The translations under genes and the position numbers were made by a program. 64,000 bases of DNA from NCBI GenBank assembly GCA_965217585.1, contig OZ244561.1, positions 1,216,001 through 1,280,000 of the forward strand, in the 5' to 3' direction. The stretch's first letter is position 1; each line of letters starts with the position of its first letter. Source of the DNA: Candidatus Latescibacterota bacterium. Its GTDB lineage: Bacteria; Latescibacterota; UBA2968; UBA8231. Positions 1-64,000 of the stretch are shown here, piece after piece. The notes below the pieces were generated by a model. The model was given only the letters and a program-made list of their open reading frames with translations, was not told where the DNA came from and did no database searches.

Positions 1-60
1 CCGACCGCGCAGCACTGGTAACCTCAGAAGCCGTCTCAAAATTCTAAGTGCGCTCTGATC

Positions 61-103
61 AATGTCATTTCACATCCGCGTTCATCTGCGTTCATCTGCG
101 GAT
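61..103. repeat. Short dispersed intergenic repeat (GCGTTCATCT-type), copy 1
   Basis: aatgtcatttcacatccgcgttcatctgcgttcatctgcggat matches 34712-34754 at 38/43; both copies lie just beyond gene 3' ends. Confidence 0.7.
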
Positions 104-135
104 TACCTTAGGAATGATTTAGGATTGCTATAGCT

Positions 136-1080
136 TCAGTACCCCTTGCACTTGTCAATCACACTCAGCAACGCCTCCCCTGCCAAGTAGCGCCGCAAAT
201 TCTCGCAAAACAACGCCACGCACCGACGGTCGCGGTTGGGCGACCCCCCGGCCGTATGCGGCGTGATCAGCACGTTGTCCATCCGCCACAGCGGGTGATC
301 CTCGGGCAGGGGCTCCTGCGGCACTACATCCAACCCCGCCCCGCCGATCTGCCCTTCGGCAAGCGCCGCTAGCAAGGCCTGCTCATCGACGATTTGCCCC
401 CGCGTGACATTGATCAACAGCGCGTGGCTCCGCATCCGCGCAAACGCCTCTTGGTCGAACAGCCCGGCAGTCTTCGCAGTCAGCGGCGCGCAAATCGCCA
501 CCACGTCAGATTGTTCCAACAGCGCGTGGAACTGATCCATCCCCCAGCAGGCTTCCACTTCTTCCGGCACGGCGACCTCCTCTGGATCCACCGCGATAAT
601 CCGCATCCCGAACGCGCTCGCCCGCTGCGCCAACTCCCTCCCAGTCCCCCCCAATCCCACAATGCCCATCGTCTGCTCAACCAGTTCCCACGACGCAGCG
701 CGAATCGGCCAGCGCCGATCCCAGTCCGGATAGCGCACCGCCGTGTGGATCCCCCGCGTCAGCCCGAGCAACAACGCCATCGCATGTTCGGCCAAATGCA
801 CCCCCACCCACCCCTTGGCGCTGCACAACACCACATCGCTCTCAACCAGTTCGGGGTACAGCACTCCATCTACCCCCGCCCCCCAACTCTGCATCCACTT
901 GAGCTTTTTCCGCCGCGCGAACATCTCCCGGCTGACATGCCCGCAGACGACCTCGATCTCCGGCATAACTTCCAAGGCCGCCGCATCCGAGTCCACGCGC
1001 ACCACTTCCACTTCCTCGGACACCTGCTGAATCTCCTCTATCAACTCCTCTGCTAAATCCATCCTCATCAAGACTTTCAT
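136..1080 (-). CDS. D-2-hydroxyacid dehydrogenase (SerA-like)
   Basis: GLGGTG Rossmann motif, LINVTRG, GLDV, TPHTAG; RBS aggagagg. Confidence 0.93.
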   Translation of the reverse strand: MKVLMRMDLAEELIEEIQQVSEEVEVVRVDSDAAALEVMPEIEVVCGHVSREMFARRKKLKWMQSWGAGVDGVLYPELVESDVVLCSAKGWVGVHLAEHAMALLLGLTRGIHTAVRYPDWDRRWPIRAASWELVEQTMGIVGLGGTGRELAQRASAFGMRIIAVDPEEVAVPEEVEACWGMDQFHALLEQSDVVAICAPLTAKTAGLFDQEAFARMRSHALLINVTRGQIVDEQALLAALAEGQIGGAGLDVVPQEPLPEDHPLWRMDNVLITPHTAGGSPNRDRRCVALFCENLRRYLAGEALLSVIDKCKGY

Positions 1081-1165
1081 ATCCTCTCCTCCTTGCGATT
1101 GTCCGTCCGCTGTGGTAGGCCCTATTATTTGACTTTCCCAATCTCACCAATCACGGAAGCAGGTC

Positions 1166-2680
1166 ATGCAAAACCACATCGTCAAGACCCACCCAGACGG
1201 TACCGTCCTCCCGCGCGAAGAGCAATTGGCTTGGAAGCTAGCCCAACTCGCCGCCCACAACCAAGCGTTCGACGCAGATGTCGCCGAGATGATTGGCAAT
1301 CGCGTCATCGACAACGCCGCAGTCGCCCTCGCCGCAATCAACCGCCCGCCGGTGCGCAACGCCCGCCTCCTCGCCCTTGGCTACCCCCATCCCCGCAACA
1401 GCGGCGCCCGCCTCTTTGGCGTGGCCAACGACCGCAGCTTCCACTGCGAGTGGGCCGCTCTCGCCAATGGCGTGGCCGTGCGCGAACTCGACATGCACGA
1501 CACCTACCTCGCCGCCGACTACTCGCATCCCGGCGACAACATCCCCGGCTTGCTCGCCGCCGCCCAGCAAACGGGTGCCAACGGCCACGCGCTAACCTTG
1601 GGCATCCTCACGGCCTATGAGGTACAGATGGCGCTGGTGACGGGCATTTGCCTGCACGAGCACAAAATCGACCACGTCGCCCACCTCGCCCCGGCCGTGG
1701 CCGCCGGGCTGGGGACCATGCTCCAGATGCCAGCCGCGCAAATCTACCAAGCCATCAACCAGAGCCTGCACCTAGCCTGCGCCACCCGCCAGTCGCGCAA
1801 AGGGGACATCACCTCGTGGAAGGCCTACGCCCCAGCCCAAGCCAACAAGATCGCCATTGAAGCTGTGGGCCGGGCGCGCCTCGGCGAGCGGGCACCGTCG
1901 CCCATCTACGAGGGCCGCGACGCAGTCATCGCCTACATGCTGTCCGGGCCGGACGCCGAATATCGCGTCCCCTTACCCGATCCCGGCGAGAACATGCGCG
2001 CCATCCTGCGCTCCTACACCAAGGAACACTCCGCCGAATACCAAGCCCAAGCCCTGATCGACCTCGGCTTCCGGCTACACGCCCATCATATAGACCTAGA
2101 CCAAGTGGAAGACGTCGTAATCCGCACCAGCCACCACACGCACTACGTGATCGGCACAGGGGCCAACGACCCGCAGAAAATGGATCCTGACGCCTCGCGC
2201 GAGACCCTCGACCACAGCGCCATGTACATCCTTGCTGTCGCCTCGGAGGACGGCGCTTGGCACCACGTGCATTCCTATACCTCAGAGCGCGCCCACCGCC
2301 CTTCGACCGTCGCGCTGTGGCACAAGATCCGCACCGCAGAAGTCGCCGAGTGGACCCAAGCCTATCACCATCCAGATCCCGACCATAAGAAGTTCGGCGC
2401 CCAAGTCGTGGTCCGCCTCGCCAACGGCACGCAGATCGCCGAACGCCTCGACAACCCCAATGCCCACTACCTCGGCGACCGGCCCTTTGCCCGGCCAGCC
2501 TATATCGACAAGCTAGCCGTATTGACCGAGGGACTCGTAGCACCGGTCGAGGTCGAGCGTTTTCTGGGGCTAGTGAATCGGTTGCCAGACCTGACGCCCG
2601 AGGAAGTGGGCCAGCTCAATCTCGTAGCGGCCGAGGGCATGTTGGAAGACGCCATCAGTTCCCGCATAGGCATTTTGTAG
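1166..2680 (+). CDS. prpD: MmgE/PrpD family 2-methylcitrate dehydratase
   Basis: RELDMHDTYLAADYSHPGDNIP, KIDHVAH, SWKA, KEHSAEYQ, ETLDHS motifs. Confidence 0.9.
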   Translation: MQNHIVKTHPDGTVLPREEQLAWKLAQLAAHNQAFDADVAEMIGNRVIDNAAVALAAINRPPVRNARLLALGYPHPRNSGARLFGVANDRSFHCEWAALANGVAVRELDMHDTYLAADYSHPGDNIPGLLAAAQQTGANGHALTLGILTAYEVQMALVTGICLHEHKIDHVAHLAPAVAAGLGTMLQMPAAQIYQAINQSLHLACATRQSRKGDITSWKAYAPAQANKIAIEAVGRARLGERAPSPIYEGRDAVIAYMLSGPDAEYRVPLPDPGENMRAILRSYTKEHSAEYQAQALIDLGFRLHAHHIDLDQVEDVVIRTSHHTHYVIGTGANDPQKMDPDASRETLDHSAMYILAVASEDGAWHHVHSYTSERAHRPSTVALWHKIRTAEVAEWTQAYHHPDPDHKKFGAQVVVRLANGTQIAERLDNPNAHYLGDRPFARPAYIDKLAVLTEGLVAPVEVERFLGLVNRLPDLTPEEVGQLNLVAAEGMLEDAISSRIGIL

Positions 2681-2684
2681 CCCA

Positions 2685-3989
2685 TCAAGCCCGGACGTCC
2701 GGCAAGTCTTCGCCTTCTGTGCGCGCCACCAGCGCCGTGACCACCAGATCGCCGGTCACATTGACGGTCGTGCGGCACATATCGAGCAGGCGATCAACGG
2801 CCAAGACGATGGCGATGGCTTCCACCGGCAGGCCGACCGCCGGCAGGATCAGCGCGATGGCGACGAAGCTGGAAGCGGGGATGCCCGCCACGCCGATCGA
2901 TGTGAGCAAGGCGAGCAATACGACGATCATCTGCTCCGCGATGCCAAAATCTACGCCCGACGCGAACGCGTACACTTGGGCGATGAACACCACCACCACG
3001 CACTCGTAGAGTGCCGTGCCGTCCATGTTCACCGTCGCCCCCAACGGCAGGACAAAGCTGGTCACGCGGTTGGAGATGCCGGCCTGTTCGGCGCTGTTGA
3101 TGGTCACCGGCAAGGTCGCCGAAGACGACGCGGTCGAAAACGCGGTTAATTGCGCGGGTGCGATCTTGGCGTAGTAGGCGTATGGACTGATGCCGGCAAC
3201 CAAGCGCAGCAGCAGCGGCAACCAGACGGCAAAATGCACTGCCAGCGCCAGCAATACGGTCAGGAAGAACAGGCCCAACGCTTCAAGCGCGGCAAAGCCG
3301 GAGATGAGCAGCGTCTTGCCCACCAGCGCAAACGCGCCAATGGGAGCGAACCGCATGATCCACATCGTGATCAGGATCATGAGGTCGTGCAAGCCGACCC
3401 AGAACTGCTGCAGGGTGTCGCCGGCCGGCCCGTTCAGCCGCGACATGAAATACCCGAACACCACCCCCACGAATACCAGCGCCAGCAGTTGAACCTCTAG
3501 CGCCGCCGCGAAGATATTGGACGGTATCGTGCGCTTGAGGACCTCGACCAGATCGCGTACGCCGCGCCCCTCTACCTTATCCATGACTTGCGCCGGGTCT
3601 GGCAGCGCCGCGCCCAGCGCCCGCGCCGATTCAGTCTCGCCGGGCGCTATGAGATTCACGAAAACAAGACCAGTGAAAGCCGACAGGAGTCCAGTACCCA
3701 CGTAAAAGGCCACCGTCTTCCCGCCAATGCGTCCAAAGGCGTTCTGGCTCGCCATGTTGCGGACGCCAACAATGATCGAAGACAGGATAAGCGGCACCAC
3801 GATCATCTTCAGCGCGTTGAGGAACAAGCTGCCGAAGAAGCCAAAAACTTCCACCAGCGACGCGCCGAACAGCGTCGTATGCTCGTCGCCCAGCCAGCCT
3901 ACCAATGCAGCGAGGGCGAGGGCCATGGCGATCTGCCAGTGCAACGGAATGCCGATAAACCTCGAAAGTGCGCTAAGCTGGTTCATCAT
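2685..3989 (-). CDS. Dicarboxylate/amino acid:cation symporter (DAACS, GltP-like)
   Basis: AFSTASSSATLP, LGATVNMDGTALYE, DRLLDMCRTTVNVTGD. Confidence 0.95.
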   Translation of the reverse strand: MMNQLSALSRFIGIPLHWQIAMALALAALVGWLGDEHTTLFGASLVEVFGFFGSLFLNALKMIVVPLILSSIIVGVRNMASQNAFGRIGGKTVAFYVGTGLLSAFTGLVFVNLIAPGETESARALGAALPDPAQVMDKVEGRGVRDLVEVLKRTIPSNIFAAALEVQLLALVFVGVVFGYFMSRLNGPAGDTLQQFWVGLHDLMILITMWIMRFAPIGAFALVGKTLLISGFAALEALGLFFLTVLLALAVHFAVWLPLLLRLVAGISPYAYYAKIAPAQLTAFSTASSSATLPVTINSAEQAGISNRVTSFVLPLGATVNMDGTALYECVVVVFIAQVYAFASGVDFGIAEQMIVVLLALLTSIGVAGIPASSFVAIALILPAVGLPVEAIAIVLAVDRLLDMCRTTVNVTGDLVVTALVARTEGEDLPDVRA

Positions 3990-4029
3990 TTATTTTTCCT
4001 TGTCAATGAGAGGAGAGAGGAGTTTAAAC

Positions 4030-4257
4030 ATGAAAACGCATAGAGAAATGCTTGACGAATGGATGAGAGAACCCGAATTCGTCGCTGAATACAACGCGCT
4101 TGCAGATGAATTCGCCCTCTTCGATGAAATGCTCAAAGCCAAAAAGAATGCGGGTTTAACTCAGGTCGATGTTGCCAAAAAGATGGGCACCGTCGTTCCA
4201 CACCGCAAAGGACAAGCCCCAGATGGTCCCCTCGGCAAAGCCGATCAACGCGTCTAA
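4030..4257 (+). pseudogene. Truncated XRE-family HTH antitoxin/regulator
   Basis: MKTHREMLDEWMREPEFVAEYNALADEF...AGLTQVDVAKKMGT stops before the recognition helix; the tail is foreign sequence similar to 6921-6986. Confidence 0.75.
4191..4256. repeat. 66-bp diverged direct copy of 6921-6986 (enolase-superfamily gene 3' fragment)
   Basis: 61/66 identical by manual alignment. Confidence 0.9.
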
Positions 4258-4267
4258 GGACAACACC

Positions 4268-5368
4268 ATGATCTACGACGGACACGCCTATTGCTTCCCG
4301 CCGCCGGGCCGCAACGGGGGCTTCGCCGACCCCGCCGAATTCTGGCGACACCTGCAACTGTTCATGGCCCAAGCCCGGCAGCAGCCCTGCTGGCGGCGCG
4401 CCGACCGCGTCCCGGCCGACGCCACGGGCCTCTACGACCCCGATCGCCCTTGGCGCTTCGATGGCCTGCGGGACGCCGCCTTCCGCACCGGGGACCACGG
4501 CCTCGTCGAGTGGACGGCGGACGGAGAGGACTACGTGAAGCAGGCCCTGCCGCCGTGGACGGTAGACTTCGCCTTCCCCGCCGACAGCCTAGTGGCGGAG
4601 ATGAACTACGCCGGCATCGACCGGGCGCTCCTGCACCGCACCCCGTACATGGGTCTCAACGACGGCTACATCGCCGACTGCTGCCAGCGCCACCCGGGGC
4701 GAATCCAAGGCCTAGCCCACGTGCCCGAATGGTGGTTCCCCAGCAGGACGGACGACGCCGTCGGCAAGCTGGAACGGGCAATTGGCGACCACGGCCTGTC
4801 GGGCCTGCAATTCATGCCCTTTCACCGGAGCCTCTACGACCTCTCCCCCGAGTGGACTGGGCCCGACTTCGACCCTTTGTGGGCGGCTGTGACCGAGCTG
4901 GGGATCCCCGTGTTCTTCACCCTCGGCGCAGCCGGATCGCCCGCTGCCTACCTCGACGAGTTGCGCGCGCTGCGCACCTGGATGGACCGCTTCCCCGACG
5001 TCGATGTGGTCATGACCCACGGCTTCCCCTGGCGGATGTTCGCCGACAGCGACCGGCTCCACGTGCCCGACGAGATTTACGAGGTGACGCCCAGCGGCCA
5101 CCCGCGCTTCCACATCCAGATCCTCTTCGCCGTGTTCCTGCAGTCGCGCTGGGACTACCCCATGCCACAGATGCGGCCCGTCCTAGAGAAAATGGTCGAA
5201 CGCATCGGTGCCGATCGCATCCTATGGGGGACGGACATCCCCATCGTGCTGCTGCACTGGACCTACCGCCAGAGCCTCGACTACGTGCGGCGCTACTGCC
5301 CGTTCCTCAGCGAATCCGAAATGGCGGCGATCCTAGGCGGCAACATGGAACGGCTCCTGGGGCGGTAG
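4268..5368 (+). CDS. Amidohydrolase family (Amidohydro_2)
   Basis: YDGHAY at N-terminus, VMTHG, ILWGTD, ILGGNMERLL; start moved to ATG 4268 after aagga. Confidence 0.88.
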   Translation: MIYDGHAYCFPPPGRNGGFADPAEFWRHLQLFMAQARQQPCWRRADRVPADATGLYDPDRPWRFDGLRDAAFRTGDHGLVEWTADGEDYVKQALPPWTVDFAFPADSLVAEMNYAGIDRALLHRTPYMGLNDGYIADCCQRHPGRIQGLAHVPEWWFPSRTDDAVGKLERAIGDHGLSGLQFMPFHRSLYDLSPEWTGPDFDPLWAAVTELGIPVFFTLGAAGSPAAYLDELRALRTWMDRFPDVDVVMTHGFPWRMFADSDRLHVPDEIYEVTPSGHPRFHIQILFAVFLQSRWDYPMPQMRPVLEKMVERIGADRILWGTDIPIVLLHWTYRQSLDYVRRYCPFLSESEMAAILGGNMERLLGR

Positions 5369-5407
5369 CCTACCTCGTTAGACGCTGCACAGGCAGATCC
5401 GCAGAAA

Positions 5408-6163
5408 TTACTTCAACAGCGTCAGCGGCCGACTCTCTTGGTAATTGCCCGCGGTAAACTGGTATATATAGGTGCCGCTGGCCACGGCTCGGCCACGGTT
5501 ATCGCGCCCGTTCCACTGCACCTCGTAGCGTCCCGCTTCCAACCGATCCTGCACCAAATCGCGGATCCTCTGTCCGGCTGCATTGTAAAGGGCCAGTTCC
5601 ACTAGCCCTTCGCTGCCCACCTCGTAGGCAATGGTCGTGTTGGCGTTGAAGGGGTTGGGATAATTCTGCGCCAACGCGTACCCGTCGGGCGTACTGCCAC
5701 TTTCTTCCTCCACCGCAGTGGCCGGACTACCGGGCAGGGTAATCTCCCACAAGCCGCGACCGCCACTCCACTCAATCACGTAGATTTTGTTGCCGATGAT
5801 CTCGGCGTCAATAGGGCCGCGAAAACCCTCGACAATCTGGGTCATGCGCGCCTGATAGTTATCTCCCACCTTCTCCAAATCCATGTGAATGAGGTCCTCA
5901 TCCGGGTCGTCGAAGGGGTTGATCAGGTTGCAGCAGTCCCCGCCGATGCGCTCGTCCTCGCCCTTGATCTGAATGCGGGAAATAGTCCCCGTAGCCGTGA
6001 GGGTGTACAGGCTATTGTCGCGCGGGTCCTTGGCAATGCGCATGGTCCGCCGGCTCACGTCGAGCAAGTGGCGGACTTGAACATCGTCGCGCAGGGGCCG
6101 GGGATCGGCACCGACAGTGCCTAGGGTCCAGCCGACTAGGACTATCCCGATAATTTTTCGCAA
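5408..6163 (-). CDS. Secreted protein with beta-propeller/sugar-dehydrogenase-like fragments and a T9SS-type/FlgD C-terminal domain; probably internally deleted
   Basis: TTG start after gaggag; signal peptide; QNYPNPFN...WNGRD...ASGTYIY tail; core too short for a full propeller. Confidence 0.6.
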   Translation of the reverse strand: MRKIIGIVLVGWTLGTVGADPRPLRDDVQVRHLLDVSRRTMRIAKDPRDNSLYTLTATGTISRIQIKGEDERIGGDCCNLINPFDDPDEDLIHMDLEKVGDNYQARMTQIVEGFRGPIDAEIIGNKIYVIEWSGGRGLWEITLPGSPATAVEEESGSTPDGYALAQNYPNPFNANTTIAYEVGSEGLVELALYNAAGQRIRDLVQDRLEAGRYEVQWNGRDNRGRAVASGTYIYQFTAGNYQESRPLTLLK

Positions 6164-6229
6164 TGTGAACGCTCCTCGCAGATGAGATGTATTGAATGCT
6201 AGCGCACCAGCACCAGTTTCCGGGCTGCC

Positions 6230-6850
6230 GAGATAGGGCCAATTCCACCAGGCCGGTCTCCCCAACCTGATAAACGATGGTGGTTTGGGCATTGAAAGGA
6301 TTGGGGAAGTTCTGCTCTAAACCAGCCTCTGCTGGTACAGTCGCCAGTCCTTCTATAGCAGTAGGCTGGTCCATACTGGCGATCCAGCGGCGGATGAGAT
6401 CGCTACCTTCCCAGTCAACCAAGGTGGAGGCCAGCGGCAGGCTTTCGTCGGTGGGGTCGGCCCACCGGAGGAAGCTCTCGTACTGCTCGCCGATATCCTC
6501 AGTGAACAGACCAATGTGGTTTAGGGTGCGCAATTGGTTGTCCACAATGCCACCGTAGTCGTACGAGCGATTCATCTGGGCCGTATTGAGTCCCAAGACA
6601 TAGCCAGCCGGTCCGGTATGACACAAGGCGCAATCTTCGGGTCCGGGATAGAAATGCACGTATTCGCGGAAGCCGTCTTCGGCTTGCGGGTCGGCGATGA
6701 GATAGGACTGGGTCGTCGCCTCTTCGAGCAATATCGCGTCCTTGCCCTCCAGATCCCACATATAGCTAAAACCGTCCCATGCATCGGCTTGACCGCGCTT
6801 GACCAAAAAGCGCGTCTCGACAATGTGCCGACTGTCCCACTTACCCGTTT
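6230..6850 (-). pseudogene. Fragment of SO2930-like c-type cytochrome with a broken T9SS-like tail
   Basis: VETRFLV, YMW, CALCH heme motif, DNQLRTLNHIGLF, QNFPNPFN; lacks N-terminus and tail degenerates; boundaries approximate. Confidence 0.65.
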
Positions 6851-6855
6851 CCAAC

Positions 6856-8073
6856 TCACTCCAACACCGACCCCTCCTCTTCCACCCGCCCGTACATGCG
6901 CTCAAATTCCTCGGACCCATCGTCGTGCCACACCGCAAAGGACAAGCCCCGAATGGTTCCCTCGGCAAAGCCGGTCAACGCGTCTAGCGGGGGGATGCTG
7001 GCCGTGTAGAGCACGTGCCCGTCCGGCAGGCACAGCTTGCCCAAGTGCCGAGGAATTTCCGCTGGGCCGCGCTGCGCCAAGCGCGCGATGACCGCTTCGT
7101 CCACCTCCACTCCGAGACCCGGCCCCTCGGGCACGGGCGAACAGCCTTCGACGATCTCAATGCGCTGACGGGCCGCATCCTCCTCGTACTGGTCGTCGAG
7201 ATTGATCGAATGGGCCGCCGTGGGCAGCACGGCTGCCAAGTGCAGCGCCAATGCCTTGGCCAAGGTGCCCCCGGTTAGCTGCACCACCACCTGCACATTG
7301 GCTTTGCCATAGGCCAAGCCGCGCACCAACGCGTCGCCAAACCCACCGCAATACTCGGCCACGATATACGCATCGGCCATCCTCTGCACGACCTCCTGCA
7401 ACCCGCCCAGCGGCGGCACGTGCATGACCAATGGCACGCCGCATTGGGCGCGGAGCCGCCGCCAGCCTTCTACATCGCTCAGCACCAAGGGATCCTCGAT
7501 ATAGCCCACTACGGGCGATTTTTCGAGCTGTTTGACGATAGGTAACACCGTGGCCAAGGTGCGGTTGGAATTGAAGTCGTACTGCATCTTGAAGCCGGGT
7601 GGCGCCACATCCTCTACCGCGCGATTTTGCTCAAACACGTCGTGGTGCTGGCAAGTGTGCATCTTGAATAGCCGATAGCCTTGGTCAGCGGCGCGGACGA
7701 TTTCGCGGCTCAGCTCTTCGGGATCGGCGGGCCGCGTCCAAGCCGCCACCGGCACGCGGTCGCGCACTTTGGGACCCATCAGCTTGTAGGCCGGCACTTC
7801 GAGGTACTGGCCCATTACGTCGTACAAGGCCCCGGCCAAACCGAGGTGGACATCGCTGCCCAAAAAGTCGAAGGGGCTGCGGCCGATGAGGCCCTCCACG
7901 CTCTGCGCGGACGGCGGCGTACAGCGGTACTCGCCCCAGCCCACCAAGCCGTTGTCAGTTTGCACCTTGAAGAAGGTGCGCTGGTCAATGGAGCGGAAGC
8001 GCACGGCGTGCTCGGCGTTGCGAGCGGCGAGCGGCACGTGTGCCGGAATGATGTCAACATCGGTAATTTTCAC
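6856..8073 (-). CDS. Mandelate racemase/muconate lactonizing enzyme (enolase superfamily)
   Basis: GLVGWGE, ALYDVMG...PAYKLMG, KMH, YDFN, IEDP, VPEGPGLGVEVD; GTG start after gaggag. Confidence 0.9.
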   Translation of the reverse strand: MKITDVDIIPAHVPLAARNAEHAVRFRSIDQRTFFKVQTDNGLVGWGEYRCTPPSAQSVEGLIGRSPFDFLGSDVHLGLAGALYDVMGQYLEVPAYKLMGPKVRDRVPVAAWTRPADPEELSREIVRAADQGYRLFKMHTCQHHDVFEQNRAVEDVAPPGFKMQYDFNSNRTLATVLPIVKQLEKSPVVGYIEDPLVLSDVEGWRRLRAQCGVPLVMHVPPLGGLQEVVQRMADAYIVAEYCGGFGDALVRGLAYGKANVQVVVQLTGGTLAKALALHLAAVLPTAAHSINLDDQYEEDAARQRIEIVEGCSPVPEGPGLGVEVDEAVIARLAQRGPAEIPRHLGKLCLPDGHVLYTASIPPLDALTGFAEGTIRGLSFAVWHDDGSEEFERMYGRVEEEGSVLE

Positions 8074-8188
8074 GGTTGTTCTCCTCGGCGCGTAAACAAG
8101 ATTGCGTTGGCAGCAAAAAATTGACGATCCTTCGCCTCCCATCTTAACTTACCCCATCCCACCCCCATCGCCAAAGACGGTCTAACCC

Positions 8189-9094
8189 ATGCCTTCTTAT
8201 ATATCCGCTTACGACACCGAAGCCGTGTACGCTTGGTGGGACGCGCCGACCGGGCCGGGCTACCAAGGCCGGATCAGCTACGAGGGAGAGCGGCTGGCCG
8301 AGTGCATCGCCGGCGTCCGGGCCGTGGCCCAAGTGCATCTAGAGCGGCAAGCGCCCGCTTCCTTTTTCATCGTCGCCGAGCTGTTGCAACGCGCCGCGCC
8401 CGAATTCCGCGCCATCCTCGACGAGCCCCTTTTCGACATCCAATGCCACTCGTTCACCCACAAAGACCTAATCGGTTTAGCCGATGACGACGACGCCTTA
8501 CAGCGCGAGTTAGTCGATTCAAAAAAACTGATCGAAGACACCTTTGCCCGTCCGGTAATCGGCTTGACCGCGCCCGGTGGCTACACCCGAGGTTTCATTG
8601 GCCAAGAGCGCATCCTCCACGTGATGTGGGAGGCTGGCTACCGCTATATGCGCACGGTGGGGGCCGGGCCGGACGGAACCATGCCCGCGCCGCTCAACCG
8701 GCCCTTCTGGTACGCCCGCGAGGGCTTTCCCGGCCTCCTCGAAATGCCCTCACACGCCTGGCACGACAACATCCTCACCGGGCAGCCGGGCAGGGTGCTG
8801 TGGCCGCCCAAATTCCCTTGGCCCTATCCGGCGCACATGCCCGTGGACGCCCAAGGCGTGTACGCAGCCTACGCCCCGGGCATCGACTATGTGCAACAAG
8901 CAAATATGCCCTACTACTTGCCCATCTTCCACCCTTGGTCCGTCTATCGCATCGATCGCCGCGCGCAGCAGCTCGACCTTCTCCTGCACCGTGCGCAAAC
9001 AGAAAACCTTCCCCGCATCTCCTGCACCCAGCAGTATGAACACGCCCTAGCGCATAAATCTCAAATCCCCAACGCCTCTCCAGACGACCTATAA
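8189..9094 (+). CDS. Polysaccharide deacetylase family protein
   Basis: AYDTE, HSFTH, APGG, FHPW (NodB-type motifs). Confidence 0.8.
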   Translation: MPSYISAYDTEAVYAWWDAPTGPGYQGRISYEGERLAECIAGVRAVAQVHLERQAPASFFIVAELLQRAAPEFRAILDEPLFDIQCHSFTHKDLIGLADDDDALQRELVDSKKLIEDTFARPVIGLTAPGGYTRGFIGQERILHVMWEAGYRYMRTVGAGPDGTMPAPLNRPFWYAREGFPGLLEMPSHAWHDNILTGQPGRVLWPPKFPWPYPAHMPVDAQGVYAAYAPGIDYVQQANMPYYLPIFHPWSVYRIDRRAQQLDLLLHRAQTENLPRISCTQQYEHALAHKSQIPNASPDDL

Positions 9095-9098
9095 GCCC

Positions 9099-10730
9099 AT
9101 GCCCATCCTCTCCCCCACCCACCTTACCGCCATCGCCCGCCGTCGCCGCCTCATAGTCAATTTCGACGTGACCTTTGCGATTAATGTGCAGCATCGTCGC
9201 AGTCCGGATCGGCCCGATCTCGTAGAGCATTTGTTCGAGTTTGCCGACGCGCCCGGGTCGCAGATCGACAGCATTTGGTGGAACTGGGGCGAGGGGAATC
9301 AAGCGCCCTATCCGAGTGAACACTTGCCGCTGTACGACCATCCGCTCTATCAAAAGTGGGCGGACGAAGGGACGGATATCGTCGGCCAAGTCCTCGCGGC
9401 CACCCATCGCCGCGGCCTAGAGTGCTTCTTTTCGCATCGCATGAACGGCTCGGACAACGACCTCGGCCCGTTTGCGCGCATCCCCGCGAAAGTTGCGCAT
9501 CCCGACTGGCTCTTTCGCACGCCTTGGTGTACGCACGCGGACAACGGCTATTGGAATTTCGCCTTGCCCCAAGTACACGACTACGTCCTGCGCAACTTGC
9601 GCGAAGTGATTGAGCGCTGGCCTTTTGATGGGATGGAATTGGACTTTGCCCGCGGGGTCGTCTTTCCCGCCGGCCAAGGCTGGCCCAACCGCGAGCGGCT
9701 GACTGAATTCATCGCCCGGCTGCGGGAATTATCGTTGGCCGTGAGCGAGCGGCGCGGACGCCCTTTTCTCCTCGCCGCCCGCATCCCCGAGACGCTCGTT
9801 GGCTGCCGCTTCGACGGGATCGATGTCGAGCGCTGGGTCGGCGAGCAATTGATCGACCTGCTGGCTCTCGGCGTGCGCTCTTTTGAGGTGGATTTGGCGG
9901 ATTTCCGGCACGTGGTCGCGGGCACCGAGGTCAAGCTCTATCCGTCCCTCGACGATCACCACGCTACGGACGGCTACCAAAATCCCGGCATCGAGGTGCT
10001 GCGCGGAGTGGTGGCCAATTGGTGGCGTCAAGGCGCAGACGGCATCCACACCTTCAACTTCAACTACGCAACCGACACCCCGTACGCCGGTCAAGATTGG
10101 GCCAGCCATCGCCAAGCCTACCAAGAGTTAGGCGCGGTCGAAACTCTCGTCGCCAAGGCCAAGCGCTTCGTCGTCCAGCGTCGCGGGGGCGGACACGGCC
10201 CCACCGTGATACCCAACCCCGAGGATTGGGCAACCCCGAGGCACAACTACGCCAACACCAACATGCTGGCCCAACTGCCCGCGGCCGTGCCCAACGACGG
10301 ACACACCGATCTCCTGCTGCAAATACACGTGGGGCTCGACCTAGCCGCCGAGCGCATCGCCGCAGCCGAGTTGCGCCTCCTGCTATCCGATCCGGGCGCA
10401 GCGGACTTGCCCGCGGACCAACGCCTGCCGCCGGTGCAAGTAGCGACCATCGGTCATCCCGACGGAGAACTCGTCAATATCCCGGCGGCGCAAGGGGTGG
10501 AACGAACCGTGCAGATACGGCTGAACAATGCGTTGCTGGAACAGCCGACCGTGGACGATGGCTGGTTGGTCTGGCCGGTCGAGGGGATGCTCTTGGCGGC
10601 CGGCGAGAATCTGGTCGGCATCAGCGCCCAAGGACGGGCACTCGACGCGTCGCAGTTCGTCGTTGAAAAGCTGGAAATAGCTGTGGGGTGTGAGGTCGAG
10701 ATTTTCGCCTTGACCACCAATCGAGATTGA
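9099..10730 (+). CDS. GHL10-like TIM-barrel glycoside-hydrolase-like protein
   Basis: SHRMN, HPDW, WNFALPQV, DGMELDF, GADGIHTFN. Confidence 0.65.
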   Translation: MPILSPTHLTAIARRRRLIVNFDVTFAINVQHRRSPDRPDLVEHLFEFADAPGSQIDSIWWNWGEGNQAPYPSEHLPLYDHPLYQKWADEGTDIVGQVLAATHRRGLECFFSHRMNGSDNDLGPFARIPAKVAHPDWLFRTPWCTHADNGYWNFALPQVHDYVLRNLREVIERWPFDGMELDFARGVVFPAGQGWPNRERLTEFIARLRELSLAVSERRGRPFLLAARIPETLVGCRFDGIDVERWVGEQLIDLLALGVRSFEVDLADFRHVVAGTEVKLYPSLDDHHATDGYQNPGIEVLRGVVANWWRQGADGIHTFNFNYATDTPYAGQDWASHRQAYQELGAVETLVAKAKRFVVQRRGGGHGPTVIPNPEDWATPRHNYANTNMLAQLPAAVPNDGHTDLLLQIHVGLDLAAERIAAAELRLLLSDPGAADLPADQRLPPVQVATIGHPDGELVNIPAAQGVERTVQIRLNNALLEQPTVDDGWLVWPVEGMLLAAGENLVGISAQGRALDASQFVVEKLEIAVGCEVEIFALTTNRD

Positions 10731-10898
10731 CGACCGTTTGGGCTTTGCTCTGGCGTTGGTTTTCGCGCGATTGTCCGGGTTCGCGGAAAGAAAGCGGAGA
10801 TAGACTAATGATAACACGTTTACTAATTCGTCTTTTCTCTCTGGTAGCGGTCGTTATAACGATCCCCAACCCATCACTACCACCGCCCCCGATTGTCC

Positions 10899-10950
10899 GC
10901 CTAGCAAACTGCGCTAGGCTCTAACCTACGCGCGGCAAACTGCGCCGCGC
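10899..10950. repeat. Twin hairpins with identical AAACTGC loops
   Basis: gcctagc-aaactgc-gctaggc (10899-10919) and gcgcggc-aaactgc-gccgcgc (10930-10950). Confidence 0.7.
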
Positions 10951-11223
10951 TCCCTATCACGCCGTCGCTTCATTCCCTCCCCCAATGAAGTGTTCCGGTA
11001 CTGCACGCATTGAGGCCGGAGAGAGAGCCGAACAGTGGGCACCCGCAGGAGAGGCCGGAGCATAGCCCCCCATTGCCCCAAGCGACACGCGGATAGCAAC
11101 TGCCAAAGACGGGGAAATCGGAAGCTGCTGGCGCAGATTTTTTGTTGGTGGAGCTGCGAAAGTTTCCCCGGTCCTGTCGATCCTATACTTTTGAGCAGAA
11201 ACCTAACACAAAAAGGATTTGCG

Positions 11224-11970
11224 ATGCACGAACGAATAGCGAAGATATTGTCGACTGCACATGAAAATCCGGGACGGATTCGACCCACGGAGCTTTACAA
11301 CGAAGGCTGGATGCTACGGTTGTTGCTCGACTGGGTTGAAGCCCATCCTGAATCTGACCACGAACTATCGTTACGTTCTGGTGCCCGCTGGTATTCGGAG
11401 GCGCTCCTGCCATCTCAATTCAAAGGCTACCGTGGACTCGGTGAGGGCTGGACGAGCGCCGATGGCGTCGCCGGGCACTTCGACATCGGCTGTCGTCACA
11501 AGGGAGCCCTTACGCTTGCAGCGGATGCATCCCAGTTCGTCGTCATTGAGGCCAAGATGTTTAGCCCCCTATCCTCGGGCACGAAAAACGCGCCTGATTA
11601 CAACCAAGCTGCAAGGAACGTCGCCTGCATTGCCCAAGTGTTGAAAGAAGCACAGCGCACACCGGACTCGATGGAGTCTGCTTTGGCGTTCTATGTCGTT
11701 GCACCCCAAGAACAGATCGAAGATGACATATTCCGCGACGAGGATGGGAAGGATATCGTCGAACGCGGGGCCATCCGCAGGTGCGTCGAGCAGCGCGTCG
11801 AGTCCTACGAGGCGCGGGGTGACTGCTCTAAGCGGACTTGGTTTGAGGAGTGGTTCACGCCAACCCTCAAAGTCATCAAACTTGGGCTGCTGTCTTGGGA
11901 AGAGTTGATCCTTCCCGCAGGGAGCAGATACAAAGAATTCTACGAGCGATGCCTGAAATTCAATAAATAA
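11224..11970 (+). CDS. Hypothetical protein, putative PD-(D/E)XK nuclease fold
   Basis: TSADG...VIEAKM...NQAAR pattern; ATG after aaagga. Confidence 0.6.
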   Translation: MHERIAKILSTAHENPGRIRPTELYNEGWMLRLLLDWVEAHPESDHELSLRSGARWYSEALLPSQFKGYRGLGEGWTSADGVAGHFDIGCRHKGALTLAADASQFVVIEAKMFSPLSSGTKNAPDYNQAARNVACIAQVLKEAQRTPDSMESALAFYVVAPQEQIEDDIFRDEDGKDIVERGAIRRCVEQRVESYEARGDCSKRTWFEEWFTPTLKVIKLGLLSWEELILPAGSRYKEFYERCLKFNK

Positions 11971-12043
11971 AAACTACGAGATGGTGTCGATTGAGCGGGA
12001 AATCTTTACCGAGGAAGCCATTGGTCCTTGGTAGCACCCGGGC

Positions 12044-12071
12044 ATTAACGAAAATTTACTTTATCGGTAGT
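12044..12071 (+). other. Putative tyrosine-recombinase site A (11-6-11)
   Basis: attaacgaaaa-tttact-ttatcggtagt. Confidence 0.7.
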
Positions 12072-12145
12072 ATTATTGCGGGCGGCCTGACGGGGATATT
12101 CAGATCGCTTCTCAACGCCCTTCTTCAAGGAGGAAAGAGACGACT

Positions 12146-13285
12146 TTGATGTGGGGAATACTCGTTGCGGCTTTGATCTTTGGGAGCCTAGGGGCCAACG
12201 CCAATGAGGGCCGTACGCCGCTGCACCTTGCGGCGGTGATGAATGATTTTGCGACGGCCAAGGTCTTGCTTAGGGCGGGAGCCGATGTCAACGCCAAAAC
12301 TGATGAGGGCGCTACGCCGCTGCACCTTGCGGCGATGAGGAATGCTTCTGAGACGGCTGAGGTCTTGCTTAGGGCGGGAGCCGATGCCAACGTCAACGCC
12401 AATGAGGGCAACACGCCGCTACACCTTGCGGCGATGTGGGATGCTTCTGAGACGGCCAAGGTCTTGCTTAAGGCGGGAGCCGATGCCAACGTCAAAGACA
12501 GTGAGGGCACTACGCCGCTGCACGTTGCGGCGATGGAGAATGCTGTTGCGACGGCTGAGGTCTTGCTTAAGACGGGAGCCGATGTCAACGCCAAAAACAA
12601 TGAAGGCTATACGCCGCTGCACGTTGCGGCGATGTGGGATGCTTCTGCGATGGCTGAGGTCTTGCTCAAAGAGGGAGCCGATGTCAATGCCAACGCCAAT
12701 AGGGACACTACGCCGCTGCACGTTGCGGCGGTGAAGAATGCTTCTGAGACCGCCGAGGTTTTGCTTAAGGCGGGAGCCGATGTCAACGCCAAAACCAATG
12801 AAGGCTATACGCCGCTGCACGTTGTGGCGGAGAAGAATGCTTTTGCGACGGCTGAGGTCTTGCTCAAGGCGGGAGCCGATGTCAACGCCAACGCCAATGA
12901 GGGCGTTACGCCGCTGTACATTGCGGCGATGGAGAATGCTGTTGCGACAGCCAAGGTTTTGCTTAAGGCGGGAGCCGATGTCAACGCCACCAACGCCAAT
13001 GAGGGCGCTACGCCGCTGCACATTACGACGGTGGAGAATGCTGTTGCGACAGCCAAGGTTTTGCTTAAGGCGGGAGCCGATGTCAACGCCAAAACCAATG
13101 AAGGCTATACGCCGCTGCACGTTGTGGCGGTGAAGAATGCTGTTGCGATGGCTGAGGTCTTGCTCAAGGCGGGAGCCGATGCCAACGCCAAAGACAATGA
13201 GGGCAACACGCCGCTGCACCTTGCGGCGATGGTGAATGCTTCTGAGACCGCCGAGGTCTTGGGTCGTTACGGTGCCCGACGCTGA
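12146..13285 (+). CDS. Secreted ankyrin-repeat protein (11 repeats)
   Basis: Signal peptide followed by 11 G-x-TPL(H/Y)...LL-x-x-GAD repeats; ~99-bp DNA tandem repeats. Confidence 0.95.
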   Translation: MMWGILVAALIFGSLGANANEGRTPLHLAAVMNDFATAKVLLRAGADVNAKTDEGATPLHLAAMRNASETAEVLLRAGADANVNANEGNTPLHLAAMWDASETAKVLLKAGADANVKDSEGTTPLHVAAMENAVATAEVLLKTGADVNAKNNEGYTPLHVAAMWDASAMAEVLLKEGADVNANANRDTTPLHVAAVKNASETAEVLLKAGADVNAKTNEGYTPLHVVAEKNAFATAEVLLKAGADVNANANEGVTPLYIAAMENAVATAKVLLKAGADVNATNANEGATPLHITTVENAVATAKVLLKAGADVNAKTNEGYTPLHVVAVKNAVAMAEVLLKAGADANAKDNEGNTPLHLAAMVNASETAEVLGRYGARR

Positions 13286-13365
13286 ATCCTCAACTTACTT
13301 AACGGCTCTCAATTCGACTTCCGCGACCTCTCCTTGTGTGGATAGTGCTGTAATTATCAAGTCGA

Positions 13366-13393
13366 ATCCTAATCAAGCGGGCTTATCGGTAGT
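13366..13393 (+). other. Putative tyrosine-recombinase site B
   Basis: atcctaatcaa-gcgggc-ttatcggtagt; left arm degenerate. Confidence 0.6.
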
Positions 13394-13650
13394 AAAAAAT
13401 CTGCGCCTACCCACAAACCAGCTCCGGGGCCTTGCTTCCGCCTCGCGCTTCGTCGATCTCGACCAGGCCGCACCCAAAGGAATGGGCCAACCGCCTCAGC
13501 CATTAGAGGCGATTACAGGGCCTTGACAGGGTTTAAACGGGACCGGGAAATTCTCGGCAGCACATCACCACCAACAAATCAAGGCGAAGCTGGTGCCGAT
13601 GGATCGTCGGCATCGACTTCGCTGGCAATTTGCCTTGAAAGGATTGCAGT

Positions 13651-13881
13651 ATGCAGAAATCTAACCCCGGAGCGGCTGCCTGCCTTGCTATCTTTGCCCA
13701 GACGCTCAGCGAAACAGAGCGTCAAAAATTACGGGAAAATTGCGAGTTACTTTTCCGTCTATTAGGCGAGGGCGCTGCCGAGGGCGCTACCGAGGGAGAC
13801 GACAACGAAGCGGCCGAGACCCTAATCCTTGCCGGACGCTACCTTGAGCTATTGGAGCAGAAAAAATCTAAGTATTGGTAA
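13651..13881 (+). CDS. Small hypothetical protein (76 aa)
   Basis: RBS aaagga; the only credible gene between sites B and C. Confidence 0.55.
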   Translation: MQKSNPGAAACLAIFAQTLSETERQKLRENCELLFRLLGEGAAEGATEGDDNEAAETLILAGRYLELLEQKKSKYW

Positions 13882-13909
13882 GAGGTTCAGGGCCGTTAGG
13901 GGCGCTCAG

Positions 13910-13937
13910 ATTTGGACTAATTCACTTTATCGGGAGT
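13910..13937 (+). other. Putative tyrosine-recombinase site C
   Basis: atttggactaa-ttcact-ttatcgggagt. Confidence 0.7.
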
Positions 13938-13976
13938 AAGACTGTCTTTTAATTTTGGCCATTGGAGGGCCTGAAT

Positions 13977-14417
13977 ATGACGATGCTTTTCCCCCTTTTG
14001 CTCCTACTGACCGCCTGCGGCGATGCGCCGACAGCCCCGGCGTGGGAACCTGAATCAAGACCATTCAACGCAGTAACTTCGATTGATGCGGGCGATTTCT
14101 TCGTGGCACGATTCCCCATCAGCAACGACGAATTTGAACACGGTCGTAATTTCGTGCTCAGTGGCAACTTCGAAGTACTCGCTGGCGGTAGTCGGGACAT
14201 TAACGCCTATGTAGTGGACGAAATTGGCTACAAGAACTTTTACAACGGGAATAACTTCAGGTCTTTTTTCTCAGCAACAAGGGTAACGACAGACCGCTTT
14301 TCTATTCCCCTCTTTCGGGCGGATACCTACTACGTCCTCTTTAGCAACCGCTTTTCTATTTTCACAGACAAAAGAGTCGATCTTAATATCGAACTCCACT
14401 ACGAAACAAAGGGGTAA
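13977..14417 (+). CDS. Hypothetical lipoprotein (beta-sandwich-like)
   Basis: Lipobox LLLLTAC; RBS ggagg. Confidence 0.75.
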   Translation: MTMLFPLLLLLTACGDAPTAPAWEPESRPFNAVTSIDAGDFFVARFPISNDEFEHGRNFVLSGNFEVLAGGSRDINAYVVDEIGYKNFYNGNNFRSFFSATRVTTDRFSIPLFRADTYYVLFSNRFSIFTDKRVDLNIELHYETKG

Positions 14418-14492
14418 CGCCGTCTTAGCTTGCGGCGCGGGCCTGCTCGGTAGTCAAGGCTCGTCGATCGCGGCCGACTAGCCGCCGGCGTA

Positions 14493-14520
14493 ACTTCCGA
14501 GAACCGGCATTATCGGGAGT
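14493..14520 (+). other. Putative tyrosine-recombinase site D
   Basis: acttccgagaa-ccggca-ttatcgggagt; arms are 9/11 inverted repeats. Confidence 0.75.
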
Positions 14521-14534
14521 AGGTGGGGCCGGTG

Positions 14535-15296
14535 CTATCGGGTCTCTGGCCATGATGGACCCATCCATTGACCGACCGCTTTGGCATATAGAGGCCAGCA
14601 ATGTTTGCGCTGCGGATAGAAGTACCCGCGGGCGTTGGGGTGGTAGGTCTGAAGCCAGAGGGCGCACCTACCCGGCTCAAGTTCGATGAAGCCGGTCTCG
14701 TAGTGAGCGTCCTTTTTGTAGTTGTCGGCACTTCTTACACTGCACTTGACATGCTCTTGGACAGTGAAACTCTCGCAGATCGCAACCTTCGCCCAGTTGC
14801 CTTGTGTCACCACAATATCCGGCTTCAGGATGCGTAGTTCTTTAGGAATGAAGCGGCGGCATTCATCAAACAACGTCCTGTCAGCCTGCCGTTTATTTTT
14901 TTTGTTCTGGGAGCACTTCGCACTGTTGACGTGGGCAAAGTAGGGCGGTGTATCGGCTATCTTGAGGCCACACTTGAATTGGCAGAGCAACTTGAGTGCC
15001 ATTTCGTGGGTGCGGTACCAATGTTTGTTCTTCTCCAGTGTCTCTACATCCGTGGCGAGGTTTTGGCAGCGGACGGCTTCGATTGTGCGTTGCTCTGGAT
15101 CTGAACAGCCTTCGCCAGAATCCAGCGAGAGGAAGAGCAAGCGCGGAAGTTGTCGTTTTTCATAATGCGGGCCTACGTAACTCGCCTTGGCTTCCGTGAA
15201 GCGCGGGGAATTGGCCTTGTTGCACTTGGGAAGCGAACAACAATGAAAGGGCGAGATTCCGTGTTCTTCGTAGAAAACGGTGAGTTTTTCGAGCAT
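14535..15296 (-). CDS. Uracil-DNA glycosylase-like superfamily protein
   Basis: YVGPHY, HVNSAKCS, ELRILKPDIVVTQG, TYHP; RBS gaggagg. Confidence 0.7.
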   Translation of the reverse strand: MLEKLTVFYEEHGISPFHCCSLPKCNKANSPRFTEAKASYVGPHYEKRQLPRLLFLSLDSGEGCSDPEQRTIEAVRCQNLATDVETLEKNKHWYRTHEMALKLLCQFKCGLKIADTPPYFAHVNSAKCSQNKKNKRQADRTLFDECRRFIPKELRILKPDIVVTQGNWAKVAICESFTVQEHVKCSVRSADNYKKDAHYETGFIELEPGRCALWLQTYHPNARGYFYPQRKHCWPLYAKAVGQWMGPSWPETR

Positions 15297-15858
15297 GCTA
15301 CCTCCTCTTGTGGTTTGGGTGAGCAGACAATCAACGTCATCCCCAAAATTCTCGCCAGACGTGCCTTTTCAGCGCCGGGGCTTCTACTCCTTCAACGGGC
15401 TGGTGATTTCTTGGCCTTTGGGCTGTTGCTGTTGGTTGCAGTTCAGCAATGGGCGGGTTGCTGGCGGGGTCTGCTTCGCTCTCTCTCGCTGCTTCGCTCT
15501 CTCGGCCTACTGGTAAAGGTCAATCGGGTGTCAAAGCAATGGGGGGCAAGCGGCCATTGCGTGAACGTAGCAACCGGGAGACGGCGGTAAAGGGGACGTG
15601 ATGGGAGGGGGCATGTCGTCGGGCTTGAATAGGCCAGCAAGGGGGGGCTGTTTGGGTCTTGGGGGCTGGCCTATGGATAATCAGGGGATGGGGTGGGATG
15701 CTGCCGGGAAAGTCCGCGTGGTTCAGCACGTAGCGCTAGCGCGTCCTCGGATAATCCACTAGGCGAGGCCCTCAATCTCCGGTGGATCCTTTGAGGCGGG
15801 CGACGGCCCCCAGCCCGGCGGCTTGGCCTCGGCTGTATCGGCCCGGCATATCCGGCGA

Positions 15859-16077
15859 TTACCAGCGACCGGCGTTTTGCAGCTCGGCCAAGCCAGCCAG
15901 CTTGTGGATGACCTCACAGGCTGATACGATGTTTTTGGAGTCGCAGCCGTTGAAAGTCAGCTTAGGCTTGGAGACTGGTCCCTCGTAGGAGAACCACCCG
16001 ACGATGATGTTGGACAAATCTTGTCCCTTGCGCTGCGCGCCGAGACCTAAGTATCCTTTGGAAGCTGCCAACCGCAT
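15859..16077 (-). CDS. Possible small hypothetical protein
   Basis: 72-aa ORF near aaaaggag; no family recognised. Confidence 0.25.
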   Translation of the reverse strand: MRLAASKGYLGLGAQRKGQDLSNIIVGWFSYEGPVSKPKLTFNGCDSKNIVSACEVIHKLAGLAELQNAGRW

Positions 16078-16404
16078 CTCCTTTTTCCAGTAGGTGCCAG
16101 CCTGCCAACCGGCTGAATCTGTTGCAAAAATAACGACTTAGGCTTGGCCAATAGGCCCTTGCCAACCCCCTGTTGGTAAGCTGCCAACCCCCAGGATGGC
16201 AATCAATGCCCAAATGTGGAGCCAAAAGAACGCGCAATCGCGGTCTTTGCCAAACCGATGTTCCCCGCGAAGGCAACCGCTATAAAAAACACAGCGAGGA
16301 AGCTCAGCAAGCGCGATTAAAGAAGGCTTAGGCCGAAGTCGATCCAACCCCCGAGATCGTCACCGACATAGACGCTTCCAGCATCCAGGAACTATCTGAC
16401 CGGC

Positions 16405-16533
16405 GCGAGCCACCGCCCCCTGCCGCAGGTCGGTCAAATCGAAGATCCGCACCTGCTGCCTCGGCGACCTGAAAGCGCGAGTCGTGGCTGGTTCGTAAAA
16501 GCACCCCGGCGCTTGTGCCAACGAACGGGCCGA
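16405..16533 (-). pseudogene. Degenerate copy of the recombinase C-terminus
   Basis: SARSLAQA...E...R...QGAVAR aligns without gaps to TAQDLAQA...E...R...QGAIAR of 16547-17473. Confidence 0.5.
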
Positions 16534-16546
16534 GTTACCCCCGGCC

Positions 16547-17473
16547 TTATTCCCGGTAGCGGTGCCGAGCAATCGCCCCTTGCCCGGCCGCTTGGCCCCT
16601 CACGTAGTGGGCGGGCATCCTAGCCGTTTCCCAGCGCCCCGCTTGCATCAATTCCGTTGTGCTGGCCCCCGCTTGTGCCAAATCTTGAGCGGTGCCGATC
16701 CGCAGGGAGTGCCCGCTGGCCCCTTCAATGCCAGCCGCGACGGCCGCGGCCTTGATTGCGAGCCTTGCCCCGTTGTCGGTAATGCGCTCTTGCCCGAGGC
16801 GGTCCCCCCGGCGCATACGACGGAACAGCGCCCCCGCGCTGAAACTGGCCACCTCGAGGTACGCGTGAAGAGCGGCAACGGTAGGCTGGCCGAGGAACAG
16901 CACGGCCCCGGCCCCTTCCTGGTCTGTTTTGGAGCTTGGCACCGTCAACCGGCCCGTGCCGTCCCCTTCAAAAGCGAGGTGCTGCACGTCGATTGCCACG
17001 GTTTCGCTTATCCGCAGCATCCCGTCCGACATCACCCGGAACAGCGCCGCATCACGCAGCCCGGCTAAGGTGCCCAGCTTGGCAGCGGTTCGGGCGATTA
17101 TCTCCACATCGACATAGCGCAGCGCGGCGACCTGGCCTCGGCCCCGGCCTTTGCCTTCTCGGCGGATCCCCGCCAGGGTGCGCGTGGTCAGCGGCCCGAC
17201 GACCGAGGGGCGACCTTCCAGCTTTTCCACGAAGCGCACGGCTTGAACGACGATCGCAAGGCTGGCCGGAGAAAGCCCGGCCCCGTGCCCTTGGGCCAAG
17301 TAATCAGCCAGGGTGGCGTCTGTGGGCGGCTGGCCGCCCAAGGCATCGGACAGGCGAGAAAGCGCGGCGCTGTATGCTTTGGCGGTGTTGGGCGCAACGC
17401 TGGCCGCTATCAGCTTTTGAGTATCCACGGCGACGGCTGGCGCGGTGTGGGTCGTGGTGGCGAGTGAGTGCAT
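16547..17473 (-). CDS. Cre-like tyrosine recombinase
   Basis: Catalytic set LRISE, SKTDQ, GHSLR, GRW, AHYV; RDAAL; N-terminal NTAKAY; no IntI-specific insertion seen. Confidence 0.93.
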   Translation of the reverse strand: MHSLATTTHTAPAVAVDTQKLIAASVAPNTAKAYSAALSRLSDALGGQPPTDATLADYLAQGHGAGLSPASLAIVVQAVRFVEKLEGRPSVVGPLTTRTLAGIRREGKGRGRGQVAALRYVDVEIIARTAAKLGTLAGLRDAALFRVMSDGMLRISETVAIDVQHLAFEGDGTGRLTVPSSKTDQEGAGAVLFLGQPTVAALHAYLEVASFSAGALFRRMRRGDRLGQERITDNGARLAIKAAAVAAGIEGASGHSLRIGTAQDLAQAGASTTELMQAGRWETARMPAHYVRGQAAGQGAIARHRYRE

Positions 17474-17501
17474 AGCGTCCCCTTGGGCAAAAGGCCAACT
17501 A

Positions 17502-17529
17502 ACTTCGACTAATGGTAACTATCGGTGAT
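17502..17529 (+). other. Putative tyrosine-recombinase site E, recombinase-proximal
   Basis: acttcgactaa-tggtaa-ctatcggtgat, 29 bp upstream of the recombinase start. Confidence 0.65.
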
Positions 17530-17545
17530 ATTAAAGGCTTTTTCG

Positions 17546-17579
17546 ATACCTTTTTGGTGCTTTCCGACCAAAAAGGTAT
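17546..17579. other. Perfect 13-8-13 palindrome with loxP architecture
   Basis: ATACCTTTTTGGT-gctttccg-ACCAAAAAGGTAT. Confidence 0.7.
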
Positions 17580-17754
17580 GATTGACCTCGGCGAGCCTAG
17601 TGCGCCTCGAATCCCGCTGCCGCAGCCAGCTATCGCAAGCGCCAAGTCGCTGCCTAATTTTCAAACGAATACACTACCGAATTTTCAGGCAGGCGGAACT
17701 CGTCTTAAACTTCCGCAACTGCAATCGGAACCTTGAGCAATTAGAATTGGGCTT

Positions 17755-18555
17755 CTAGGCCTTTTGCAGGGCGCGCCAACGGTCGTAGTAAACCTGGGCT
17801 TTCGGCGGCAGCACGGCACGCACGTTATCGGCCAGCTTCCAGCGAAAGCGCTCGTCCACCTCCGTCTGCGGCTCGTCTGGCCGGTAGATCATCAGCGCAC
17901 CCGTCATGCTCAGCCGCTGGGGCAGGTGCGCCGGTTGGTGGCCGCGATGAATCGTATAACCGCTCCAGAACAGCACTTGCCCCCTTCGCAAAAAGACGTT
18001 CTCCTGGCCGGTGATATCGACCTTCCTATCCACGGCTAAGGCGTGGTGTTCCTCGGGCGTGCGCGGGCGCCGATGACTGCCGGGCACCAGCCACAGGCAA
18101 GGATCGTCAACAAGAGCCAATTGCCACCGCAAACCCGTCATCGGCTGGGTGATAAGGGCCATTTCCCGCTCCGCGTCACTGTCCTGATTGCCCGTCCCAA
18201 TGTCGCGGTGCCAGCCCGTATCGTAGCCCTTATCGGCGCACCACAGATGCACGTGCCCCATGCGCAAGTCCGGCCCCAAAAAAGTCTTGGCATAGCGTTC
18301 GATCGCCGGAGACACTAAGTGCTCGGCAAAGACCGGCTCCCCAAACTCCGGGGCAATCACGCCGAAAATGGCCGTGGCCTCCGGGCCATTGCCGGCCACG
18401 TCCACTTCGCCAGCGCGCACCTTGGCCCACACCCGCCGGGCCGCGGCCTCCAACCGATCGACCATCTCCGGTTCTACTGCATCTTCGACTAGGGAATACC
18501 CCTGCGTGGAGAATTCCTCTTTCACTTTTTCTGGGTCGTGCGTCCGCTCGGGCAT
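17755..18555 (-). CDS. Phytanoyl-CoA dioxygenase family protein
   Basis: WHRD, LVPGSH, HRG. Confidence 0.88.
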   Translation of the reverse strand: MPERTHDPEKVKEEFSTQGYSLVEDAVEPEMVDRLEAAARRVWAKVRAGEVDVAGNGPEATAIFGVIAPEFGEPVFAEHLVSPAIERYAKTFLGPDLRMGHVHLWCADKGYDTGWHRDIGTGNQDSDAEREMALITQPMTGLRWQLALVDDPCLWLVPGSHRRPRTPEEHHALAVDRKVDITGQENVFLRRGQVLFWSGYTIHRGHQPAHLPQRLSMTGALMIYRPDEPQTEVDERFRWKLADNVRAVLPPKAQVYYDRWRALQKA

Positions 18556-18629
18556 GTTTTCCTCCGTGCAAAAGTTATTGTCCCTACACCGCTTGCCCGC
18601 GACAATGACGATGCCGTTGTTAGCAAGCC

Positions 18630-18995
18630 ATGGATCGCATTCTACTGGTAGGCTGCGGCGGCTTCATTGGGGCCGTGTTGCGCTACTTGGTCTCCTTGGG
18701 GACCCTGCGCCTGTTGGGCACCCCACTCTACGCCACCCTCGTGGTCAACGTGGTCGGCTGCCTAGTCATTGGTTTTTTGGGTGGCTTGGCCGAAGAGCGT
18801 CAATACCTAGGGCCCCAGCTCCGCCTATTCCTCTTCGTCGGCATCCTCGGTGGCTTCACCACTTTTTCATCCGTGGCCTACGAGACCGCGCAAATACTGC
18901 GCGCAGGTCAGGTGCCAGCCGCCTTAGTCCACATTGGGCTGCAACTGCTGCTGGGGATTCCCGCTGTATTCGTCGGGTATTGGGCGGCCCGTTAG
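18630..18995 (+). CDS. crcB: Fluoride efflux channel FluC/CrcB
   Basis: GGFIGAVLRY, TLVVNVVGC, GILGGFTTFSS. Confidence 0.95.
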   Translation: MDRILLVGCGGFIGAVLRYLVSLGTLRLLGTPLYATLVVNVVGCLVIGFLGGLAEERQYLGPQLRLFLFVGILGGFTTFSSVAYETAQILRAGQVPAALVHIGLQLLLGIPAVFVGYWAAR

Positions 18996-19780
18996 CCGGC
19001 TAGCCCGCGCAAGTACGCCAAGCTCGCGGGCGCGGCTTCGCGCAAGCTGGCCTGGCGATAGACCTTGACCGAGGCAAAACCCGCGTAGCCAATGGCGTCC
19101 AAGGCCGCGAGCACGGCCTTGAAGTCGAGGTGGCCGCTGCCCAGCACGCTGCCGTTGCTCTCGCACAAGTGGACGTGCCGCAGCGCGTCGCCGCAGTCGA
19201 AAATGGGCTGGGTCAATGACTTTTCTTCAATGTTCATGTGGATCGTATCGACCATCGGCCTAAAAGCCGACACGCCAATGCGCTCAATCAGGGCGCGCAC
19301 CTCGCCCACGGAATTGTTAAACCCCACTTGCAAATGATTGATCGGCTCGACGACCAAGTCCACGCCAGCGTCTTGAGCGGCCAAGCCCACTTCGCGCAGA
19401 CCAGCCGCAATGCGCTCGTTGGCCACCTCGGCGTCGGGCTCGTCCGTGCGCAAGCCCTGCAAAAGCCCGACGACGAGGATGGCGTTGAAACGCTGGGCAA
19501 TGGGCAGGTACTCCCGCAGCCTAGCGACGGCACCGGCGCGGCGATGCGGATCGGCCACACTCAAGCACAATCCTTCGGCATAGGCAGCCCCAGTCAAAAG
19601 CGACGGCACCACCAAGCCGCACGCCTCCACCGCGCGCTCGATCGCGTCTAATTGACCGAGCACCGCAGGCGTCAGATTTAACTCGACACCCTCGTACCCA
19701 CAGTCCTGAATGAAGTCCAACCCGGCGGCGAAATCGCCTCCGAGATCCTCAAAGTCGATTACCATATAGCTGTAGCGCAT
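18992..19780 (-). CDS. Sugar phosphate isomerase/epimerase (xylose-isomerase-like TIM barrel)
   Basis: GYEGVEL, EPIN, DTIHMNIEE, HVHLCESN, GSGHLDF. Confidence 0.88.
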   Translation of the reverse strand: MRYSYMVIDFEDLGGDFAAGLDFIQDCGYEGVELNLTPAVLGQLDAIERAVEACGLVVPSLLTGAAYAEGLCLSVADPHRRAGAVARLREYLPIAQRFNAILVVGLLQGLRTDEPDAEVANERIAAGLREVGLAAQDAGVDLVVEPINHLQVGFNNSVGEVRALIERIGVSAFRPMVDTIHMNIEEKSLTQPIFDCGDALRHVHLCESNGSVLGSGHLDFKAVLAALDAIGYAGFASVKVYRQASLREAAPASLAYLRGLAG

Positions 19781-19835
19781 CGTTGTCTCCAAGTGAGTGG
19801 AAAAGTGGCGAGCGGCCGTCGCCGTGTCTAAGTTA

Positions 19836-19940
19836 CTAACGTTACGCATCGTCCTGACCGTACGCTAGGCGCTGGCAGGATAGAGACGCTTCGACTCCGC
19901 TTCGCTGCGCTCATACCCAAGAAGCCGTGCGTAACATCAG
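19836..19940. mobile_element. 105-bp MITE with 13-bp TIRs and 7-bp TSD
   Basis: ctaacgttacgca...tgcgtaacatcag flanked by TAAGTTA on both sides; same TIR at 63930. Confidence 0.75.
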
Positions 19941-19981
19941 TAAGTTACCCCATTCCATCTAGCCCCAACAGCGGAGCACGC

Positions 19982-20884
19982 GTGCGATACCGACGATTCG
20001 GCAAAACGAACTGGCAAGTCAGCGAAATCGCCATGGGCGGGTCTTGGTTCTACGGACGCCCGGAATACGGCCTCCTACCGGTGGCGCACGGGGTCGCCAT
20101 GGTCAAGCGCGCCCTCGACTTGGGCATCAATTACTTCGACACCGCCCCGCTCTACGGCCAAGGCCGCAGCGAAAAGGTCCTCGGCCACGCCCTCCAAGGC
20201 GTTGACGCGCCCTATTATCTGGCGACCAAGGTAGGCTATTATCCCGCGCCTTTCGACTACACCCGCGATGCAGTTTGGCGGGGGTTTGAGGCCAGCCTCC
20301 TGCGCTTGCAGCGCGACTCAGTCGATCTTTTGCAACTCCACGAGTCCGAACAGGCGGGCTGGGAGGGGATATTCGGCCGGGGACGCGCCTTAGAGGCCAT
20401 GCTCGAAATTCGCGAGCAGGGACTCGCACAACACATCGGCCTGACCGGCTCGGACCTAGTGCTAATGCGCGATGTCCTCGCCGAGTCCGACGCCTTCGTC
20501 TCGGTGATCACCTTCCTCAAATACGACCTACTAGTGCAGACGGCCAAGGAGATCCTCCTGCCCACCGCGGCCGCCCGCGACGTCGCCATCATCCTCGCCT
20601 CGCCGCTGCACGCCGGTCTGCTCGGCTCCAAGCGCGACGCCTGGCAGGAGACCGGCCGCTTTGCCGAGCTGTATCCCAAACTCGAAAAAGTCGAAGCCCT
20701 GCTCGCCGACGAGCCTGGCGACATGCCCGACCACGGGCTGCGCTACTTGCTGTCAGACCCCCAGGTCTCGGTGCTGCTCACCGGCGCTGCAACCATAAAC
20801 GAACTCGAAGTCTCCGCCGCCGTTTCCGACGGCCGCTACTTGTCTCCCGAACTCATCGCCCGCATCGAAGCTCTCACCCCATAA
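19982..20884 (+). CDS. Aldo/keto reductase
   Basis: GINYFDTAPLYG, SE, ATKVG, DLLQLH. Confidence 0.93.
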   Translation: MRYRRFGKTNWQVSEIAMGGSWFYGRPEYGLLPVAHGVAMVKRALDLGINYFDTAPLYGQGRSEKVLGHALQGVDAPYYLATKVGYYPAPFDYTRDAVWRGFEASLLRLQRDSVDLLQLHESEQAGWEGIFGRGRALEAMLEIREQGLAQHIGLTGSDLVLMRDVLAESDAFVSVITFLKYDLLVQTAKEILLPTAAARDVAIILASPLHAGLLGSKRDAWQETGRFAELYPKLEKVEALLADEPGDMPDHGLRYLLSDPQVSVLLTGAATINELEVSAAVSDGRYLSPELIARIEALTP

Positions 20885-20898
20885 GAAGGAAATTGCAG

Positions 20899-21930
20899 AT
20901 GAAACCCGTCCGCGTCGGCTGTATCGGCCTCGGCTGGATCACCCAAAGGGCGCACCTACCCGCGTTAGCTGCCCTCGCCGAGGAAGGCCAAGTCGTCTTC
21001 CAAGCCTTTTGCGACAAAAGCGAGGAAACCCTTCAAGAACAAGCGGCCGTCTACAAGCCTCGCTCGACCTACACCGACCACCACCAGATGTTCGCAGAGC
21101 AGGAACTCGACGCCGTGTACCTGTCCATTCCGCCGACCGCACACACCGACGAGGTGCTTATCGCCGCGGACCAAGGCGTCGCCCTGTTCGTCGAAAAGCC
21201 GCAGACCCTCGACCTAGCGCAAGCCGCCGAATTCAACGCCGCGGTCGAAAAGGCCGGCATCGTATCCCAAGTCGGCTTCGTCTATCGCTACGAGCCTTCT
21301 TCCGCGCCGACCTTGGAGCTATTGCAGCAGCGCACGCCGCGCCACGCCCAAATCCAAAACTTCTACAGCGGCCAGCCCATCCGCTACTGGACCAGCCGCT
21401 ACGAACTCTGCGGCGGTTCCTTCGTCGAAAACACCATCCACAGCGTCGATCTGTTGCGCTACTTTCTCGGCGACATCGAGGCGGTCTCGGCCTTCTACGT
21501 CGAATCCCTGCCTGAAGAGTGCATTGAGCCGATGAACCTCCCCCACGTGTACAACGTCAACTACCGCTTCAAGGGGCGCTTGACCGCCAACGCCAGCGTC
21601 TCGCGGGTAATGAGCAACGTCGAGTACTCCAAGCGCGAAATCCTCGTCGTCAGCGACGACTCGATCATCGAGTGGAATCCACAAAAAGTGACGGAAAACG
21701 GCGAAGTAGTGTGGGAAGCGAAAAAAGAGCCGCAATCGCGTGGGGCTTTCTTCACCCAAGCCCGCGCCTTTATCGCCGCCGTCCAAGCCGGCGATCCGTC
21801 CATGCCGCGCAGCCCCTACGTCCCTTCCCTCAACAGCCTAGCCGCTGTCTTGGGGGCCAATGCCTCGGCCGAAAGCGGCGGCGAGCTGGTCCTCCTCAGC
21901 GACCTAACCGGCGCAAACGCCCGAGGTTAG
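20899..21930 (+). CDS. Gfo/Idh/MocA oxidoreductase
   Basis: IGLGWI, FVEKP, GGSFVENTIHSVD. Confidence 0.9.
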   Translation: MKPVRVGCIGLGWITQRAHLPALAALAEEGQVVFQAFCDKSEETLQEQAAVYKPRSTYTDHHQMFAEQELDAVYLSIPPTAHTDEVLIAADQGVALFVEKPQTLDLAQAAEFNAAVEKAGIVSQVGFVYRYEPSSAPTLELLQQRTPRHAQIQNFYSGQPIRYWTSRYELCGGSFVENTIHSVDLLRYFLGDIEAVSAFYVESLPEECIEPMNLPHVYNVNYRFKGRLTANASVSRVMSNVEYSKREILVVSDDSIIEWNPQKVTENGEVVWEAKKEPQSRGAFFTQARAFIAAVQAGDPSMPRSPYVPSLNSLAAVLGANASAESGGELVLLSDLTGANARG

Positions 21931-21933
21931 CTC

Positions 21934-23430
21934 ATGCAATCCCAACCCACGCCCTTCCTCGACTGGTATGGCATCTGGCCCTCCCACCGCAAGCTCGAAG
22001 ACGACGGCACCATCTGGTCGCAGGACCCGCCCCAAGGCATTGAACTCGTGCCCGAACTAGCGCGCAAGTCCGCGGTCTTCTTCCACAAGGAACGCCCCTA
22101 TGAGCAAGGAGCCAACCTCCACATCAACGCCATGCTCCACGACGAAGGGCGCTACCGCCTCTGGTACGGAGTGCAACGCTTGGACGACATCGCGCGCACG
22201 TATGTCTGCTACGCCGAAAGCGACGACGGCTTTACCTGGCAGCGGCCGGATTTGGGATTGTGCGAGTACGAAGGCTCTACCCGCAACAACATCCTCAGCG
22301 CGGGCCGCGACCATCCCCTCGGCTGGGTGTTCATCGACCCCAGCGCCCCGGCGACCGAGCGCTACAAGGCCGTCGGCCCGGGGGCGAACTACTTCCGCGA
22401 TGGCCAGCCCGACCCGGAAATGGACTCCACGCGCTTCAAGGCCCTGCTCGCGGCCCGCGACTTGGGCGATGTGTCGGCCGGAGAAAAGGCCCGTGGCATT
22501 GAGATTCGGCAGCAGCTCCTCGGCGCGACCTCTGCCGACGGCATCCACTGGCACAACCTCAGCGCGCCCGTCTTCAACGCCGGCGCGACCCAGCTAGACA
22601 CCCACAACCTCTGCATTTACGATCCCCACCAAGAGCAATACGTGGCGTACTTGCGCGGCCATATCGACCGCCGGCGCTTGGTGCGCCGCGTTTCGGGCGC
22701 GCAGTTTGCAGCCTTGGCCGAGCCGCGCCCCTGCCTCCTGCCCGACCCCTTGGACGCGCTCGACGACGACATCTACAACCCCTGCTACACGCCGTACCCC
22801 GGCACGCAGCCGCGCTACCTGATGTTTCCGTCGATATATCATCGGATCGCCTCTACGGTCGATGTCCAGCTCGCGGTCAGCTACGATAACCACCAATGGA
22901 TCCGGCCCTTCCGCCAGCCCATCATCGACCGCACCTATGAGGGGGGAACGTATGGCCAGCTCTACGCCAGCCCGAATCTCATCGCTGCCAACGGCACTTG
23001 GCGGCTGCCTTTTAGAGGCTACCAACGCCGCCACGACTTCCTCCGCCGCGGCGCCGCGTCGTACCCCGAGGATGGGGAATTTCGCTGGGCCTGCTGGGAA
23101 CCGGACCGATTCGCGGGGATAGAGGCCAAAGGCGAGGGGCGGGTCACGCTCATCGAGCGGCCCTGCTGCGGGCGCGAGCTGCTGCTCAACTTTCGCACGG
23201 CTCCAGACGGCTGGATCAAGGCCGAAATCGTCCAGACCATTCACACGCCACCCCAGCCGGTAGAAGCCCACCCCGGCTTTTCGCTCGCCGAGGCCGAACC
23301 CCTCACGGGGGACTCCATCTCCGAGGCAGCGCGCTGGCGGGGTCAAGCCGACCTAGCGGCCCTCGCAGGCGAAAACGTCGGCCTCCGCTTTCACCTGTAC
23401 AAAGCCAAGCTGTTCTCGGTATCTATTTGA
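21934..23430 (+). CDS. Five-bladed beta-propeller glycoside-hydrolase-like protein
   Basis: Asp-box motifs YAESDDGFTW, SADGIHW, SYDNHQW; C-terminal beta domain. Confidence 0.65.
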   Translation: MQSQPTPFLDWYGIWPSHRKLEDDGTIWSQDPPQGIELVPELARKSAVFFHKERPYEQGANLHINAMLHDEGRYRLWYGVQRLDDIARTYVCYAESDDGFTWQRPDLGLCEYEGSTRNNILSAGRDHPLGWVFIDPSAPATERYKAVGPGANYFRDGQPDPEMDSTRFKALLAARDLGDVSAGEKARGIEIRQQLLGATSADGIHWHNLSAPVFNAGATQLDTHNLCIYDPHQEQYVAYLRGHIDRRRLVRRVSGAQFAALAEPRPCLLPDPLDALDDDIYNPCYTPYPGTQPRYLMFPSIYHRIASTVDVQLAVSYDNHQWIRPFRQPIIDRTYEGGTYGQLYASPNLIAANGTWRLPFRGYQRRHDFLRRGAASYPEDGEFRWACWEPDRFAGIEAKGEGRVTLIERPCCGRELLLNFRTAPDGWIKAEIVQTIHTPPQPVEAHPGFSLAEAEPLTGDSISEAARWRGQADLAALAGENVGLRFHLYKAKLFSVSI

Positions 23431-23962
23431 GACGACCCGCGAAAACCTCGGCGAACCGCTCCTCGGCGATGCCGCCCAAGCGCTGCGCCATGCGCTCGAA
23501 TGCGGCGCGGCGATAGTCCCATTGGCCCCACCGCGCCACCTGCTCCAGCCAATCGCATAGGTGGATCGTCACTAGATCGTTGAAATCCTGTTCGTCCATC
23601 TCGATGGAATCGCCGGTCAAGCGGTCTTGGAGCACGTAGGGAGCACCGTGTTGCTCCACGGCGGCGTCAAAAGTGTCGCGCACCATGGCGCAATTGACGT
23701 ACGCCAAGTATTCGGCCCGCTCGCCGATGAGTGCCCGCACTTCAGCGCGGCGCTCAACAGGCAGGGCAAAATCTTGGAAAATCTCGGTGCCGTATATGGA
23801 GTGAAAGAGCGCGGCATGGCACATCACATCGTCGCCTCCCCACTTCTTCATATCGCCGTACACGCCGATGCAGTGAGCCAAGTAGGTCTTGTTGGTATGC
23901 CCCACATCGGCAGCGCCAATTTCCCTGAAAAATGTAGTCATTTCTTTAAAACTAGCAGTCAT
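23423..23962 (-). CDS. DUF6817-like (HD-related) protein
   Basis: H...YLAH, AALFHSIYGT, RALIGERAE. Confidence 0.7.
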   Translation of the reverse strand: MTASFKEMTTFFREIGAADVGHTNKTYLAHCIGVYGDMKKWGGDDVMCHAALFHSIYGTEIFQDFALPVERRAEVRALIGERAEYLAYVNCAMVRDTFDAAVEQHGAPYVLQDRLTGDSIEMDEQDFNDLVTIHLCDWLEQVARWGQWDYRRAAFERMAQRLGGIAEERFAEVFAGRLK

Positions 23963-23971
23963 AGCGTCGTC

Positions 23972-25168
23972 CTATGCGTTTGAGGATTGGATCGGGCGGT
24001 CGGCAATCGGCAGGTGGAGCAGCGCAGCCACCACGCCGAGGGCAATCGCCAACCACCAGACGGGATCGTACGACCCAGTCGCGTCGTAGAGCCGGCCGGC
24101 TAGCCAGACGCCCAAGAAACTGCCGGCCTGATGGCTAAAGAAGACAATGCCGTAGAGCGTTGACAGGTAGCGCGCCCCGAATATCTGCGCCACGGTCCCG
24201 CTGGTCAACGGCACGGTGGCCAGCCACAAGAAGCCGATTAGGCCACCGAAGAGCAAGGCGGAAAAGCTGGTCAGGGGAACGAAGAGAAACAAGCCGATGA
24301 CCACGGCGCGGCTGAAGTAGAGCGCACTCAACAGATATTTCTTGCGGTAGCGGTCGCCCAGCCAGCCGAACAAAGACGAGCCGAAGATGTTGCACAGGCC
24401 AATCAGCGACAAGGCCGTGGCCCCGATCATGCGCGACAGGCCACCGTCGGTGAGGAACGAAGGCAGGTGCGTGGCGATAAAGGCGACGTGGAAACCGCAG
24501 ACGAAGAACCCCGCGTTGAGCAACCAATAGCCCGAATGGCCCCGCGCCCTGAGCAGTGCTTGCAGCAGCGTACCCTCGCCGTGCGGCCGGGCCGCGTGTT
24601 CGCTGGGTCGGCGCGGAAAGCCAAACGCCAACAGCACAACCCAGGCAATTAGGGCCGCGCTGACCACAAAGGACGCTTGCCAACCTGCGTGGACAATCAC
24701 CCACTGCACCCCGGGCACTAAGGCGAAGGTCCCAAACGAACCGGCCGCGGTGACGATGCCAAACACCGTGCTGCGATTTGCCGGATGCACGACTCGGGCG
24801 ACGGCTCCCAGCACGACCACATACGTCGTGCTGCCGAGCCCTAGCCCAATAATGAGGCCCAGCGTCAGATATAAACCGAGCGGGCCGCTGCTAGCCGGCA
24901 CCAGCAGGCACCCGGCCGCGTAGAGCAGCGCGCCCCCGAGCACGACCCACCGCGCCCCATAGCGGTCGGCGATCATCCCGAACAGGGGCAGGCCGAAGAC
25001 CACATTTTGCAGCGCTATAGCCAGGCTGAACACTTCGCGCCCCAAGCCCAAGCTATCGCTAATCGGCTGTAGAAAGAGGCCAAACGACTGGCGAATCCCC
25101 ATGCTGGCGAGGACCGTCAACGCACTGAAGAGCACGATGATCGTCGTCTGGCGGTGGGGAGTAGGCAT
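23972..25168 (-). CDS. MFS transporter
   Basis: GIRQSFGLF, GMIADRYG, GFFVCGFH, GWLGDRY; ~12 hydrophobic helices. Confidence 0.92.
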   Translation of the reverse strand: MPTPHRQTTIIVLFSALTVLASMGIRQSFGLFLQPISDSLGLGREVFSLAIALQNVVFGLPLFGMIADRYGARWVVLGGALLYAAGCLLVPASSGPLGLYLTLGLIIGLGLGSTTYVVVLGAVARVVHPANRSTVFGIVTAAGSFGTFALVPGVQWVIVHAGWQASFVVSAALIAWVVLLAFGFPRRPSEHAARPHGEGTLLQALLRARGHSGYWLLNAGFFVCGFHVAFIATHLPSFLTDGGLSRMIGATALSLIGLCNIFGSSLFGWLGDRYRKKYLLSALYFSRAVVIGLFLFVPLTSFSALLFGGLIGFLWLATVPLTSGTVAQIFGARYLSTLYGIVFFSHQAGSFLGVWLAGRLYDATGSYDPVWWLAIALGVVAALLHLPIADRPIQSSNA

Positions 25169-25375
25169 GAGGATACAGGCGAGGTAGATTGATGGGGTGG
25201 GTAGTATAGCTTCTTGTCGCGCTCGAATCAATCGCCTATTAGCTCCGACCTCGCCCACCACTCAAGAGAAACTCCCGCGCCTCTCAGCGCATGGCCGGGT
25301 GCGATGTGCGCCTCGCCATTCCTTCGTCGTCATCCTTGCACCTACATTCCGCATCGTTAATTTAGCCTGAAAGTG

Positions 25376-25511
25376 GAATACCGCACCCGCCTGATCGCCG
25401 ATGTAGTGCAAGATCAACGTGCGCGGGGCGGCAGCTAATCTGCCCAACGCGGTGAACGCGCCTGAGCCACCGGAAACGGTGGGATATCCACACAGAAGAG
25501 CTTGCGTATGA
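25376..25511 (+). pseudogene. hsdS: 3' remnant of type I restriction-modification specificity subunit
   Basis: EYRTRLIADVV / frameshift / KINVRGAAANLP; stop overlaps next ATG (ATGA). Confidence 0.65.
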
Positions 25512-27157
25512 CCGTCTCCACAAATGAACTCCAAACTTGGATGAACGCCAAGGAAGACGAGCATCTAGAGTTCAAAGAAGCAAAGGCTAATTTTCACTTC
25601 GAGACCTTGGTGAAGTACTGCGTCGCCCTCGCCAATGAAGGCGGCGGAAGGATGATCCTCGGCGTAACGGATAAACTGCCGCGCACGGTGGTGGGTAGCC
25701 GGGCTTTTCCCGATCTCGAACGGACGAAGGCCGGTCTGGTTGAGCGACTGCGGTTGCGCATTGAGGTCGAGGAAATTCAGCATCCAAACGGTCGGATTCT
25801 GGTCTTTCAAATCCCTACTCGTCCGATTGGTGTGCCTATGCAGTATGAAGGCGCGTATTGGATGCGTGGTGGAGAGGCCCTTGTTCCCATGACGCCGGAT
25901 CAACTCCAGCGCATTTTTGCCGAAGCTAGCCCCGATTTCTCGTCTGAGATTTGTACGCCTGCCCGATTAGACGATCTCGATCCGACTGCTGTGGATATTC
26001 TGCGTCAACTTTGGCAGCGGAAGTCACCAGACCAAGACATTTCTACCCGCCCCGTAGAGCAACTCCTAACAGATGCGGAATTGCTCGTCGATGGCGAGGT
26101 GACGTACGCGGTGCTGATCCTGCTGGGCACGCGCAAAGCCCTAGGCAAATATGTCGCCCAAGCAGAGCTTATTTTTGAATACCGTTCCAATGAAGTGCCG
26201 GGACCGGCGGCGGAACGACGTGAATTCAGACAGGGCTTTCTTCCTGTACTCGACGAGATCTGGCGACTTGTCAACCAACGCAACGACCTGCAACACTTTC
26301 AGCAGGGATTCTTTATTTGGGACGTGCCCACGTTCAACGAGCGCGTGGTTCGCGAGGCCGTCTTGAACGCGGTCAGTCACCGCGATTATCGCCACGGAGG
26401 CTCCATCTTCGTGCGCCAGTATCCTCGACGCATCGAGATCGTCAGCCCCGGCGGATTCCCAGCCGGCATCACTCCTGAGAACGTTCTTCGGCAACAAAAT
26501 CCGCGCAATCGCCGTATCGCCGAAGTCCTCGGCAAATGCGGCTTGGTCGAACGGGCCGGGCAGGGGTTTGACCGCATCTTCCGCGAGTGCATTCAGCAGA
26601 GTAAGCCATTGCCCGACTTTTCCCATACGGATGCCCACTCCGTATGGCTCACGCTGCACGGCGATATTCAAGACTCAGAGTTCTTGCGTTTTCTGGAAGA
26701 GATTGGTCGGGAACAAGTGGCCGCATTTGCCCTTGACGATTTGCTGGTGGTCGATCTCGTCCACCGCGAGCAGCCTATTTCCGACTACTTTAAACCAAGA
26801 ATTGGGCATCTGCTGGAACGGGGGATCATCGAGCGCGTCGGACGCGGGCGGGGCGTGCGGCTGCTGTTGTCCCGACAGTTATACCGACACATCGGTCAGG
26901 CAGGGGTCTATACGCGCAAGCGTGGGTTGGACCGCGAGACGAACAAGGAGTTGCTGCTGAAGCACATTCAAGATAACCGGAAAGAAGGGAGCCAGTTGCG
27001 GGAACTGAGGCAGGTGTTGCCAGCCCTCTCGTACGTCCAAGTTCAGAAATTACTTCAAGAGTTGAGGATTAAGGGACAGATCCACAAAGTAGGGAACACT
27101 AGCGCCGCTCGCTGGTATCCAGGGGGACCTCCATCTGGAATTATGCCAAAACAATGA
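25508..27157 (+). CDS. AlbA_2 (Schlafen-like) + HATPase_c_4 + wHTH ATP-binding protein
   Basis: EDEHLEFKEA, VALANEGGG, REAVLNAVSHRDY, SPGGFP, PRNRRIAE, VERAGQG. Confidence 0.9.
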   Translation: MTVSTNELQTWMNAKEDEHLEFKEAKANFHFETLVKYCVALANEGGGRMILGVTDKLPRTVVGSRAFPDLERTKAGLVERLRLRIEVEEIQHPNGRILVFQIPTRPIGVPMQYEGAYWMRGGEALVPMTPDQLQRIFAEASPDFSSEICTPARLDDLDPTAVDILRQLWQRKSPDQDISTRPVEQLLTDAELLVDGEVTYAVLILLGTRKALGKYVAQAELIFEYRSNEVPGPAAERREFRQGFLPVLDEIWRLVNQRNDLQHFQQGFFIWDVPTFNERVVREAVLNAVSHRDYRHGGSIFVRQYPRRIEIVSPGGFPAGITPENVLRQQNPRNRRIAEVLGKCGLVERAGQGFDRIFRECIQQSKPLPDFSHTDAHSVWLTLHGDIQDSEFLRFLEEIGREQVAAFALDDLLVVDLVHREQPISDYFKPRIGHLLERGIIERVGRGRGVRLLLSRQLYRHIGQAGVYTRKRGLDRETNKELLLKHIQDNRKEGSQLRELRQVLPALSYVQVQKLLQELRIKGQIHKVGNTSAARWYPGGPPSGIMPKQ

Positions 27158-27312
27158 ATAATCGGCCAAAAAGCATAATTTTGGCATAAGTTAGACGCAA
27201 TTGATTTTATAAGTATTTGTTTCTTATATCTTTATGTTTAGACATTTATGCTAACATTTATTGCTTATACTACAATAAGTCACAATTTTTTAAGATATGT
27301 GAGGATATGAAC

Positions 27313-27558
27313 ATGAAGAACATTACCGTATCTGTAGATGAAGAAACCCATCGGCTCGCCCGCATTCGGGCGGCGGGGTTGGGCACATCCGTGTCGGCAC
27401 TGGTCCGGGGCTACCTCAAAACCCTCGTCCGCAAGCGAGCCGTCCAAACGGCGGCGTCTCGTCGGTTGGGTTTTATGGCCGGCCAGATCAAAGTCCCCGA
27501 CGACTTCGACAGCATGGGCGGACCGGAGATAGAAGAAATGTTCGGGAGAGACGCATGA
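27313..27558 (+). CDS. Orphan, apparently chimeric antitoxin (RHH N-terminus plus VapB/Phd-type tail)
   Basis: MKNITVSVDEETHRLARIRAA...SVSALVR followed by RRLGFMAGQIKVPDDFD; no toxin downstream. Confidence 0.65.
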   Translation: MKNITVSVDEETHRLARIRAAGLGTSVSALVRGYLKTLVRKRAVQTAASRRLGFMAGQIKVPDDFDSMGGPEIEEMFGRDA

Positions 27559-27583
27559 CTTTATTACGGAAGAGGTGTAGAGT

Positions 27584-28138
27584 ATGAGGTTCATAGTATT
27601 AATCGTTACTGTAATCGGGATCGCAACCCCGGCCAACGGTGAAGATGAAGCGATGGCTATTCTCAAGGCACTGGGGCGTGCGGATTCCCTGCTAGCGCAA
27701 GGCCAGTCTGATCAGGCGTTAGATGAATACGTAGGGGTGAGGAGGGCGTTTGCCAGATATATGGAGCCGCGGATAGAAGCGAGGATCTACAATAGAATAG
27801 CCGTAATATCTCTTTACGGTGGTTATCGTAAGGCGGCTGAATCCCTGCAAAAATCGCTCGCTGAAGACCCTACGCAGGAACCGTTATTCACGATCTTGGA
27901 GAGGGTGATGCTGGAGAATATCGAACTCTACGACAGGATTGCCATCATCCTCGACGAAGTTGGGCTTTCTGCCGAAGCGCACGAGTATCGCGAGCAGGTT
28001 AAAGATCGTCGCTATTTTGCCGAGGTACTAACGGCCGCACTCGAACCTCTGAGAAAAAAATCGCTTAAGGAGACTATGGAGATGCTTCCAAAGACCCGGG
28101 AGTACTTGGAGAAACGATTAAAATCAGAACAACGATAA
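27584..28138 (+). CDS. Secreted helical/TPR-like hypothetical protein
   Basis: Signal peptide; RBS gaggtg. Confidence 0.65.
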   Translation: MRFIVLIVTVIGIATPANGEDEAMAILKALGRADSLLAQGQSDQALDEYVGVRRAFARYMEPRIEARIYNRIAVISLYGGYRKAAESLQKSLAEDPTQEPLFTILERVMLENIELYDRIAIILDEVGLSAEAHEYREQVKDRRYFAEVLTAALEPLRKKSLKETMEMLPKTREYLEKRLKSEQR

Positions 28139-28241
28139 CGCCTATTACACTGAATTCGGTTACGCTGTGTGGCGGCCCCGACTCGAGCCGGTCTAACCTT
28201 AAGCGTTCGTCCAAGGAGAAAATCTCGGTCATGGTTGTCAT

Positions 28242-28269
28242 ACTCCCGATAGGTTGTAAGTTTTGCAAG
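28242..28269 (-). other. Putative recombinase site F (same arm as island 1 sites)
   Basis: Minus strand: cttgcaaaact-tacaac-ctatcgggagt(a). Confidence 0.5.
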
Positions 28270-28344
28270 CCGGAAAAATCCCATATCGGCCAGCGCCAGC
28301 GGTTGTAGTCCGCCTTGTGTCGCCCTTAACCAAGAAGGTGTATC

Positions 28345-29166
28345 ATGCTGAAAATGTTCGTCTTATTCGTTGCGATCCTTGCCACTTACAAGCAAGATCT
28401 GGGTGCCTTAGAAGGGGACTGTTCAACGCACTCAATAGCGGGGACATGGTGGGGGACAATAGGAGAAGCCAATGTGCATCAAACATGGGCCAGACTGTCT
28501 ATTGCACATCGGGCGTTCAAGCCAGAGATTGTCGAGAACTGGCGGAATATGTTTCCAACGCCCGCCGACCAACCCGGGTCCGGGCCCTACGGTTGTGTTT
28601 ATGATTTTACTTTCACCGACTTCTATAAAGACAGAGCACCGCTTAAAGAATACGAAGCCAAAGGCGTTATTGTTGTTACAAAGAGCGAAAGGCGGGACGC
28701 GCTGGTCTTCCTAACATTAGAAAGCAAAGCCACGCGCTACTATTTCTACGACAGCGCCATCTTTAAAAAACGGTTGCACGACTACGGCACAACAGATGAA
28801 ACCGAAGAAACGAGAGCGGCAATAGACAGTCTGCGGACTTCAAGGGGATTGTCTAGCTACCATGACGCCAGCACGATCTACTTCGAGGAAATGTTTATTA
28901 AAGAAGGGGGTTACGGAACACCAATAGGATTGCAGTCCCATTTTGAGTCAAACTATACCGACTACAGCTACGAAGCTTTTAAGATCCACGATACCAACAC
29001 CGCCGTGCTGTTGGACAAGGATGAGGTTATCTTTCTCGAAAACGATGGGGATTGGATGGAAGGGAATTCCGCCCCTTGGTTTGCCGAGCATATATGGTAT
29101 CGCGAAACAGACAAAAACAAAGGTTCTTTTATACGCAGGTTGCGCGGGGATAATCCGCCATATTGA
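28345..29166 (+). CDS. Secreted hypothetical protein
   Basis: Hydrophobic N-terminus, RBS aaggtg, 273-aa lower-GC ORF. Confidence 0.65.
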   Translation: MLKMFVLFVAILATYKQDLGALEGDCSTHSIAGTWWGTIGEANVHQTWARLSIAHRAFKPEIVENWRNMFPTPADQPGSGPYGCVYDFTFTDFYKDRAPLKEYEAKGVIVVTKSERRDALVFLTLESKATRYYFYDSAIFKKRLHDYGTTDETEETRAAIDSLRTSRGLSSYHDASTIYFEEMFIKEGGYGTPIGLQSHFESNYTDYSYEAFKIHDTNTAVLLDKDEVIFLENDGDWMEGNSAPWFAEHIWYRETDKNKGSFIRRLRGDNPPY

Positions 29167-29234
29167 AGACTAATTCGTGGGTTGAAGAGATTTTATTACG
29201 GAAGGTTAGCTGAATACGAAAAGACGCGAATCGA

Positions 29235-29411
29235 CGACAATCTGAAGGCGCGTAGCTGGGCCAATCAACAGGTCGAAAGTCGCTTGGGCTGTGCCATCCT
29301 CAATCGAATGATCCATGGAGGCAAACCTGAGTCGTGTAGAATAAAAAAAGCAACTGACCAAAAAACAACATTCCACAAGGCTATCCCCGATAAGATTCAT
29401 GCAACAACGCC
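29235..29411 (+). mobile_element. IS5-family (IS903-group) 3' remnant
   Basis: LKARSWANQQVESRLGCAILNRM transposase tail; terminal ttcatgcaacaacgcc resembles the IS903 TIR. Confidence 0.75.
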
Positions 29412-29660
29412 GACAGGAACTGTAATAGTCGATTACCATCAGGAGATATATCTATATGGGTGAGAAAGAGTTCACAGGTTCTCTTACAGATTATATTATT
29501 GATTACCGAAAAGGGCTGACTAGTCAATTAATAAGTATAATCGATGAGAGAATTGATGAATTATGGCCTCTAATAAAGAATAGTCATATCGACGATGAGA
29601 GAATTTTTGAGATCATAGAGCACATTGTAGGACTTGGTTTTGTTGTGCTTCAACAATATA

Positions 29661-30797
29661 TAGCAGTCCTAAATGACTTGAGAGGTTTTGGTTTTTTCTT
29701 ATCTTGCTTCTATGTTTTCTCATGCTTGTTCTTTTTTAGGAGTGTTTTCTATGGTTTCGGATTCGTCTTTATCGGCGTTTATCGCGAGCAATCCCGACGC
29801 CCGCGAACTGAAACGGGCGTTAGCGGTTCAGATGACGCTTTTGGGGCTTAAACAAGGTGCGATTCAAGCGATTCTCGGTGTGCAGTCGAGCTTCATCAGT
29901 ACGTGGAAGCAGCGCTATCTGGCCGAAGGGGTCGCTTGTTTTCGCTTAGGCTATAAAGGCTCACAGCCGTATTTGTCGGCGGATCAGCGCGCCCAAATCA
30001 ACGCTTGGTTAGCGACCCAGTCGCACCCTTCGGTCGCCTCATTAGCCTCCTATATCCAAACGCAGTTTGGGGTCGTGTTTCGCTCATCGCAAAGCTATTA
30101 CGATCTGCTTGCTCAGGCGGGCTATAGCTGGAAAAAGGCCCAAGCTCGGCACCCCAAGACCGATCCCCAACAGGGGCTTTCTAAACGCGAAGCGATTAAA
30201 AAAAACTAACCGAGCATAAGGCCGAACTCCAAGCGGGTCAAGTCAGTGCCTTTTTCATCGATGAATCGCATCTACACTGGGGCGATGCCTGCGGCTATGG
30301 CTGGGGGCGTCGAGACCAACGGCTGGAGGTGGCCATTGAAAATGGACGGCAACGACAAACCTATTATGGGGCGTTGGATATAGTCAAGGGCACCTTTCTC
30401 ATGCAACCATATCCCAAGGCCAATGCACACTATACGGTCGATTTTATACGCTACCTACAACAACAGCGTCCCGGACAAAAGTTATTGATCTTTTGGGATG
30501 GGGTGTCCTATCATCACCAACAGGCCATGCGCGATTTTCTACAAACGATGCAGGCCGATCTACCGCCTGATGAATGGAAGATATGCTGTACGCGATTAGC
30601 GCCCTATACACCGCAAGAAAACCCGGTCGAAGACATCTGGTTAAAAGGCAAGACTTTTGTCCGTACCCATGCGGTATGGACCACCTGTTTTGAACAGATT
30701 AAAGACCTATTTGTCAAGGGCATTCGACAGAAAAAATACTTCCAATTCCCTAAGTTAAGCCAATATAATTTGGCACTTAAATGATTTAGGACGGCTA
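29661..30797 (+). mobile_element. IS630-family insertion sequence
   Basis: TIRs tagcagtcctaaatga / tgatttaggacggcta; TA target duplication. Confidence 0.92.
29751..30784 (+). CDS. IS630 transposase, two ORFs joined by a probable -1 frameshift
   Basis: HTH ORF 29751-30209; A8 slippery run 30198-30205; DDE motifs FIDES, FWDG, NPVEDIW in the -1 frame. Confidence 0.88.
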
Positions 30798-31133
30798 TAT
30801 GACAGTCGTGTACGGGAATTTACAAAAAGAGAAAAAAGATGTGCTGCCGAAGGGGCCGAAACACGAAAGTGGTAATACTTTCGTGAAAATAGTTGATGCC
30901 TCAGCCAATTACTGGAAGCATAATAGTGAATGGCCATTAGATAAATCTTGTAATCGTAAAGAAAAGATCGAGGCTATTTTTAAGATGGTTTCTATTAATG
31001 ATCATCCTATTTCTGTCAATGATGATTATCCATTGGGTAATATATTATTTGATTTGTCGCATACTGAGAAAGAACAGTTTAATGCCGTTTTCAAAAAAAT
31101 ACTAGAATGGCGGAATGAACTAAATCGATAATC

Positions 31134-31320
31134 TAACTACTTGAAAACGACAGATTTCAGTCCTACTATTTTCATAACTGACTGCCCAACAACGAGTTAT
31201 ACAGATTAAATTTTGGAAATGGAAAATCCCGATTTTCAATCAGTATTCTTCTAGTTTCCCTATGAGAAGCGTTACTAGAAAATCTCGATTTGGGGTAAAC
31301 CCGTCGTTTTCAAGTAATTA
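31134..31320. mobile_element. MITE or IS remnant with 24-bp TIRs
   Basis: taactacttgaaaacgacagattt and aaacccgtcgttttcaagtaatta are 21/24 inverted; non-coding interior. Confidence 0.6.
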
Positions 31321-31335
31321 CTCCGTAAAATGGGA

Positions 31336-32739
31336 GAGATATTGTCAAATGTTGTGGATCAGGGCCGAGCGTATCCTAGTGCATTAGGCGGCTTTTTTGA
31401 TGATCCCATCGCTAAATTCCACGCCTTCGACGACTTTTTTCAGCCACTTATAGCCGTGTAAGCGCTGCCATTTTTTTTCGGCTTCGGTCACCAGTTTGTA
31501 GACCATCATCAGGGTGGCTTTGCGTGAGCCACAGCCCTTGGTCTGGCGGGTGCGGTGGCGCACCGTGCTAAAGGTTGATTCGATCGGATTGGTGGTGCGC
31601 AGGTGACGCCAGTGGTGGGCTGGAAACTGATAGAAGGTAAACAGGGCGTCTTTATCTTTTTGTAGGCCGTCGCAGGCTTTGGGGTATTTGGCCTCATACA
31701 AGGCGATAAACCGATCATACTGATCCAGCGCCTCGGCGCGGGTATCGGCCCCATAGATCTGGTGGATCAGTTCCTTCGCCTTGGGCTGTTGACTTTTGGG
31801 CAGGGTATCCAGCACATTCGCCGTTTTATGAACCCAACAGCGCTGCGCTTGGGTAGCCGGATATTCCTCCCGCAACGCTGCCCAAAAACCCAACCCGCCA
31901 TCGCCGATGGCCACCGCCGGGGCCTGGGTTAGCCCCCGGGCTTTGAGGTCTTGGAGGAGCGCCTGCCACGACAGTTTGCTCTCGCGCTGGCCGTCCTCGA
32001 TGGCGACCAGCTCTTTGCGGCCGTCTCGGGTGGCCCCAATGACGACCAACACGCAGGGCCGATCGGCGGCCAAGCGGACGTTGAAATAGATTCCGTCAGC
32101 CCAGATATAGACATAGTGCTTGTCGGTCAAATCCCGCTGGTGCCACCGCTGGTATTCCTCCTCCCAAAGCGCTTTGAGCCGGACGATATTGGCCGGGGAT
32201 AACCCGGATACGCCCTCGCCCAAAATCGCGCTCAACGCCGCGGGAAATTGCGCGGTGGACACCCCTTTGAGATAGAGGGCGGGGATCAGCGCGTCAATTG
32301 AGGGGCTGCGCCGCAGATAGGGCGGCAAAATCGCGCTGGTAAAGTGGTGCTCAGCACGTCGGTCGTGAACCCGGGGCTGGCGGATAGGAATCTTGCCTAC
32401 CCCCGTGACCACCTCGCGCGCGGGGTGACGGCCATTGCGCACCACCAACTGGTGCCCCGACCCATCGCGCTGCGCCTTGTTCCGCTCAATATAGGCCTCC
32501 ACTTCCAACTCTAAAGCCGCCTGCAACATCCGACGAGCCCCTTCGCGCAGCATGGCTTCCAAGCTGCTTTGGGTTTCTTCCTCGATTAGCGTAGCCACCT
32601 CAGCGGCAGTATATTCTTGCAGGACGAGGTATCCTTTCCCCCGCAGAAGCGAGGACGTTTAATAGGTTGAGCGCTATTAAAACGTAGGATACGCTCGTTG
32701 TGCGCTCAATCCCGCATCCACAACTTTTGAATATACCTC
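31336..32739 (-). mobile_element. IS256-family insertion sequence
   Basis: TIRs gagatattgtcaaatgttgtggat / atccacaacttttgaatatacctc; 9-bp TSD AAAATGGGA. Confidence 0.93.
31384..32598 (-). CDS. IS256 transposase
   Basis: WADG, IGDG, QRCWVHK, RTTNPIES. Confidence 0.95.
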   Translation of the reverse strand: MATLIEEETQSSLEAMLREGARRMLQAALELEVEAYIERNKAQRDGSGHQLVVRNGRHPAREVVTGVGKIPIRQPRVHDRRAEHHFTSAILPPYLRRSPSIDALIPALYLKGVSTAQFPAALSAILGEGVSGLSPANIVRLKALWEEEYQRWHQRDLTDKHYVYIWADGIYFNVRLAADRPCVLVVIGATRDGRKELVAIEDGQRESKLSWQALLQDLKARGLTQAPAVAIGDGGLGFWAALREEYPATQAQRCWVHKTANVLDTLPKSQQPKAKELIHQIYGADTRAEALDQYDRFIALYEAKYPKACDGLQKDKDALFTFYQFPAHHWRHLRTTNPIESTFSTVRHRTRQTKGCGSRKATLMMVYKLVTEAEKKWQRLHGYKWLKKVVEGVEFSDGIIKKAA

Positions 32740-32756
32740 AAAATGGGACTGATTCT

Positions 32757-33680
32757 ATGAAATACTATTTAACTCGTGCGACGTTCGGAGCGACCGATCT
32801 TGAAATCGATGAGAACGAATACGAGGACTACAAGGAGTCAAGTAAGGTTCTATCAAACTGCCTGTCCCTTGAGGAGAGCTATGAAATTCTGATCTCAAAC
32901 TATATCGATCTGGAAAATGAGCAGCTAGCGTGGGCAACGCTTAGCATGGTACGGAACGTTTCGGACGATGATTTTTTTAACGTAACACTCTCGTTAGATC
33001 GGCGAATGGTAAATTTTTTGGCAACAGCCCGTCTGCATATTGAACATCTTCAGAAGAGGGGAGGCGATTGCATGAGAGGCCAGGCCGTTGAAGAAGTGAA
33101 GGCCGACATTAAGTCGTTCTGCGATGCTGAAGCCGATAAACCGGAATATAAGTTCATGTGGGATCTCCGAAATGAAGTACTGCACTCGAGCTTAGCAACT
33201 CACTGGTTTAGTTTCTCTACAAGTCGGGCGAACTCGTTTGATGATCCAATCCCAAAGCTCGCGTTCTCGTTAAAATTCGGATCGTTAAAATCGTCATTCA
33301 CCGCTGGTTTTAAACCCGGGGAACTCGATACCATCTCAAGCGACGACCAGATCGATTTGGTATCTCTTACTAGGGTCTATATGGAGTCCCTCAGCACTAT
33401 TCAAGTAAAGTTTAGAGAGTACGTAGCAGAGTCGGTTAATCAAGCGCGTAGCAAAATGGAAGAGGCTTTCTGTCGGTACAGAGAAGTATGTGAGGATAGC
33501 CTAATCTATCTAGAGCTTTGGAAAGTTGGCGACTTGGATAAGGATAAGATTATCGAGGAGTCAGCCTTCTCTTTGTTCTATGACGACCAGCGCGTTCAGT
33601 TACAAGATAAGAACCGTGAGCTCGTCAACCTACGTAACAGCCATGTAACTGGAAAACAGGCCGAAAAGGAGCAAACCTCA
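32757..33680 (+). CDS. HEPN-like hypothetical protein, read through in frame into the lactonase
   Basis: Lower GC, helical, LRNEVLH (RxxxxH); no stop before 33681. Confidence 0.55.
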
Positions 33681-34703
33681 ATGACCGCACAAGAACGACC
33701 CGTCGTCTTCGTCTCGCTCACCGGCGACGAAGCCATCAAACTCTACGACCTCGACCCCCAATCGGGCGCATTGGAACTGCGCGCCACCAGTCCAGCACAC
33801 GGCCCTTCGGGCGCGCTCTTTTTGCACCCGTCGCGTCCCGTGCTCTACGACGCCCACGTCATGTCCACGACCCTCGCCAGCTTCCGCCTCGACACCGCAT
33901 CGGGGGAATTGACCCTGATCAACAAGGTGGATACCGGCATCGACATCCCCGCCCACCTGATTACCGACCGCGCCGGTCGCTTCCTGCTGACGGCCTACTA
34001 CGGAGGGGGCGGCGTCACGGTACACCGCCTAGGCGACGACGGGGCCATCGGCGACCTCGTCCAGCGCATCGACACCGGCCCCAGGGGCCACGCCGTCCTG
34101 CTGACCGAGGACGAGCGCTTTGTCTTCGTACCTCACGTCTGCCCCAACAACAAGACCAGCCAGTTCCGCTTCGACGCCAGCACCGGCCAACTCTCGCCCA
34201 ACGACCCGTCCGTGCTGGCTCCGCCGGCGGGCGACCCCGGCCCCCGGCATATATGCTTCCGCCCACTCGGCGACGTCGCGTACATTGTCAATGAGCAGGC
34301 CAACACACTCACCGCCCACCGCTTCGACTCCGCGGGCGGCACCCTCTCCATCTTCCAAGACATCTCGACCCTGCCCGCGGACTACGCCGAAGGCGGGAAC
34401 ACCGCCCACGTCGAAATCCACCCCAACGGCCAGTGGTGCTACGCATCCAATCGCGGCCACGACAGCATCGTCGGCTATAACATCGACGCCGAGGGCGCGC
34501 TCAGCCCGTTTGGGCACTACCCAGTGCCGGCCAGCCCGCGCTCGTTCAACATCGACCCGACCGGCACGTACCTGTACTGCGCCGGAGAAGCAGCCGACCG
34601 CATGACCTGTTATCAGGTCGATGCAACCAGCGGCGCACTACAGCCCATCGCGGATTACGAAGTGGGCAGTAAACCGTTTTGGGTCATGGTGACGACCCTT
34701 TAG
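33681..34703 (+). CDS. Lactonase family (6-phosphogluconolactonase-like) beta-propeller
   Basis: AYYGGG, GPRH, YASNRGHDSI, PRSF; own RBS aaggag and ATG. Confidence 0.9.
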   Translation: MTAQERPVVFVSLTGDEAIKLYDLDPQSGALELRATSPAHGPSGALFLHPSRPVLYDAHVMSTTLASFRLDTASGELTLINKVDTGIDIPAHLITDRAGRFLLTAYYGGGGVTVHRLGDDGAIGDLVQRIDTGPRGHAVLLTEDERFVFVPHVCPNNKTSQFRFDASTGQLSPNDPSVLAPPAGDPGPRHICFRPLGDVAYIVNEQANTLTAHRFDSAGGTLSIFQDISTLPADYAEGGNTAHVEIHPNGQWCYASNRGHDSIVGYNIDAEGALSPFGHYPVPASPRSFNIDPTGTYLYCAGEAADRMTCYQVDATSGALQPIADYEVGSKPFWVMVTTL

Positions 34704-34711
34704 AGGCCGTG

Positions 34712-34754
34712 AATGTCACCCCACATCGGCGCTCATCTGCGTTCATCTGCGGAT
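34712..34754. repeat. Short dispersed intergenic repeat, copy 2
   Basis: Matches 61-103. Confidence 0.7.
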
Positions 34755-34758
34755 CGTC

Positions 34759-36015
34759 TTAGGCCAGCCCAAGAGCCTCGTCGATGTCCTGCTGATAGGC
34801 CCGCACGGCTCCGCTCAGAATCTCCTCCATAGACAGCGAACGCTCGGCGAGCGCCGACTCATAGGCTCCTACAATCGCCGCGACGGCCTGCATCCCGCCT
34901 AGGCCATCCACTTCGGGTTGGCTGCCGGTGAGTATGGCTTGGGCAAAGTCGTGGTACTCGATGGCCAAGTGTCGGGAGTCGATTTCGTAGAAAGATGTTG
35001 CAGACGGATCGTATTCTACGCCGTCGGCACCGAAGAGACGCTCGGTGATCTCGTCGAGGTGAAAGTCCGGCAGGAGCGAGAGGATTTCGCGGCCTTTTAG
35101 CTCCTTGCCTTCCAAGCGCAGCACCGCGGGCCGGCCATTGCGGTCGCCGGGAGAATAGAGCGCGCCCCAGCGGCCGTGGACGCTGCGCTCCCGTCCCCGA
35201 CCACCGCGGCCCGCCACCAACACGAGTTGCGCCAGCGCACCAGACCGCATCCTATATAGCGCGACCACTGAATCCTCGCCTGTGGCCTCTACGCTTTCGG
35301 GATAGGTCTTAGCCCGCTCGCGGTAGGATTCGAGGGGGTGATCGTCGTAGCCTTCCGGCCTGCGCCGCACCGGCTCGACAATGAAGCCGCCGCCGAAAAC
35401 GTGCGCGTAGTCCCCCATGTAGTATTGGATGATGTCGCCGTAGTGGACGCCCATGTCCAAGCCAATGGCCCCCTTTTCCTTGAGATGGCGCCAAGGCGTA
35501 ATGGTTATGCGGTCGCTGCCGCCGGCCGATGCCTGGATCATCAAAAAGGGATCCCCGAGCAGGCCAGACTCGACGACGGCCCGCGCCAAGCGGTTGGGCG
35601 GGTCGCGGCGGTAGTTTTCGGCTGTGGCCAGCACGGCATTGCCGGTGTGGGCGGCGTCGATCATGGCTTGGCAGGCGCGCATGGTAATGCCGAGGGGCTT
35701 TTCCACCAGCGCGTGCTTGCCGGCCAGAAGGGCCGGCACGGCCACTTGGTGGTGCGTTGAGCCGTCGGTAACCACATCGACGGCCAAGATATCATCGCGC
35801 TTGAGCATCGAATCCATATCCGTAAAGATCAGCGGCTCGCGCCCGAATAGCCGCTGCACTTCGCGGGCGGCAAACTCGGCGTTCTCCCGGCGCACGTCGC
35901 AGACGGCCATCAATTCGACATTGCCAATGCCGCTCTCTTCCAACACCTTATAGGCCAGAATGTGGCGATGGCCCATGCCGCCGCAGCCGACGACGCAAAG
36001 CGGTACTTTTTCCAT
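34759..36015 (-). CDS. Gfo/Idh/MocA oxidoreductase
   Basis: VGCGGMG, VEKPL, ENYR, DMGVHYGD. Confidence 0.92.
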   Translation of the reverse strand: MEKVPLCVVGCGGMGHRHILAYKVLEESGIGNVELMAVCDVRRENAEFAAREVQRLFGREPLIFTDMDSMLKRDDILAVDVVTDGSTHHQVAVPALLAGKHALVEKPLGITMRACQAMIDAAHTGNAVLATAENYRRDPPNRLARAVVESGLLGDPFLMIQASAGGSDRITITPWRHLKEKGAIGLDMGVHYGDIIQYYMGDYAHVFGGGFIVEPVRRRPEGYDDHPLESYRERAKTYPESVEATGEDSVVALYRMRSGALAQLVLVAGRGGRGRERSVHGRWGALYSPGDRNGRPAVLRLEGKELKGREILSLLPDFHLDEITERLFGADGVEYDPSATSFYEIDSRHLAIEYHDFAQAILTGSQPEVDGLGGMQAVAAIVGAYESALAERSLSMEEILSGAVRAYQQDIDEALGLA

Positions 36016-36099
36016 AATAGGGTCTCCTGTTGTGTATGCGGAAGGTCGTACGCGGCTACGGGCGTTGTCAAGGGCACGGCAAAACGCGGAAGGAACATT

Positions 36100-38058
36100 T
36101 TGCTAAAGCGTTCTCCACCGACGACCAAGGGCTGCACGCCCAAGGCGCTGATCGTCGGACTGCTCGGTGCCCTTTGCATCGGCCTCGGCTCGACCTACAA
36201 CGACATGATCGTCAAAGGCTCCGGACTGGCCGTGTGGAACCTGACCCCCGCGGCGATCTTTCTCTTTTTTCTGCTAGTCGTCCTCTTAAACCCGCTCTTA
36301 AAGCTGCTGCATCCGCGCCTGCCCTTGCAGCGCGGCGAATTAGCCGTGGCCTTCTTCCTGATCCTGCTGGCCAACACCCTGTCGAGCCGTGGCCTGCCCG
36401 CGCAACTCCTGCCGGTAATCACCGGGGCCTATTACTACGCTACGCCAGAAAACGGTTGGGCCGAGATCGTCCAGCCCTATATGCCCGAATGGCCGGTGCC
36501 CCAAAGCCACGACGCCATCTGGGGCTTTTACGAAGGCGACCCGACCGGGGCCGTGCCATGGGCAATCTGGGCGACCCCCATGCTCTACTGGGCCATGTTC
36601 GGCCTAGCCCTTTTTCTGGCCATGGTCTGCCTGATGGTGATCGTGCGCCGGCAATGGGTAGAGCACGAGCGTCTGGCCTATCCCATGGTCCAGCTCCCGT
36701 TGGCCATGATCGCCGACGACGGGCGCGGACGAGCCATCAAACCCCTATTCCGCAGCGGGTTGATGTGGCTGGGATTCGCCATCCCGTTTGTCCTAGCTTC
36801 GATCAACGCTTTGCACAACTACTTCGTGGTCGTTCCTACCGTCAGCATCTCGCTGGGTGGCTTGTCGATATTCCGCGGCGTGGTGTCGCTGGGTTTGAGT
36901 CTAAACCTGTCGATGGTGGGATTCTCCTATTTCGTACCGCAGAACATCGCCTTGGGCTTGGTCTTTTTTTACATCGTGAATGTGGTGCAGCGCGGGTTGT
37001 TGGGGATGCTGGCTTGGGGGGGCAAGGACGAGACCATGGGCGCGTACAGTCAGTACACCGACCCAATCATCATCCACCAAGCCATGGGCGGCATGATCGT
37101 CTTGGTCGCGGGATCCCTGTGGGTGGGTCGGCACCATATAGGGAACGTGCTGCGCAAGGCCTTGGGCCGTGCGCCAGAGGTAGAAGACGCCGATGAAATT
37201 ACCTCCTATGGCGTGGCCGTATGGGGAGCCGTGGCCAGCTTCCTAGTGATGGGAGTCTGGCTGTGGCAATCCGGCATTCCGCTGCCCTTTGTTCCCCTGC
37301 TGCTGTTTGGCGCATTTGTCGGGTTTATGACCATTGCCCGCGTCGTCGCGCAAGGTGGGGTCGCGTCGATGTTTCCGCCGACCAACGGGCCGGACTTCGT
37401 CGTCGCCAATGTCGGGGGCACCGTGTTGGGCACTAAGGGCATGGCCGGCATGGCCCTGAGCTATGCCTGGAGCGTGGACACCTTGATCTTGCTGATGAGC
37501 GCCTGTGCCAACGGCCTGAAACTCGTCACCGAAATCAGCCTACCCCATCGCCGCCGCCTCTTCGGGGCCATCGTTGCAGTGATCATCCTGACGCTGGGCT
37601 GCGTCGTCGCCTTAACCCTCTATCTAAGCTATCAGTACGGGGCCATTAATTTGTCGCGATTTTATTTTGATAATGTCGCGCAATATCCCTATCGGTTCAT
37701 GGAGAAAAGTATTCTCAATCCATTCGAGCCGCGGCCGAGTACGTGGGCGCACATCGGCACTGGCGCGGCGATCATGGGCGGGTTGATGGCGGCCCAGCAC
37801 CGGTTCCTGTGGTGGCCTATCCACTCGCTCGGATTCCCGATTAGCTGCGTCTTTGGCTCGATGTGGTTCAGCGTGTTTGTCGCTTGGCTCCTCAAGAGCA
37901 CGGTGCTCAAATACGGCGGCCTGACGCTGTTGAATCACCTCAAACCCTTCTTTTTAGGGCTGATTCTGGGCGAAGCCGTAGTGGCCGGGACGTGGGTGCT
38001 CATCGACTATGTAACCGGTATGCAAAACAATCATCTGGGCGGGATTGTATTCCAGTGA
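36100..38058 (+). CDS. Multi-pass membrane protein (DUF6785/DUF6784-like, OPT-related putative transporter)
   Basis: RRQWVEHERLAYPMVQLP, WWPIHSLG, KPFFLGLILGE; TTG start inferred. Confidence 0.75.
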   Translation: MLKRSPPTTKGCTPKALIVGLLGALCIGLGSTYNDMIVKGSGLAVWNLTPAAIFLFFLLVVLLNPLLKLLHPRLPLQRGELAVAFFLILLANTLSSRGLPAQLLPVITGAYYYATPENGWAEIVQPYMPEWPVPQSHDAIWGFYEGDPTGAVPWAIWATPMLYWAMFGLALFLAMVCLMVIVRRQWVEHERLAYPMVQLPLAMIADDGRGRAIKPLFRSGLMWLGFAIPFVLASINALHNYFVVVPTVSISLGGLSIFRGVVSLGLSLNLSMVGFSYFVPQNIALGLVFFYIVNVVQRGLLGMLAWGGKDETMGAYSQYTDPIIIHQAMGGMIVLVAGSLWVGRHHIGNVLRKALGRAPEVEDADEITSYGVAVWGAVASFLVMGVWLWQSGIPLPFVPLLLFGAFVGFMTIARVVAQGGVASMFPPTNGPDFVVANVGGTVLGTKGMAGMALSYAWSVDTLILLMSACANGLKLVTEISLPHRRRLFGAIVAVIILTLGCVVALTLYLSYQYGAINLSRFYFDNVAQYPYRFMEKSILNPFEPRPSTWAHIGTGAAIMGGLMAAQHRFLWWPIHSLGFPISCVFGSMWFSVFVAWLLKSTVLKYGGLTLLNHLKPFFLGLILGEAVVAGTWVLIDYVTGMQNNHLGGIVFQ

Positions 38059-38122
38059 AGTGGCGCTTGAACGGTGCCGTTGAAACGGCTATCTTACCCC
38101 TCCTAAACAAAGGCCCAACCCC

Positions 38123-38962
38123 ATGATGACGCCCGACCAACGCTACTTCTTCGATTTGACCGGCTACCTCCACCTGCGCGCCGTACTCAGCCCAGCGGAG
38201 CTCGCGCCTGCCCAAGCGGCGGCCGACCGCTACATCAACATGCCGCCCGCAGAGTGGCCGCCCGAATTCGGCGCGGACCTCGCGCGCCGCGACCTCACCG
38301 GCTATCAGCACGGCTTTGCCTTTGACAAAAGCCTCGAAGTGCTCACCCGGCATCCGGCGACTTGGCCGATCCTCATGGAACTCACCAACCGCCGGCCACG
38401 CCTCAACGGCGGCACCCTCGGCTATAACCGCCACGGCCACGGCTTCCACTACCTGCACGCCGGATGGCAACCCTCCAAACGGCCCGATGTGCGGCGCTAT
38501 TACCTCGAAGACGGCCAAGTCCGCTGCACGGATTTTATTTTCTTTTTTTACTTGAGCGATGTCTTGCCCGGCGACGGCGGCCTCATCATCTTGCCCGGCT
38601 CGCACAAGGCCCACTTCGACCGGCCCCAAGGAATGTTTTACCTAGGTGCCGAAGACGACAAGGACAAGGACTACGTCGCCGACACCGTGCCCCCGGGCGT
38701 CCACAATGTCTGCGCCCGCGCCGGCGACGTGGTCATCATGCCCGAGCACCTCATGCACGGCGCGCTCACCTGGAAGCCCCGCGACCGCGACCGCCGCTTC
38801 CTCATTCTGCGCTACAACGTCCAGCACATGCTCACCGGTCAGCGCCGCCCCTTTCCAGACGCCATCCGCCAGCGGCTCGACCCCGAGACCATCGACCTGC
38901 TCGAATTGGCCCCGTACTTCGAATACAAAGACATCGTCAAGCAGCGCGAAAACATCTCCTAG
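38123..38962 (+). CDS. Phytanoyl-CoA dioxygenase family protein
   Basis: YFFDLTGYL, LPGSHKA, AGDVVI..EHLMHG. Confidence 0.88.
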   Translation: MMTPDQRYFFDLTGYLHLRAVLSPAELAPAQAAADRYINMPPAEWPPEFGADLARRDLTGYQHGFAFDKSLEVLTRHPATWPILMELTNRRPRLNGGTLGYNRHGHGFHYLHAGWQPSKRPDVRRYYLEDGQVRCTDFIFFFYLSDVLPGDGGLIILPGSHKAHFDRPQGMFYLGAEDDKDKDYVADTVPPGVHNVCARAGDVVIMPEHLMHGALTWKPRDRDRRFLILRYNVQHMLTGQRRPFPDAIRQRLDPETIDLLELAPYFEYKDIVKQRENIS

Positions 38963-38979
38963 CCCTGCGAGCAAATTCC

Positions 38980-39759
38980 ATGGCATCACAGCCGATCTCG
39001 ACGCAAAACACCGAGCACCTGAGCTTCCGCGCCCGCGTCCCGGTCTTCGACGCCAACATCGGCGTCGGCCACTGCCACGACCGGCCCTCGCCGTTTGCCG
39101 ACGCCGCTGGCCTGCGGGCGGAAATGCAGCGCCACGGCGTGGAGCGCGGCTTGATCTACCACCTCCAAGGCGAAACCATCAGCGCGATTGAGGGCAACGA
39201 GGCCCTGCGCACTTGGCGTGGCGACGGCCTCGTCCCCCAATGGGTCGCCGGGCCGGGCGCGGATTCTTTGGCGCAACTGCGCGAGCTCCACGCCGCCGGC
39301 GAAGTCCGCAGCGTCCGCCTGCACAACACCGAGGCGTGCCGCGCCCCCTTTGCCGACTGGATCTACGGCGAGTTGCTCGCTTGGCTGGCGGCCGAGTGCA
39401 TCCCCCTGTGGCTGTCGCTGGCCGACACTCCGGTGGCCGAAGTTATGGAGACCTTGCGTCGCTTCCCGGATGTACAGGTAGTGCTCCTCGGCGCTCACTA
39501 CATGCATTCCCTCGCCTTGCGCCCCCTGCTCAGGGCACTGCCCCAAGCGGCGCTGGAGCTAAGCCGCTTTGAGAATCTGGGCGGCATCGAGGCTCTAATC
39601 GGCGAATTTGGCGTGGAGCGCTTCCTCTACGGCTCCTATTATCCGCGCTACGCCATGGGGCCAATGCTCTTTTACCTGCACCATTTGGCCATTGACGACG
39701 CCGCGCTCGCGGCTTTGACCGCGGGCAATCTAGAGCGCATTCTCGGAGGTGCCGCGTGA
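38980..39759 (+). CDS. Amidohydrolase-fold protein with degenerate metal site
   Basis: FDANIG instead of DxHxH; YGSYYP; GNLERIL. Confidence 0.75.
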   Translation: MASQPISTQNTEHLSFRARVPVFDANIGVGHCHDRPSPFADAAGLRAEMQRHGVERGLIYHLQGETISAIEGNEALRTWRGDGLVPQWVAGPGADSLAQLRELHAAGEVRSVRLHNTEACRAPFADWIYGELLAWLAAECIPLWLSLADTPVAEVMETLRRFPDVQVVLLGAHYMHSLALRPLLRALPQAALELSRFENLGGIEALIGEFGVERFLYGSYYPRYAMGPMLFYLHHLAIDDAALAALTAGNLERILGGAA

Positions 39760-40490
39760 TTATCGACTTTCACGGCCACGTAGGCCGTTGGGATGCCCTC
39801 GACATGGTCGATGACCCGACCGAGATGTTGCGCGCTATGGATGCGGTGGGGATCGACAAAAGCTGCGTCTTCAACATCTTCCATCCCGACGGCCAACCCG
39901 GCAACGACCAGACGGCGGCTTTCGTCGCCCGCCATCCCGATCGCTTCATTGGCTTTGCCTATGTGTGCCCCACCTGCCCCGACACCGTGCGGCCCGAGCT
40001 AGAAAGGGCCATCGACGAACTCGGGTTCCGGGCGATCAAAATCTACCCGCCCTATACGCCCTTTCCGCTCGACGACCCAGCTTGGGATCCAATCTACGAG
40101 TTTGCCGCTGAGCGCGGCCTCGCAGTCATAGCGCACACAGGCGGCGAGCCAACAGCCGCGCCCGCTCAGTTTGGCCGCGCGGCCGCGCGCTTCCCCAACG
40201 CCCGCTTCGTCGCCGGCCACTCCGGCAACATCGAGCCGTATCGCGGCCAAGCCATTGCCGCGGCCCAGCGCTTGCCCAACTACTTCCTCGAAACCTGCTC
40301 GACCTTCCGCACCCCGGGCGTCGTCGAAGAGCTGGTGGCCAAGGCCGGGGCCGATCGCGTCCTTTTCGGCTCGGATACGCCCTTGATGGACCCCCGCCCC
40401 CAGCTCGGCAAGATCATCACCGCAGCCATTGACAGCGACGCCAAGCGCCTCATCCTCGGCGAGAACGCCCGCGGCCTGCTCGGGCTATAA
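39756..40490 (+). CDS. Amidohydrolase (Amidohydro_2)
   Basis: IDFHGH, AHTG, GHSG, LFGSD, ILGENA; GTGA-coupled to the upstream gene. Confidence 0.9.
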   Translation: MIIDFHGHVGRWDALDMVDDPTEMLRAMDAVGIDKSCVFNIFHPDGQPGNDQTAAFVARHPDRFIGFAYVCPTCPDTVRPELERAIDELGFRAIKIYPPYTPFPLDDPAWDPIYEFAAERGLAVIAHTGGEPTAAPAQFGRAAARFPNARFVAGHSGNIEPYRGQAIAAAQRLPNYFLETCSTFRTPGVVEELVAKAGADRVLFGSDTPLMDPRPQLGKIITAAIDSDAKRLILGENARGLLGL

Positions 40491-40493
40491 GAC

Positions 40494-40532
40494 GCAAAAA
40501 GCCCGCCTGCCACAGGGGCAAGCGGGCTGTTG
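40494..40532. terminator. Intrinsic terminator between convergent genes
   Basis: aaaaagcccgc...gcgggct hairpin with T-run on the minus strand. Confidence 0.65.
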
Positions 40533-40553
40533 CAAGGGGTGCGGAACCGGGTA

Positions 40554-41486
40554 TTACTGCTGGTACTGGTGCTTAATCCGGCCCCAACTCTGCGCTTCAA
40601 CCGCAGTCGGCTCGCCCCAATCAATGGTGTCGTCCATGGGGGAGATGAGCAGGTCCTGCGAAGAGTGACAACAGCTCGTCGGCGTCGTCGCCCACATGCC
40701 GACGCGGTTGTCGGCATCGCCGGCACTGTCGTCCACGTCGCTGACGAAAATCGAAAAGCCGATCACTTCGCCCGCGGTCAGGTCGTGCTCAATCACCTGA
40801 TCTTCGGTGATGTTCTCCTCGGTGGGCTTGGGATACGAATCAATGGCAATCGTGCGGAACTCGTAGATATACGTGCTCTCGCCGTACTCTTCGCCCTCGA
40901 AGCTATAGGTGCAGTAGTACCAACGGCTGCCATTGGACAACAGCGTCGGGTTTTCGACGTCGGCGCTACTGACCGCAGCCGTCTGCAGGGCTGGGCCGAA
41001 ATTGCCGTTGAGCGGCGGGAACGCGAACGAGTACTTGTGGTGCGTTATCACGTCTTCGGGCTTGGGCAAGTAGTCGTGCCGCGGATTGAACTCGATCTCA
41101 ATGCTGTCGTCCCACCAATAGGAGCCTAAGTCTTGGCGGGTAATCGTGTGCTTGTTATCGAATATCTTCGTCGTCACGTAGATCTCATTACGCGAGTCAT
41201 TCCAGCCCAAAATGTGGCGAATCTGCATCGAAGCCGGATCCATGCCGCCGCGCGGCACGTCGTCGCCAGCGAAGCCATGCACCGAAAAGAGCCTCGCGCT
41301 GGGAATGGCGTACACTTCGAGCGGCACCGCCGACCAATCGTCGTCAAATCCGTCGATGTTCGGCACATTGGCATCGGGGAACTGCACGGCGAGGAAGACC
41401 TCGCCCGGGGGCTCGTGCGCCCCAGCGGCTAGCGCAAAGGCCAATAGGGCAATTGCCGTCAGGCCACAGGTAAAAAGGCGTTTCAT
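40554..41486 (-). CDS. Secreted CBM9/DOMON-like protein with TAVEAQSWGRIK tail
   Basis: Signal peptide, PNIDG..DDW, DDSIEI, IGFSIFVSDVD; RBS aaggagg. Confidence 0.65.
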   Translation of the reverse strand: MKRLFTCGLTAIALLAFALAAGAHEPPGEVFLAVQFPDANVPNIDGFDDDWSAVPLEVYAIPSARLFSVHGFAGDDVPRGGMDPASMQIRHILGWNDSRNEIYVTTKIFDNKHTITRQDLGSYWWDDSIEIEFNPRHDYLPKPEDVITHHKYSFAFPPLNGNFGPALQTAAVSSADVENPTLLSNGSRWYYCTYSFEGEEYGESTYIYEFRTIAIDSYPKPTEENITEDQVIEHDLTAGEVIGFSIFVSDVDDSAGDADNRVGMWATTPTSCCHSSQDLLISPMDDTIDWGEPTAVEAQSWGRIKHQYQQ

Positions 41487-41563
41487 AACTACCTCCTTGG
41501 GGGTAGGTGGACGATGAACGATGAATTGCAAATGTAGTCAAATGCCCCGCCAAATACAACCAA

Positions 41564-44290
41564 CTATTGCAAGCCGGCGTATAGCGTGACAAAGGTCTCG
41601 GTCGTCGTTGCGGCCTCTGCTTCCGCAAACGCCTTGCGCTCTACCACAAAGCCGGCCAACGCCTGGATCCGGTAGCCCAAATAGGCCGACTCGGTCGCCA
41701 ACTGCAAGGCCCAGCTCAGGGAGTCGAAATCCTCCATATTGCGGTCGAAGTCGTTGAACAGCGCGTACTCGACACCGGCCTGTACCCGCGTGGCCTGCAA
41801 TAGTTGCGTCTCCAAAAGCAGCGAGAACAACTCCATCAGCGTCGTGCGCTCCTCCTGGTCAAACAGCGACCGGCTCTGCTGGCGCCACTCGCTCTTCCAG
41901 CGCGGCGCTAGGGTCAACCCGCGCCAAGAGCGGCGATAGCTGGCCTTGTTGACTAAGCCTACGAAAAAATCCGCCGCATCGCGCTGCCGCGGCGCAAAGA
42001 AGACCCCGTGCAGCTTGCTCATCACCAACAGCGCGTCGCTGGTCAGGCTATGGCCGACGAATAGCTGGTGGACCCAAGCATCGCGCGCCAACAGCGGATC
42101 GTCGATGTGCACGAGCTTGCCGCCGCGCAGGGTGTTGTCTGGCTGCCACTGCAAAATTGGATCGGGAATATCGTCTTGCACCAACTGGCTCATCTCAAAG
42201 AGCCGCACCCGACCCACCCGCGGCCACGCCCGCTCGTAGCCTAGCTGCACATACGTGCTGTGGTTTTTGCGATCTGCCGAAATCTGCTCCTCGCGCAAGG
42301 CCCCCACCTTGAGCTGCCAGTGCTGGCTCAGGCCGATGCCCCCATAGACGTTGAAGCCTTGTTGATCGCGGCGATAGGGGTAGTCCGGCTCGGTGTCGTT
42401 TTCGTATAAATCGACCCAGAAGTTGTGGTTCATATCTACGCCGAAGAGGAACTCCGGCCGATCGACCAAGAAGCGGAGGAAAGGCTCCTCGTAATCCGGA
42501 ATGGCGTTGGCCTTGACCCGGTTGTCGTTTTGGTTGAAGTCGGGCACCAAGTCGTTGTTGAGGTCCCAGCCGGGGAAGACCAAGCGGTCGTTTACCAAAA
42601 AATCCGCGCGGAACCCATCGGGGAAGCGGTCTTGATCGTCGTTGTCTTCCACTAAGTCAAAGCGGTTGCCCTGCCGGGCGTAATCGAGGCCCGAGGTCGT
42701 GGTGACAAAGGACTGGGTGTTGTAGCGCGGGTCAATCGAATACACTTCCCCAAACAGCGACAGCCGCCCCAAGTGCTTGCTCAAGTTCGCCATCCACGCC
42801 GGTGCGCTGGGCCGGTCGCCAATACCCGCCGAGGAAGTGTGCGTCTCCTCGGCGACATTGGGATACTTGCGAAAACTCCAGCTCAAGTCGTATTCGCCAT
42901 ACAGATCGAAGCCAAGCACGTCTTCCACCTTGAGCGTGGCCCCGGCGACCGCCGTAGCCGTCGGCAGCCCGTAGGCAAAGCGGACCGTGCGCAGATTGGA
43001 TATGTCCTGCACATTGCCCTCGGCCTGCGCCACCATCAAGAAGACCGGATCCTCCACATCCGCCCCGAATACGTCGCCCAAGCTAATGCTGCGCTCGCCC
43101 GTCCAACTAAACGAGCTCGATGGCCGACCAACCGTTACAAAGCCGCCGCCCTCCCCCAACTGCTGGTCCGAGCTCATCCAGATCTGGTAGTCGTTGGCCA
43201 GCACGAGGCGAAATTCCACCGCCGCGATCTCGGACTTATCGGCCGAGGCGCGGTTGACAAACGACGCGCTGTCGAAGTCGTAGAGCAGGCTGATTTGCCC
43301 GTCGCCATCGGCGGTGAGAAACCCCTGCCGCTCTAAGCCACCGCTGATCACCGGGCCAAAGCGGATGTCGCGGCCCGACTCCACCGTGCCGTCGCGGTAG
43401 GTGATAATCACGTCCGAGGCATCAGGAAAGAACGCGGCACCGCCACTGCCGTCTTCCGGCGAGTCGTCCCGCAAGGCGATCGCGATCTGGGAAATGGTTT
43501 CGTTCTGCTGCTCGTTCAGTCCGCCTTTGTACAGGGTTTCTACGAGTTGATCCGACTCGCTGTTGGTCTGGTGGACGTTGACCGCATGTACGCCCAACTC
43601 CACGAAATCCCCTAGCTGGGCCGTGAACCGCCCTCCCACGAGAGAAGTTGCGTCCGTAAAGCGGCTCTCCTCCACCTGCAAGCCGCGCGGACCGGTGACC
43701 AGCGAGTGGAGAAAGGTCAGTTGGTATTTGTCGGTGGCGAGGTCAATCTGCATGCCGTTCAGGCGCGGCTTGGAAAACGCCAGCGGCGTCAGGGTCGTCC
43801 GCAGGTTGTTGCTCACCGTCAGCGCGTAGTGATATTGGCCCTTGTGATCGCCGGCGATGACCAGCTCGTTGAACCACTGCGCAAACCGCGCGGTCTTGAA
43901 CAGGGAGCTACCGGCCTCCTCGGGCCGCCTCTGCGCCGTGTTGAAGATCAGCCAGCCCTGAGTCAGGTAGTTCCCGTATAGATCGTAGAAGTAATCGCCC
44001 TCCAAGTCGATGTTCACGTAGCGCTGATACGGCAGCCGCGCACGGTTGGTGTACTCCCACTGCCGCCACGGGTATTCGGCGAACATCACCTGCGGCACGT
44101 ACCAGCGCCGCAGGGCCGGGTCGAGGGCGTCGAGGTACACCTCCGGGCTTTGCGCTACTTCCCGTTGCAATCCCAGGCGGCCACCATAGGCCCCGTCGGC
44201 CAGGGCGAGGGCGAGCAACGCGGCGCAGAAGGCAAACGTCCGCCGGGGGTGTGCAGACAGCTTCTTACAGTGAGTAGCCCTAGTCAACAT
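41564..44290 (-). CDS. Large (~908 aa) putative outer-membrane protein, paralog 1
   Basis: Signal peptide, DNDDQD/DxNxD acidic repeats, amphipathic beta-strands ending VTLYAGLQ. Confidence 0.7.
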   Translation of the reverse strand: MLTRATHCKKLSAHPRRTFAFCAALLALALADGAYGGRLGLQREVAQSPEVYLDALDPALRRWYVPQVMFAEYPWRQWEYTNRARLPYQRYVNIDLEGDYFYDLYGNYLTQGWLIFNTAQRRPEEAGSSLFKTARFAQWFNELVIAGDHKGQYHYALTVSNNLRTTLTPLAFSKPRLNGMQIDLATDKYQLTFLHSLVTGPRGLQVEESRFTDATSLVGGRFTAQLGDFVELGVHAVNVHQTNSESDQLVETLYKGGLNEQQNETISQIAIALRDDSPEDGSGGAAFFPDASDVIITYRDGTVESGRDIRFGPVISGGLERQGFLTADGDGQISLLYDFDSASFVNRASADKSEIAAVEFRLVLANDYQIWMSSDQQLGEGGGFVTVGRPSSSFSWTGERSISLGDVFGADVEDPVFLMVAQAEGNVQDISNLRTVRFAYGLPTATAVAGATLKVEDVLGFDLYGEYDLSWSFRKYPNVAEETHTSSAGIGDRPSAPAWMANLSKHLGRLSLFGEVYSIDPRYNTQSFVTTTSGLDYARQGNRFDLVEDNDDQDRFPDGFRADFLVNDRLVFPGWDLNNDLVPDFNQNDNRVKANAIPDYEEPFLRFLVDRPEFLFGVDMNHNFWVDLYENDTEPDYPYRRDQQGFNVYGGIGLSQHWQLKVGALREEQISADRKNHSTYVQLGYERAWPRVGRVRLFEMSQLVQDDIPDPILQWQPDNTLRGGKLVHIDDPLLARDAWVHQLFVGHSLTSDALLVMSKLHGVFFAPRQRDAADFFVGLVNKASYRRSWRGLTLAPRWKSEWRQQSRSLFDQEERTTLMELFSLLLETQLLQATRVQAGVEYALFNDFDRNMEDFDSLSWALQLATESAYLGYRIQALAGFVVERKAFAEAEAATTTETFVTLYAGLQ

Positions 44291-44303
44291 CAAATTCTCC
44301 AAC

Positions 44304-46379
44304 CTAATACGCCACGCCCACCGCGCCATTGGCCACTTCGCGGCCCTCGTCGGTGTCCCAATCGAGTTGATAGAGGTACATGCCGGGCGGCACGAGTGCG
44401 CCCTTTTCGTCGCGCCCATTCCAAGTTTGGGCAAAGCTGCCGCTGCCAGTGTTTGCCGCAATTTGGCGCACCAGCCGGCCGGACAGGTCGTAGATCCGCA
44501 AGCGGATCTGCCGCCGGCTCTCCAAGTCGCGCAATTCGTAGGCAATCGCCACTTGGTCGTTGACGCCGTCGCCGTTGGGCGTAAAGGTCGCTGGCGTGGC
44601 CTGCACGCTGCGGATGAGGCCGCCGCCCATGGGCGTGCGCACCGATACTACGTCGCCGCCAAAGCGGAACGTCGCGTTGCCCGGGGCGACCTGCTGCTTG
44701 AGCTCGGGTTCGGCGCTGTCGTACACCCAGCTTCTAAAGTCTGCGCCAAAGCGCAAGACCTTGGCGTCGAAGACCACCTCAATCCGCTTCTCGTTGTCGC
44801 GCGGCCCCACCAAGCGGTCGAACGCGACGATCAGGCGGTCGTCTTGGATCTCGGGCGGGAAGCGGTCGCTGATCTCCTCGCCGTCGATGAGCACCGAATG
44901 CACTCGTTCCACCGGGATCTGAGTGAAAATCTCCAGCCGATCAAAGCCCAAGTCGCTGGCGCGCAAGACCGGGCGCACCACATAGGTGAAGGTTTCGGCC
45001 GCGAAGCTCTGCGTGGCGATCGGCCAAATCTCTCCAACCACTTCTTGGGCCACTGGATCCTCGGAAAACAGCAGCGACATGTTGTCGATGCGCGGGGCCG
45101 CGTCGCCGCTGGCGAACAGGATGGCCTCTAGCTGGAAGTAGCGCGCTGGACTCGGCGACAGCACGGGCGTGCCGTCCTGCCACAAATCCGCCGGCATTGC
45201 GATCTGCCGCAGCCCCGCCGCAAACTCATAGGGGGCCGACCAGAGGCTCCAATTTTCTAGGTCGTAACCCAATTCCACGTCGTTCCACCGCCGCCGGCCG
45301 AGCTGGGTCAGGTATGCGTCGAGGGTCGATGCTTCGAGGGTGCCGGTCGGGCCGATGGTGCGGTAGATGTTGGGCTGCGGCGTGTTGCCCGTGCGGGTGC
45401 GGAGCAAAAGTTTGGTCCCCTCGGGTACCTCGCCTTGCCAGCGAATTTTGCTCCAGGCGACCTCGCGGCCAAAATCCATGATCGGGGTGCGGTAGGTCGT
45501 CCGGGTCACAAAGCCCTCGCCATAGACTTCGAGTTCGGCGATCTCCCAGTCGCGCTCGGGGTCGAGCGGGCGAATGGCAATCCACTTGAGGTCGCGGGTG
45601 GGGAAGCGCAAATCCACCACCACGTCGAGGCTCTCGCGATTGCGCGCCAAGATGTCAAAGGCTGGGTCGTTGGGCGCGCCCAAGGCCGCGTCGATAACCA
45701 TGTACCAGCGCTTGCCGCGCTGGCTGCGGTCGAAGTTGCTGTCCCAAAACGGCCCGGTGTGGTCGGCCACGCCGATTTCGTACCAAGCCAAATAGTTGTC
45801 CTCAAACCCGGGCCGGGGGAAGAAGCGGATGCGATTGATGGGCAGCTCGGCCCCCAAGTGCAGGACGTTGTTTTTGACCACTCCGGGGTTGTTGCGGCCG
45901 GCCAAGCGCGGCGGCTCGGGCACCCTCACTAGCATGGCGGTCGTCGGATCGTTGTCGATGAGAAACTGCAAGGGCTGGGAGTCGGTTACCAAGTGCGTAT
46001 GGCCGTAAATGCTGGCCGTGTAAAAGTGCCCTTGGCGCTCCTTGAGCGACAGCGCCAGATTTTCGCCCGGGTCGATGTACACCGGGCGCAGGCCACCGTC
46101 GGCAAAGTCGATCAGCGTATCGACGCCCGCGGTGTTGAAGCGCACACTGACCTCATCGGCGACCGCGCCAATGGTCACCTCCTCGACGATGCCGCCCTCG
46201 GCGTCGAGCAGCACGTACGCAGCCGTCTGCTCGGCGACCAGTGCCTGCCAAGAATTGCCATCCGCGCCGCCGAGGCGGAACTCGCCGCGGCCCCACGCAC
46301 TGGCGGTCCAAGCCACGGCCAGCACCGCGCTCAGCCAGCCCATCCGCTCTATCCTATTCAGCACGACGTCTCCTTTCAT
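44304..46379 (-). CDS. Secreted protein with discoidin-like domain and FlgD Ig-like C-terminus
   Basis: INRIRFFPR, EIAELEVYGEGF, FTPNGDGVND, WNGRD..G..VPPGMY. Confidence 0.8.
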   Translation of the reverse strand: MKGDVVLNRIERMGWLSAVLAVAWTASAWGRGEFRLGGADGNSWQALVAEQTAAYVLLDAEGGIVEEVTIGAVADEVSVRFNTAGVDTLIDFADGGLRPVYIDPGENLALSLKERQGHFYTASIYGHTHLVTDSQPLQFLIDNDPTTAMLVRVPEPPRLAGRNNPGVVKNNVLHLGAELPINRIRFFPRPGFEDNYLAWYEIGVADHTGPFWDSNFDRSQRGKRWYMVIDAALGAPNDPAFDILARNRESLDVVVDLRFPTRDLKWIAIRPLDPERDWEIAELEVYGEGFVTRTTYRTPIMDFGREVAWSKIRWQGEVPEGTKLLLRTRTGNTPQPNIYRTIGPTGTLEASTLDAYLTQLGRRRWNDVELGYDLENWSLWSAPYEFAAGLRQIAMPADLWQDGTPVLSPSPARYFQLEAILFASGDAAPRIDNMSLLFSEDPVAQEVVGEIWPIATQSFAAETFTYVVRPVLRASDLGFDRLEIFTQIPVERVHSVLIDGEEISDRFPPEIQDDRLIVAFDRLVGPRDNEKRIEVVFDAKVLRFGADFRSWVYDSAEPELKQQVAPGNATFRFGGDVVSVRTPMGGGLIRSVQATPATFTPNGDGVNDQVAIAYELRDLESRRQIRLRIYDLSGRLVRQIAANTGSGSFAQTWNGRDEKGALVPPGMYLYQLDWDTDEGREVANGAVGVAY

Positions 46380-48428
46380 TCAGTACGCCACACACAGGGT
46401 CCGCACTGTCTGCCCGTTGCGCGCATCCCCTTGCACCTCGGTCCGCACCAAGTAGATGCCGGGGGGGACGCGCTGGCCCCGCTCATCTGTACCGTCCCAA
46501 TGCACGGCGTCGTACACGCCGTTTTGCCCCTCGGCCTCAAAGAGGCGGAGCACCCGCCGACCCCCTAAATCCCACAGGTCGATCACAATCCGCGCTTTGC
46601 CGATAACCGCCAGCACCTCAAAGTTCACGTCGAGGACATCGTTCACCCCGTCCCCATTGGGCGTCAAGACTTCGCTGCCGAGGGCGAAGTGGCCGATCAA
46701 GCTGCCCTGGTTCACCGCCCGGCTCAGCACCGTCGTCCCCGATTCGGTCGCCACGTCGCCTTCTGCCAAGAGGGCCGCGTTGCCTTGAGTAATGCCCTGA
46801 AAGGCATCCTCCTCTAGCAGCAGGGCGCGGCCGCCAAAGCGAGTGCTAAAGGCCAGCACCCGGCTGACGAAGTGGATTTTCAGCACGGCGTCGTGCTGGT
46901 TTATGGCTGGGAAACTTACCGCAAAGCGCTGGTCGTCAATGGCGGTGATGGCGACCTCGCCTTCGGTTGTGATCCCATCGGCGACCGCAAAGGCGTGATT
47001 GAGCATCTGTTGGCCACTGGCGTCGATAATCTCGATCCGCTCGACGCGACCCACGCGACTCGGCGTAAACACCTCAAAGCTGTTGAAACCCTGCACGTAA
47101 TCGCTCTCCATCACCGCCCGCACCGCGTACACAAAGGGCACGTCCGCCGCGGCCGGGACCTCGCGGGGAAAGATCTCGCCGATGAGCGCATCGGCTAGCG
47201 GCGGCGCGGAAAATTCGAGGGCGATCTGCTGGAGTATGTGGCTCGCTTCCAAGTGCTGGCTCTGGAATTCCACGCGAAATTGGAAGTAGCGGCTGGGGCC
47301 AGGCGAGAGAATCTGCGTGCCCGCAGCCAGCTCCTCCAGCGCATAAGGCGAGGTCCACGGGCTCCAATTCGCCAAGTCGTCGCGCACTGAGCCGCGCTCC
47401 CAATCGTCGCCCTGACGCCCGCGCTCGGGCAGCTTTAAGTACTCTTTGCGCAGCAACGGCTCGCCCGGATTGTCCACGGACAACGGGATCTCTGGGGCGT
47501 CTTGCAGAGCCACTTGCCTGCGGGTGTACGCCAAGGGACTGGGGTCGTGACCGCTGCGGGTGCGCAACTGCATGTCGGCCATGTCCGCAGCGCCTACTTG
47601 CTGCTGCAAGGTGCGGATGAGGCCCCAATTGGCCGGGCTGCCCATGTCGATGATCGGCGAGATATAGCGCGCCGTCGGAAAGAACCCCTCGCCAAAAACC
47701 TGGAGCTTCTCGATCTCAAAGGGAATGGCCGACATGGCCCGCAGGCGGATGAAGCGGATGTAGCGCGGCGGGTCGATGAGCACTTCGGTGATCCGGTCGC
47801 TGTTGTCGTCGCGCACGGCATAGGTTTCCCAAATCGGGTTGCCCGAACTGGTCAGCACCAAGCCGTCGTTGATCTCCACTTCAAAGTTTTTCAAAAAGTC
47901 GTTTTGAAAAGGAGTGCCGGGCGAGGGAAAGACCGTGTTGCGCGGGAAGAAGCGCACCCGATTGACCCCAAAGCGCGCACCTAAGTCGAGAATGACCTGG
48001 GTCCCCAAAATGTCGTCTTCTTTGCGCTCGAATGCCTGCCCGGTCGGATCGGCCGCGAGCATGTCCTCGAAAATCACCTGGAGCTGCAAGGCGGTCAGGT
48101 CGAAGACGGTCGGTGCGCGCAGCGAGCCGCCGCGCTCCAGCACCTCTGTGGCCAAGTTCTGCTCGGCACCCACCCGCCGCGGCAGGATGCTGCCCGGAAA
48201 ATCCGCGCTTTTAAACTCGATCAAATCGGCCGGCGCATGGCCTATTTCGGTGACGTTGGGGTCGAGAAAGGAGCGGTGCTCGGGCTTGATCGTCGAGATA
48301 TCCTCGGCCCCTTCGACCCGCCCGGTCCACGAGATTTGCCCGTCCTGCCCGATGAGCAGGACTTGTCGGGCCGCTAGCGGTTGCACTAAGCACGCCGTTA
48401 GAACCCCCACCAACAACGCGGCTTTCAT
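46380..48428 (-). CDS. Secreted protein with discoidin-like domain and FlgD Ig-like C-terminus
   Basis: LDLGARFGVNRVRFFPR, TPNGDGVND, WDGTD..G..VPPGIY. Confidence 0.8.
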   Translation of the reverse strand: MKAALLVGVLTACLVQPLAARQVLLIGQDGQISWTGRVEGAEDISTIKPEHRSFLDPNVTEIGHAPADLIEFKSADFPGSILPRRVGAEQNLATEVLERGGSLRAPTVFDLTALQLQVIFEDMLAADPTGQAFERKEDDILGTQVILDLGARFGVNRVRFFPRNTVFPSPGTPFQNDFLKNFEVEINDGLVLTSSGNPIWETYAVRDDNSDRITEVLIDPPRYIRFIRLRAMSAIPFEIEKLQVFGEGFFPTARYISPIIDMGSPANWGLIRTLQQQVGAADMADMQLRTRSGHDPSPLAYTRRQVALQDAPEIPLSVDNPGEPLLRKEYLKLPERGRQGDDWERGSVRDDLANWSPWTSPYALEELAAGTQILSPGPSRYFQFRVEFQSQHLEASHILQQIALEFSAPPLADALIGEIFPREVPAAADVPFVYAVRAVMESDYVQGFNSFEVFTPSRVGRVERIEIIDASGQQMLNHAFAVADGITTEGEVAITAIDDQRFAVSFPAINQHDAVLKIHFVSRVLAFSTRFGGRALLLEEDAFQGITQGNAALLAEGDVATESGTTVLSRAVNQGSLIGHFALGSEVLTPNGDGVNDVLDVNFEVLAVIGKARIVIDLWDLGGRRVLRLFEAEGQNGVYDAVHWDGTDERGQRVPPGIYLVRTEVQGDARNGQTVRTLCVAY

Positions 48429-49486
48429 GGCATTTTCCCCGACAATTGTTTCAGCAAGACATCTCGCTCCGTTTGGACGCGCGCGGCGACTTTGGCGCGC
48501 TGATTTTGGCGCTGGTACTGAGCAAACGCTTCCCGTGCGGCCTCTTCCTCGCCCAGCAGTCCGTAGAGCTTGCTCAGGAAGAAATGCACCCGATAGTCGC
48601 TCGGGGTGGTCTCAGCCAGCGCGGCGACACAGACGAGGGCCTCTTGGTAGCGCCCCTGCCAGAAGAGCAGCTTGCCCAGCCCCCACAAATCGGCGCTTGA
48701 ATCGGGCCTTTCCCCCAGCGCGGCTTCGAGCTGCGCTTCCGCCTTTTGCATGGCTTCCTCCCCGACCAGCCCTTGCTGCCGCCACCAGCCTTCCGCCCTT
48801 GCGCGGCCCAGCTCGCCGCTGAGGCGGGCCATCTCAATGAGGAGATCCGCCAGCCCCAAGGCCGCTTGCCGCGCATAGGGCTTTTGGCCCAACAGCTCGA
48901 CGTAGGCCGCAATCGCTGGTTCGGCCCGGCCTTCGGCCTCGTAAATGCGTGCTAGCTGGTACCGGGCTCGGCTGCTGTCGGGACACAGCACCAGCAAATC
49001 GCCATAGGACTGGGCTGCACTCTGCAAGTCGCCACTCAGGCTCTGTGCGTCGCCTAGGCGACCGAGCAACGCAGCGGGATCGCCACCTTGGTCCAGCAAG
49101 GTCCGATAGAGACTGGCGGCTGCGACCGACTGCCCGGCATCTACATAGCGGGCCGCCAGCAACTCCTGCGCTCTACTTTCTCCAGGCCAGCGCTCCAACA
49201 GCTCGCGGTACACAGCAATAGCCTTGCCGTGCTCGTCCTTTTCGCCATAGAGCGCTCCGAGCGCGTAATAGGCGGCGGGAAAATCGACCCCTGCCGCGAC
49301 CGCACTCCTGTACTCGCGCAGGGCGTTGGCCTTCATGCCCTGCTCTTGGTATGTGTGGCCCAACCAGTAGTGTTGCTCCCCTGGCGATTTCCCATCGCAC
49401 GCACTGAGACCGATACTGAGCGCGATTAAGACCGCGGCCTTTGGCCAGACGAGCGCGAGGCCGCAAGCTATGGCTAGCCGGTGCAT
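48425..49486 (-). CDS. TPR-repeat lipoprotein
   Basis: LSAC lipobox; repeated TPR helices (AYYALGALY, ARYQLARIY). Confidence 0.85.
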   Translation of the reverse strand: MHRLAIACGLALVWPKAAVLIALSIGLSACDGKSPGEQHYWLGHTYQEQGMKANALREYRSAVAAGVDFPAAYYALGALYGEKDEHGKAIAVYRELLERWPGESRAQELLAARYVDAGQSVAAASLYRTLLDQGGDPAALLGRLGDAQSLSGDLQSAAQSYGDLLVLCPDSSRARYQLARIYEAEGRAEPAIAAYVELLGQKPYARQAALGLADLLIEMARLSGELGRARAEGWWRQQGLVGEEAMQKAEAQLEAALGERPDSSADLWGLGKLLFWQGRYQEALVCVAALAETTPSDYRVHFFLSKLYGLLGEEEAAREAFAQYQRQNQRAKVAARVQTERDVLLKQLSGKMP

Positions 49487-52150
49487 CTAGTTCAGCCCCG
49501 CGTAAATCGTCACAAAGGATTCGTTGGTCGTCCGCGCCTGCTGCCCAGTGAACTGCTTGCGCTCTACTTTCATGCCGGTCAGGGCGCGGAGCTTGTAGCC
49601 GAGATAGTTGGATTCATTGCTGAACTGGACGGCTATGGTCACCGCGTCGAAATCGTTGGCGTCGGCGTCGAAATCGTTGAAGATCGCATACTCCACCCCG
49701 GCCTGGAGCTTGGTCACCTGCAAGACCTGCGTCTCCACCAAGCCCGAAAACAGCTCCAGCAGGCTGGTGTGGCTATTGAGTGAGAGCAAGCTGCGGCTCT
49801 GCTTGCGCAGCTCGCTTTTCCAACGCGGCTCCAAAGACCACGCCCCGAGTTGGAAGCGATAACTCGCTTTGTTGATCAGGCCGAAAAAAAAGTCAGACGG
49901 CGCCAAGCCGTACTGCTGCCGCTGGGCCTTTTCCATCTGCTGATGGAAGTAGAGCCAGTGCATCTTAGTGGTCAAAAAGAGCGCCGCCACCTGTAGATTG
50001 TGGCCGACAAAAAGCTGGTTGACCCAAGTGTCGCGCGCCAACAGCGGATCCTCGACCTTGGTCAGCTCGCCGCCGCGCAGCGTATTGTCCGGCGCCCACT
50101 GCAACAACGGGTTGGGAATGTCGTCCTGGACCAACTTGCTCATCTCGAACACCCGGAAGCGACCCAGCCGCGACTCATCGCGCTCGTAGGTGAACATCAG
50201 ATAGTTGCTCTCGTTTTTGCGCGCCGAGGAAATCAGCCCCTCGCGCAGTGCGCCCACCACCAAGCGCGCTCGCGGCGTGATGTCGGCCCCGAGGTGGATG
50301 TTGAATCCCCGGTGATCCCGGCGATACGGATAATCCGGCTCCTCGTCGTTTTCGTATTGATCGACCCAAAAGTTGTTGTTCATATCGACGCCAAAGAGAA
50401 ACTCGGGCCGATCGACGTAAAACCGCAGAAAAGCCTCCTCGTAGTCCGGCTCGGTATTCGAGCGCACGAACGTGTCGTTTTGGTTGAAGTCGGGCACGAA
50501 GTCATTGTTTTGATCCCAACCCGGAAAGACCTGCAAATCGCCGCTGAGAAAGTCGAAGCGCACGTTGTCCGGGAATTTGTCCTGATCGTCGTTGTCATCG
50601 ACCAAATCGACCAAGCCGCGCTCGTTGTCGTAGTCGAAGTCTCCGGTGCCCGAGGTGATAAAGGTCTGGGTGTTGTAGCGCGGATCCATGCTGTAAAACT
50701 CGCCAAAGGCGAAGTAGGGGGCGGCCTTTTTGGACACGTTGACCATCCAAGCGGGTGCCGAGGGCCGGCCGCCAATCCCCGAGAATGCCTCGTGGGTCTC
50801 CTTGAGCACGTTGGGGTACTTCCGGTAGCTCCAACTCAGGTCGTACTCGCCGTACACGTCGAAGCCCCGCAGGTCCTGCAACTCGACGCTGCCGCCAAAG
50901 ATGTGGGTCGCCGTGGGCAGGCCGTACTCGAAGCGAATGGTCTGCAAATTGGTGATGTCCTGGACATTGCCCTCGGCCTGCGCGACCAGCAGCAAGACCT
51001 CCTGGCCATCGAGGTTGATCTGGCGGTCCGAAGTCATCCAGACCTGGTAGTCGTTGCCCAGCGTCAGCAGGAATTCGACTTTGGCGATTTCGTCCTTGGC
51101 AAAACGGGCCCGATCGACAAAGTCCGGGCTGTCGAAGTCGTACACCAGCCGCATCTCCTCCGGCCCGTTGGCCGCGACAAAGCCCTGCTGCAAGAAGCCG
51201 CCTTCGATGACCGGCTCAAAGCCAATGGCCTTGCCCGATTCCGCCGAGCCATCGCGATAGGTGATCTGCACGTCCGACGCATCGGGAAAAAACGCCGCGC
51301 CGCCCACGCCGTCTTCGGGCGAGTCGTCGCGCAGCACCAGCTTGACCAGCGAGATGGTTTTGTTTTGCCCGATGGTCAGCGAGCCGGCGAATGGGTTGCC
51401 AGCCTGCTTGTCGAGCAAGGTGTGCGACTGGTGGGCGTTGGCCATGTGTAGCGCAACTTCCGCAAAGTCGCCGAGCTGGACCCCCAACCGCCCGCCCGCC
51501 AAGATGGTGTTGTTGGTCCGCAGCACTTCGCGGTCCCCAGTCGAGCCGCCGCCTGGATTACTCAGCCGCGAAAACAAAAAGGTGGCTTCGTAGCGGTCGG
51601 TAGCCAGATCGAACTGCACGCCGTCCATGCGGGCCTTGGCAAACACCATCGGCGACAGCACCGAGCGCAGGCGGCTACTCGCCGTCAAGGTGTAGAAGTA
51701 TTGGCCCTTGTTGTCTTGGGCCACCACGACTTCGGAAAACCAGCTCTGGAAGCGGGAGGACTTGAACAGCACGTTGCCAAACTGCTGGGGCTTGCTCTGC
51801 GAGTTGTTGAAAATCAGCCAGCCACGGGTGAGGAAATTGCCGTACAGATCGTAGAAGTAATCGCCCTCCAAGGTTGTTTCCACGTAGCGCGCATACGGAT
51901 TGCGCGCATAGTTGGTGTATTCCCACTGCCGCCATTGGTACTCGCTGTACAGCTCCTGCGGCACGTACCAGCGGCGCACCGCCGGGTCGAGCGCGTTCAG
52001 AGACACCCCGGGGCCTTGGGGCGCGAGACTAGTCTGGTCGCCGAGCTGCAAGCCCAAGCGCGTCCCGTACTGGCCCTGTGCAACGGTTGGCGCGCCGACC
52101 GCGCTCCACAACATTAAGAGACCGCAATACAATCCGGTCTTTGGTCTCAC
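49487..52150 (-). CDS. Large (~887 aa) putative outer-membrane protein, paralog 2
   Basis: GTG start after aaggagg; collinear with 41564-44290 (ALDPAxRRWYVPQ, LEGDYFYDLYGN, RPEFLFGVDMN); ends VTIYAGLN. Confidence 0.72.
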   Translation of the reverse strand: MRPKTGLYCGLLMLWSAVGAPTVAQGQYGTRLGLQLGDQTSLAPQGPGVSLNALDPAVRRWYVPQELYSEYQWRQWEYTNYARNPYARYVETTLEGDYFYDLYGNFLTRGWLIFNNSQSKPQQFGNVLFKSSRFQSWFSEVVVAQDNKGQYFYTLTASSRLRSVLSPMVFAKARMDGVQFDLATDRYEATFLFSRLSNPGGGSTGDREVLRTNNTILAGGRLGVQLGDFAEVALHMANAHQSHTLLDKQAGNPFAGSLTIGQNKTISLVKLVLRDDSPEDGVGGAAFFPDASDVQITYRDGSAESGKAIGFEPVIEGGFLQQGFVAANGPEEMRLVYDFDSPDFVDRARFAKDEIAKVEFLLTLGNDYQVWMTSDRQINLDGQEVLLLVAQAEGNVQDITNLQTIRFEYGLPTATHIFGGSVELQDLRGFDVYGEYDLSWSYRKYPNVLKETHEAFSGIGGRPSAPAWMVNVSKKAAPYFAFGEFYSMDPRYNTQTFITSGTGDFDYDNERGLVDLVDDNDDQDKFPDNVRFDFLSGDLQVFPGWDQNNDFVPDFNQNDTFVRSNTEPDYEEAFLRFYVDRPEFLFGVDMNNNFWVDQYENDEEPDYPYRRDHRGFNIHLGADITPRARLVVGALREGLISSARKNESNYLMFTYERDESRLGRFRVFEMSKLVQDDIPNPLLQWAPDNTLRGGELTKVEDPLLARDTWVNQLFVGHNLQVAALFLTTKMHWLYFHQQMEKAQRQQYGLAPSDFFFGLINKASYRFQLGAWSLEPRWKSELRKQSRSLLSLNSHTSLLELFSGLVETQVLQVTKLQAGVEYAIFNDFDADANDFDAVTIAVQFSNESNYLGYKLRALTGMKVERKQFTGQQARTTNESFVTIYAGLN

Positions 52151-52181
52151 GACAACCTCCTTTGGTAGGGGCGACCGGCCG

Positions 52182-52273
52182 GTCACCCCCACATTAATAT
52201 GCAACATCTACCAGCCACTGCGACGGACGGGGCGCGGCATCAATCGGCCGTCACCCCCACATTAATATGCAAC
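52182..52273. repeat. 24-bp perfect direct repeat overlapping a GTAG-type REP
   Basis: gtcacccccacattaatatgcaac at 52182-52205 and 52250-52273; gtaggggcgaccggccggtcacccccac. Confidence 0.75.
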
Positions 52274-55200
52274 GGCGATGAGGCGGGTGCGGGTCGTCCC
52301 TCCGACCCCTTCTGCATCCGCCTCCACTGTGATCTGACACAAGTACAACCCCGGCGACACCACCTGCCCGGCCTCGTCCTTCCCGTCCCACCTAAACTGC
52401 TGCGGCCCGCCAGTCGCCAGCCCCGCTAGCTGCCGCACCCGCCGTCCGGCCAGCGTATATAGATGAATGGTCAACGGCCGTGCGACCTGGACGCGGAACA
52501 GGGAAAAGTCGATCTCCGCAGTCTCGTTGATCCCGTCGCCATTGGGAGTAAACGGATTGGGCGCGATGGCAATATCGTCGATGGTGGCCCGCGCCCCTTG
52601 CGCGCCAATCGACAGGCTCTTGGACGGACTCAAGGCGGTCGCGTCGCCTCCGTCGGCCACCTGCCAAGGCGTCGCCGGCTGGCTCTGCCGCACGGCGACC
52701 TGCATCCGCGTCCCTTGCAGGTACACCCGCCCAGCAAAGCGCACGCGCAACAGCCGGCCGCGACCCACCACCCAGCCGCGCTGACTGCCCAGCCGGCCGT
52801 AACCCCGCTGGTCGAGGCTGTCGCCGGCCGCGTCAAAGGGCACCTGATCGCCCAGCCCGACCACCTTGCGGAAGTAGCGCACCGGCCCCTGCTCGTCCGC
52901 GCTGAGCGCGTCGTAGTCCGCGGCGTCCACTTCGGCCAAGCTGCCGTTTGCCAGCCGCCGGAAGTAGCGCACTGCGCCCCGCTCGGCATCCGGCAAGAGG
53001 CCGTGCGAGGTAAAGGTCAACAGGTTGCGGTCCAATCCGGTGGGCACCTCATCACCGGGGACGACCGACCGGTAGTACACGGGCGTGAGCACGTCGGCCG
53101 GCGAGCCCTGCACGGTCTGCGGGAATTCCAGCCATAGCGAGTCGCCCTCAGCGTGTACCGTTAGCTCGTCGCCCCACTCGAACGGCGGCTCGGCCAACAG
53201 CTCGGCCTCGGTCCCCATGGCCACATCGACTAGCTTTAGCGCGAATGGCGGCTCCGCATGCAAGAGCAATTGGTCGAAGCCCGGGCTGCGCACAGCGGCC
53301 GGCTGCTGCAAAAAGTTAGGCTGCACGTAGAGTGCGAAGGTGTCGAGCACCCCAGCCGCGGCTGCGGTTGGCCACACTTCGGCCCGCAGGTGCTGGGCCA
53401 CCGGCTGGTGGAACGCGACTGCAATGCGGTGCAGGGCCGGCGCGTTTTGGCCGCTGCTTTTGAGGCGCGCTTGGATCTGCATGAAGCGCCGCAGGCTCGG
53501 CGAAGTAGCCAAGTCCCCAGGCTGCAAGTAGCGCTGGCTCCACGAGCTCCAGCCCGGCCCCACCACCACGGTCGTGTCCGAAGGCCCCTTCAGAAAGCCG
53601 GCCAGCGTCTTGTACTCGGCCGCGGTCTTCTGGTTGCCGGTCTTGTCGAAATAGCGGATCTGCTGCAAAAGCTGGTCGCCGGTGCGGGTGCGAATCTCCA
53701 CATCCGTGCCCGGGGGCGTGCTCGCCTCCCAGCGCACCGCGCCCAAGCCTACCAACCCCGGCAACTCGATCAGATCCGACTCCAGCACCACCTCGGCCGG
53801 CGGACCTTCGGCGAGCAGCATGAGCTCATGATGATACGACCAGAACTGGTTCATGTGGCCGGTGCCGCCCGGGCCGGTGGCCCTAAATCCCGGGGGCACG
53901 TGGCCGATGGTGACCATGTCGAGGAAGCGGGTCAAAACTGGTGGGTCCTGAATGTCGGCGATGTCGCGAAAGTTGCCGGTGAACACATTGCGCTCGCGTT
54001 CCTCCGGGCTGATGCGCTGCCACTTGAGATTGCCCTGAGCGTCGCGCTCGCCCGTGGAGGCGCGCATGATGTAGCCCCGGCTACTGCCCACTAAGCGGGT
54101 CTGAGCCAAGCGCACAATGCCTCCCATATCTATGGTCAGTACGTTGGCGGTGGGGTTTTTCGGATTGCGGATCTGGTGTGAAAATCCAGTGCTGGCGGCG
54201 CCGTCGAACGCAAGCAGCGTATTGGTCCCATCGGTCGTCAGCACGTACGAGCCGCCGTTTTCAATCAGGTTGATCGCCAAGTTGTCGCCCCAGCCGTGCG
54301 CTTCGACCTCAGCTAGGCGCGGCAGCTCGCGGCGGTAGTAATCCCTTCGCCCCTGGCGCTGCTCTTCTAGAGCCTGATAGGTGGCCTCGTCCACCGGCTC
54401 CTCGCGGCCAGCCACGTCGCGCGCAAAATAGACGATATCCCCGCGCTCTGCTTCCGGCAGGGCCTCCCATGCCTCCTGCGCAATCTGTTCGGCCCGGCCG
54501 CCGCGCGTATCCGTGATGACAATGCGGATCGTCTCGATCTTCCGCCCGGTCCACTCGGGCGAGCGGCGCAAGCTCTCCGCAAGCTGCTTGTCGCTGACCA
54601 CGCCAGTGGCCGGGGGGAGTTCGGGGCTGGTGTGCTCGCTCTCAAAGATGTATTCGCGCTGCGTGGTATTGGGCGCGTCTTGCGGGATGAAGAGCTGGAA
54701 TCCAATGCGGCTATTCGGCTCGTGCAAAAGCGCGCTCTGCCGGTCCGACAGCAGCATAATGAAGCGCAGGAAGGGATCCCCGCGCGACTCATCGACGAAC
54801 TGGAGCTTGAGCCGTTCCACCGGCACCACCCTCCCCAGATCCACCTCGATCCACCACTGCTCGATGGGGTCGCGCGGGTCCGGCTCCCAGTACGTGGTGG
54901 GGTCGCCGTCGAGAATGTTGGCCGCGAGCTGCGGATTGGACCCCACTCGGCTGATGCCGGGCCGCACCCAATAGTCGAAGACCAACTCGTTGAGCGTATT
55001 TCGTATCGGCTCGCCAAACACGTCGAACTGCATGGTGCTGTCGATGGTGCCGATGCGCGGATCGGGCTTGCTGATGACGATCGGACGCTTGAATCCGGGA
55101 TCGTCTAGGACGTTGAAGACCGTCCGCAGGGCGTGCGCCCGCACCGAGCCGTCCTCGTGGATGCGCGCCAGATGGGCGGGAATGGACCACTGCTGCCAGT

Positions 55201-55318
55201 GGCTGGCCCGCTCGACTACGACTTCGTCGCCGGCGATCCGATAACCCGATTGGGCCTCGGCCAATGCCCAACTCAGCGTTAGGCCGACGAGGATCTGCAC
55301 GACGGAGTGGCTCTTCAT
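52262..55318 (-). CDS. Large secreted protein with discoidin (F5/8C)-like domains and FlgD Ig-like C-terminus
   Basis: ILDGDPTTYW, WWIEVDLGRVV, PNPFTPNGDGINE, WDGKD..G..VSPGLY. Confidence 0.8.
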   Translation of the reverse strand: MKSHSVVQILVGLTLSWALAEAQSGYRIAGDEVVVERASHWQQWSIPAHLARIHEDGSVRAHALRTVFNVLDDPGFKRPIVISKPDPRIGTIDSTMQFDVFGEPIRNTLNELVFDYWVRPGISRVGSNPQLAANILDGDPTTYWEPDPRDPIEQWWIEVDLGRVVPVERLKLQFVDESRGDPFLRFIMLLSDRQSALLHEPNSRIGFQLFIPQDAPNTTQREYIFESEHTSPELPPATGVVSDKQLAESLRRSPEWTGRKIETIRIVITDTRGGRAEQIAQEAWEALPEAERGDIVYFARDVAGREEPVDEATYQALEEQRQGRRDYYRRELPRLAEVEAHGWGDNLAINLIENGGSYVLTTDGTNTLLAFDGAASTGFSHQIRNPKNPTANVLTIDMGGIVRLAQTRLVGSSRGYIMRASTGERDAQGNLKWQRISPEERERNVFTGNFRDIADIQDPPVLTRFLDMVTIGHVPPGFRATGPGGTGHMNQFWSYHHELMLLAEGPPAEVVLESDLIELPGLVGLGAVRWEASTPPGTDVEIRTRTGDQLLQQIRYFDKTGNQKTAAEYKTLAGFLKGPSDTTVVVGPGWSSWSQRYLQPGDLATSPSLRRFMQIQARLKSSGQNAPALHRIAVAFHQPVAQHLRAEVWPTAAAAGVLDTFALYVQPNFLQQPAAVRSPGFDQLLLHAEPPFALKLVDVAMGTEAELLAEPPFEWGDELTVHAEGDSLWLEFPQTVQGSPADVLTPVYYRSVVPGDEVPTGLDRNLLTFTSHGLLPDAERGAVRYFRRLANGSLAEVDAADYDALSADEQGPVRYFRKVVGLGDQVPFDAAGDSLDQRGYGRLGSQRGWVVGRGRLLRVRFAGRVYLQGTRMQVAVRQSQPATPWQVADGGDATALSPSKSLSIGAQGARATIDDIAIAPNPFTPNGDGINETAEIDFSLFRVQVARPLTIHLYTLAGRRVRQLAGLATGGPQQFRWDGKDEAGQVVSPGLYLCQITVEADAEGVGGTTRTRLIAVAY

Positions 55319-55446
55319 GGTTCCGCGTTCTCCCTCACTCGCCAGCGGCCCGCCCTTGCCGCGGCGCTTGCTGCATAAGTGGATGCAAAAACTATTAGGT
55401 AGGGCCAAAATCTAGGGCTGTCAAGGTGGCTGCGGCCCGCTAACCG

Positions 55447-57075
55447 CTACCAATCCACCAAGACGGCGACTTGGTCTTTGTATTTGTCCTGCAACTGGCG
55501 GATAAACGCGCCGATCCGCTGGTTTTCCCGCTGGCGGCGCAAGCTCGCGGCCGCCCGGCGGCGCGCCTCGGCAAAGGGCTGGATCTGGCCGCCCTCCCGC
55601 CGCAGCACCCGGAACACCGCGTACCCTTCCATGCTCTCTAGCGGGCCGACGAGCGCACCGACCTCAGCGGCAAAGGCCGCTTTTACCAGTTCGGGGTAGC
55701 GCGGCTCGTACAGGCGCAGTAGGCGCGTCTCCCAGCCGTGCTCGCGCACCCCGTGCCCCTCGACGCCAGCGTGCGAGCGCACTCCGGGCCGGTCGAGCAG
55801 GTCGGCGATGGGCACGCCAGCCTCCCACTCGGCGCGCAAAGCCGCAGCATCCTCTTCCCCAGCGGTCCACAACTCGTGAACGACCACGGCCTCCTGGGTG
55901 CGGTAGCGGTCCTTGTGGGCCTCGTAATGCGCTCTAATCTCGTCCTCGCTGGGCGCGGCCCCGGCCGTGGCCCGTTGGAAGAGCTGATTGAGGATCAGTG
56001 CCCGGCGCTGGTGCTCGCTCCACTCGACAAAGGCCGTCGCCTCGGTCCAGCCGCGCTGGCGGGCCTCGGCCTCAAAGAGCCGCACCGGCAGCAGTAAGCG
56101 CCCGATCCGCTCGGCGGCCTCGTCCTGCAATAGGCCCTGTGCCCCAACCGCTTGCAGGCTGCCCAACCCCTCGGCCACGCTAATCGCGCCGCCCTCGTAT
56201 GTATAAAAGGGATGATTCAACTCGTCCGTCGTCAGGGGTCGATCCGAGCGCCGGAGCAAGATGGCCTCGCCCTCTGGATCTAGGCGCACGTCGTAGCGGA
56301 GGCGGAGGCGTTCAAACTCCTCCTCTTCCTTCTCCCGCGTCCGTTCCTTGCGCAGCCGCTCGGCAACTTCCGCGCTGTAGTCGGCGAGCGCGGTCGGGCG
56401 ATCCTCGACAAAGCGAAAGACCTGATACCCGCCGGCCAGCGCGACCGGCTCGGCCACTTGCTCGACGGGTAAACTCACAAAGACGGGGGGCGGAATGGAG
56501 AACCGCCGCGCGGCTTGCGTGCGCCCAATCCAGCCGACCACGCCGTCGCCTTGCGAGGCGAAGAGATCGTTGGCGGCAAAGCGCGCAGCCACTTGCTCAA
56601 AGGGCTGGCCTGCGCGCAGGTCGCGTCCGACCACCTCTAGCTCCTCGCGGGTGCGCACCAAGATGCGACTGAAGAGCCGCTCGCGGTCAAACCCCATCTC
56701 CGCGAATGCGCGCTCGATGTCGGCGGCTGTGATCTTCACCTGCGGCACAATGACTTGGGCGCGGTAGCGCTCCACGAGGCGCTGCCGCACCATTTCGCGG
56801 AGCTGGTGCTCAACCGCCAAGCTGGTGTCGATCCCGAGCGCACGCGCCTCGGCGAACATCAGCTCCTCGTCGATCATCGACTGCAAATGCTCTCGATCGG
56901 CCGCGCGTCCTTCCTTGGGGCTGCGCAACCCCGGCGGCAGGCGCTCGACAAAAGCCGCCAACTCCGCCTGCCCAATCTCCACCTCGCCGACTCGGGCGAC
57001 GATGGTCTCGTCCTCGCCGCACCCTACCAACAACAGGGCCAGCGCACCCCAAAACCTACTCGATAAATAGCGCAT
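55447..57075 (-). CDS. Parvulin/PpiC-type PPIase lipoprotein (SurA/PrsA-like, two domains)
   Basis: LVGC lipobox, IVARVG, FEQVAARF, GVVGW, AFAAEVGALVGPL. Confidence 0.85.
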   Translation of the reverse strand: MRYLSSRFWGALALLLVGCGEDETIVARVGEVEIGQAELAAFVERLPPGLRSPKEGRAADREHLQSMIDEELMFAEARALGIDTSLAVEHQLREMVRQRLVERYRAQVIVPQVKITAADIERAFAEMGFDRERLFSRILVRTREELEVVGRDLRAGQPFEQVAARFAANDLFASQGDGVVGWIGRTQAARRFSIPPPVFVSLPVEQVAEPVALAGGYQVFRFVEDRPTALADYSAEVAERLRKERTREKEEEEFERLRLRYDVRLDPEGEAILLRRSDRPLTTDELNHPFYTYEGGAISVAEGLGSLQAVGAQGLLQDEAAERIGRLLLPVRLFEAEARQRGWTEATAFVEWSEHQRRALILNQLFQRATAGAAPSEDEIRAHYEAHKDRYRTQEAVVVHELWTAGEEDAAALRAEWEAGVPIADLLDRPGVRSHAGVEGHGVREHGWETRLLRLYEPRYPELVKAAFAAEVGALVGPLESMEGYAVFRVLRREGGQIQPFAEARRRAAASLRRQRENQRIGAFIRQLQDKYKDQVAVLVDW

Positions 57076-58216
57076 CGACTTCCATCTCTAGGTCTGCATT
57101 CGTGCGTTCAACAGCACCAGCCGCAGCCTCTATAGCTTTGGCGCGATCGCCCGTGGTGCCGTGCGGGCGCACGACCAGCCGATCATCGAGCAGTGCCACC
57201 TGTTCGGTCCCAGCGTAGTCGGACGGGATCTCAAAGAGAAAGGCCGCATAGACTTTGGCGATGGTCTGGCCGGCGTCGAGAAATTCAAAGAGCGGGATAT
57301 CGAAAATTTTCCCCTTGGCCGCTATAGCCGCCGGCGGCAAGGGCAGACTCGTGGTGCCGAATTCAAGTCCCCGGGCCACGGGCTCTCCCGCGTCTGAGTT
57401 GCGCCAGATGTTGAGCCAAGGGTACTCGGACGTTTTCCAGATATAGCCGATGAGCAGGCCCTTGCTCGCCGTGCTAGCCGCGACCCAGCCGTAGTCGCCG
57501 TCGAAGCTATAGCCGGCGTTGGTCGGGTCGTCGTCGCCGCCCAAGTAGCGCATATCGACCTCGTCCCCGCTCGCCAATTTGCGCGCCTCGGGCCAAAATA
57601 CCGCCGGCTCTTCGGGATTGGGCATGGGGCTATAGACCATGTAGCCCTTGCGGGCGTTGGCGTCAACTACCGTGGTCTCGTCGAGAAAGGGCGGGCCAAT
57701 AGTCGGGTGCTGGACCATATTGTACATGCGTCCGAGCGCGCCGGTATTTTCGACCTCTTCGCGCACGGTGAGCAAGGCGCGGTCCTTGGCCAGCCGCAGC
57801 CAACGCCTCACCTCAAAGCCGGCCAGTGGCAAGGTGGCGGCCATCTCGGCCTCGATAAAGCCGCCTCTTTCCTCGGGACCGCGTACGACCCGCCACGGCA
57901 CAGCCGAGGCTTCGCCGTGGCCGGGCATGCCGTTTTCGGCCTCGGCCTCCGAGACCGACGCCCAACGGTCTAAGCAGAGAAAGTGTCCCATCGAACTCGG
58001 CTCTTCTGCGGCTCCTTCCCGCCCCCATGAAAGCGGGTTGACACCCTGGTCCCGCAGGTGGAAATCCGCGATTGAACCGCCCAGCAAATCGACGACGACT
58101 TGAGCTACCTCGCCGTCGAGCACCAAGGTTGGCCGGCCTTTGACCTCGGTCTCCGCTAGGGCTACATTCGCGCCGTATAGTGCTGCCATAAGCAAAAAGA
58201 TCCTTATCATCGCCAT
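57056..58216 (-). CDS. Secreted galactose-mutarotase/aldose-epimerase-like protein
   Basis: GHGEAS..PW, QHPT..PPFL, YPWLNIW, RGLEFGT. Confidence 0.65.
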   Translation of the reverse strand: MAMIRIFLLMAALYGANVALAETEVKGRPTLVLDGEVAQVVVDLLGGSIADFHLRDQGVNPLSWGREGAAEEPSSMGHFLCLDRWASVSEAEAENGMPGHGEASAVPWRVVRGPEERGGFIEAEMAATLPLAGFEVRRWLRLAKDRALLTVREEVENTGALGRMYNMVQHPTIGPPFLDETTVVDANARKGYMVYSPMPNPEEPAVFWPEARKLASGDEVDMRYLGGDDDPTNAGYSFDGDYGWVAASTASKGLLIGYIWKTSEYPWLNIWRNSDAGEPVARGLEFGTTSLPLPPAAIAAKGKIFDIPLFEFLDAGQTIAKVYAAFLFEIPSDYAGTEQVALLDDRLVVRPHGTTGDRAKAIEAAAGAVERTNADLEMEVDALFIE

Positions 58217-58283
58217 ATAGGTCCTTCCTCTATTATTCGGATGTTGCGCACCCTTTGCAAGCGCACGCATTAGCGAGACAAGT

Positions 58284-60020
58284 ATGAGCAAATTCCGCCA
58301 AAAGACAAAACTCGCCGTCTGGGGCTTGCTCGGCGGCCTAGCGCTCGCCGCCTGTGGCTCCGACGAGGGAGCCATAAAGCACGTCCCTCGCAACCGCACC
58401 CTCATCCTCGGCCTGCCGCAGATGCGGGACTACGACTCATTTAATCCCTTTATCGTCGGCACCCAATCCCCGGGCTTCGACTACCTGTTTGAGCCGCTCT
58501 ACTTCTACAACGCGTACGTAGAAAAAGACCACGTCATACCCTGGATCGCCGAAGGTCACGAATACAACGCCGACTACACGGAAGTGACGATCCACATTCG
58601 CAAAGGGGTGGCCTGGAGCGATGGGCGGCCTTGGACCGCCCACGATCTCAAGTTCACCATTGACATGCTCAAGGCCCACGCCCCGGAACTGGCCTTTTCC
58701 ACCGACATGGACACCTGGGTCGCCGCAGTCGAAGTTCCGGATTCGCTGACGGCGCGGTTCGTACTCAAAGCGCCCAACCCCCGCTTTGTGTTCTCCTATT
58801 TTACCTACAACTTCGGCAACGGCATCCACATCGTGCCCAAGCACATCTGGGAAGGCCAGGATCCGACTTCGTTCAAAAACCTCGACTTGGCCCGTGGCCT
58901 GCCGGTCGTCAGCGGCCCCTACCGCCTCGCCCTCTCCGGGCCTCAGCAACGGCTCTGGGATCTGCGCGAGGACTGGTGGGCCGCCCAAATCGGCTTTCAG
59001 CGCCTGCCGAGAGTCGAGCGCATCATCTACCTGCCCCAAGGCGACGAGAACAAGTGGGTCCAGCTCATCCTCGCCAACCAGATGGATCAGTGCATCGACT
59101 TGCGGCCCTCCAACATCAAGACCCTCCTCGACCAAAACCCCAACGTCACCACGTGGTCGGGCCGCCAGCCGCCCTATGGCTATCGGGACTGGTGGCCGCC
59201 GGCTCTCGGCTTTAACAACCTAGAGCCACCCTTCGACGACCCGGACATTCGCTGGGCCGTAAACTACGCCATTGACCGCGACCAGCTCGTGGCCATCGGC
59301 TGGCAGGGCGCTGGCGAGTACACCCTGTTGCCGTTCCCCCACTTCCCACCGCTGATGCACTATATCAACCAAGTTCAGGATCTGCTAGCAAAGTATCCAG
59401 TGGGGAAACACGACCTAGCCCAGACCGCAGCCATCATGGAGCGCAAGGGCTGGAGCAGAGATGCGGAAGGTATGTGGCAGCAGAACGGCGAGCGCCTGAA
59501 AATTCCCGTCGTCGTCTTTCCCTCCCTCTTCCAAGACTTCACGCCCGTACTCGTCGAGCAACTGCGCCGCGCGGGTTTCGACTCCTCCTTCCGCATGTTC
59601 TCCGACGCCTATACCCGCATGACCCAAGGTACGGCCCGCGCCTTTGTCATGGGCAACGGCGGCTCGGTGCGCGACCCGTACTTCACCCTCCGGCTCTACC
59701 ACAGCCGCTACGTCCAACCCACCGGCACGGCCACTCCGTATTTCTGGCGCTGGCGCAACGCGGACTTCGACCACTTGGTTGATCAGATGGGCCAGACCGC
59801 ACCCGACGATCCAGCGCTCGTGCCGCTGTTTCGCCAAGCCCTTGAGATCTGGCTGGCCGAATTGCCGGCCATTCCCCTATTGCAATGGTTCCACCGCATT
59901 CCCCACAACCAAACCTATTGGACAAACTGGCCCTCGGCCGAAAACCCCTACATGAACAGCGCCTACTGGGTGCGTTCGTTTTTGATCGTGCTGTTGGGAT
60001 TGGAACCGGCGCAGCCTTGA
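58284..60020 (+). CDS. ABC transporter substrate-binding lipoprotein, family 5 (Opp/Dpp-like, possibly oligosaccharide)
   Basis: LAAC lipobox, IRKGVAWSDGRPWTAHDLKFT, PFDDPDIRWAVNYAIDR. Confidence 0.92.
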   Translation: MSKFRQKTKLAVWGLLGGLALAACGSDEGAIKHVPRNRTLILGLPQMRDYDSFNPFIVGTQSPGFDYLFEPLYFYNAYVEKDHVIPWIAEGHEYNADYTEVTIHIRKGVAWSDGRPWTAHDLKFTIDMLKAHAPELAFSTDMDTWVAAVEVPDSLTARFVLKAPNPRFVFSYFTYNFGNGIHIVPKHIWEGQDPTSFKNLDLARGLPVVSGPYRLALSGPQQRLWDLREDWWAAQIGFQRLPRVERIIYLPQGDENKWVQLILANQMDQCIDLRPSNIKTLLDQNPNVTTWSGRQPPYGYRDWWPPALGFNNLEPPFDDPDIRWAVNYAIDRDQLVAIGWQGAGEYTLLPFPHFPPLMHYINQVQDLLAKYPVGKHDLAQTAAIMERKGWSRDAEGMWQQNGERLKIPVVVFPSLFQDFTPVLVEQLRRAGFDSSFRMFSDAYTRMTQGTARAFVMGNGGSVRDPYFTLRLYHSRYVQPTGTATPYFWRWRNADFDHLVDQMGQTAPDDPALVPLFRQALEIWLAELPAIPLLQWFHRIPHNQTYWTNWPSAENPYMNSAYWVRSFLIVLLGLEPAQP

Positions 60021-60030
60021 GATAGGTACT

Positions 60031-60231
60031 TCACTCGGCGTGTTGCGATAGAAGGGCTCTCACTGAAGGAACCAACGCATTGGGGATTTCCATCACCGTT
60101 TGCGTTGTGTCCTCCCAAACGGCCTCATCTTCCGCCACGGCCTCTTCCTCCGTTTGCGATTTGTAATGCTGGAGGAGACGTTGGACACGTTCCTCGTTCC
60201 AACCATCCGGAAACCTAGTCTCATTTTTCAT
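60031..60231 (-). CDS. Small hypothetical (antitoxin-like) protein
   Basis: FPDGWNEERVQRLLQHY...EEEAVAEDE...MEIPNALVPSVRALL. Confidence 0.65.
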   Translation of the reverse strand: MKNETRFPDGWNEERVQRLLQHYKSQTEEEAVAEDEAVWEDTTQTVMEIPNALVPSVRALLSQHAE

Positions 60232-60236
60232 CTTCC

Positions 60237-62204
60237 TCATTTGATGTGCAACAGCGGCTGCCGGTACAGTTGGGAGCCGACGCGCAAACGCGCCCAATAG
60301 ACCCCGGAGGCCACCGGACGCCCCTGGTCGTCGCGGGCATCCCACCCGGCTAGATAGCGACCCACCCCCCGGCCGCCGGTCAGTTGGCGCACCAATTGGC
60401 CATCGACTCCGTAAATGGACAAGGCATAATCCGCCTCGACCGGCAGGATGAAGGGAATTCGCGTGAAGCTGTTGAACGGATTGGGGTAATTGGCCAACAG
60501 AGCGGCCTTGTCGGGGGTGGTTTGTTCCACCTCTCCCACGGCCGTGGGGACGACCGCGCCGGGCAAATATTGAGACAGTGCGGCACCGCTGATGATGTGG
60601 GCTTCCCCTGCGTTTTCGCGTTGATTGTCGGGGCCATCGCCGGCCATGCCGTTGGGGATGGCGTCCATCCGCCCGTCGCCATCCATATCGCCGCTGGCCC
60701 CCCAATAGGCCGAAAAATCGATCGGGTCGGGTGCTTCAATCCACACGACAGGTACTGCGGGGTCGGCCAAATCGATCTCGTGCGGCAGATCGGGGCCGCC
60801 GGCCAGCACCGCGAAACCACCAGCCAAGCGCCGCTTGAGCGGCCCCTCGTCGCCGGGCACGCCGACAAAGAGATCGTCGTACCCGTCGCCGTGGATATCG
60901 CCAGCAGCTAAGGCGTCGCCAGTAATGGCATTGGGGCGGGCACCGTAGATAACAGTAATGTCGGCCGGCGGCGCGGCCATATCCAGCCGCTGTCCGCGCC
61001 GCTGGGGACCGCCGTACACCACGTACACCTCGCCGGCGTCGGTGCGGCTATTGCCCGGACCGTCGGCCCGGTACGCGCCGATGAATAGGTCTTGGATGCC
61101 GTTGCCGTCGATATCGGCCAAGACGAATTCCTCGCCCAGCCGGTCGGGCGAGTCCCCGCCGCCATCGGCACCGTAAATGACGGTCAGATCAACGGGCGGA
61201 TCCCCGGCTAAATCAATGGCCGCGGGCCGCTGGGGACCGCCGTACACCACGTACATTTCCCCGGCGTTTTCGCGCTGGTTTTCGGGGCCATCCCCAGCGC
61301 CGCCGGTGCGATGGTACGCATTGCGCAAGGTGCCGAAAGCCGCCGCGCCAATGGCGATGTCGTCGTACCCGTCGCCATCAAAGTCGCCAGCAACCACGGT
61401 CGAACCGGCGTGGTCTAGGGCATCGATGCCGTAGATGATACTCAAGGGGTGTTCCGCAGCCACCAGATCGATAGTAGCACCCGAATCTAGTGGGCCGTAG
61501 AGGACGTACACCCGTCCCGTCTCAGCGGCCCCCATCACCCCCGAGGCCCGATCGGCCCCCACCACCGCATCCCGGTGGCCATCGCCGTCAAAATCGCCGG
61601 CAGTCATCCACACCCCCAAGCGGTTGTCGCGTTCAGCGCCGATAACGGTGCTCACCCCCTCCGGCCAAGGTCGTTGCGCCAAATCCAAGCGCCTCCCTGC
61701 GGCCCGCAACTGAGCAATGAGTTCGGCCGAGAAAATATAGAGCTTGCCGGCGTTGATGCGCTCGGGAGCGTCGGCGTAAAAAGCGCCCACCAAAAGATCG
61801 GCGCGCCCGTCGCCCATGAGGTCGGCCACATGGGTCTTGATCCCGAAAAGGTCGCGCCGGGCCTCGCCATATAGGGTGACCACATCGCCGGAGTCGGCGG
61901 CCAAGTCTAGGCCACCCCCCGAGGGTATAGTGTTGAAGCAAATGGCCACTTCGCCAGCGTTGGAGCGATCGTTGGCGGGGCCATCGCCGGCCATGGCCGA
62001 AATCACCAGATCGTCGCGCCCGTCGCCATCGAGATCACCGGTGGTAATAGGCGTGCCGAATTCGGCATCATTGACGTCGGGGTTGTACACTGTGAACTGG
62101 CCCGTTTGAGCGGTATCGGCCAGATCCCACACGTGGACGATTTGGGCCGAGACCGGGATGGCCAGACAGCACAGGACCGACGACAGGATGGCCGCGTATT
62201 TCAT
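60237..62204 (-). CDS. FG-GAP (integrin-alpha-like) repeat protein with T9SS-like C-terminal domain
   Basis: About 7 GDxDGDGxDD repeats, AGEVYVVYG, NYPNPFN...ASGVY. Confidence 0.9.
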   Translation of the reverse strand: MKYAAILSSVLCCLAIPVSAQIVHVWDLADTAQTGQFTVYNPDVNDAEFGTPITTGDLDGDGRDDLVISAMAGDGPANDRSNAGEVAICFNTIPSGGGLDLAADSGDVVTLYGEARRDLFGIKTHVADLMGDGRADLLVGAFYADAPERINAGKLYIFSAELIAQLRAAGRRLDLAQRPWPEGVSTVIGAERDNRLGVWMTAGDFDGDGHRDAVVGADRASGVMGAAETGRVYVLYGPLDSGATIDLVAAEHPLSIIYGIDALDHAGSTVVAGDFDGDGYDDIAIGAAAFGTLRNAYHRTGGAGDGPENQRENAGEMYVVYGGPQRPAAIDLAGDPPVDLTVIYGADGGGDSPDRLGEEFVLADIDGNGIQDLFIGAYRADGPGNSRTDAGEVYVVYGGPQRRGQRLDMAAPPADITVIYGARPNAITGDALAAGDIHGDGYDDLFVGVPGDEGPLKRRLAGGFAVLAGGPDLPHEIDLADPAVPVVWIEAPDPIDFSAYWGASGDMDGDGRMDAIPNGMAGDGPDNQRENAGEAHIISGAALSQYLPGAVVPTAVGEVEQTTPDKAALLANYPNPFNSFTRIPFILPVEADYALSIYGVDGQLVRQLTGGRGVGRYLAGWDARDDQGRPVASGVYWARLRVGSQLYRQPLLHIK

Positions 62205-62305
62205 GGAAATTCTCGGCGAAAAACTTGGCGAATTACTGCATATTCCCCGACTACGCCCGATCAGGCTCCGCTTTGACAAGCCCGGAACCAAGTCTGTCAT
62301 CGCTC

Positions 62306-63913
62306 CTATTCCGATCTCTGTAACCGACTGTCGATTTCATCCATCATGTAACGACATATAGCCTCGACTGTGTGGTCCACTTCAGCGTTTTGGCCGTCGA
62401 GTTCTGAATAAGGAATGCGGTAGTCTATGTCCGTAATGCGCTTTCCGTCAATCACTACCTCAAACGAGAATTTTTCTCCGCTCAGCTTCCATACAACTGA
62501 CAGCTCCAAGTCGAAACCATGGTTCCCTATCCCTATGTATCTATAGAAGCGGTACTTCGCTCCTAGCTCGACTTGCTGCTCATCGCTAAGTTCAAAACCC
62601 GGACTCAATAAGTATTTTTCCTTTGTACTTCCCCATTGGTCGGCTCCGAACACGTCCCCGGATACGCCTCCACTACTACCAAGTCGTGCATACTTCTCCG
62701 GCAAGTAACGATCAAACAGCTCGAAGCCTTGCCGTTCACATAGCCTGTCTAGCTTCTCTAATATCGGTTTAACATACTGAAGGACTATCTGATCCAGCAC
62801 TTCAACGTCAGAGTTATTCGATGCCGGCCCTCTTCTCTTTTGAATAAAGACGTCCATTTCTTTATCCATATCATCGGGTTCGCGAATCGATTCTCCCTTC
62901 GCAGCCCGAATCGCCAGTTCAAGCGACCATAAGACGTTTTCCAGCATGAATTGGGCAAGGGGCAACATGCGACCTACATCGGCGTTCTGGAGCCCGCCGA
63001 TGTAGCGGTCCCGGTCGTCGCTCTTGATCACAATGGGCGGCAGGTTGTTCCGAAGCAAAACGTAGTTGGCAAGCAGCCGTGCGGTGCGCCCGTTCCCATC
63101 ATCGAATGGATGGATGCGGAGAAAACTCCAATGCGACTCAGCCAGAAACAACGGCAGAGGATAGGCATTCCGCTCCAAGTCACGCCGAAAATCACGGGTC
63201 CATTCCTCCATTAATGAGGGCGTTTCCTCGGGTTCAGCGAATCGATGCAGTTCTCCGGTCGCCGTCTGCACGTGATTCGGCTGTGTCTTGTATTGGCCCG
63301 GAATAATGCGCTTCTGAGTCGGTTGGCCATCCGGCGTCTCTGCGTAGCTCCAGAATGGCTCTTTGAGGAGGACTTGGTTTAGCTGTCTTATATCGCTCTC
63401 CCCAATAATCCGTTCCTCTCCAGCGAGGGATCGCGTATAGTCGATCGCAACATCGTGCGCCTTCATCTCCTCGTAGTCCCGCATCGGGTGCCCGCCAGCC
63501 GTGCGACCGTGGATGAGCAGTAATTCGGTCTCGTGATAGGTCAGCGTATTGCCTTCGATATGATTGCTGTTATAGTTCCATTCGAGTCTGAGTTTTCTCC
63601 AAAGTCGTTCGTTGTCAGCGCTCTTCATACCTTCGCGCCGCTCGTGCCATTCCGCAATCGCCGCCTCTAAATCCGCTAGGCGTTCAAAGAGGTGAACGTG
63701 CTCAGTGGTGAGGTTTGGGATGTTGATACCTAGTGAGCGGGATTCGGCGATCCAATGGGCCATTCGCTCTCTGACCCCGGCATCGGCTTCAAGCCCAGAA
63801 AGCGCATTCGCGTCGAGCGTGTACCGTCCGAGCTGCGGATGCTCGACGATAATCCGATCTGCGGACTCGACTACCTCTGCTATATCCCCAGTGATAGGAC
63901 AGTTGCGCTTCAT
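62306..63913 (-). CDS. Fic family protein
   Basis: SNHIEGN, HPFDDGNGRTAR canonical Fic motif. Confidence 0.93.
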   Translation of the reverse strand: MKRNCPITGDIAEVVESADRIIVEHPQLGRYTLDANALSGLEADAGVRERMAHWIAESRSLGINIPNLTTEHVHLFERLADLEAAIAEWHERREGMKSADNERLWRKLRLEWNYNSNHIEGNTLTYHETELLLIHGRTAGGHPMRDYEEMKAHDVAIDYTRSLAGEERIIGESDIRQLNQVLLKEPFWSYAETPDGQPTQKRIIPGQYKTQPNHVQTATGELHRFAEPEETPSLMEEWTRDFRRDLERNAYPLPLFLAESHWSFLRIHPFDDGNGRTARLLANYVLLRNNLPPIVIKSDDRDRYIGGLQNADVGRMLPLAQFMLENVLWSLELAIRAAKGESIREPDDMDKEMDVFIQKRRGPASNNSDVEVLDQIVLQYVKPILEKLDRLCERQGFELFDRYLPEKYARLGSSGGVSGDVFGADQWGSTKEKYLLSPGFELSDEQQVELGAKYRFYRYIGIGNHGFDLELSVVWKLSGEKFSFEVVIDGKRITDIDYRIPYSELDGQNAEVDHTVEAICRYMMDEIDSRLQRSE

Positions 63914-63929
63914 AAATCCAACTCCTTCA

Positions 63930-64000
63930 CTGATGTTACGCAGTTTTTGTCATGCCTGCGAAAGCAGGCATCCAGATTACTCCTCGGCGGTTCGGGCTTC
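63930..64000. mobile_element. MITE end plus REP-like hairpin (continues past the window)
   Basis: ctgatgttacgca TIR followed by atgcctgc-gaaa-gcaggcat. Confidence 0.6.

What the first reader, a model, noticed from the sequence alone, without database searches (positions are those of the whole stretch)
12044..17529. Candidate integron-like gene-cassette array run by a Cre-like recombinase, using 11-6-11 sites instead of attC
Seen: five intergenic 28-bp sites in the same orientation. A 12044 attaacgaaaa-tttact-ttatcggtagt; B 13366 atcctaatcaa-gcgggc-ttatcggtagt; C 13910 atttggactaa-ttcact-ttatcgggagt; D 14493 acttccgagaa-ccggca-ttatcgggagt; E 17502 acttcgactaa-tggtaa-ctatcggtgat. Every right arm is followed by A. 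One unrelated gene sits in each interval: A-B ankyrin, B-C small ORF, C-D lipoprotein. A UDG-like gene follows D and a nuclease-like gene precedes A. Site E is 29 bp upstream of an intact Cre-like recombinase. Spacers alternate between AT-rich (A and C, one mismatch apart) and GC-rich (B and D). Known: 11-6-11 is the core-site geometry of XerCD/dif and pdif modules, but these arms are not the canonical XerD arm (TTATGTTAAAT), and the enzyme is not IntI. Inference: the recombinase captures or stacks single-gene cassettes at these sites, with E playing an attI-like role.
Basis: partly seen in the sequence, partly recalled or inferred. Interest (0 to 1): 0.92.

Follow-up and report, generated by a model that had tools for sequence, protein, structure and literature searches.

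The report
dif-like sites between island gene modules
A sponge-symbiont genome carries a small strain-specific island in which single genes are separated by copies of the short DNA site that this group of bacteria uses for chromosome resolution, next to a Cre-like recombinase, which looks like a modular gene-shuffling system related to ones known from Acinetobacter plasmids.

Summary
The five 28-bp sites are real and far from chance. I found three more: F and G, inverted, in a second island, and H at the left edge of the first.

They are dif-type 11-6-11 core sites, not a new site type. Their right arm equals the arm of the perfect palindrome that lies beside a XerD-like gene in relatives. In this genome the orthologous site, with diverged arms, lies 78 bp from the GC-skew maximum. 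The same arm appears in palindromes near homologues of the neighbouring Cre-like recombinase in other phyla.

The sites lie inside a ~7-kb insertion that most relatives lack. A second such array sits beside the homologue in a sister genome. In four comparisons, homology between genomes or contigs breaks at a site.

The integron analogy holds only loosely:
- The array lies beyond the 3' end of the recombinase gene, not on the upstream side where E is.
- E is the weakest site.
- All spacers differ.
- No excision product was seen.

The best fit is a dif-module or IMEX-like accretion island served by a Cre-like or host Xer enzyme. That makes it a new variant of a known kind, of moderate to high interest.

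The parts
10696..17747 (.). Island 1: a strain-specific insertion of about 7 kb between the 3' end of a GHL10-like gene and the 3' end of a PhyH gene
   Evidence: G011, G044, G010, G041, G021 and G012 join window 10695 to 18591 with 85-88 bp between, which include a remnant of the PhyH 3' end. G007 joins 10695 to 17755 with 7 bp between. GC is 53-58% against about 61-64% in the flanks.
10804..10831 (-). Site H: ACGAATTAGTA-aacgtg-TTATCATTAGT on the minus strand. A dif-like site whose good arm is one mismatch from this genome's own dif arm.
   Evidence: 23 such hits in the whole genome. A contig of run X1 starts to match at 10818, inside H's spacer.
11224..11970 (+). 248-aa orphan gene. The PD-(D/E)xK-like motif is by eye only.
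   Evidence: No Pfam, NCBIfam, PADLOC or PHROG hit. A 93% copy lies at G000 1736611-1737524 with no site beside it.
12044..12071 (+). Site A: ATTAACGAAAA-tttact-TTATCGGTAGT
   Evidence: Homology of the ankyrin module to G002 and G014 starts at 12060/12061. The X1 contig stops matching at 12071.
12146..13285 (+). Ankyrin-repeat protein, 11 repeats. The N-terminal signal-like segment is my own reading.
   Evidence: Pfam Ank 5e-85. 73-79% DNA homologues sit at other loci in G002, G014, G042 and G004.
13366..13393 (+). Site B: ATCCTAATCAA-gcgggc-TTATCGGTAGT
13651..13881 (+). 76-aa ORF; coding status not shown
   Evidence: No family hit.
13910..13937 (+). Site C: ATTTGGACTAA-ttcact-TTATCGGGAGT
13962..14417 (+). 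Small lipoprotein-like gene with a weak GOLD-domain hit. The likely ATG start at 13978 is my own reading.
   Evidence: Pfam EMP24_GP25L 7.4e-6. Partial DNA homologues in G001 and G046.
14493..14520 (+). Site D: ACTTCCGAGAA-ccggca-TTATCGGGAGT. A nearly complete site, with 19 of 20 specified arm positions. By my count it is 25 of 28 identical to the dif of G022.
14535..15296 (-). 253-aa gene with a sub-threshold UDG-superfamily hit
   Evidence: Pfam UDG 22.1 bits against a cut-off of 24.3. NCBIfam hits lie far below their cut-offs.
15713..15927 (-). Remnant of a second recombinase gene (C-terminal piece, one stop codon) and of its downstream DNA
   Evidence: tblastn match at 15793-15927. 15766-15890 is 88% identical, and 15713-15746 94% identical, to the G001 recombinase locus.
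16547..17473 (-). Intact Cre-like tyrosine recombinase (P0001, 308 aa)
   Evidence: Pfam Phage_integrase 6.9e-14. The best 17 PDB matches are all Cre or Tre (E 5e-10). In the printed alignment the stretches LRISE, SSKT, GHSLR, GRW and HY face those of Cre. W281 and Y290 are invariant in 9 homologues.
17502..17529 (+). Site E: ACTTCGACTAA-tggtaa-CTATCGGTGAT. The weakest site. It lies 28 nt from the recombinase start codon, on the opposite strand.
28242..28269 (-). Site F: CTTGCAAAACT-tacaac-CTATCGGGAGT, in island 2
29383..29410 (-). Site G: GCGTTGTTGCA-tgaatc-TTATCGGGGAT, in island 2
   Evidence: Homology of the neighbouring module to G002 starts at 29411, the base after the site's outer edge.
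25170..33664 (.). Island 2: a second strain-specific region holding a Schlafen/AlbA_2 ATPase, an RHH-like small gene, orphan genes, an IS630-like element and a Mutator-family transposase
   Evidence: G011, G021, G012, G007, G044 and G010 have the two flanks 59-77 bp apart. Pfam results.

Best explanation
The sites are copies of the dif-type 11-6-11 core site of a tyrosine recombinase. They mark the joints between gene modules that were acquired separately and stacked by site-specific recombination inside a strain-specific island. This is a 'dif-module island' in a sponge-associated Latescibacterota genome.

The consensus full site is ACTnCCGATAA-N6-TTATCGGnAGT. Most array members keep one good arm plus the A next to the spacer on the other side. 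D keeps both arms.

The most likely enzyme is the adjacent Cre-like recombinase, whose relatives in other phyla lie next to perfect palindromes with the same arm. The host's XerD-like enzyme, which sits beside the terminus dif, could act as well.

Shown: the sites exist, they cluster, they match dif and the clade's palindromes, the island is an insertion, and homology breaks fall at sites.

Inferred: that recombination at these sites built the array, and which enzyme did it. Because every spacer differs, I infer one of two things. Either the array is now largely frozen, or exchange uses one strand pair and replication, as in IMEX and integron reactions.
For: 1. Clustering:
- 7 of the genome's 13 YTATCGGKRRTA matches lie in this window.
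- Arms with up to 1 mismatch run at 1.22 per 40 kb genome-wide. Five lie within 2.5 kb here.
- No other of 132 genomes of the class shows such a cluster of exact arms among the matches listed; 44 were not listed.

2. Identity with dif:
- Perfect 12-6-12 palindromes TACT[A/C]CCGATAA-C[A/G]GGCA-TTATCGG[T/G]AGTA occur in 6 genus genomes.
- In G022 the palindrome lies between mutL and a 333-aa gene whose best PDB match is XerD.
- The G000 orthologue's site is at 6416930-6416957, and the cumulative GC-skew maximum is at 6416852.

3. Link to the Cre-like clade:
- 15 of 79 homologue loci have a palindromic TAA-N6-TTA site within 2.5 kb of the gene. That is 17 sites in 440 kb near the gene against 3 in 1001 kb further away.
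- Most of these sites have the arm [A/G]CTTCCGATAA or ATTTCCGATAA.
- In four genomes of another family a full site and an inverted half-site about 270 bp away share the same spacer. The spacer differs between genomes: gtggat twice, gttgga, gttgat.

4. A second array: three arms within 2.1 kb beside the homologue in G001, separating one- and two-gene modules. Arrays occur at 2 of 5 full-length homologue loci in the genus.

5. Boundaries at sites:
- Ankyrin-module homology starts at 12060/12061 in G002 and G014, and at 12069-12071 in G004 and G042.
- Module Y homology starts at 29411, the base after site G.
- The X1 contig matches only 10818-12071, from H's spacer to the end of A's right arm.
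- The 26-bp identity to G001 starts in the spacer of G001's third site.

6. Stacking: a remnant of a second, G001-type recombinase gene lies in the same island and orientation.

7. Enzyme choice: the arms of both arrays are the CGG type, whereas the own dif of G000 and G001 has TTATCAATAGT.
Against: - All spacers differ. Only A and C are within one mismatch of each other, so ordinary Cre-type exchange between members is not expected.
- No excision or circle joint at the sites was seen in contigs of four public runs. Contigs drop rare forms, and 26 joints were not shown.
- 64 of 79 homologue loci show no such palindrome nearby. That includes nearly all of the closest (about 60% identical) homologues, this genome's own 63% paralogue, and the homologues in G022 and G004.
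- The island's outer ends carry no recognisable site, and the hot spot is also used by unrelated insertions.
- A 93% copy of the leftmost gene elsewhere in the genome has no site beside it. Relatives of that gene in 80 metagenome loci show arms only at chance level.
- In Acidobacteriota and in the other Latescibacterota family the recombinase-plus-palindrome locus is syntenic between genomes. There it looks like a resident module and not a mobile one.
Confidence: 0.55

Rival explanations
1. The host Xer machinery made the array. The candidates are the XerD-like enzyme next to the terminus dif, or the two other Xer-like genes. On this view the modules are IMEX/pdif-type elements that exploit Xer, and the Cre-like gene is only a passenger or an unrelated integrase.
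For: - The arms equal the genus dif arm, and D is 25 of 28 identical, by my count, to the dif of G022.
- H is one mismatch from this genome's own dif arm.
- Single sites persist beside the ankyrin module in G002 and G014, which have no homologue of the Cre-like gene at E 1e-10.
Against: - Both arrays in the genus lie within 3 kb of a Cre-like gene.
- Array arms are the CGG type, whereas the host dif in exactly these two genomes is TTATCAATAGT.
- Homologues in a family that lacks the XerD-like orthologue still have the palindrome beside them.
- The island is about 2.1 Mb from dif round the circular chromosome.
Confidence: 0.2
2. This is a true integron-like platform. E acts as an attI-like entry site next to the recombinase, and cassettes are captured one by one and expressed from a common promoter.
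For: - Sites A-E share one orientation.
- Single genes lie in three intervals.
- Each right arm travels with the module downstream of it (ankyrin case). Together with the degenerate left arm and spacer at the module's far end, this would rebuild one site on circularisation, the same logic as attC.
Against: - The array lies on the 3' side of the recombinase gene, and E faces the other way with no cassette beyond it.
- E is the weakest site.
- The gene after D is on the opposite strand. G001's array has mixed orientation and minus-strand genes.
- No sigma-70-like promoter falls at the sites.
- The enzyme gives no integron-integrase match. Its NF040815 hit is 40 bits against a cut-off of 220.
Confidence: 0.08
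3. The 12-mer is the operator of a transcription factor or a promoter element that came in with the imported genes, and has nothing to do with recombination.
For: A, B and C each lie upstream of a plus-strand gene, 40-257 bp from its start.
Against: - D and E have no downstream gene on their strand.
- In G042 the same 12-mer is inverted at the same place upstream of the ankyrin gene.
- The full palindrome lies 78 bp from the GC-skew maximum beside a Xer gene, and beside Cre-like genes in other phyla.
- There is no sigma-70-like match at the sites.
- No regulator gene was found in island 1.
Confidence: 0.04

Closest known systems
pdif / chromosomal dif modules and 'dif module islands' of Acinetobacter (PMC12907356, abstract and outline read; PMC7399989 and PMC11705084 seen in the search listing only)
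   Same: 28-bp Xer-type sites away from the terminus flank small gene modules. [quoted passage not shown] The same modules turn up in other replicons or loci.
   Different: - This is a different phylum and habitat, and the cargo is orphan and ankyrin genes, not resistance genes.
- The arms are of one kind (palindromic, single-recombinase type), not XerC and XerD arms.
- Most sites keep only one good arm.
- Orientation is mostly direct here. The alternation of pdif sites is recalled, not checked.
- A dedicated Cre-like recombinase gene sits in the island.
IMEX, integrative mobile elements exploiting Xer, such as CTX/TLC/VGJ of Vibrio and the gonococcal island (review PMC5357621, passages read)
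   Same: - Elements stack in tandem, separated by dif-like hybrid sites with one degenerate arm.
- Exchange can proceed without spacer identity, by one strand pair plus replication. That mechanism is recalled from the field.
   Different: IMEX integrate at dif itself and lack their own recombinase. This island is about 2.1 Mb from dif and carries a recombinase gene plus the remnant of a second one.
Single-recombinase Xer modules, XerS/difSL and XerH/difH (PMC5357621, passages read) and the Legionellales dif system (PMC9765430, listing only)
   Same: The recombinase gene is genetically linked to its own palindrome-like core site. Both the XerD-like gene at the terminus here and many Cre-like homologues in other phyla show this layout.
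   Different: Those systems have one site per chromosome, for dimer resolution. They have no arrays between cargo genes.
Cre/loxP of phage P1
   Same: It gives the best PDB matches, E 5e-10 over residues 55-303. The Arg, Lys, His, Arg, Trp and Tyr stretches face those of Cre; the residue numbering of Cre is recalled. The clade keeps the Cre-type Trp (W281), which is invariant in 9 of 9 sequences. The full site is a palindrome.
   Different: The site is 11-6-11 with dif-like arms, not 13-8-13 loxP. The overall match to Cre is weak (40 bits over residues 55-303).
Integrons (IntI, attI, attC)
   Same: An array of promoter-poor single-gene units separated by recombination sites, next to a tyrosine recombinase.
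   Different: There are no folded attC sites. There is no IntI signature. The array is on the wrong side of the gene, and orientations of sites and genes are mixed.
Rci/sfx shufflon, and the recombinase-associated immunity-gene arrays (rAID-1) of Bacteroidales. Both are recalled, with no paper read here.
   Same: sfx sites also have one conserved arm and one variable arm. rAID-1 clusters also combine a Xer-like recombinase with arrays of small accessory genes and conserved intergenic repeats.
   Different: Shufflons invert coding segments. No relation to rAID-1 was tested.

Membership tests
Xer/dif-type core site | 28 bp: two 11-bp arms in inverted repeat around a 6-bp spacer, with inner ATAA/TTAT | tested here: met
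   D has 19 of 20 specified arm positions. A has 17, C 15, E 14 and B 13 of 20. 9 of 10 window and G001 sites keep A next to the spacer on the weak side (my counts). Full palindromes with the same arm occur in relatives.
Xer/dif-type core site | The same sequence serves as dif at the replication terminus | tested here: met
   The G000 site at 6416930-6416957 lies 78 bp from the cumulative GC-skew maximum at 6416852 and next to a XerD-like gene. Function in dimer resolution was not tested.
dif/pdif modules | Modules bounded by the sites recur in other contexts, with the break at the site | tested here: met
   The ankyrin module, module Y at site G, the X1 contig from H to A and G001's third site. 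Sites B and C could not be tested, because no homologues that reach the flanks were found.
dif/pdif modules | Mobilisation by XerC/XerD acting on distinct C and D arms | tested here: not met
   Only one kind of arm is present. Which enzyme acts was not tested.
IMEX | Integrated at the chromosomal dif and lacking its own recombinase | tested here: not met
   The island is at 1.227-1.234 Mb and dif at 6.417 Mb of a 7.32-Mb genome. The island encodes a recombinase.
Integron | IntI-type integrase | tested here: not met
   No integron-integrase family reaches its cut-off in NCBIfam. The best hit is 40 bits against 220. The best PDB matches are Cre, and IntI4 does not appear among P0001's hits.
Integron | attI next to intI, with cassettes extending from it, and attC sites that fold | tested here: not met
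   The array lies 3' of the gene, and nothing lies beyond E except about 220 bp of remnant DNA. The sites are 28-bp duplex-type sites, and in A-C the arms are not complementary.
Cre-like tyrosine recombinase | Catalytic Arg-Lys-His-Arg-Trp-Tyr set and a two-domain fold | tested here: met
   In the printed alignment to Cre the stretches LRISE, SSKT, GHSLR, GRW and HY face their counterparts. R154, R258, W281 and Y290 are invariant in 9 homologues. The fold was not modelled.
Cre-like tyrosine recombinase | Binds and recombines the neighbouring palindromic site | not testable with these tools
   There is only genetic linkage and spacer covariation.
Shufflon (Rci/sfx) | Inverted sites inside the 3' parts of a coding region | tested here: not met
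   The sites are intergenic and mostly direct.

The most novel reading that the evidence does not exclude
A Cre-like recombinase clade shared among sponge-symbiont phyla runs a cassette system on dif-mimicking half-sites. Each module would carry one good arm and rebuild a complete site when circular. That would let single accessory genes, including eukaryote-like ankyrin proteins, be captured, stacked and passed between loci and lineages without an integron integrase or attC. The diverged dif of the two array-bearing genomes would then be an escape from cross-reaction with this system.
Probability: 0.2. Interest if true: 0.85.

Novelty: new variant of a known kind. Interest (0 to 1): 0.62.

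Why it matters
Arrays of gene modules flanked by Xer sites have so far been described mainly for resistance plasmids and chromosomes of Acinetobacter. Finding the same architecture in an uncultured sponge symbiont suggests that module shuffling at dif-type sites is a general route of gene flow. Here it comes with a dedicated Cre-like enzyme whose relatives occur in many symbiont phyla.

The finding also gives three testable things:
- A compact new recombinase and site pair, with natural half-site partners.
- A candidate explanation for how ankyrin and other accessory genes move among sponge symbionts.
- A predicted dif/Xer module for Latescibacterota.

Tried and rejected
1. Genome-wide promoter or operator. 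Rejected: only 13 matches in 7.3 Mb, 7 of them in this window. There is no sigma-70-like match at the sites.

2. tRNA-linked island or known RNA. No tRNA and no Rfam hit in the window.

3. A putative inverted half-site at 17674-17685. Rejected: it is part of a 26-bp stretch identical to DNA upstream of a DUF1156 methylase gene in G001.

4. The 66-bp repeat at 16403-16468, seen four times in G001's 25.6-kb island. It is a piece of a repeated gene family, not a site.

5. Hairpins AAAGCCCCGT..ACGGGGCTTT upstream of the closest homologues. They lie between tandem collagen-like lipoprotein genes in L102, and I read them as terminators.

6. Whether the palindromes beside homologues in other phyla sit at a GC-skew switch. 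Skew over 10-kb flanks gave no clear answer.

7. Other palindromes with the CGATAA-N6-TTATCG core in the second family. The ones examined have non-palindromic outer arms, and one conserved pair lies inside a coding region.

8. Conserved element backbone. Only the recombinase is shared among eight homologue loci, and upstream regions are not conserved.

9. Arms with 2 mismatches occur at chance level by my estimate and were not used.

10. Relatives of the 248-aa gene in metagenome contigs (80 loci). Arms occur only at chance level: 18 hits, about 18 expected by my estimate.

11. Homologues of the B-D modules in the genus. Only partial coding matches were found, with no site beside them.

12. 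Reads. All four runs are Logan contigs. No contig joins across A-C or any other pair of sites. Joints 13278>12053 (X8) and 12096>13335 (X4) lie in or near the repetitive ankyrin gene and are not interpretable. Depth differences between modules were not used. 26 joints and 3300 pieces were not shown.

13. Cargo function. There are no PADLOC or PHROG hits for the orphan genes.

14. Literature. A search for 'sponge symbiont' + 'tyrosine recombinase' + 'ankyrin' gave 0 papers. Searches gave nothing on this system. Supplements are closed and were not seen.

Full report
THE OBSERVATION

The looser YTATCGGKRRTA occurs seven times against 0.01 expected: the five sites plus two on the minus strand at 28241 and 29382.

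The window is bases 1,216,001-1,280,000 of a single 7.32-Mb contig. In that whole genome the loose pattern occurs only 13 times, 7 of them in the window. The motif is therefore a local cluster and not a general promoter or operator word. Conservation stops at the 12-mer. The flanks of the sites are unrelated, so the copies are not left over from a segmental duplication.

GENES

The gene content is largely as described:
- An ankyrin protein between A and B.
- A 76-aa ORF without any family between B and C.
- A small lipoprotein-like gene with a weak GOLD-domain hit between C and D.
- After D, a minus-strand gene with a sub-threshold UDG hit.
- Before A, an orphan 248-aa gene.

The recombinase (16547-17473, minus strand) is intact. 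Its 17 best PDB matches are all Cre or the Cre-derived Tre (E 5e-10). The printed alignment places LRISE, SSKT, GHSLR, GRW and HY opposite the corresponding Cre stretches. No integron-integrase model comes near its cut-off.

WHAT THE SITES ARE

A pattern search over the 31 genomes of the genus found perfect palindromes TACT[A/C]CCGATAA-C[A/G]GGCA-TTATCGG[T/G]AGTA in six of them. In G022 this palindrome lies between mutL and a 333-aa tyrosine recombinase gene whose best PDB match is XerD (2e-17). G007 and G046 have the same locus.

The orthologue in this genome (91% identical) is at 6,415,858-6,416,829. Upstream of it lies TACTAACGATAA-caggca-TTATCAATAGTA. The cumulative GC skew of the chromosome peaks at 6,416,852, which is 78 bp from that site, and has its minimum at 2,663,736. 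This is the layout of a terminus dif site linked to its recombinase gene, as described for XerS/difSL and XerH/difH (PMC5357621, passages read).

The arms in the window are therefore the genus's dif arm. Site D (ACTTCCGAGAA-ccggca-TTATCGGGAGT) is 25 of 28 identical, by my count, to the dif of G022.

LINK TO THE CRE-LIKE CLADE

Homologues of the recombinase occur in 14 of 41 related genomes sampled, this genome included. A scan of one genome per species found 249 relatives. The 79 loci kept come from MAGs labelled Latescibacterota, Gemmatimonadota, Acidobacteriota, Gammaproteobacteria, Dadabacteria, Poribacteria, Rhodothermales and others. Many of the isolate names look like those of sponge metagenome bins.

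In 15 of the 79 loci a palindromic TAA-N6-TTA site, with at most 2 mismatches between the 11-bp arms, lies within 2.5 kb of the gene. That is 17 sites in 440 kb near the gene against 3 in 1,001 kb further away. Six of these loci have ACTTCCGATAA or GCTTCCGATAA (Acidobacteriota MAGs) and two have ATTTCCGATAA (another Latescibacterota family). A third locus of that family was missed by the filter because of one base. Other lineages have variant arms.

In four genomes of that other family, a full site about 190 bp upstream of the gene is paired with an inverted half-site about 270 bp further on. The half-site has the same conserved right arm and a degenerate left arm. Within each genome the two sites share the same spacer, and the spacer differs between genomes: gtggat in two, gttgga and gttgat in the others. 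That covariation is what recombination between the two sites would maintain. It also shows that half-sites of the kind seen in the window can be partners of a full site. That family has no orthologue of the XerD-like gene.

The link is not universal. 64 of the 79 loci show no such site. These include nearly all of the closest (about 60% identical) homologues, this genome's own 63% paralogue, and the homologues in G022 and G004.

THE ISLAND

Six relatives join window position 10695 to 18591 with only 85-88 bp between, and that stretch includes a remnant of the PhyH gene's 3' end. G007 keeps PhyH and joins 10695 to 17755 with 7 bp between. The insertion in this genome is therefore about 10696-17747, in the last codons of a GHL10-like gene.

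The same spot holds unrelated insertions in G001 (25.6 kb), G006 and G020, with different junctions. No dif-like sequence is visible at the empty site. How the island reached this hot spot is not explained.

Inside the island, a remnant of a second recombinase gene (15793-15927, one stop codon) is 88% identical in DNA to the 3' end of the G001 homologue (window 15766-15890). A further 34 bp (window 15713-15746) are 94% identical to DNA downstream of that gene. So at least two recombinase-bearing elements were stacked here in the same orientation.

At the left edge I found an eighth site, H (10804-10831, minus strand). Its good arm, TTATCATTAGT, is one mismatch from this genome's own dif arm. 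There are 23 hits that good or better in the whole genome.

A SECOND ARRAY

In G001 the homologue is followed by this series:
- a DUF2188 gene
- a site (+)
- two minus-strand ORFs
- a site (+)
- a 252-aa ORF
- a site (-)
- a DUF1156 methylase gene

Arms with at most one mismatch occur at 1.22 per 40 kb in this genome. There are five within 2.5 kb here, counting both arms of D, and three within 2.1 kb in G001. The other three full-length homologue loci of the genus show 2, 1 and 0 in 20-41 kb. Among 132 genomes of the class, no other shows a cluster of exact arms in the listed matches; 44 matches were not listed.

Both array-bearing genomes have the diverged dif arm TTATCAATAGT, while their arrays carry the CGG-type arm that is typical of the Cre-like clade's palindromes.

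DO MODULE BOUNDARIES FALL AT THE SITES?

There are four cases.

1. DNA homologues of the ankyrin module (73-79% identical) lie at other loci in G002, G014, G042 and G004.
   - Homology starts at 12060/12061, the first base of A's right arm, in G002 and G014. G002 has TTTATCGGGAGTA there, and G014 has a copy with one base missing.
   - Homology starts at 12069-12071 in G004 and G042.
   - In G042 the same 12-mer stands inverted at that place.

2. G002's insertion at the equivalent of window 23430 contains, in order, an RHH-like gene (= window 27302-27550, 93%), the site, the ankyrin gene, and a module Y (= window 29411-29668 plus 30796-31141). In this genome those parts are spread over islands 1 and 2. 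Y homology starts at 29411, the base after the outer edge of site G.

3. A 1,376-base contig of public run X1 matches the window only from 10818 to 12071. That runs from inside H's spacer to the last base of A's right arm, with 32 and 75 unlike bases at the contig's ends.

4. The 26-bp identity between window 17653-17678 and G001 begins in the spacer of G001's third site.

Sites B and C could not be tested, because no homologues reaching their flanks were found.

MECHANISM

- Shown: the sites are dif-type, they are clustered, they are linked to the clade, and they lie at joints.
- Inferred: the array arose by site-specific insertion or accretion of modules.

The consistent asymmetry (a good right arm, a degenerate left arm and a variable spacer) fits a scheme in which each module carries a right arm at one end and its own left arm plus spacer at the other. 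A circular module would then rebuild one site, and exchange would occur at the spacer/right-arm border. That is the logic of integron cassettes and of IMEX integration, where only one strand pair is exchanged and replication finishes the job. That mechanism is recalled from the Xer literature and was not tested here.

Against present-day activity:
- All spacers differ.
- No excision or circle joint at a site was seen, although the available data are contigs that drop rare forms.
- In other phyla the recombinase-plus-palindrome locus is syntenic between genomes and looks resident, not mobile.

COMPARISON WITH KNOWN SYSTEMS

The closest described architecture is the pdif/dif module and the 'dif module island' of Acinetobacter (PMC12907356, abstract read). 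Next come IMEX arrays at dif.

It is not an integron. The enzyme is not IntI, the sites are not attC, the array is on the wrong side of the gene, and orientations are mixed. It is not an IMEX in the strict sense either, because it is about 2.1 Mb from dif and has its own recombinase.

I found no paper describing this system in the four searches made.

VERDICT

This is a new variant of a known kind: a dif-module island with a dedicated Cre-like recombinase in a sponge-associated Latescibacterota genome. Interest is 0.62.

Noticed in passing
G000 chromosome 6415858-6416957 (outside the window); L066 in G022: A perfect or near-perfect 12-6-12 palindrome lies between mutL and a 333-aa XerD-like gene, 78 bp from the cumulative GC-skew maximum. 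It looks like a dif site linked to its recombinase gene in Latescibacterota. Two further Xer-like genes (26-27% identical) are also present in the genome.
   Followed up: partly
L126, L132, L137 (about 9525-9830 in each) and G037 C72 4723-4992: In a second Latescibacterota family, a full palindromic site and an inverted half-site flank an AT-rich segment of about 270 bp upstream of the Cre-like gene. The spacers are identical within each genome and differ between genomes. This may be an invertible switch. All four assemblies show the same orientation.
   Followed up: partly
window 10695/17755 and window about 23430: There are two insertion hot spots at convergent gene ends. The first is empty, or holds 0.9, 2.2, 7 or 25.6 kb, in different genus members, and PhyH has been deleted in many. 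The second holds the RHH-ankyrin-Y insertion in G002 and G014.
   Followed up: partly
window 25170-33664: Island 2 holds a Schlafen/AlbA_2 plus HATPase_c_4 protein with weak PADLOC hits to Argonaute-associated proteins. It also holds an IS630-like element with three 100% identical copies elsewhere in the genome, which interrupts module Y, and a Mutator-family transposase.
   Followed up: partly
G000 512753-512780 (L073 about 1499-1532): A 34-bp perfect palindrome, GCATACTTCCGATAA-GATA-TTATCGGAAGTATGC. It carries the clade's consensus arm but has a centre 2 bp shorter than 11-6-11. It lies at the 3' end of an orphan gene. Its function is unknown.
   Followed up: partly
L115 8630-9472 and window 17755-18555: A PhyH-family dioxygenase gene lies directly upstream of the Cre-like gene in both G000 and G001. 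The two PhyH genes show no DNA similarity, so the adjacency may be chance.
   Followed up: no
window 16403-16468; G001 island; G002: A 66-bp piece of a repeated gene family, present four times in G001's 25.6-kb island and twice in G002's locus. The family was not identified.
   Followed up: no
L102 1-9200: Four tandem paralogous collagen-like (GPAGPAG...) lipoprotein genes, separated by near-identical GC-rich hairpins, lie upstream of a homologue in an unclassified MAG.
   Followed up: partly
L003 (the G001 homologue): The G001 recombinase has Gln where the other eight homologues have the His of GHSLR, so its activity may be altered.
   Followed up: no
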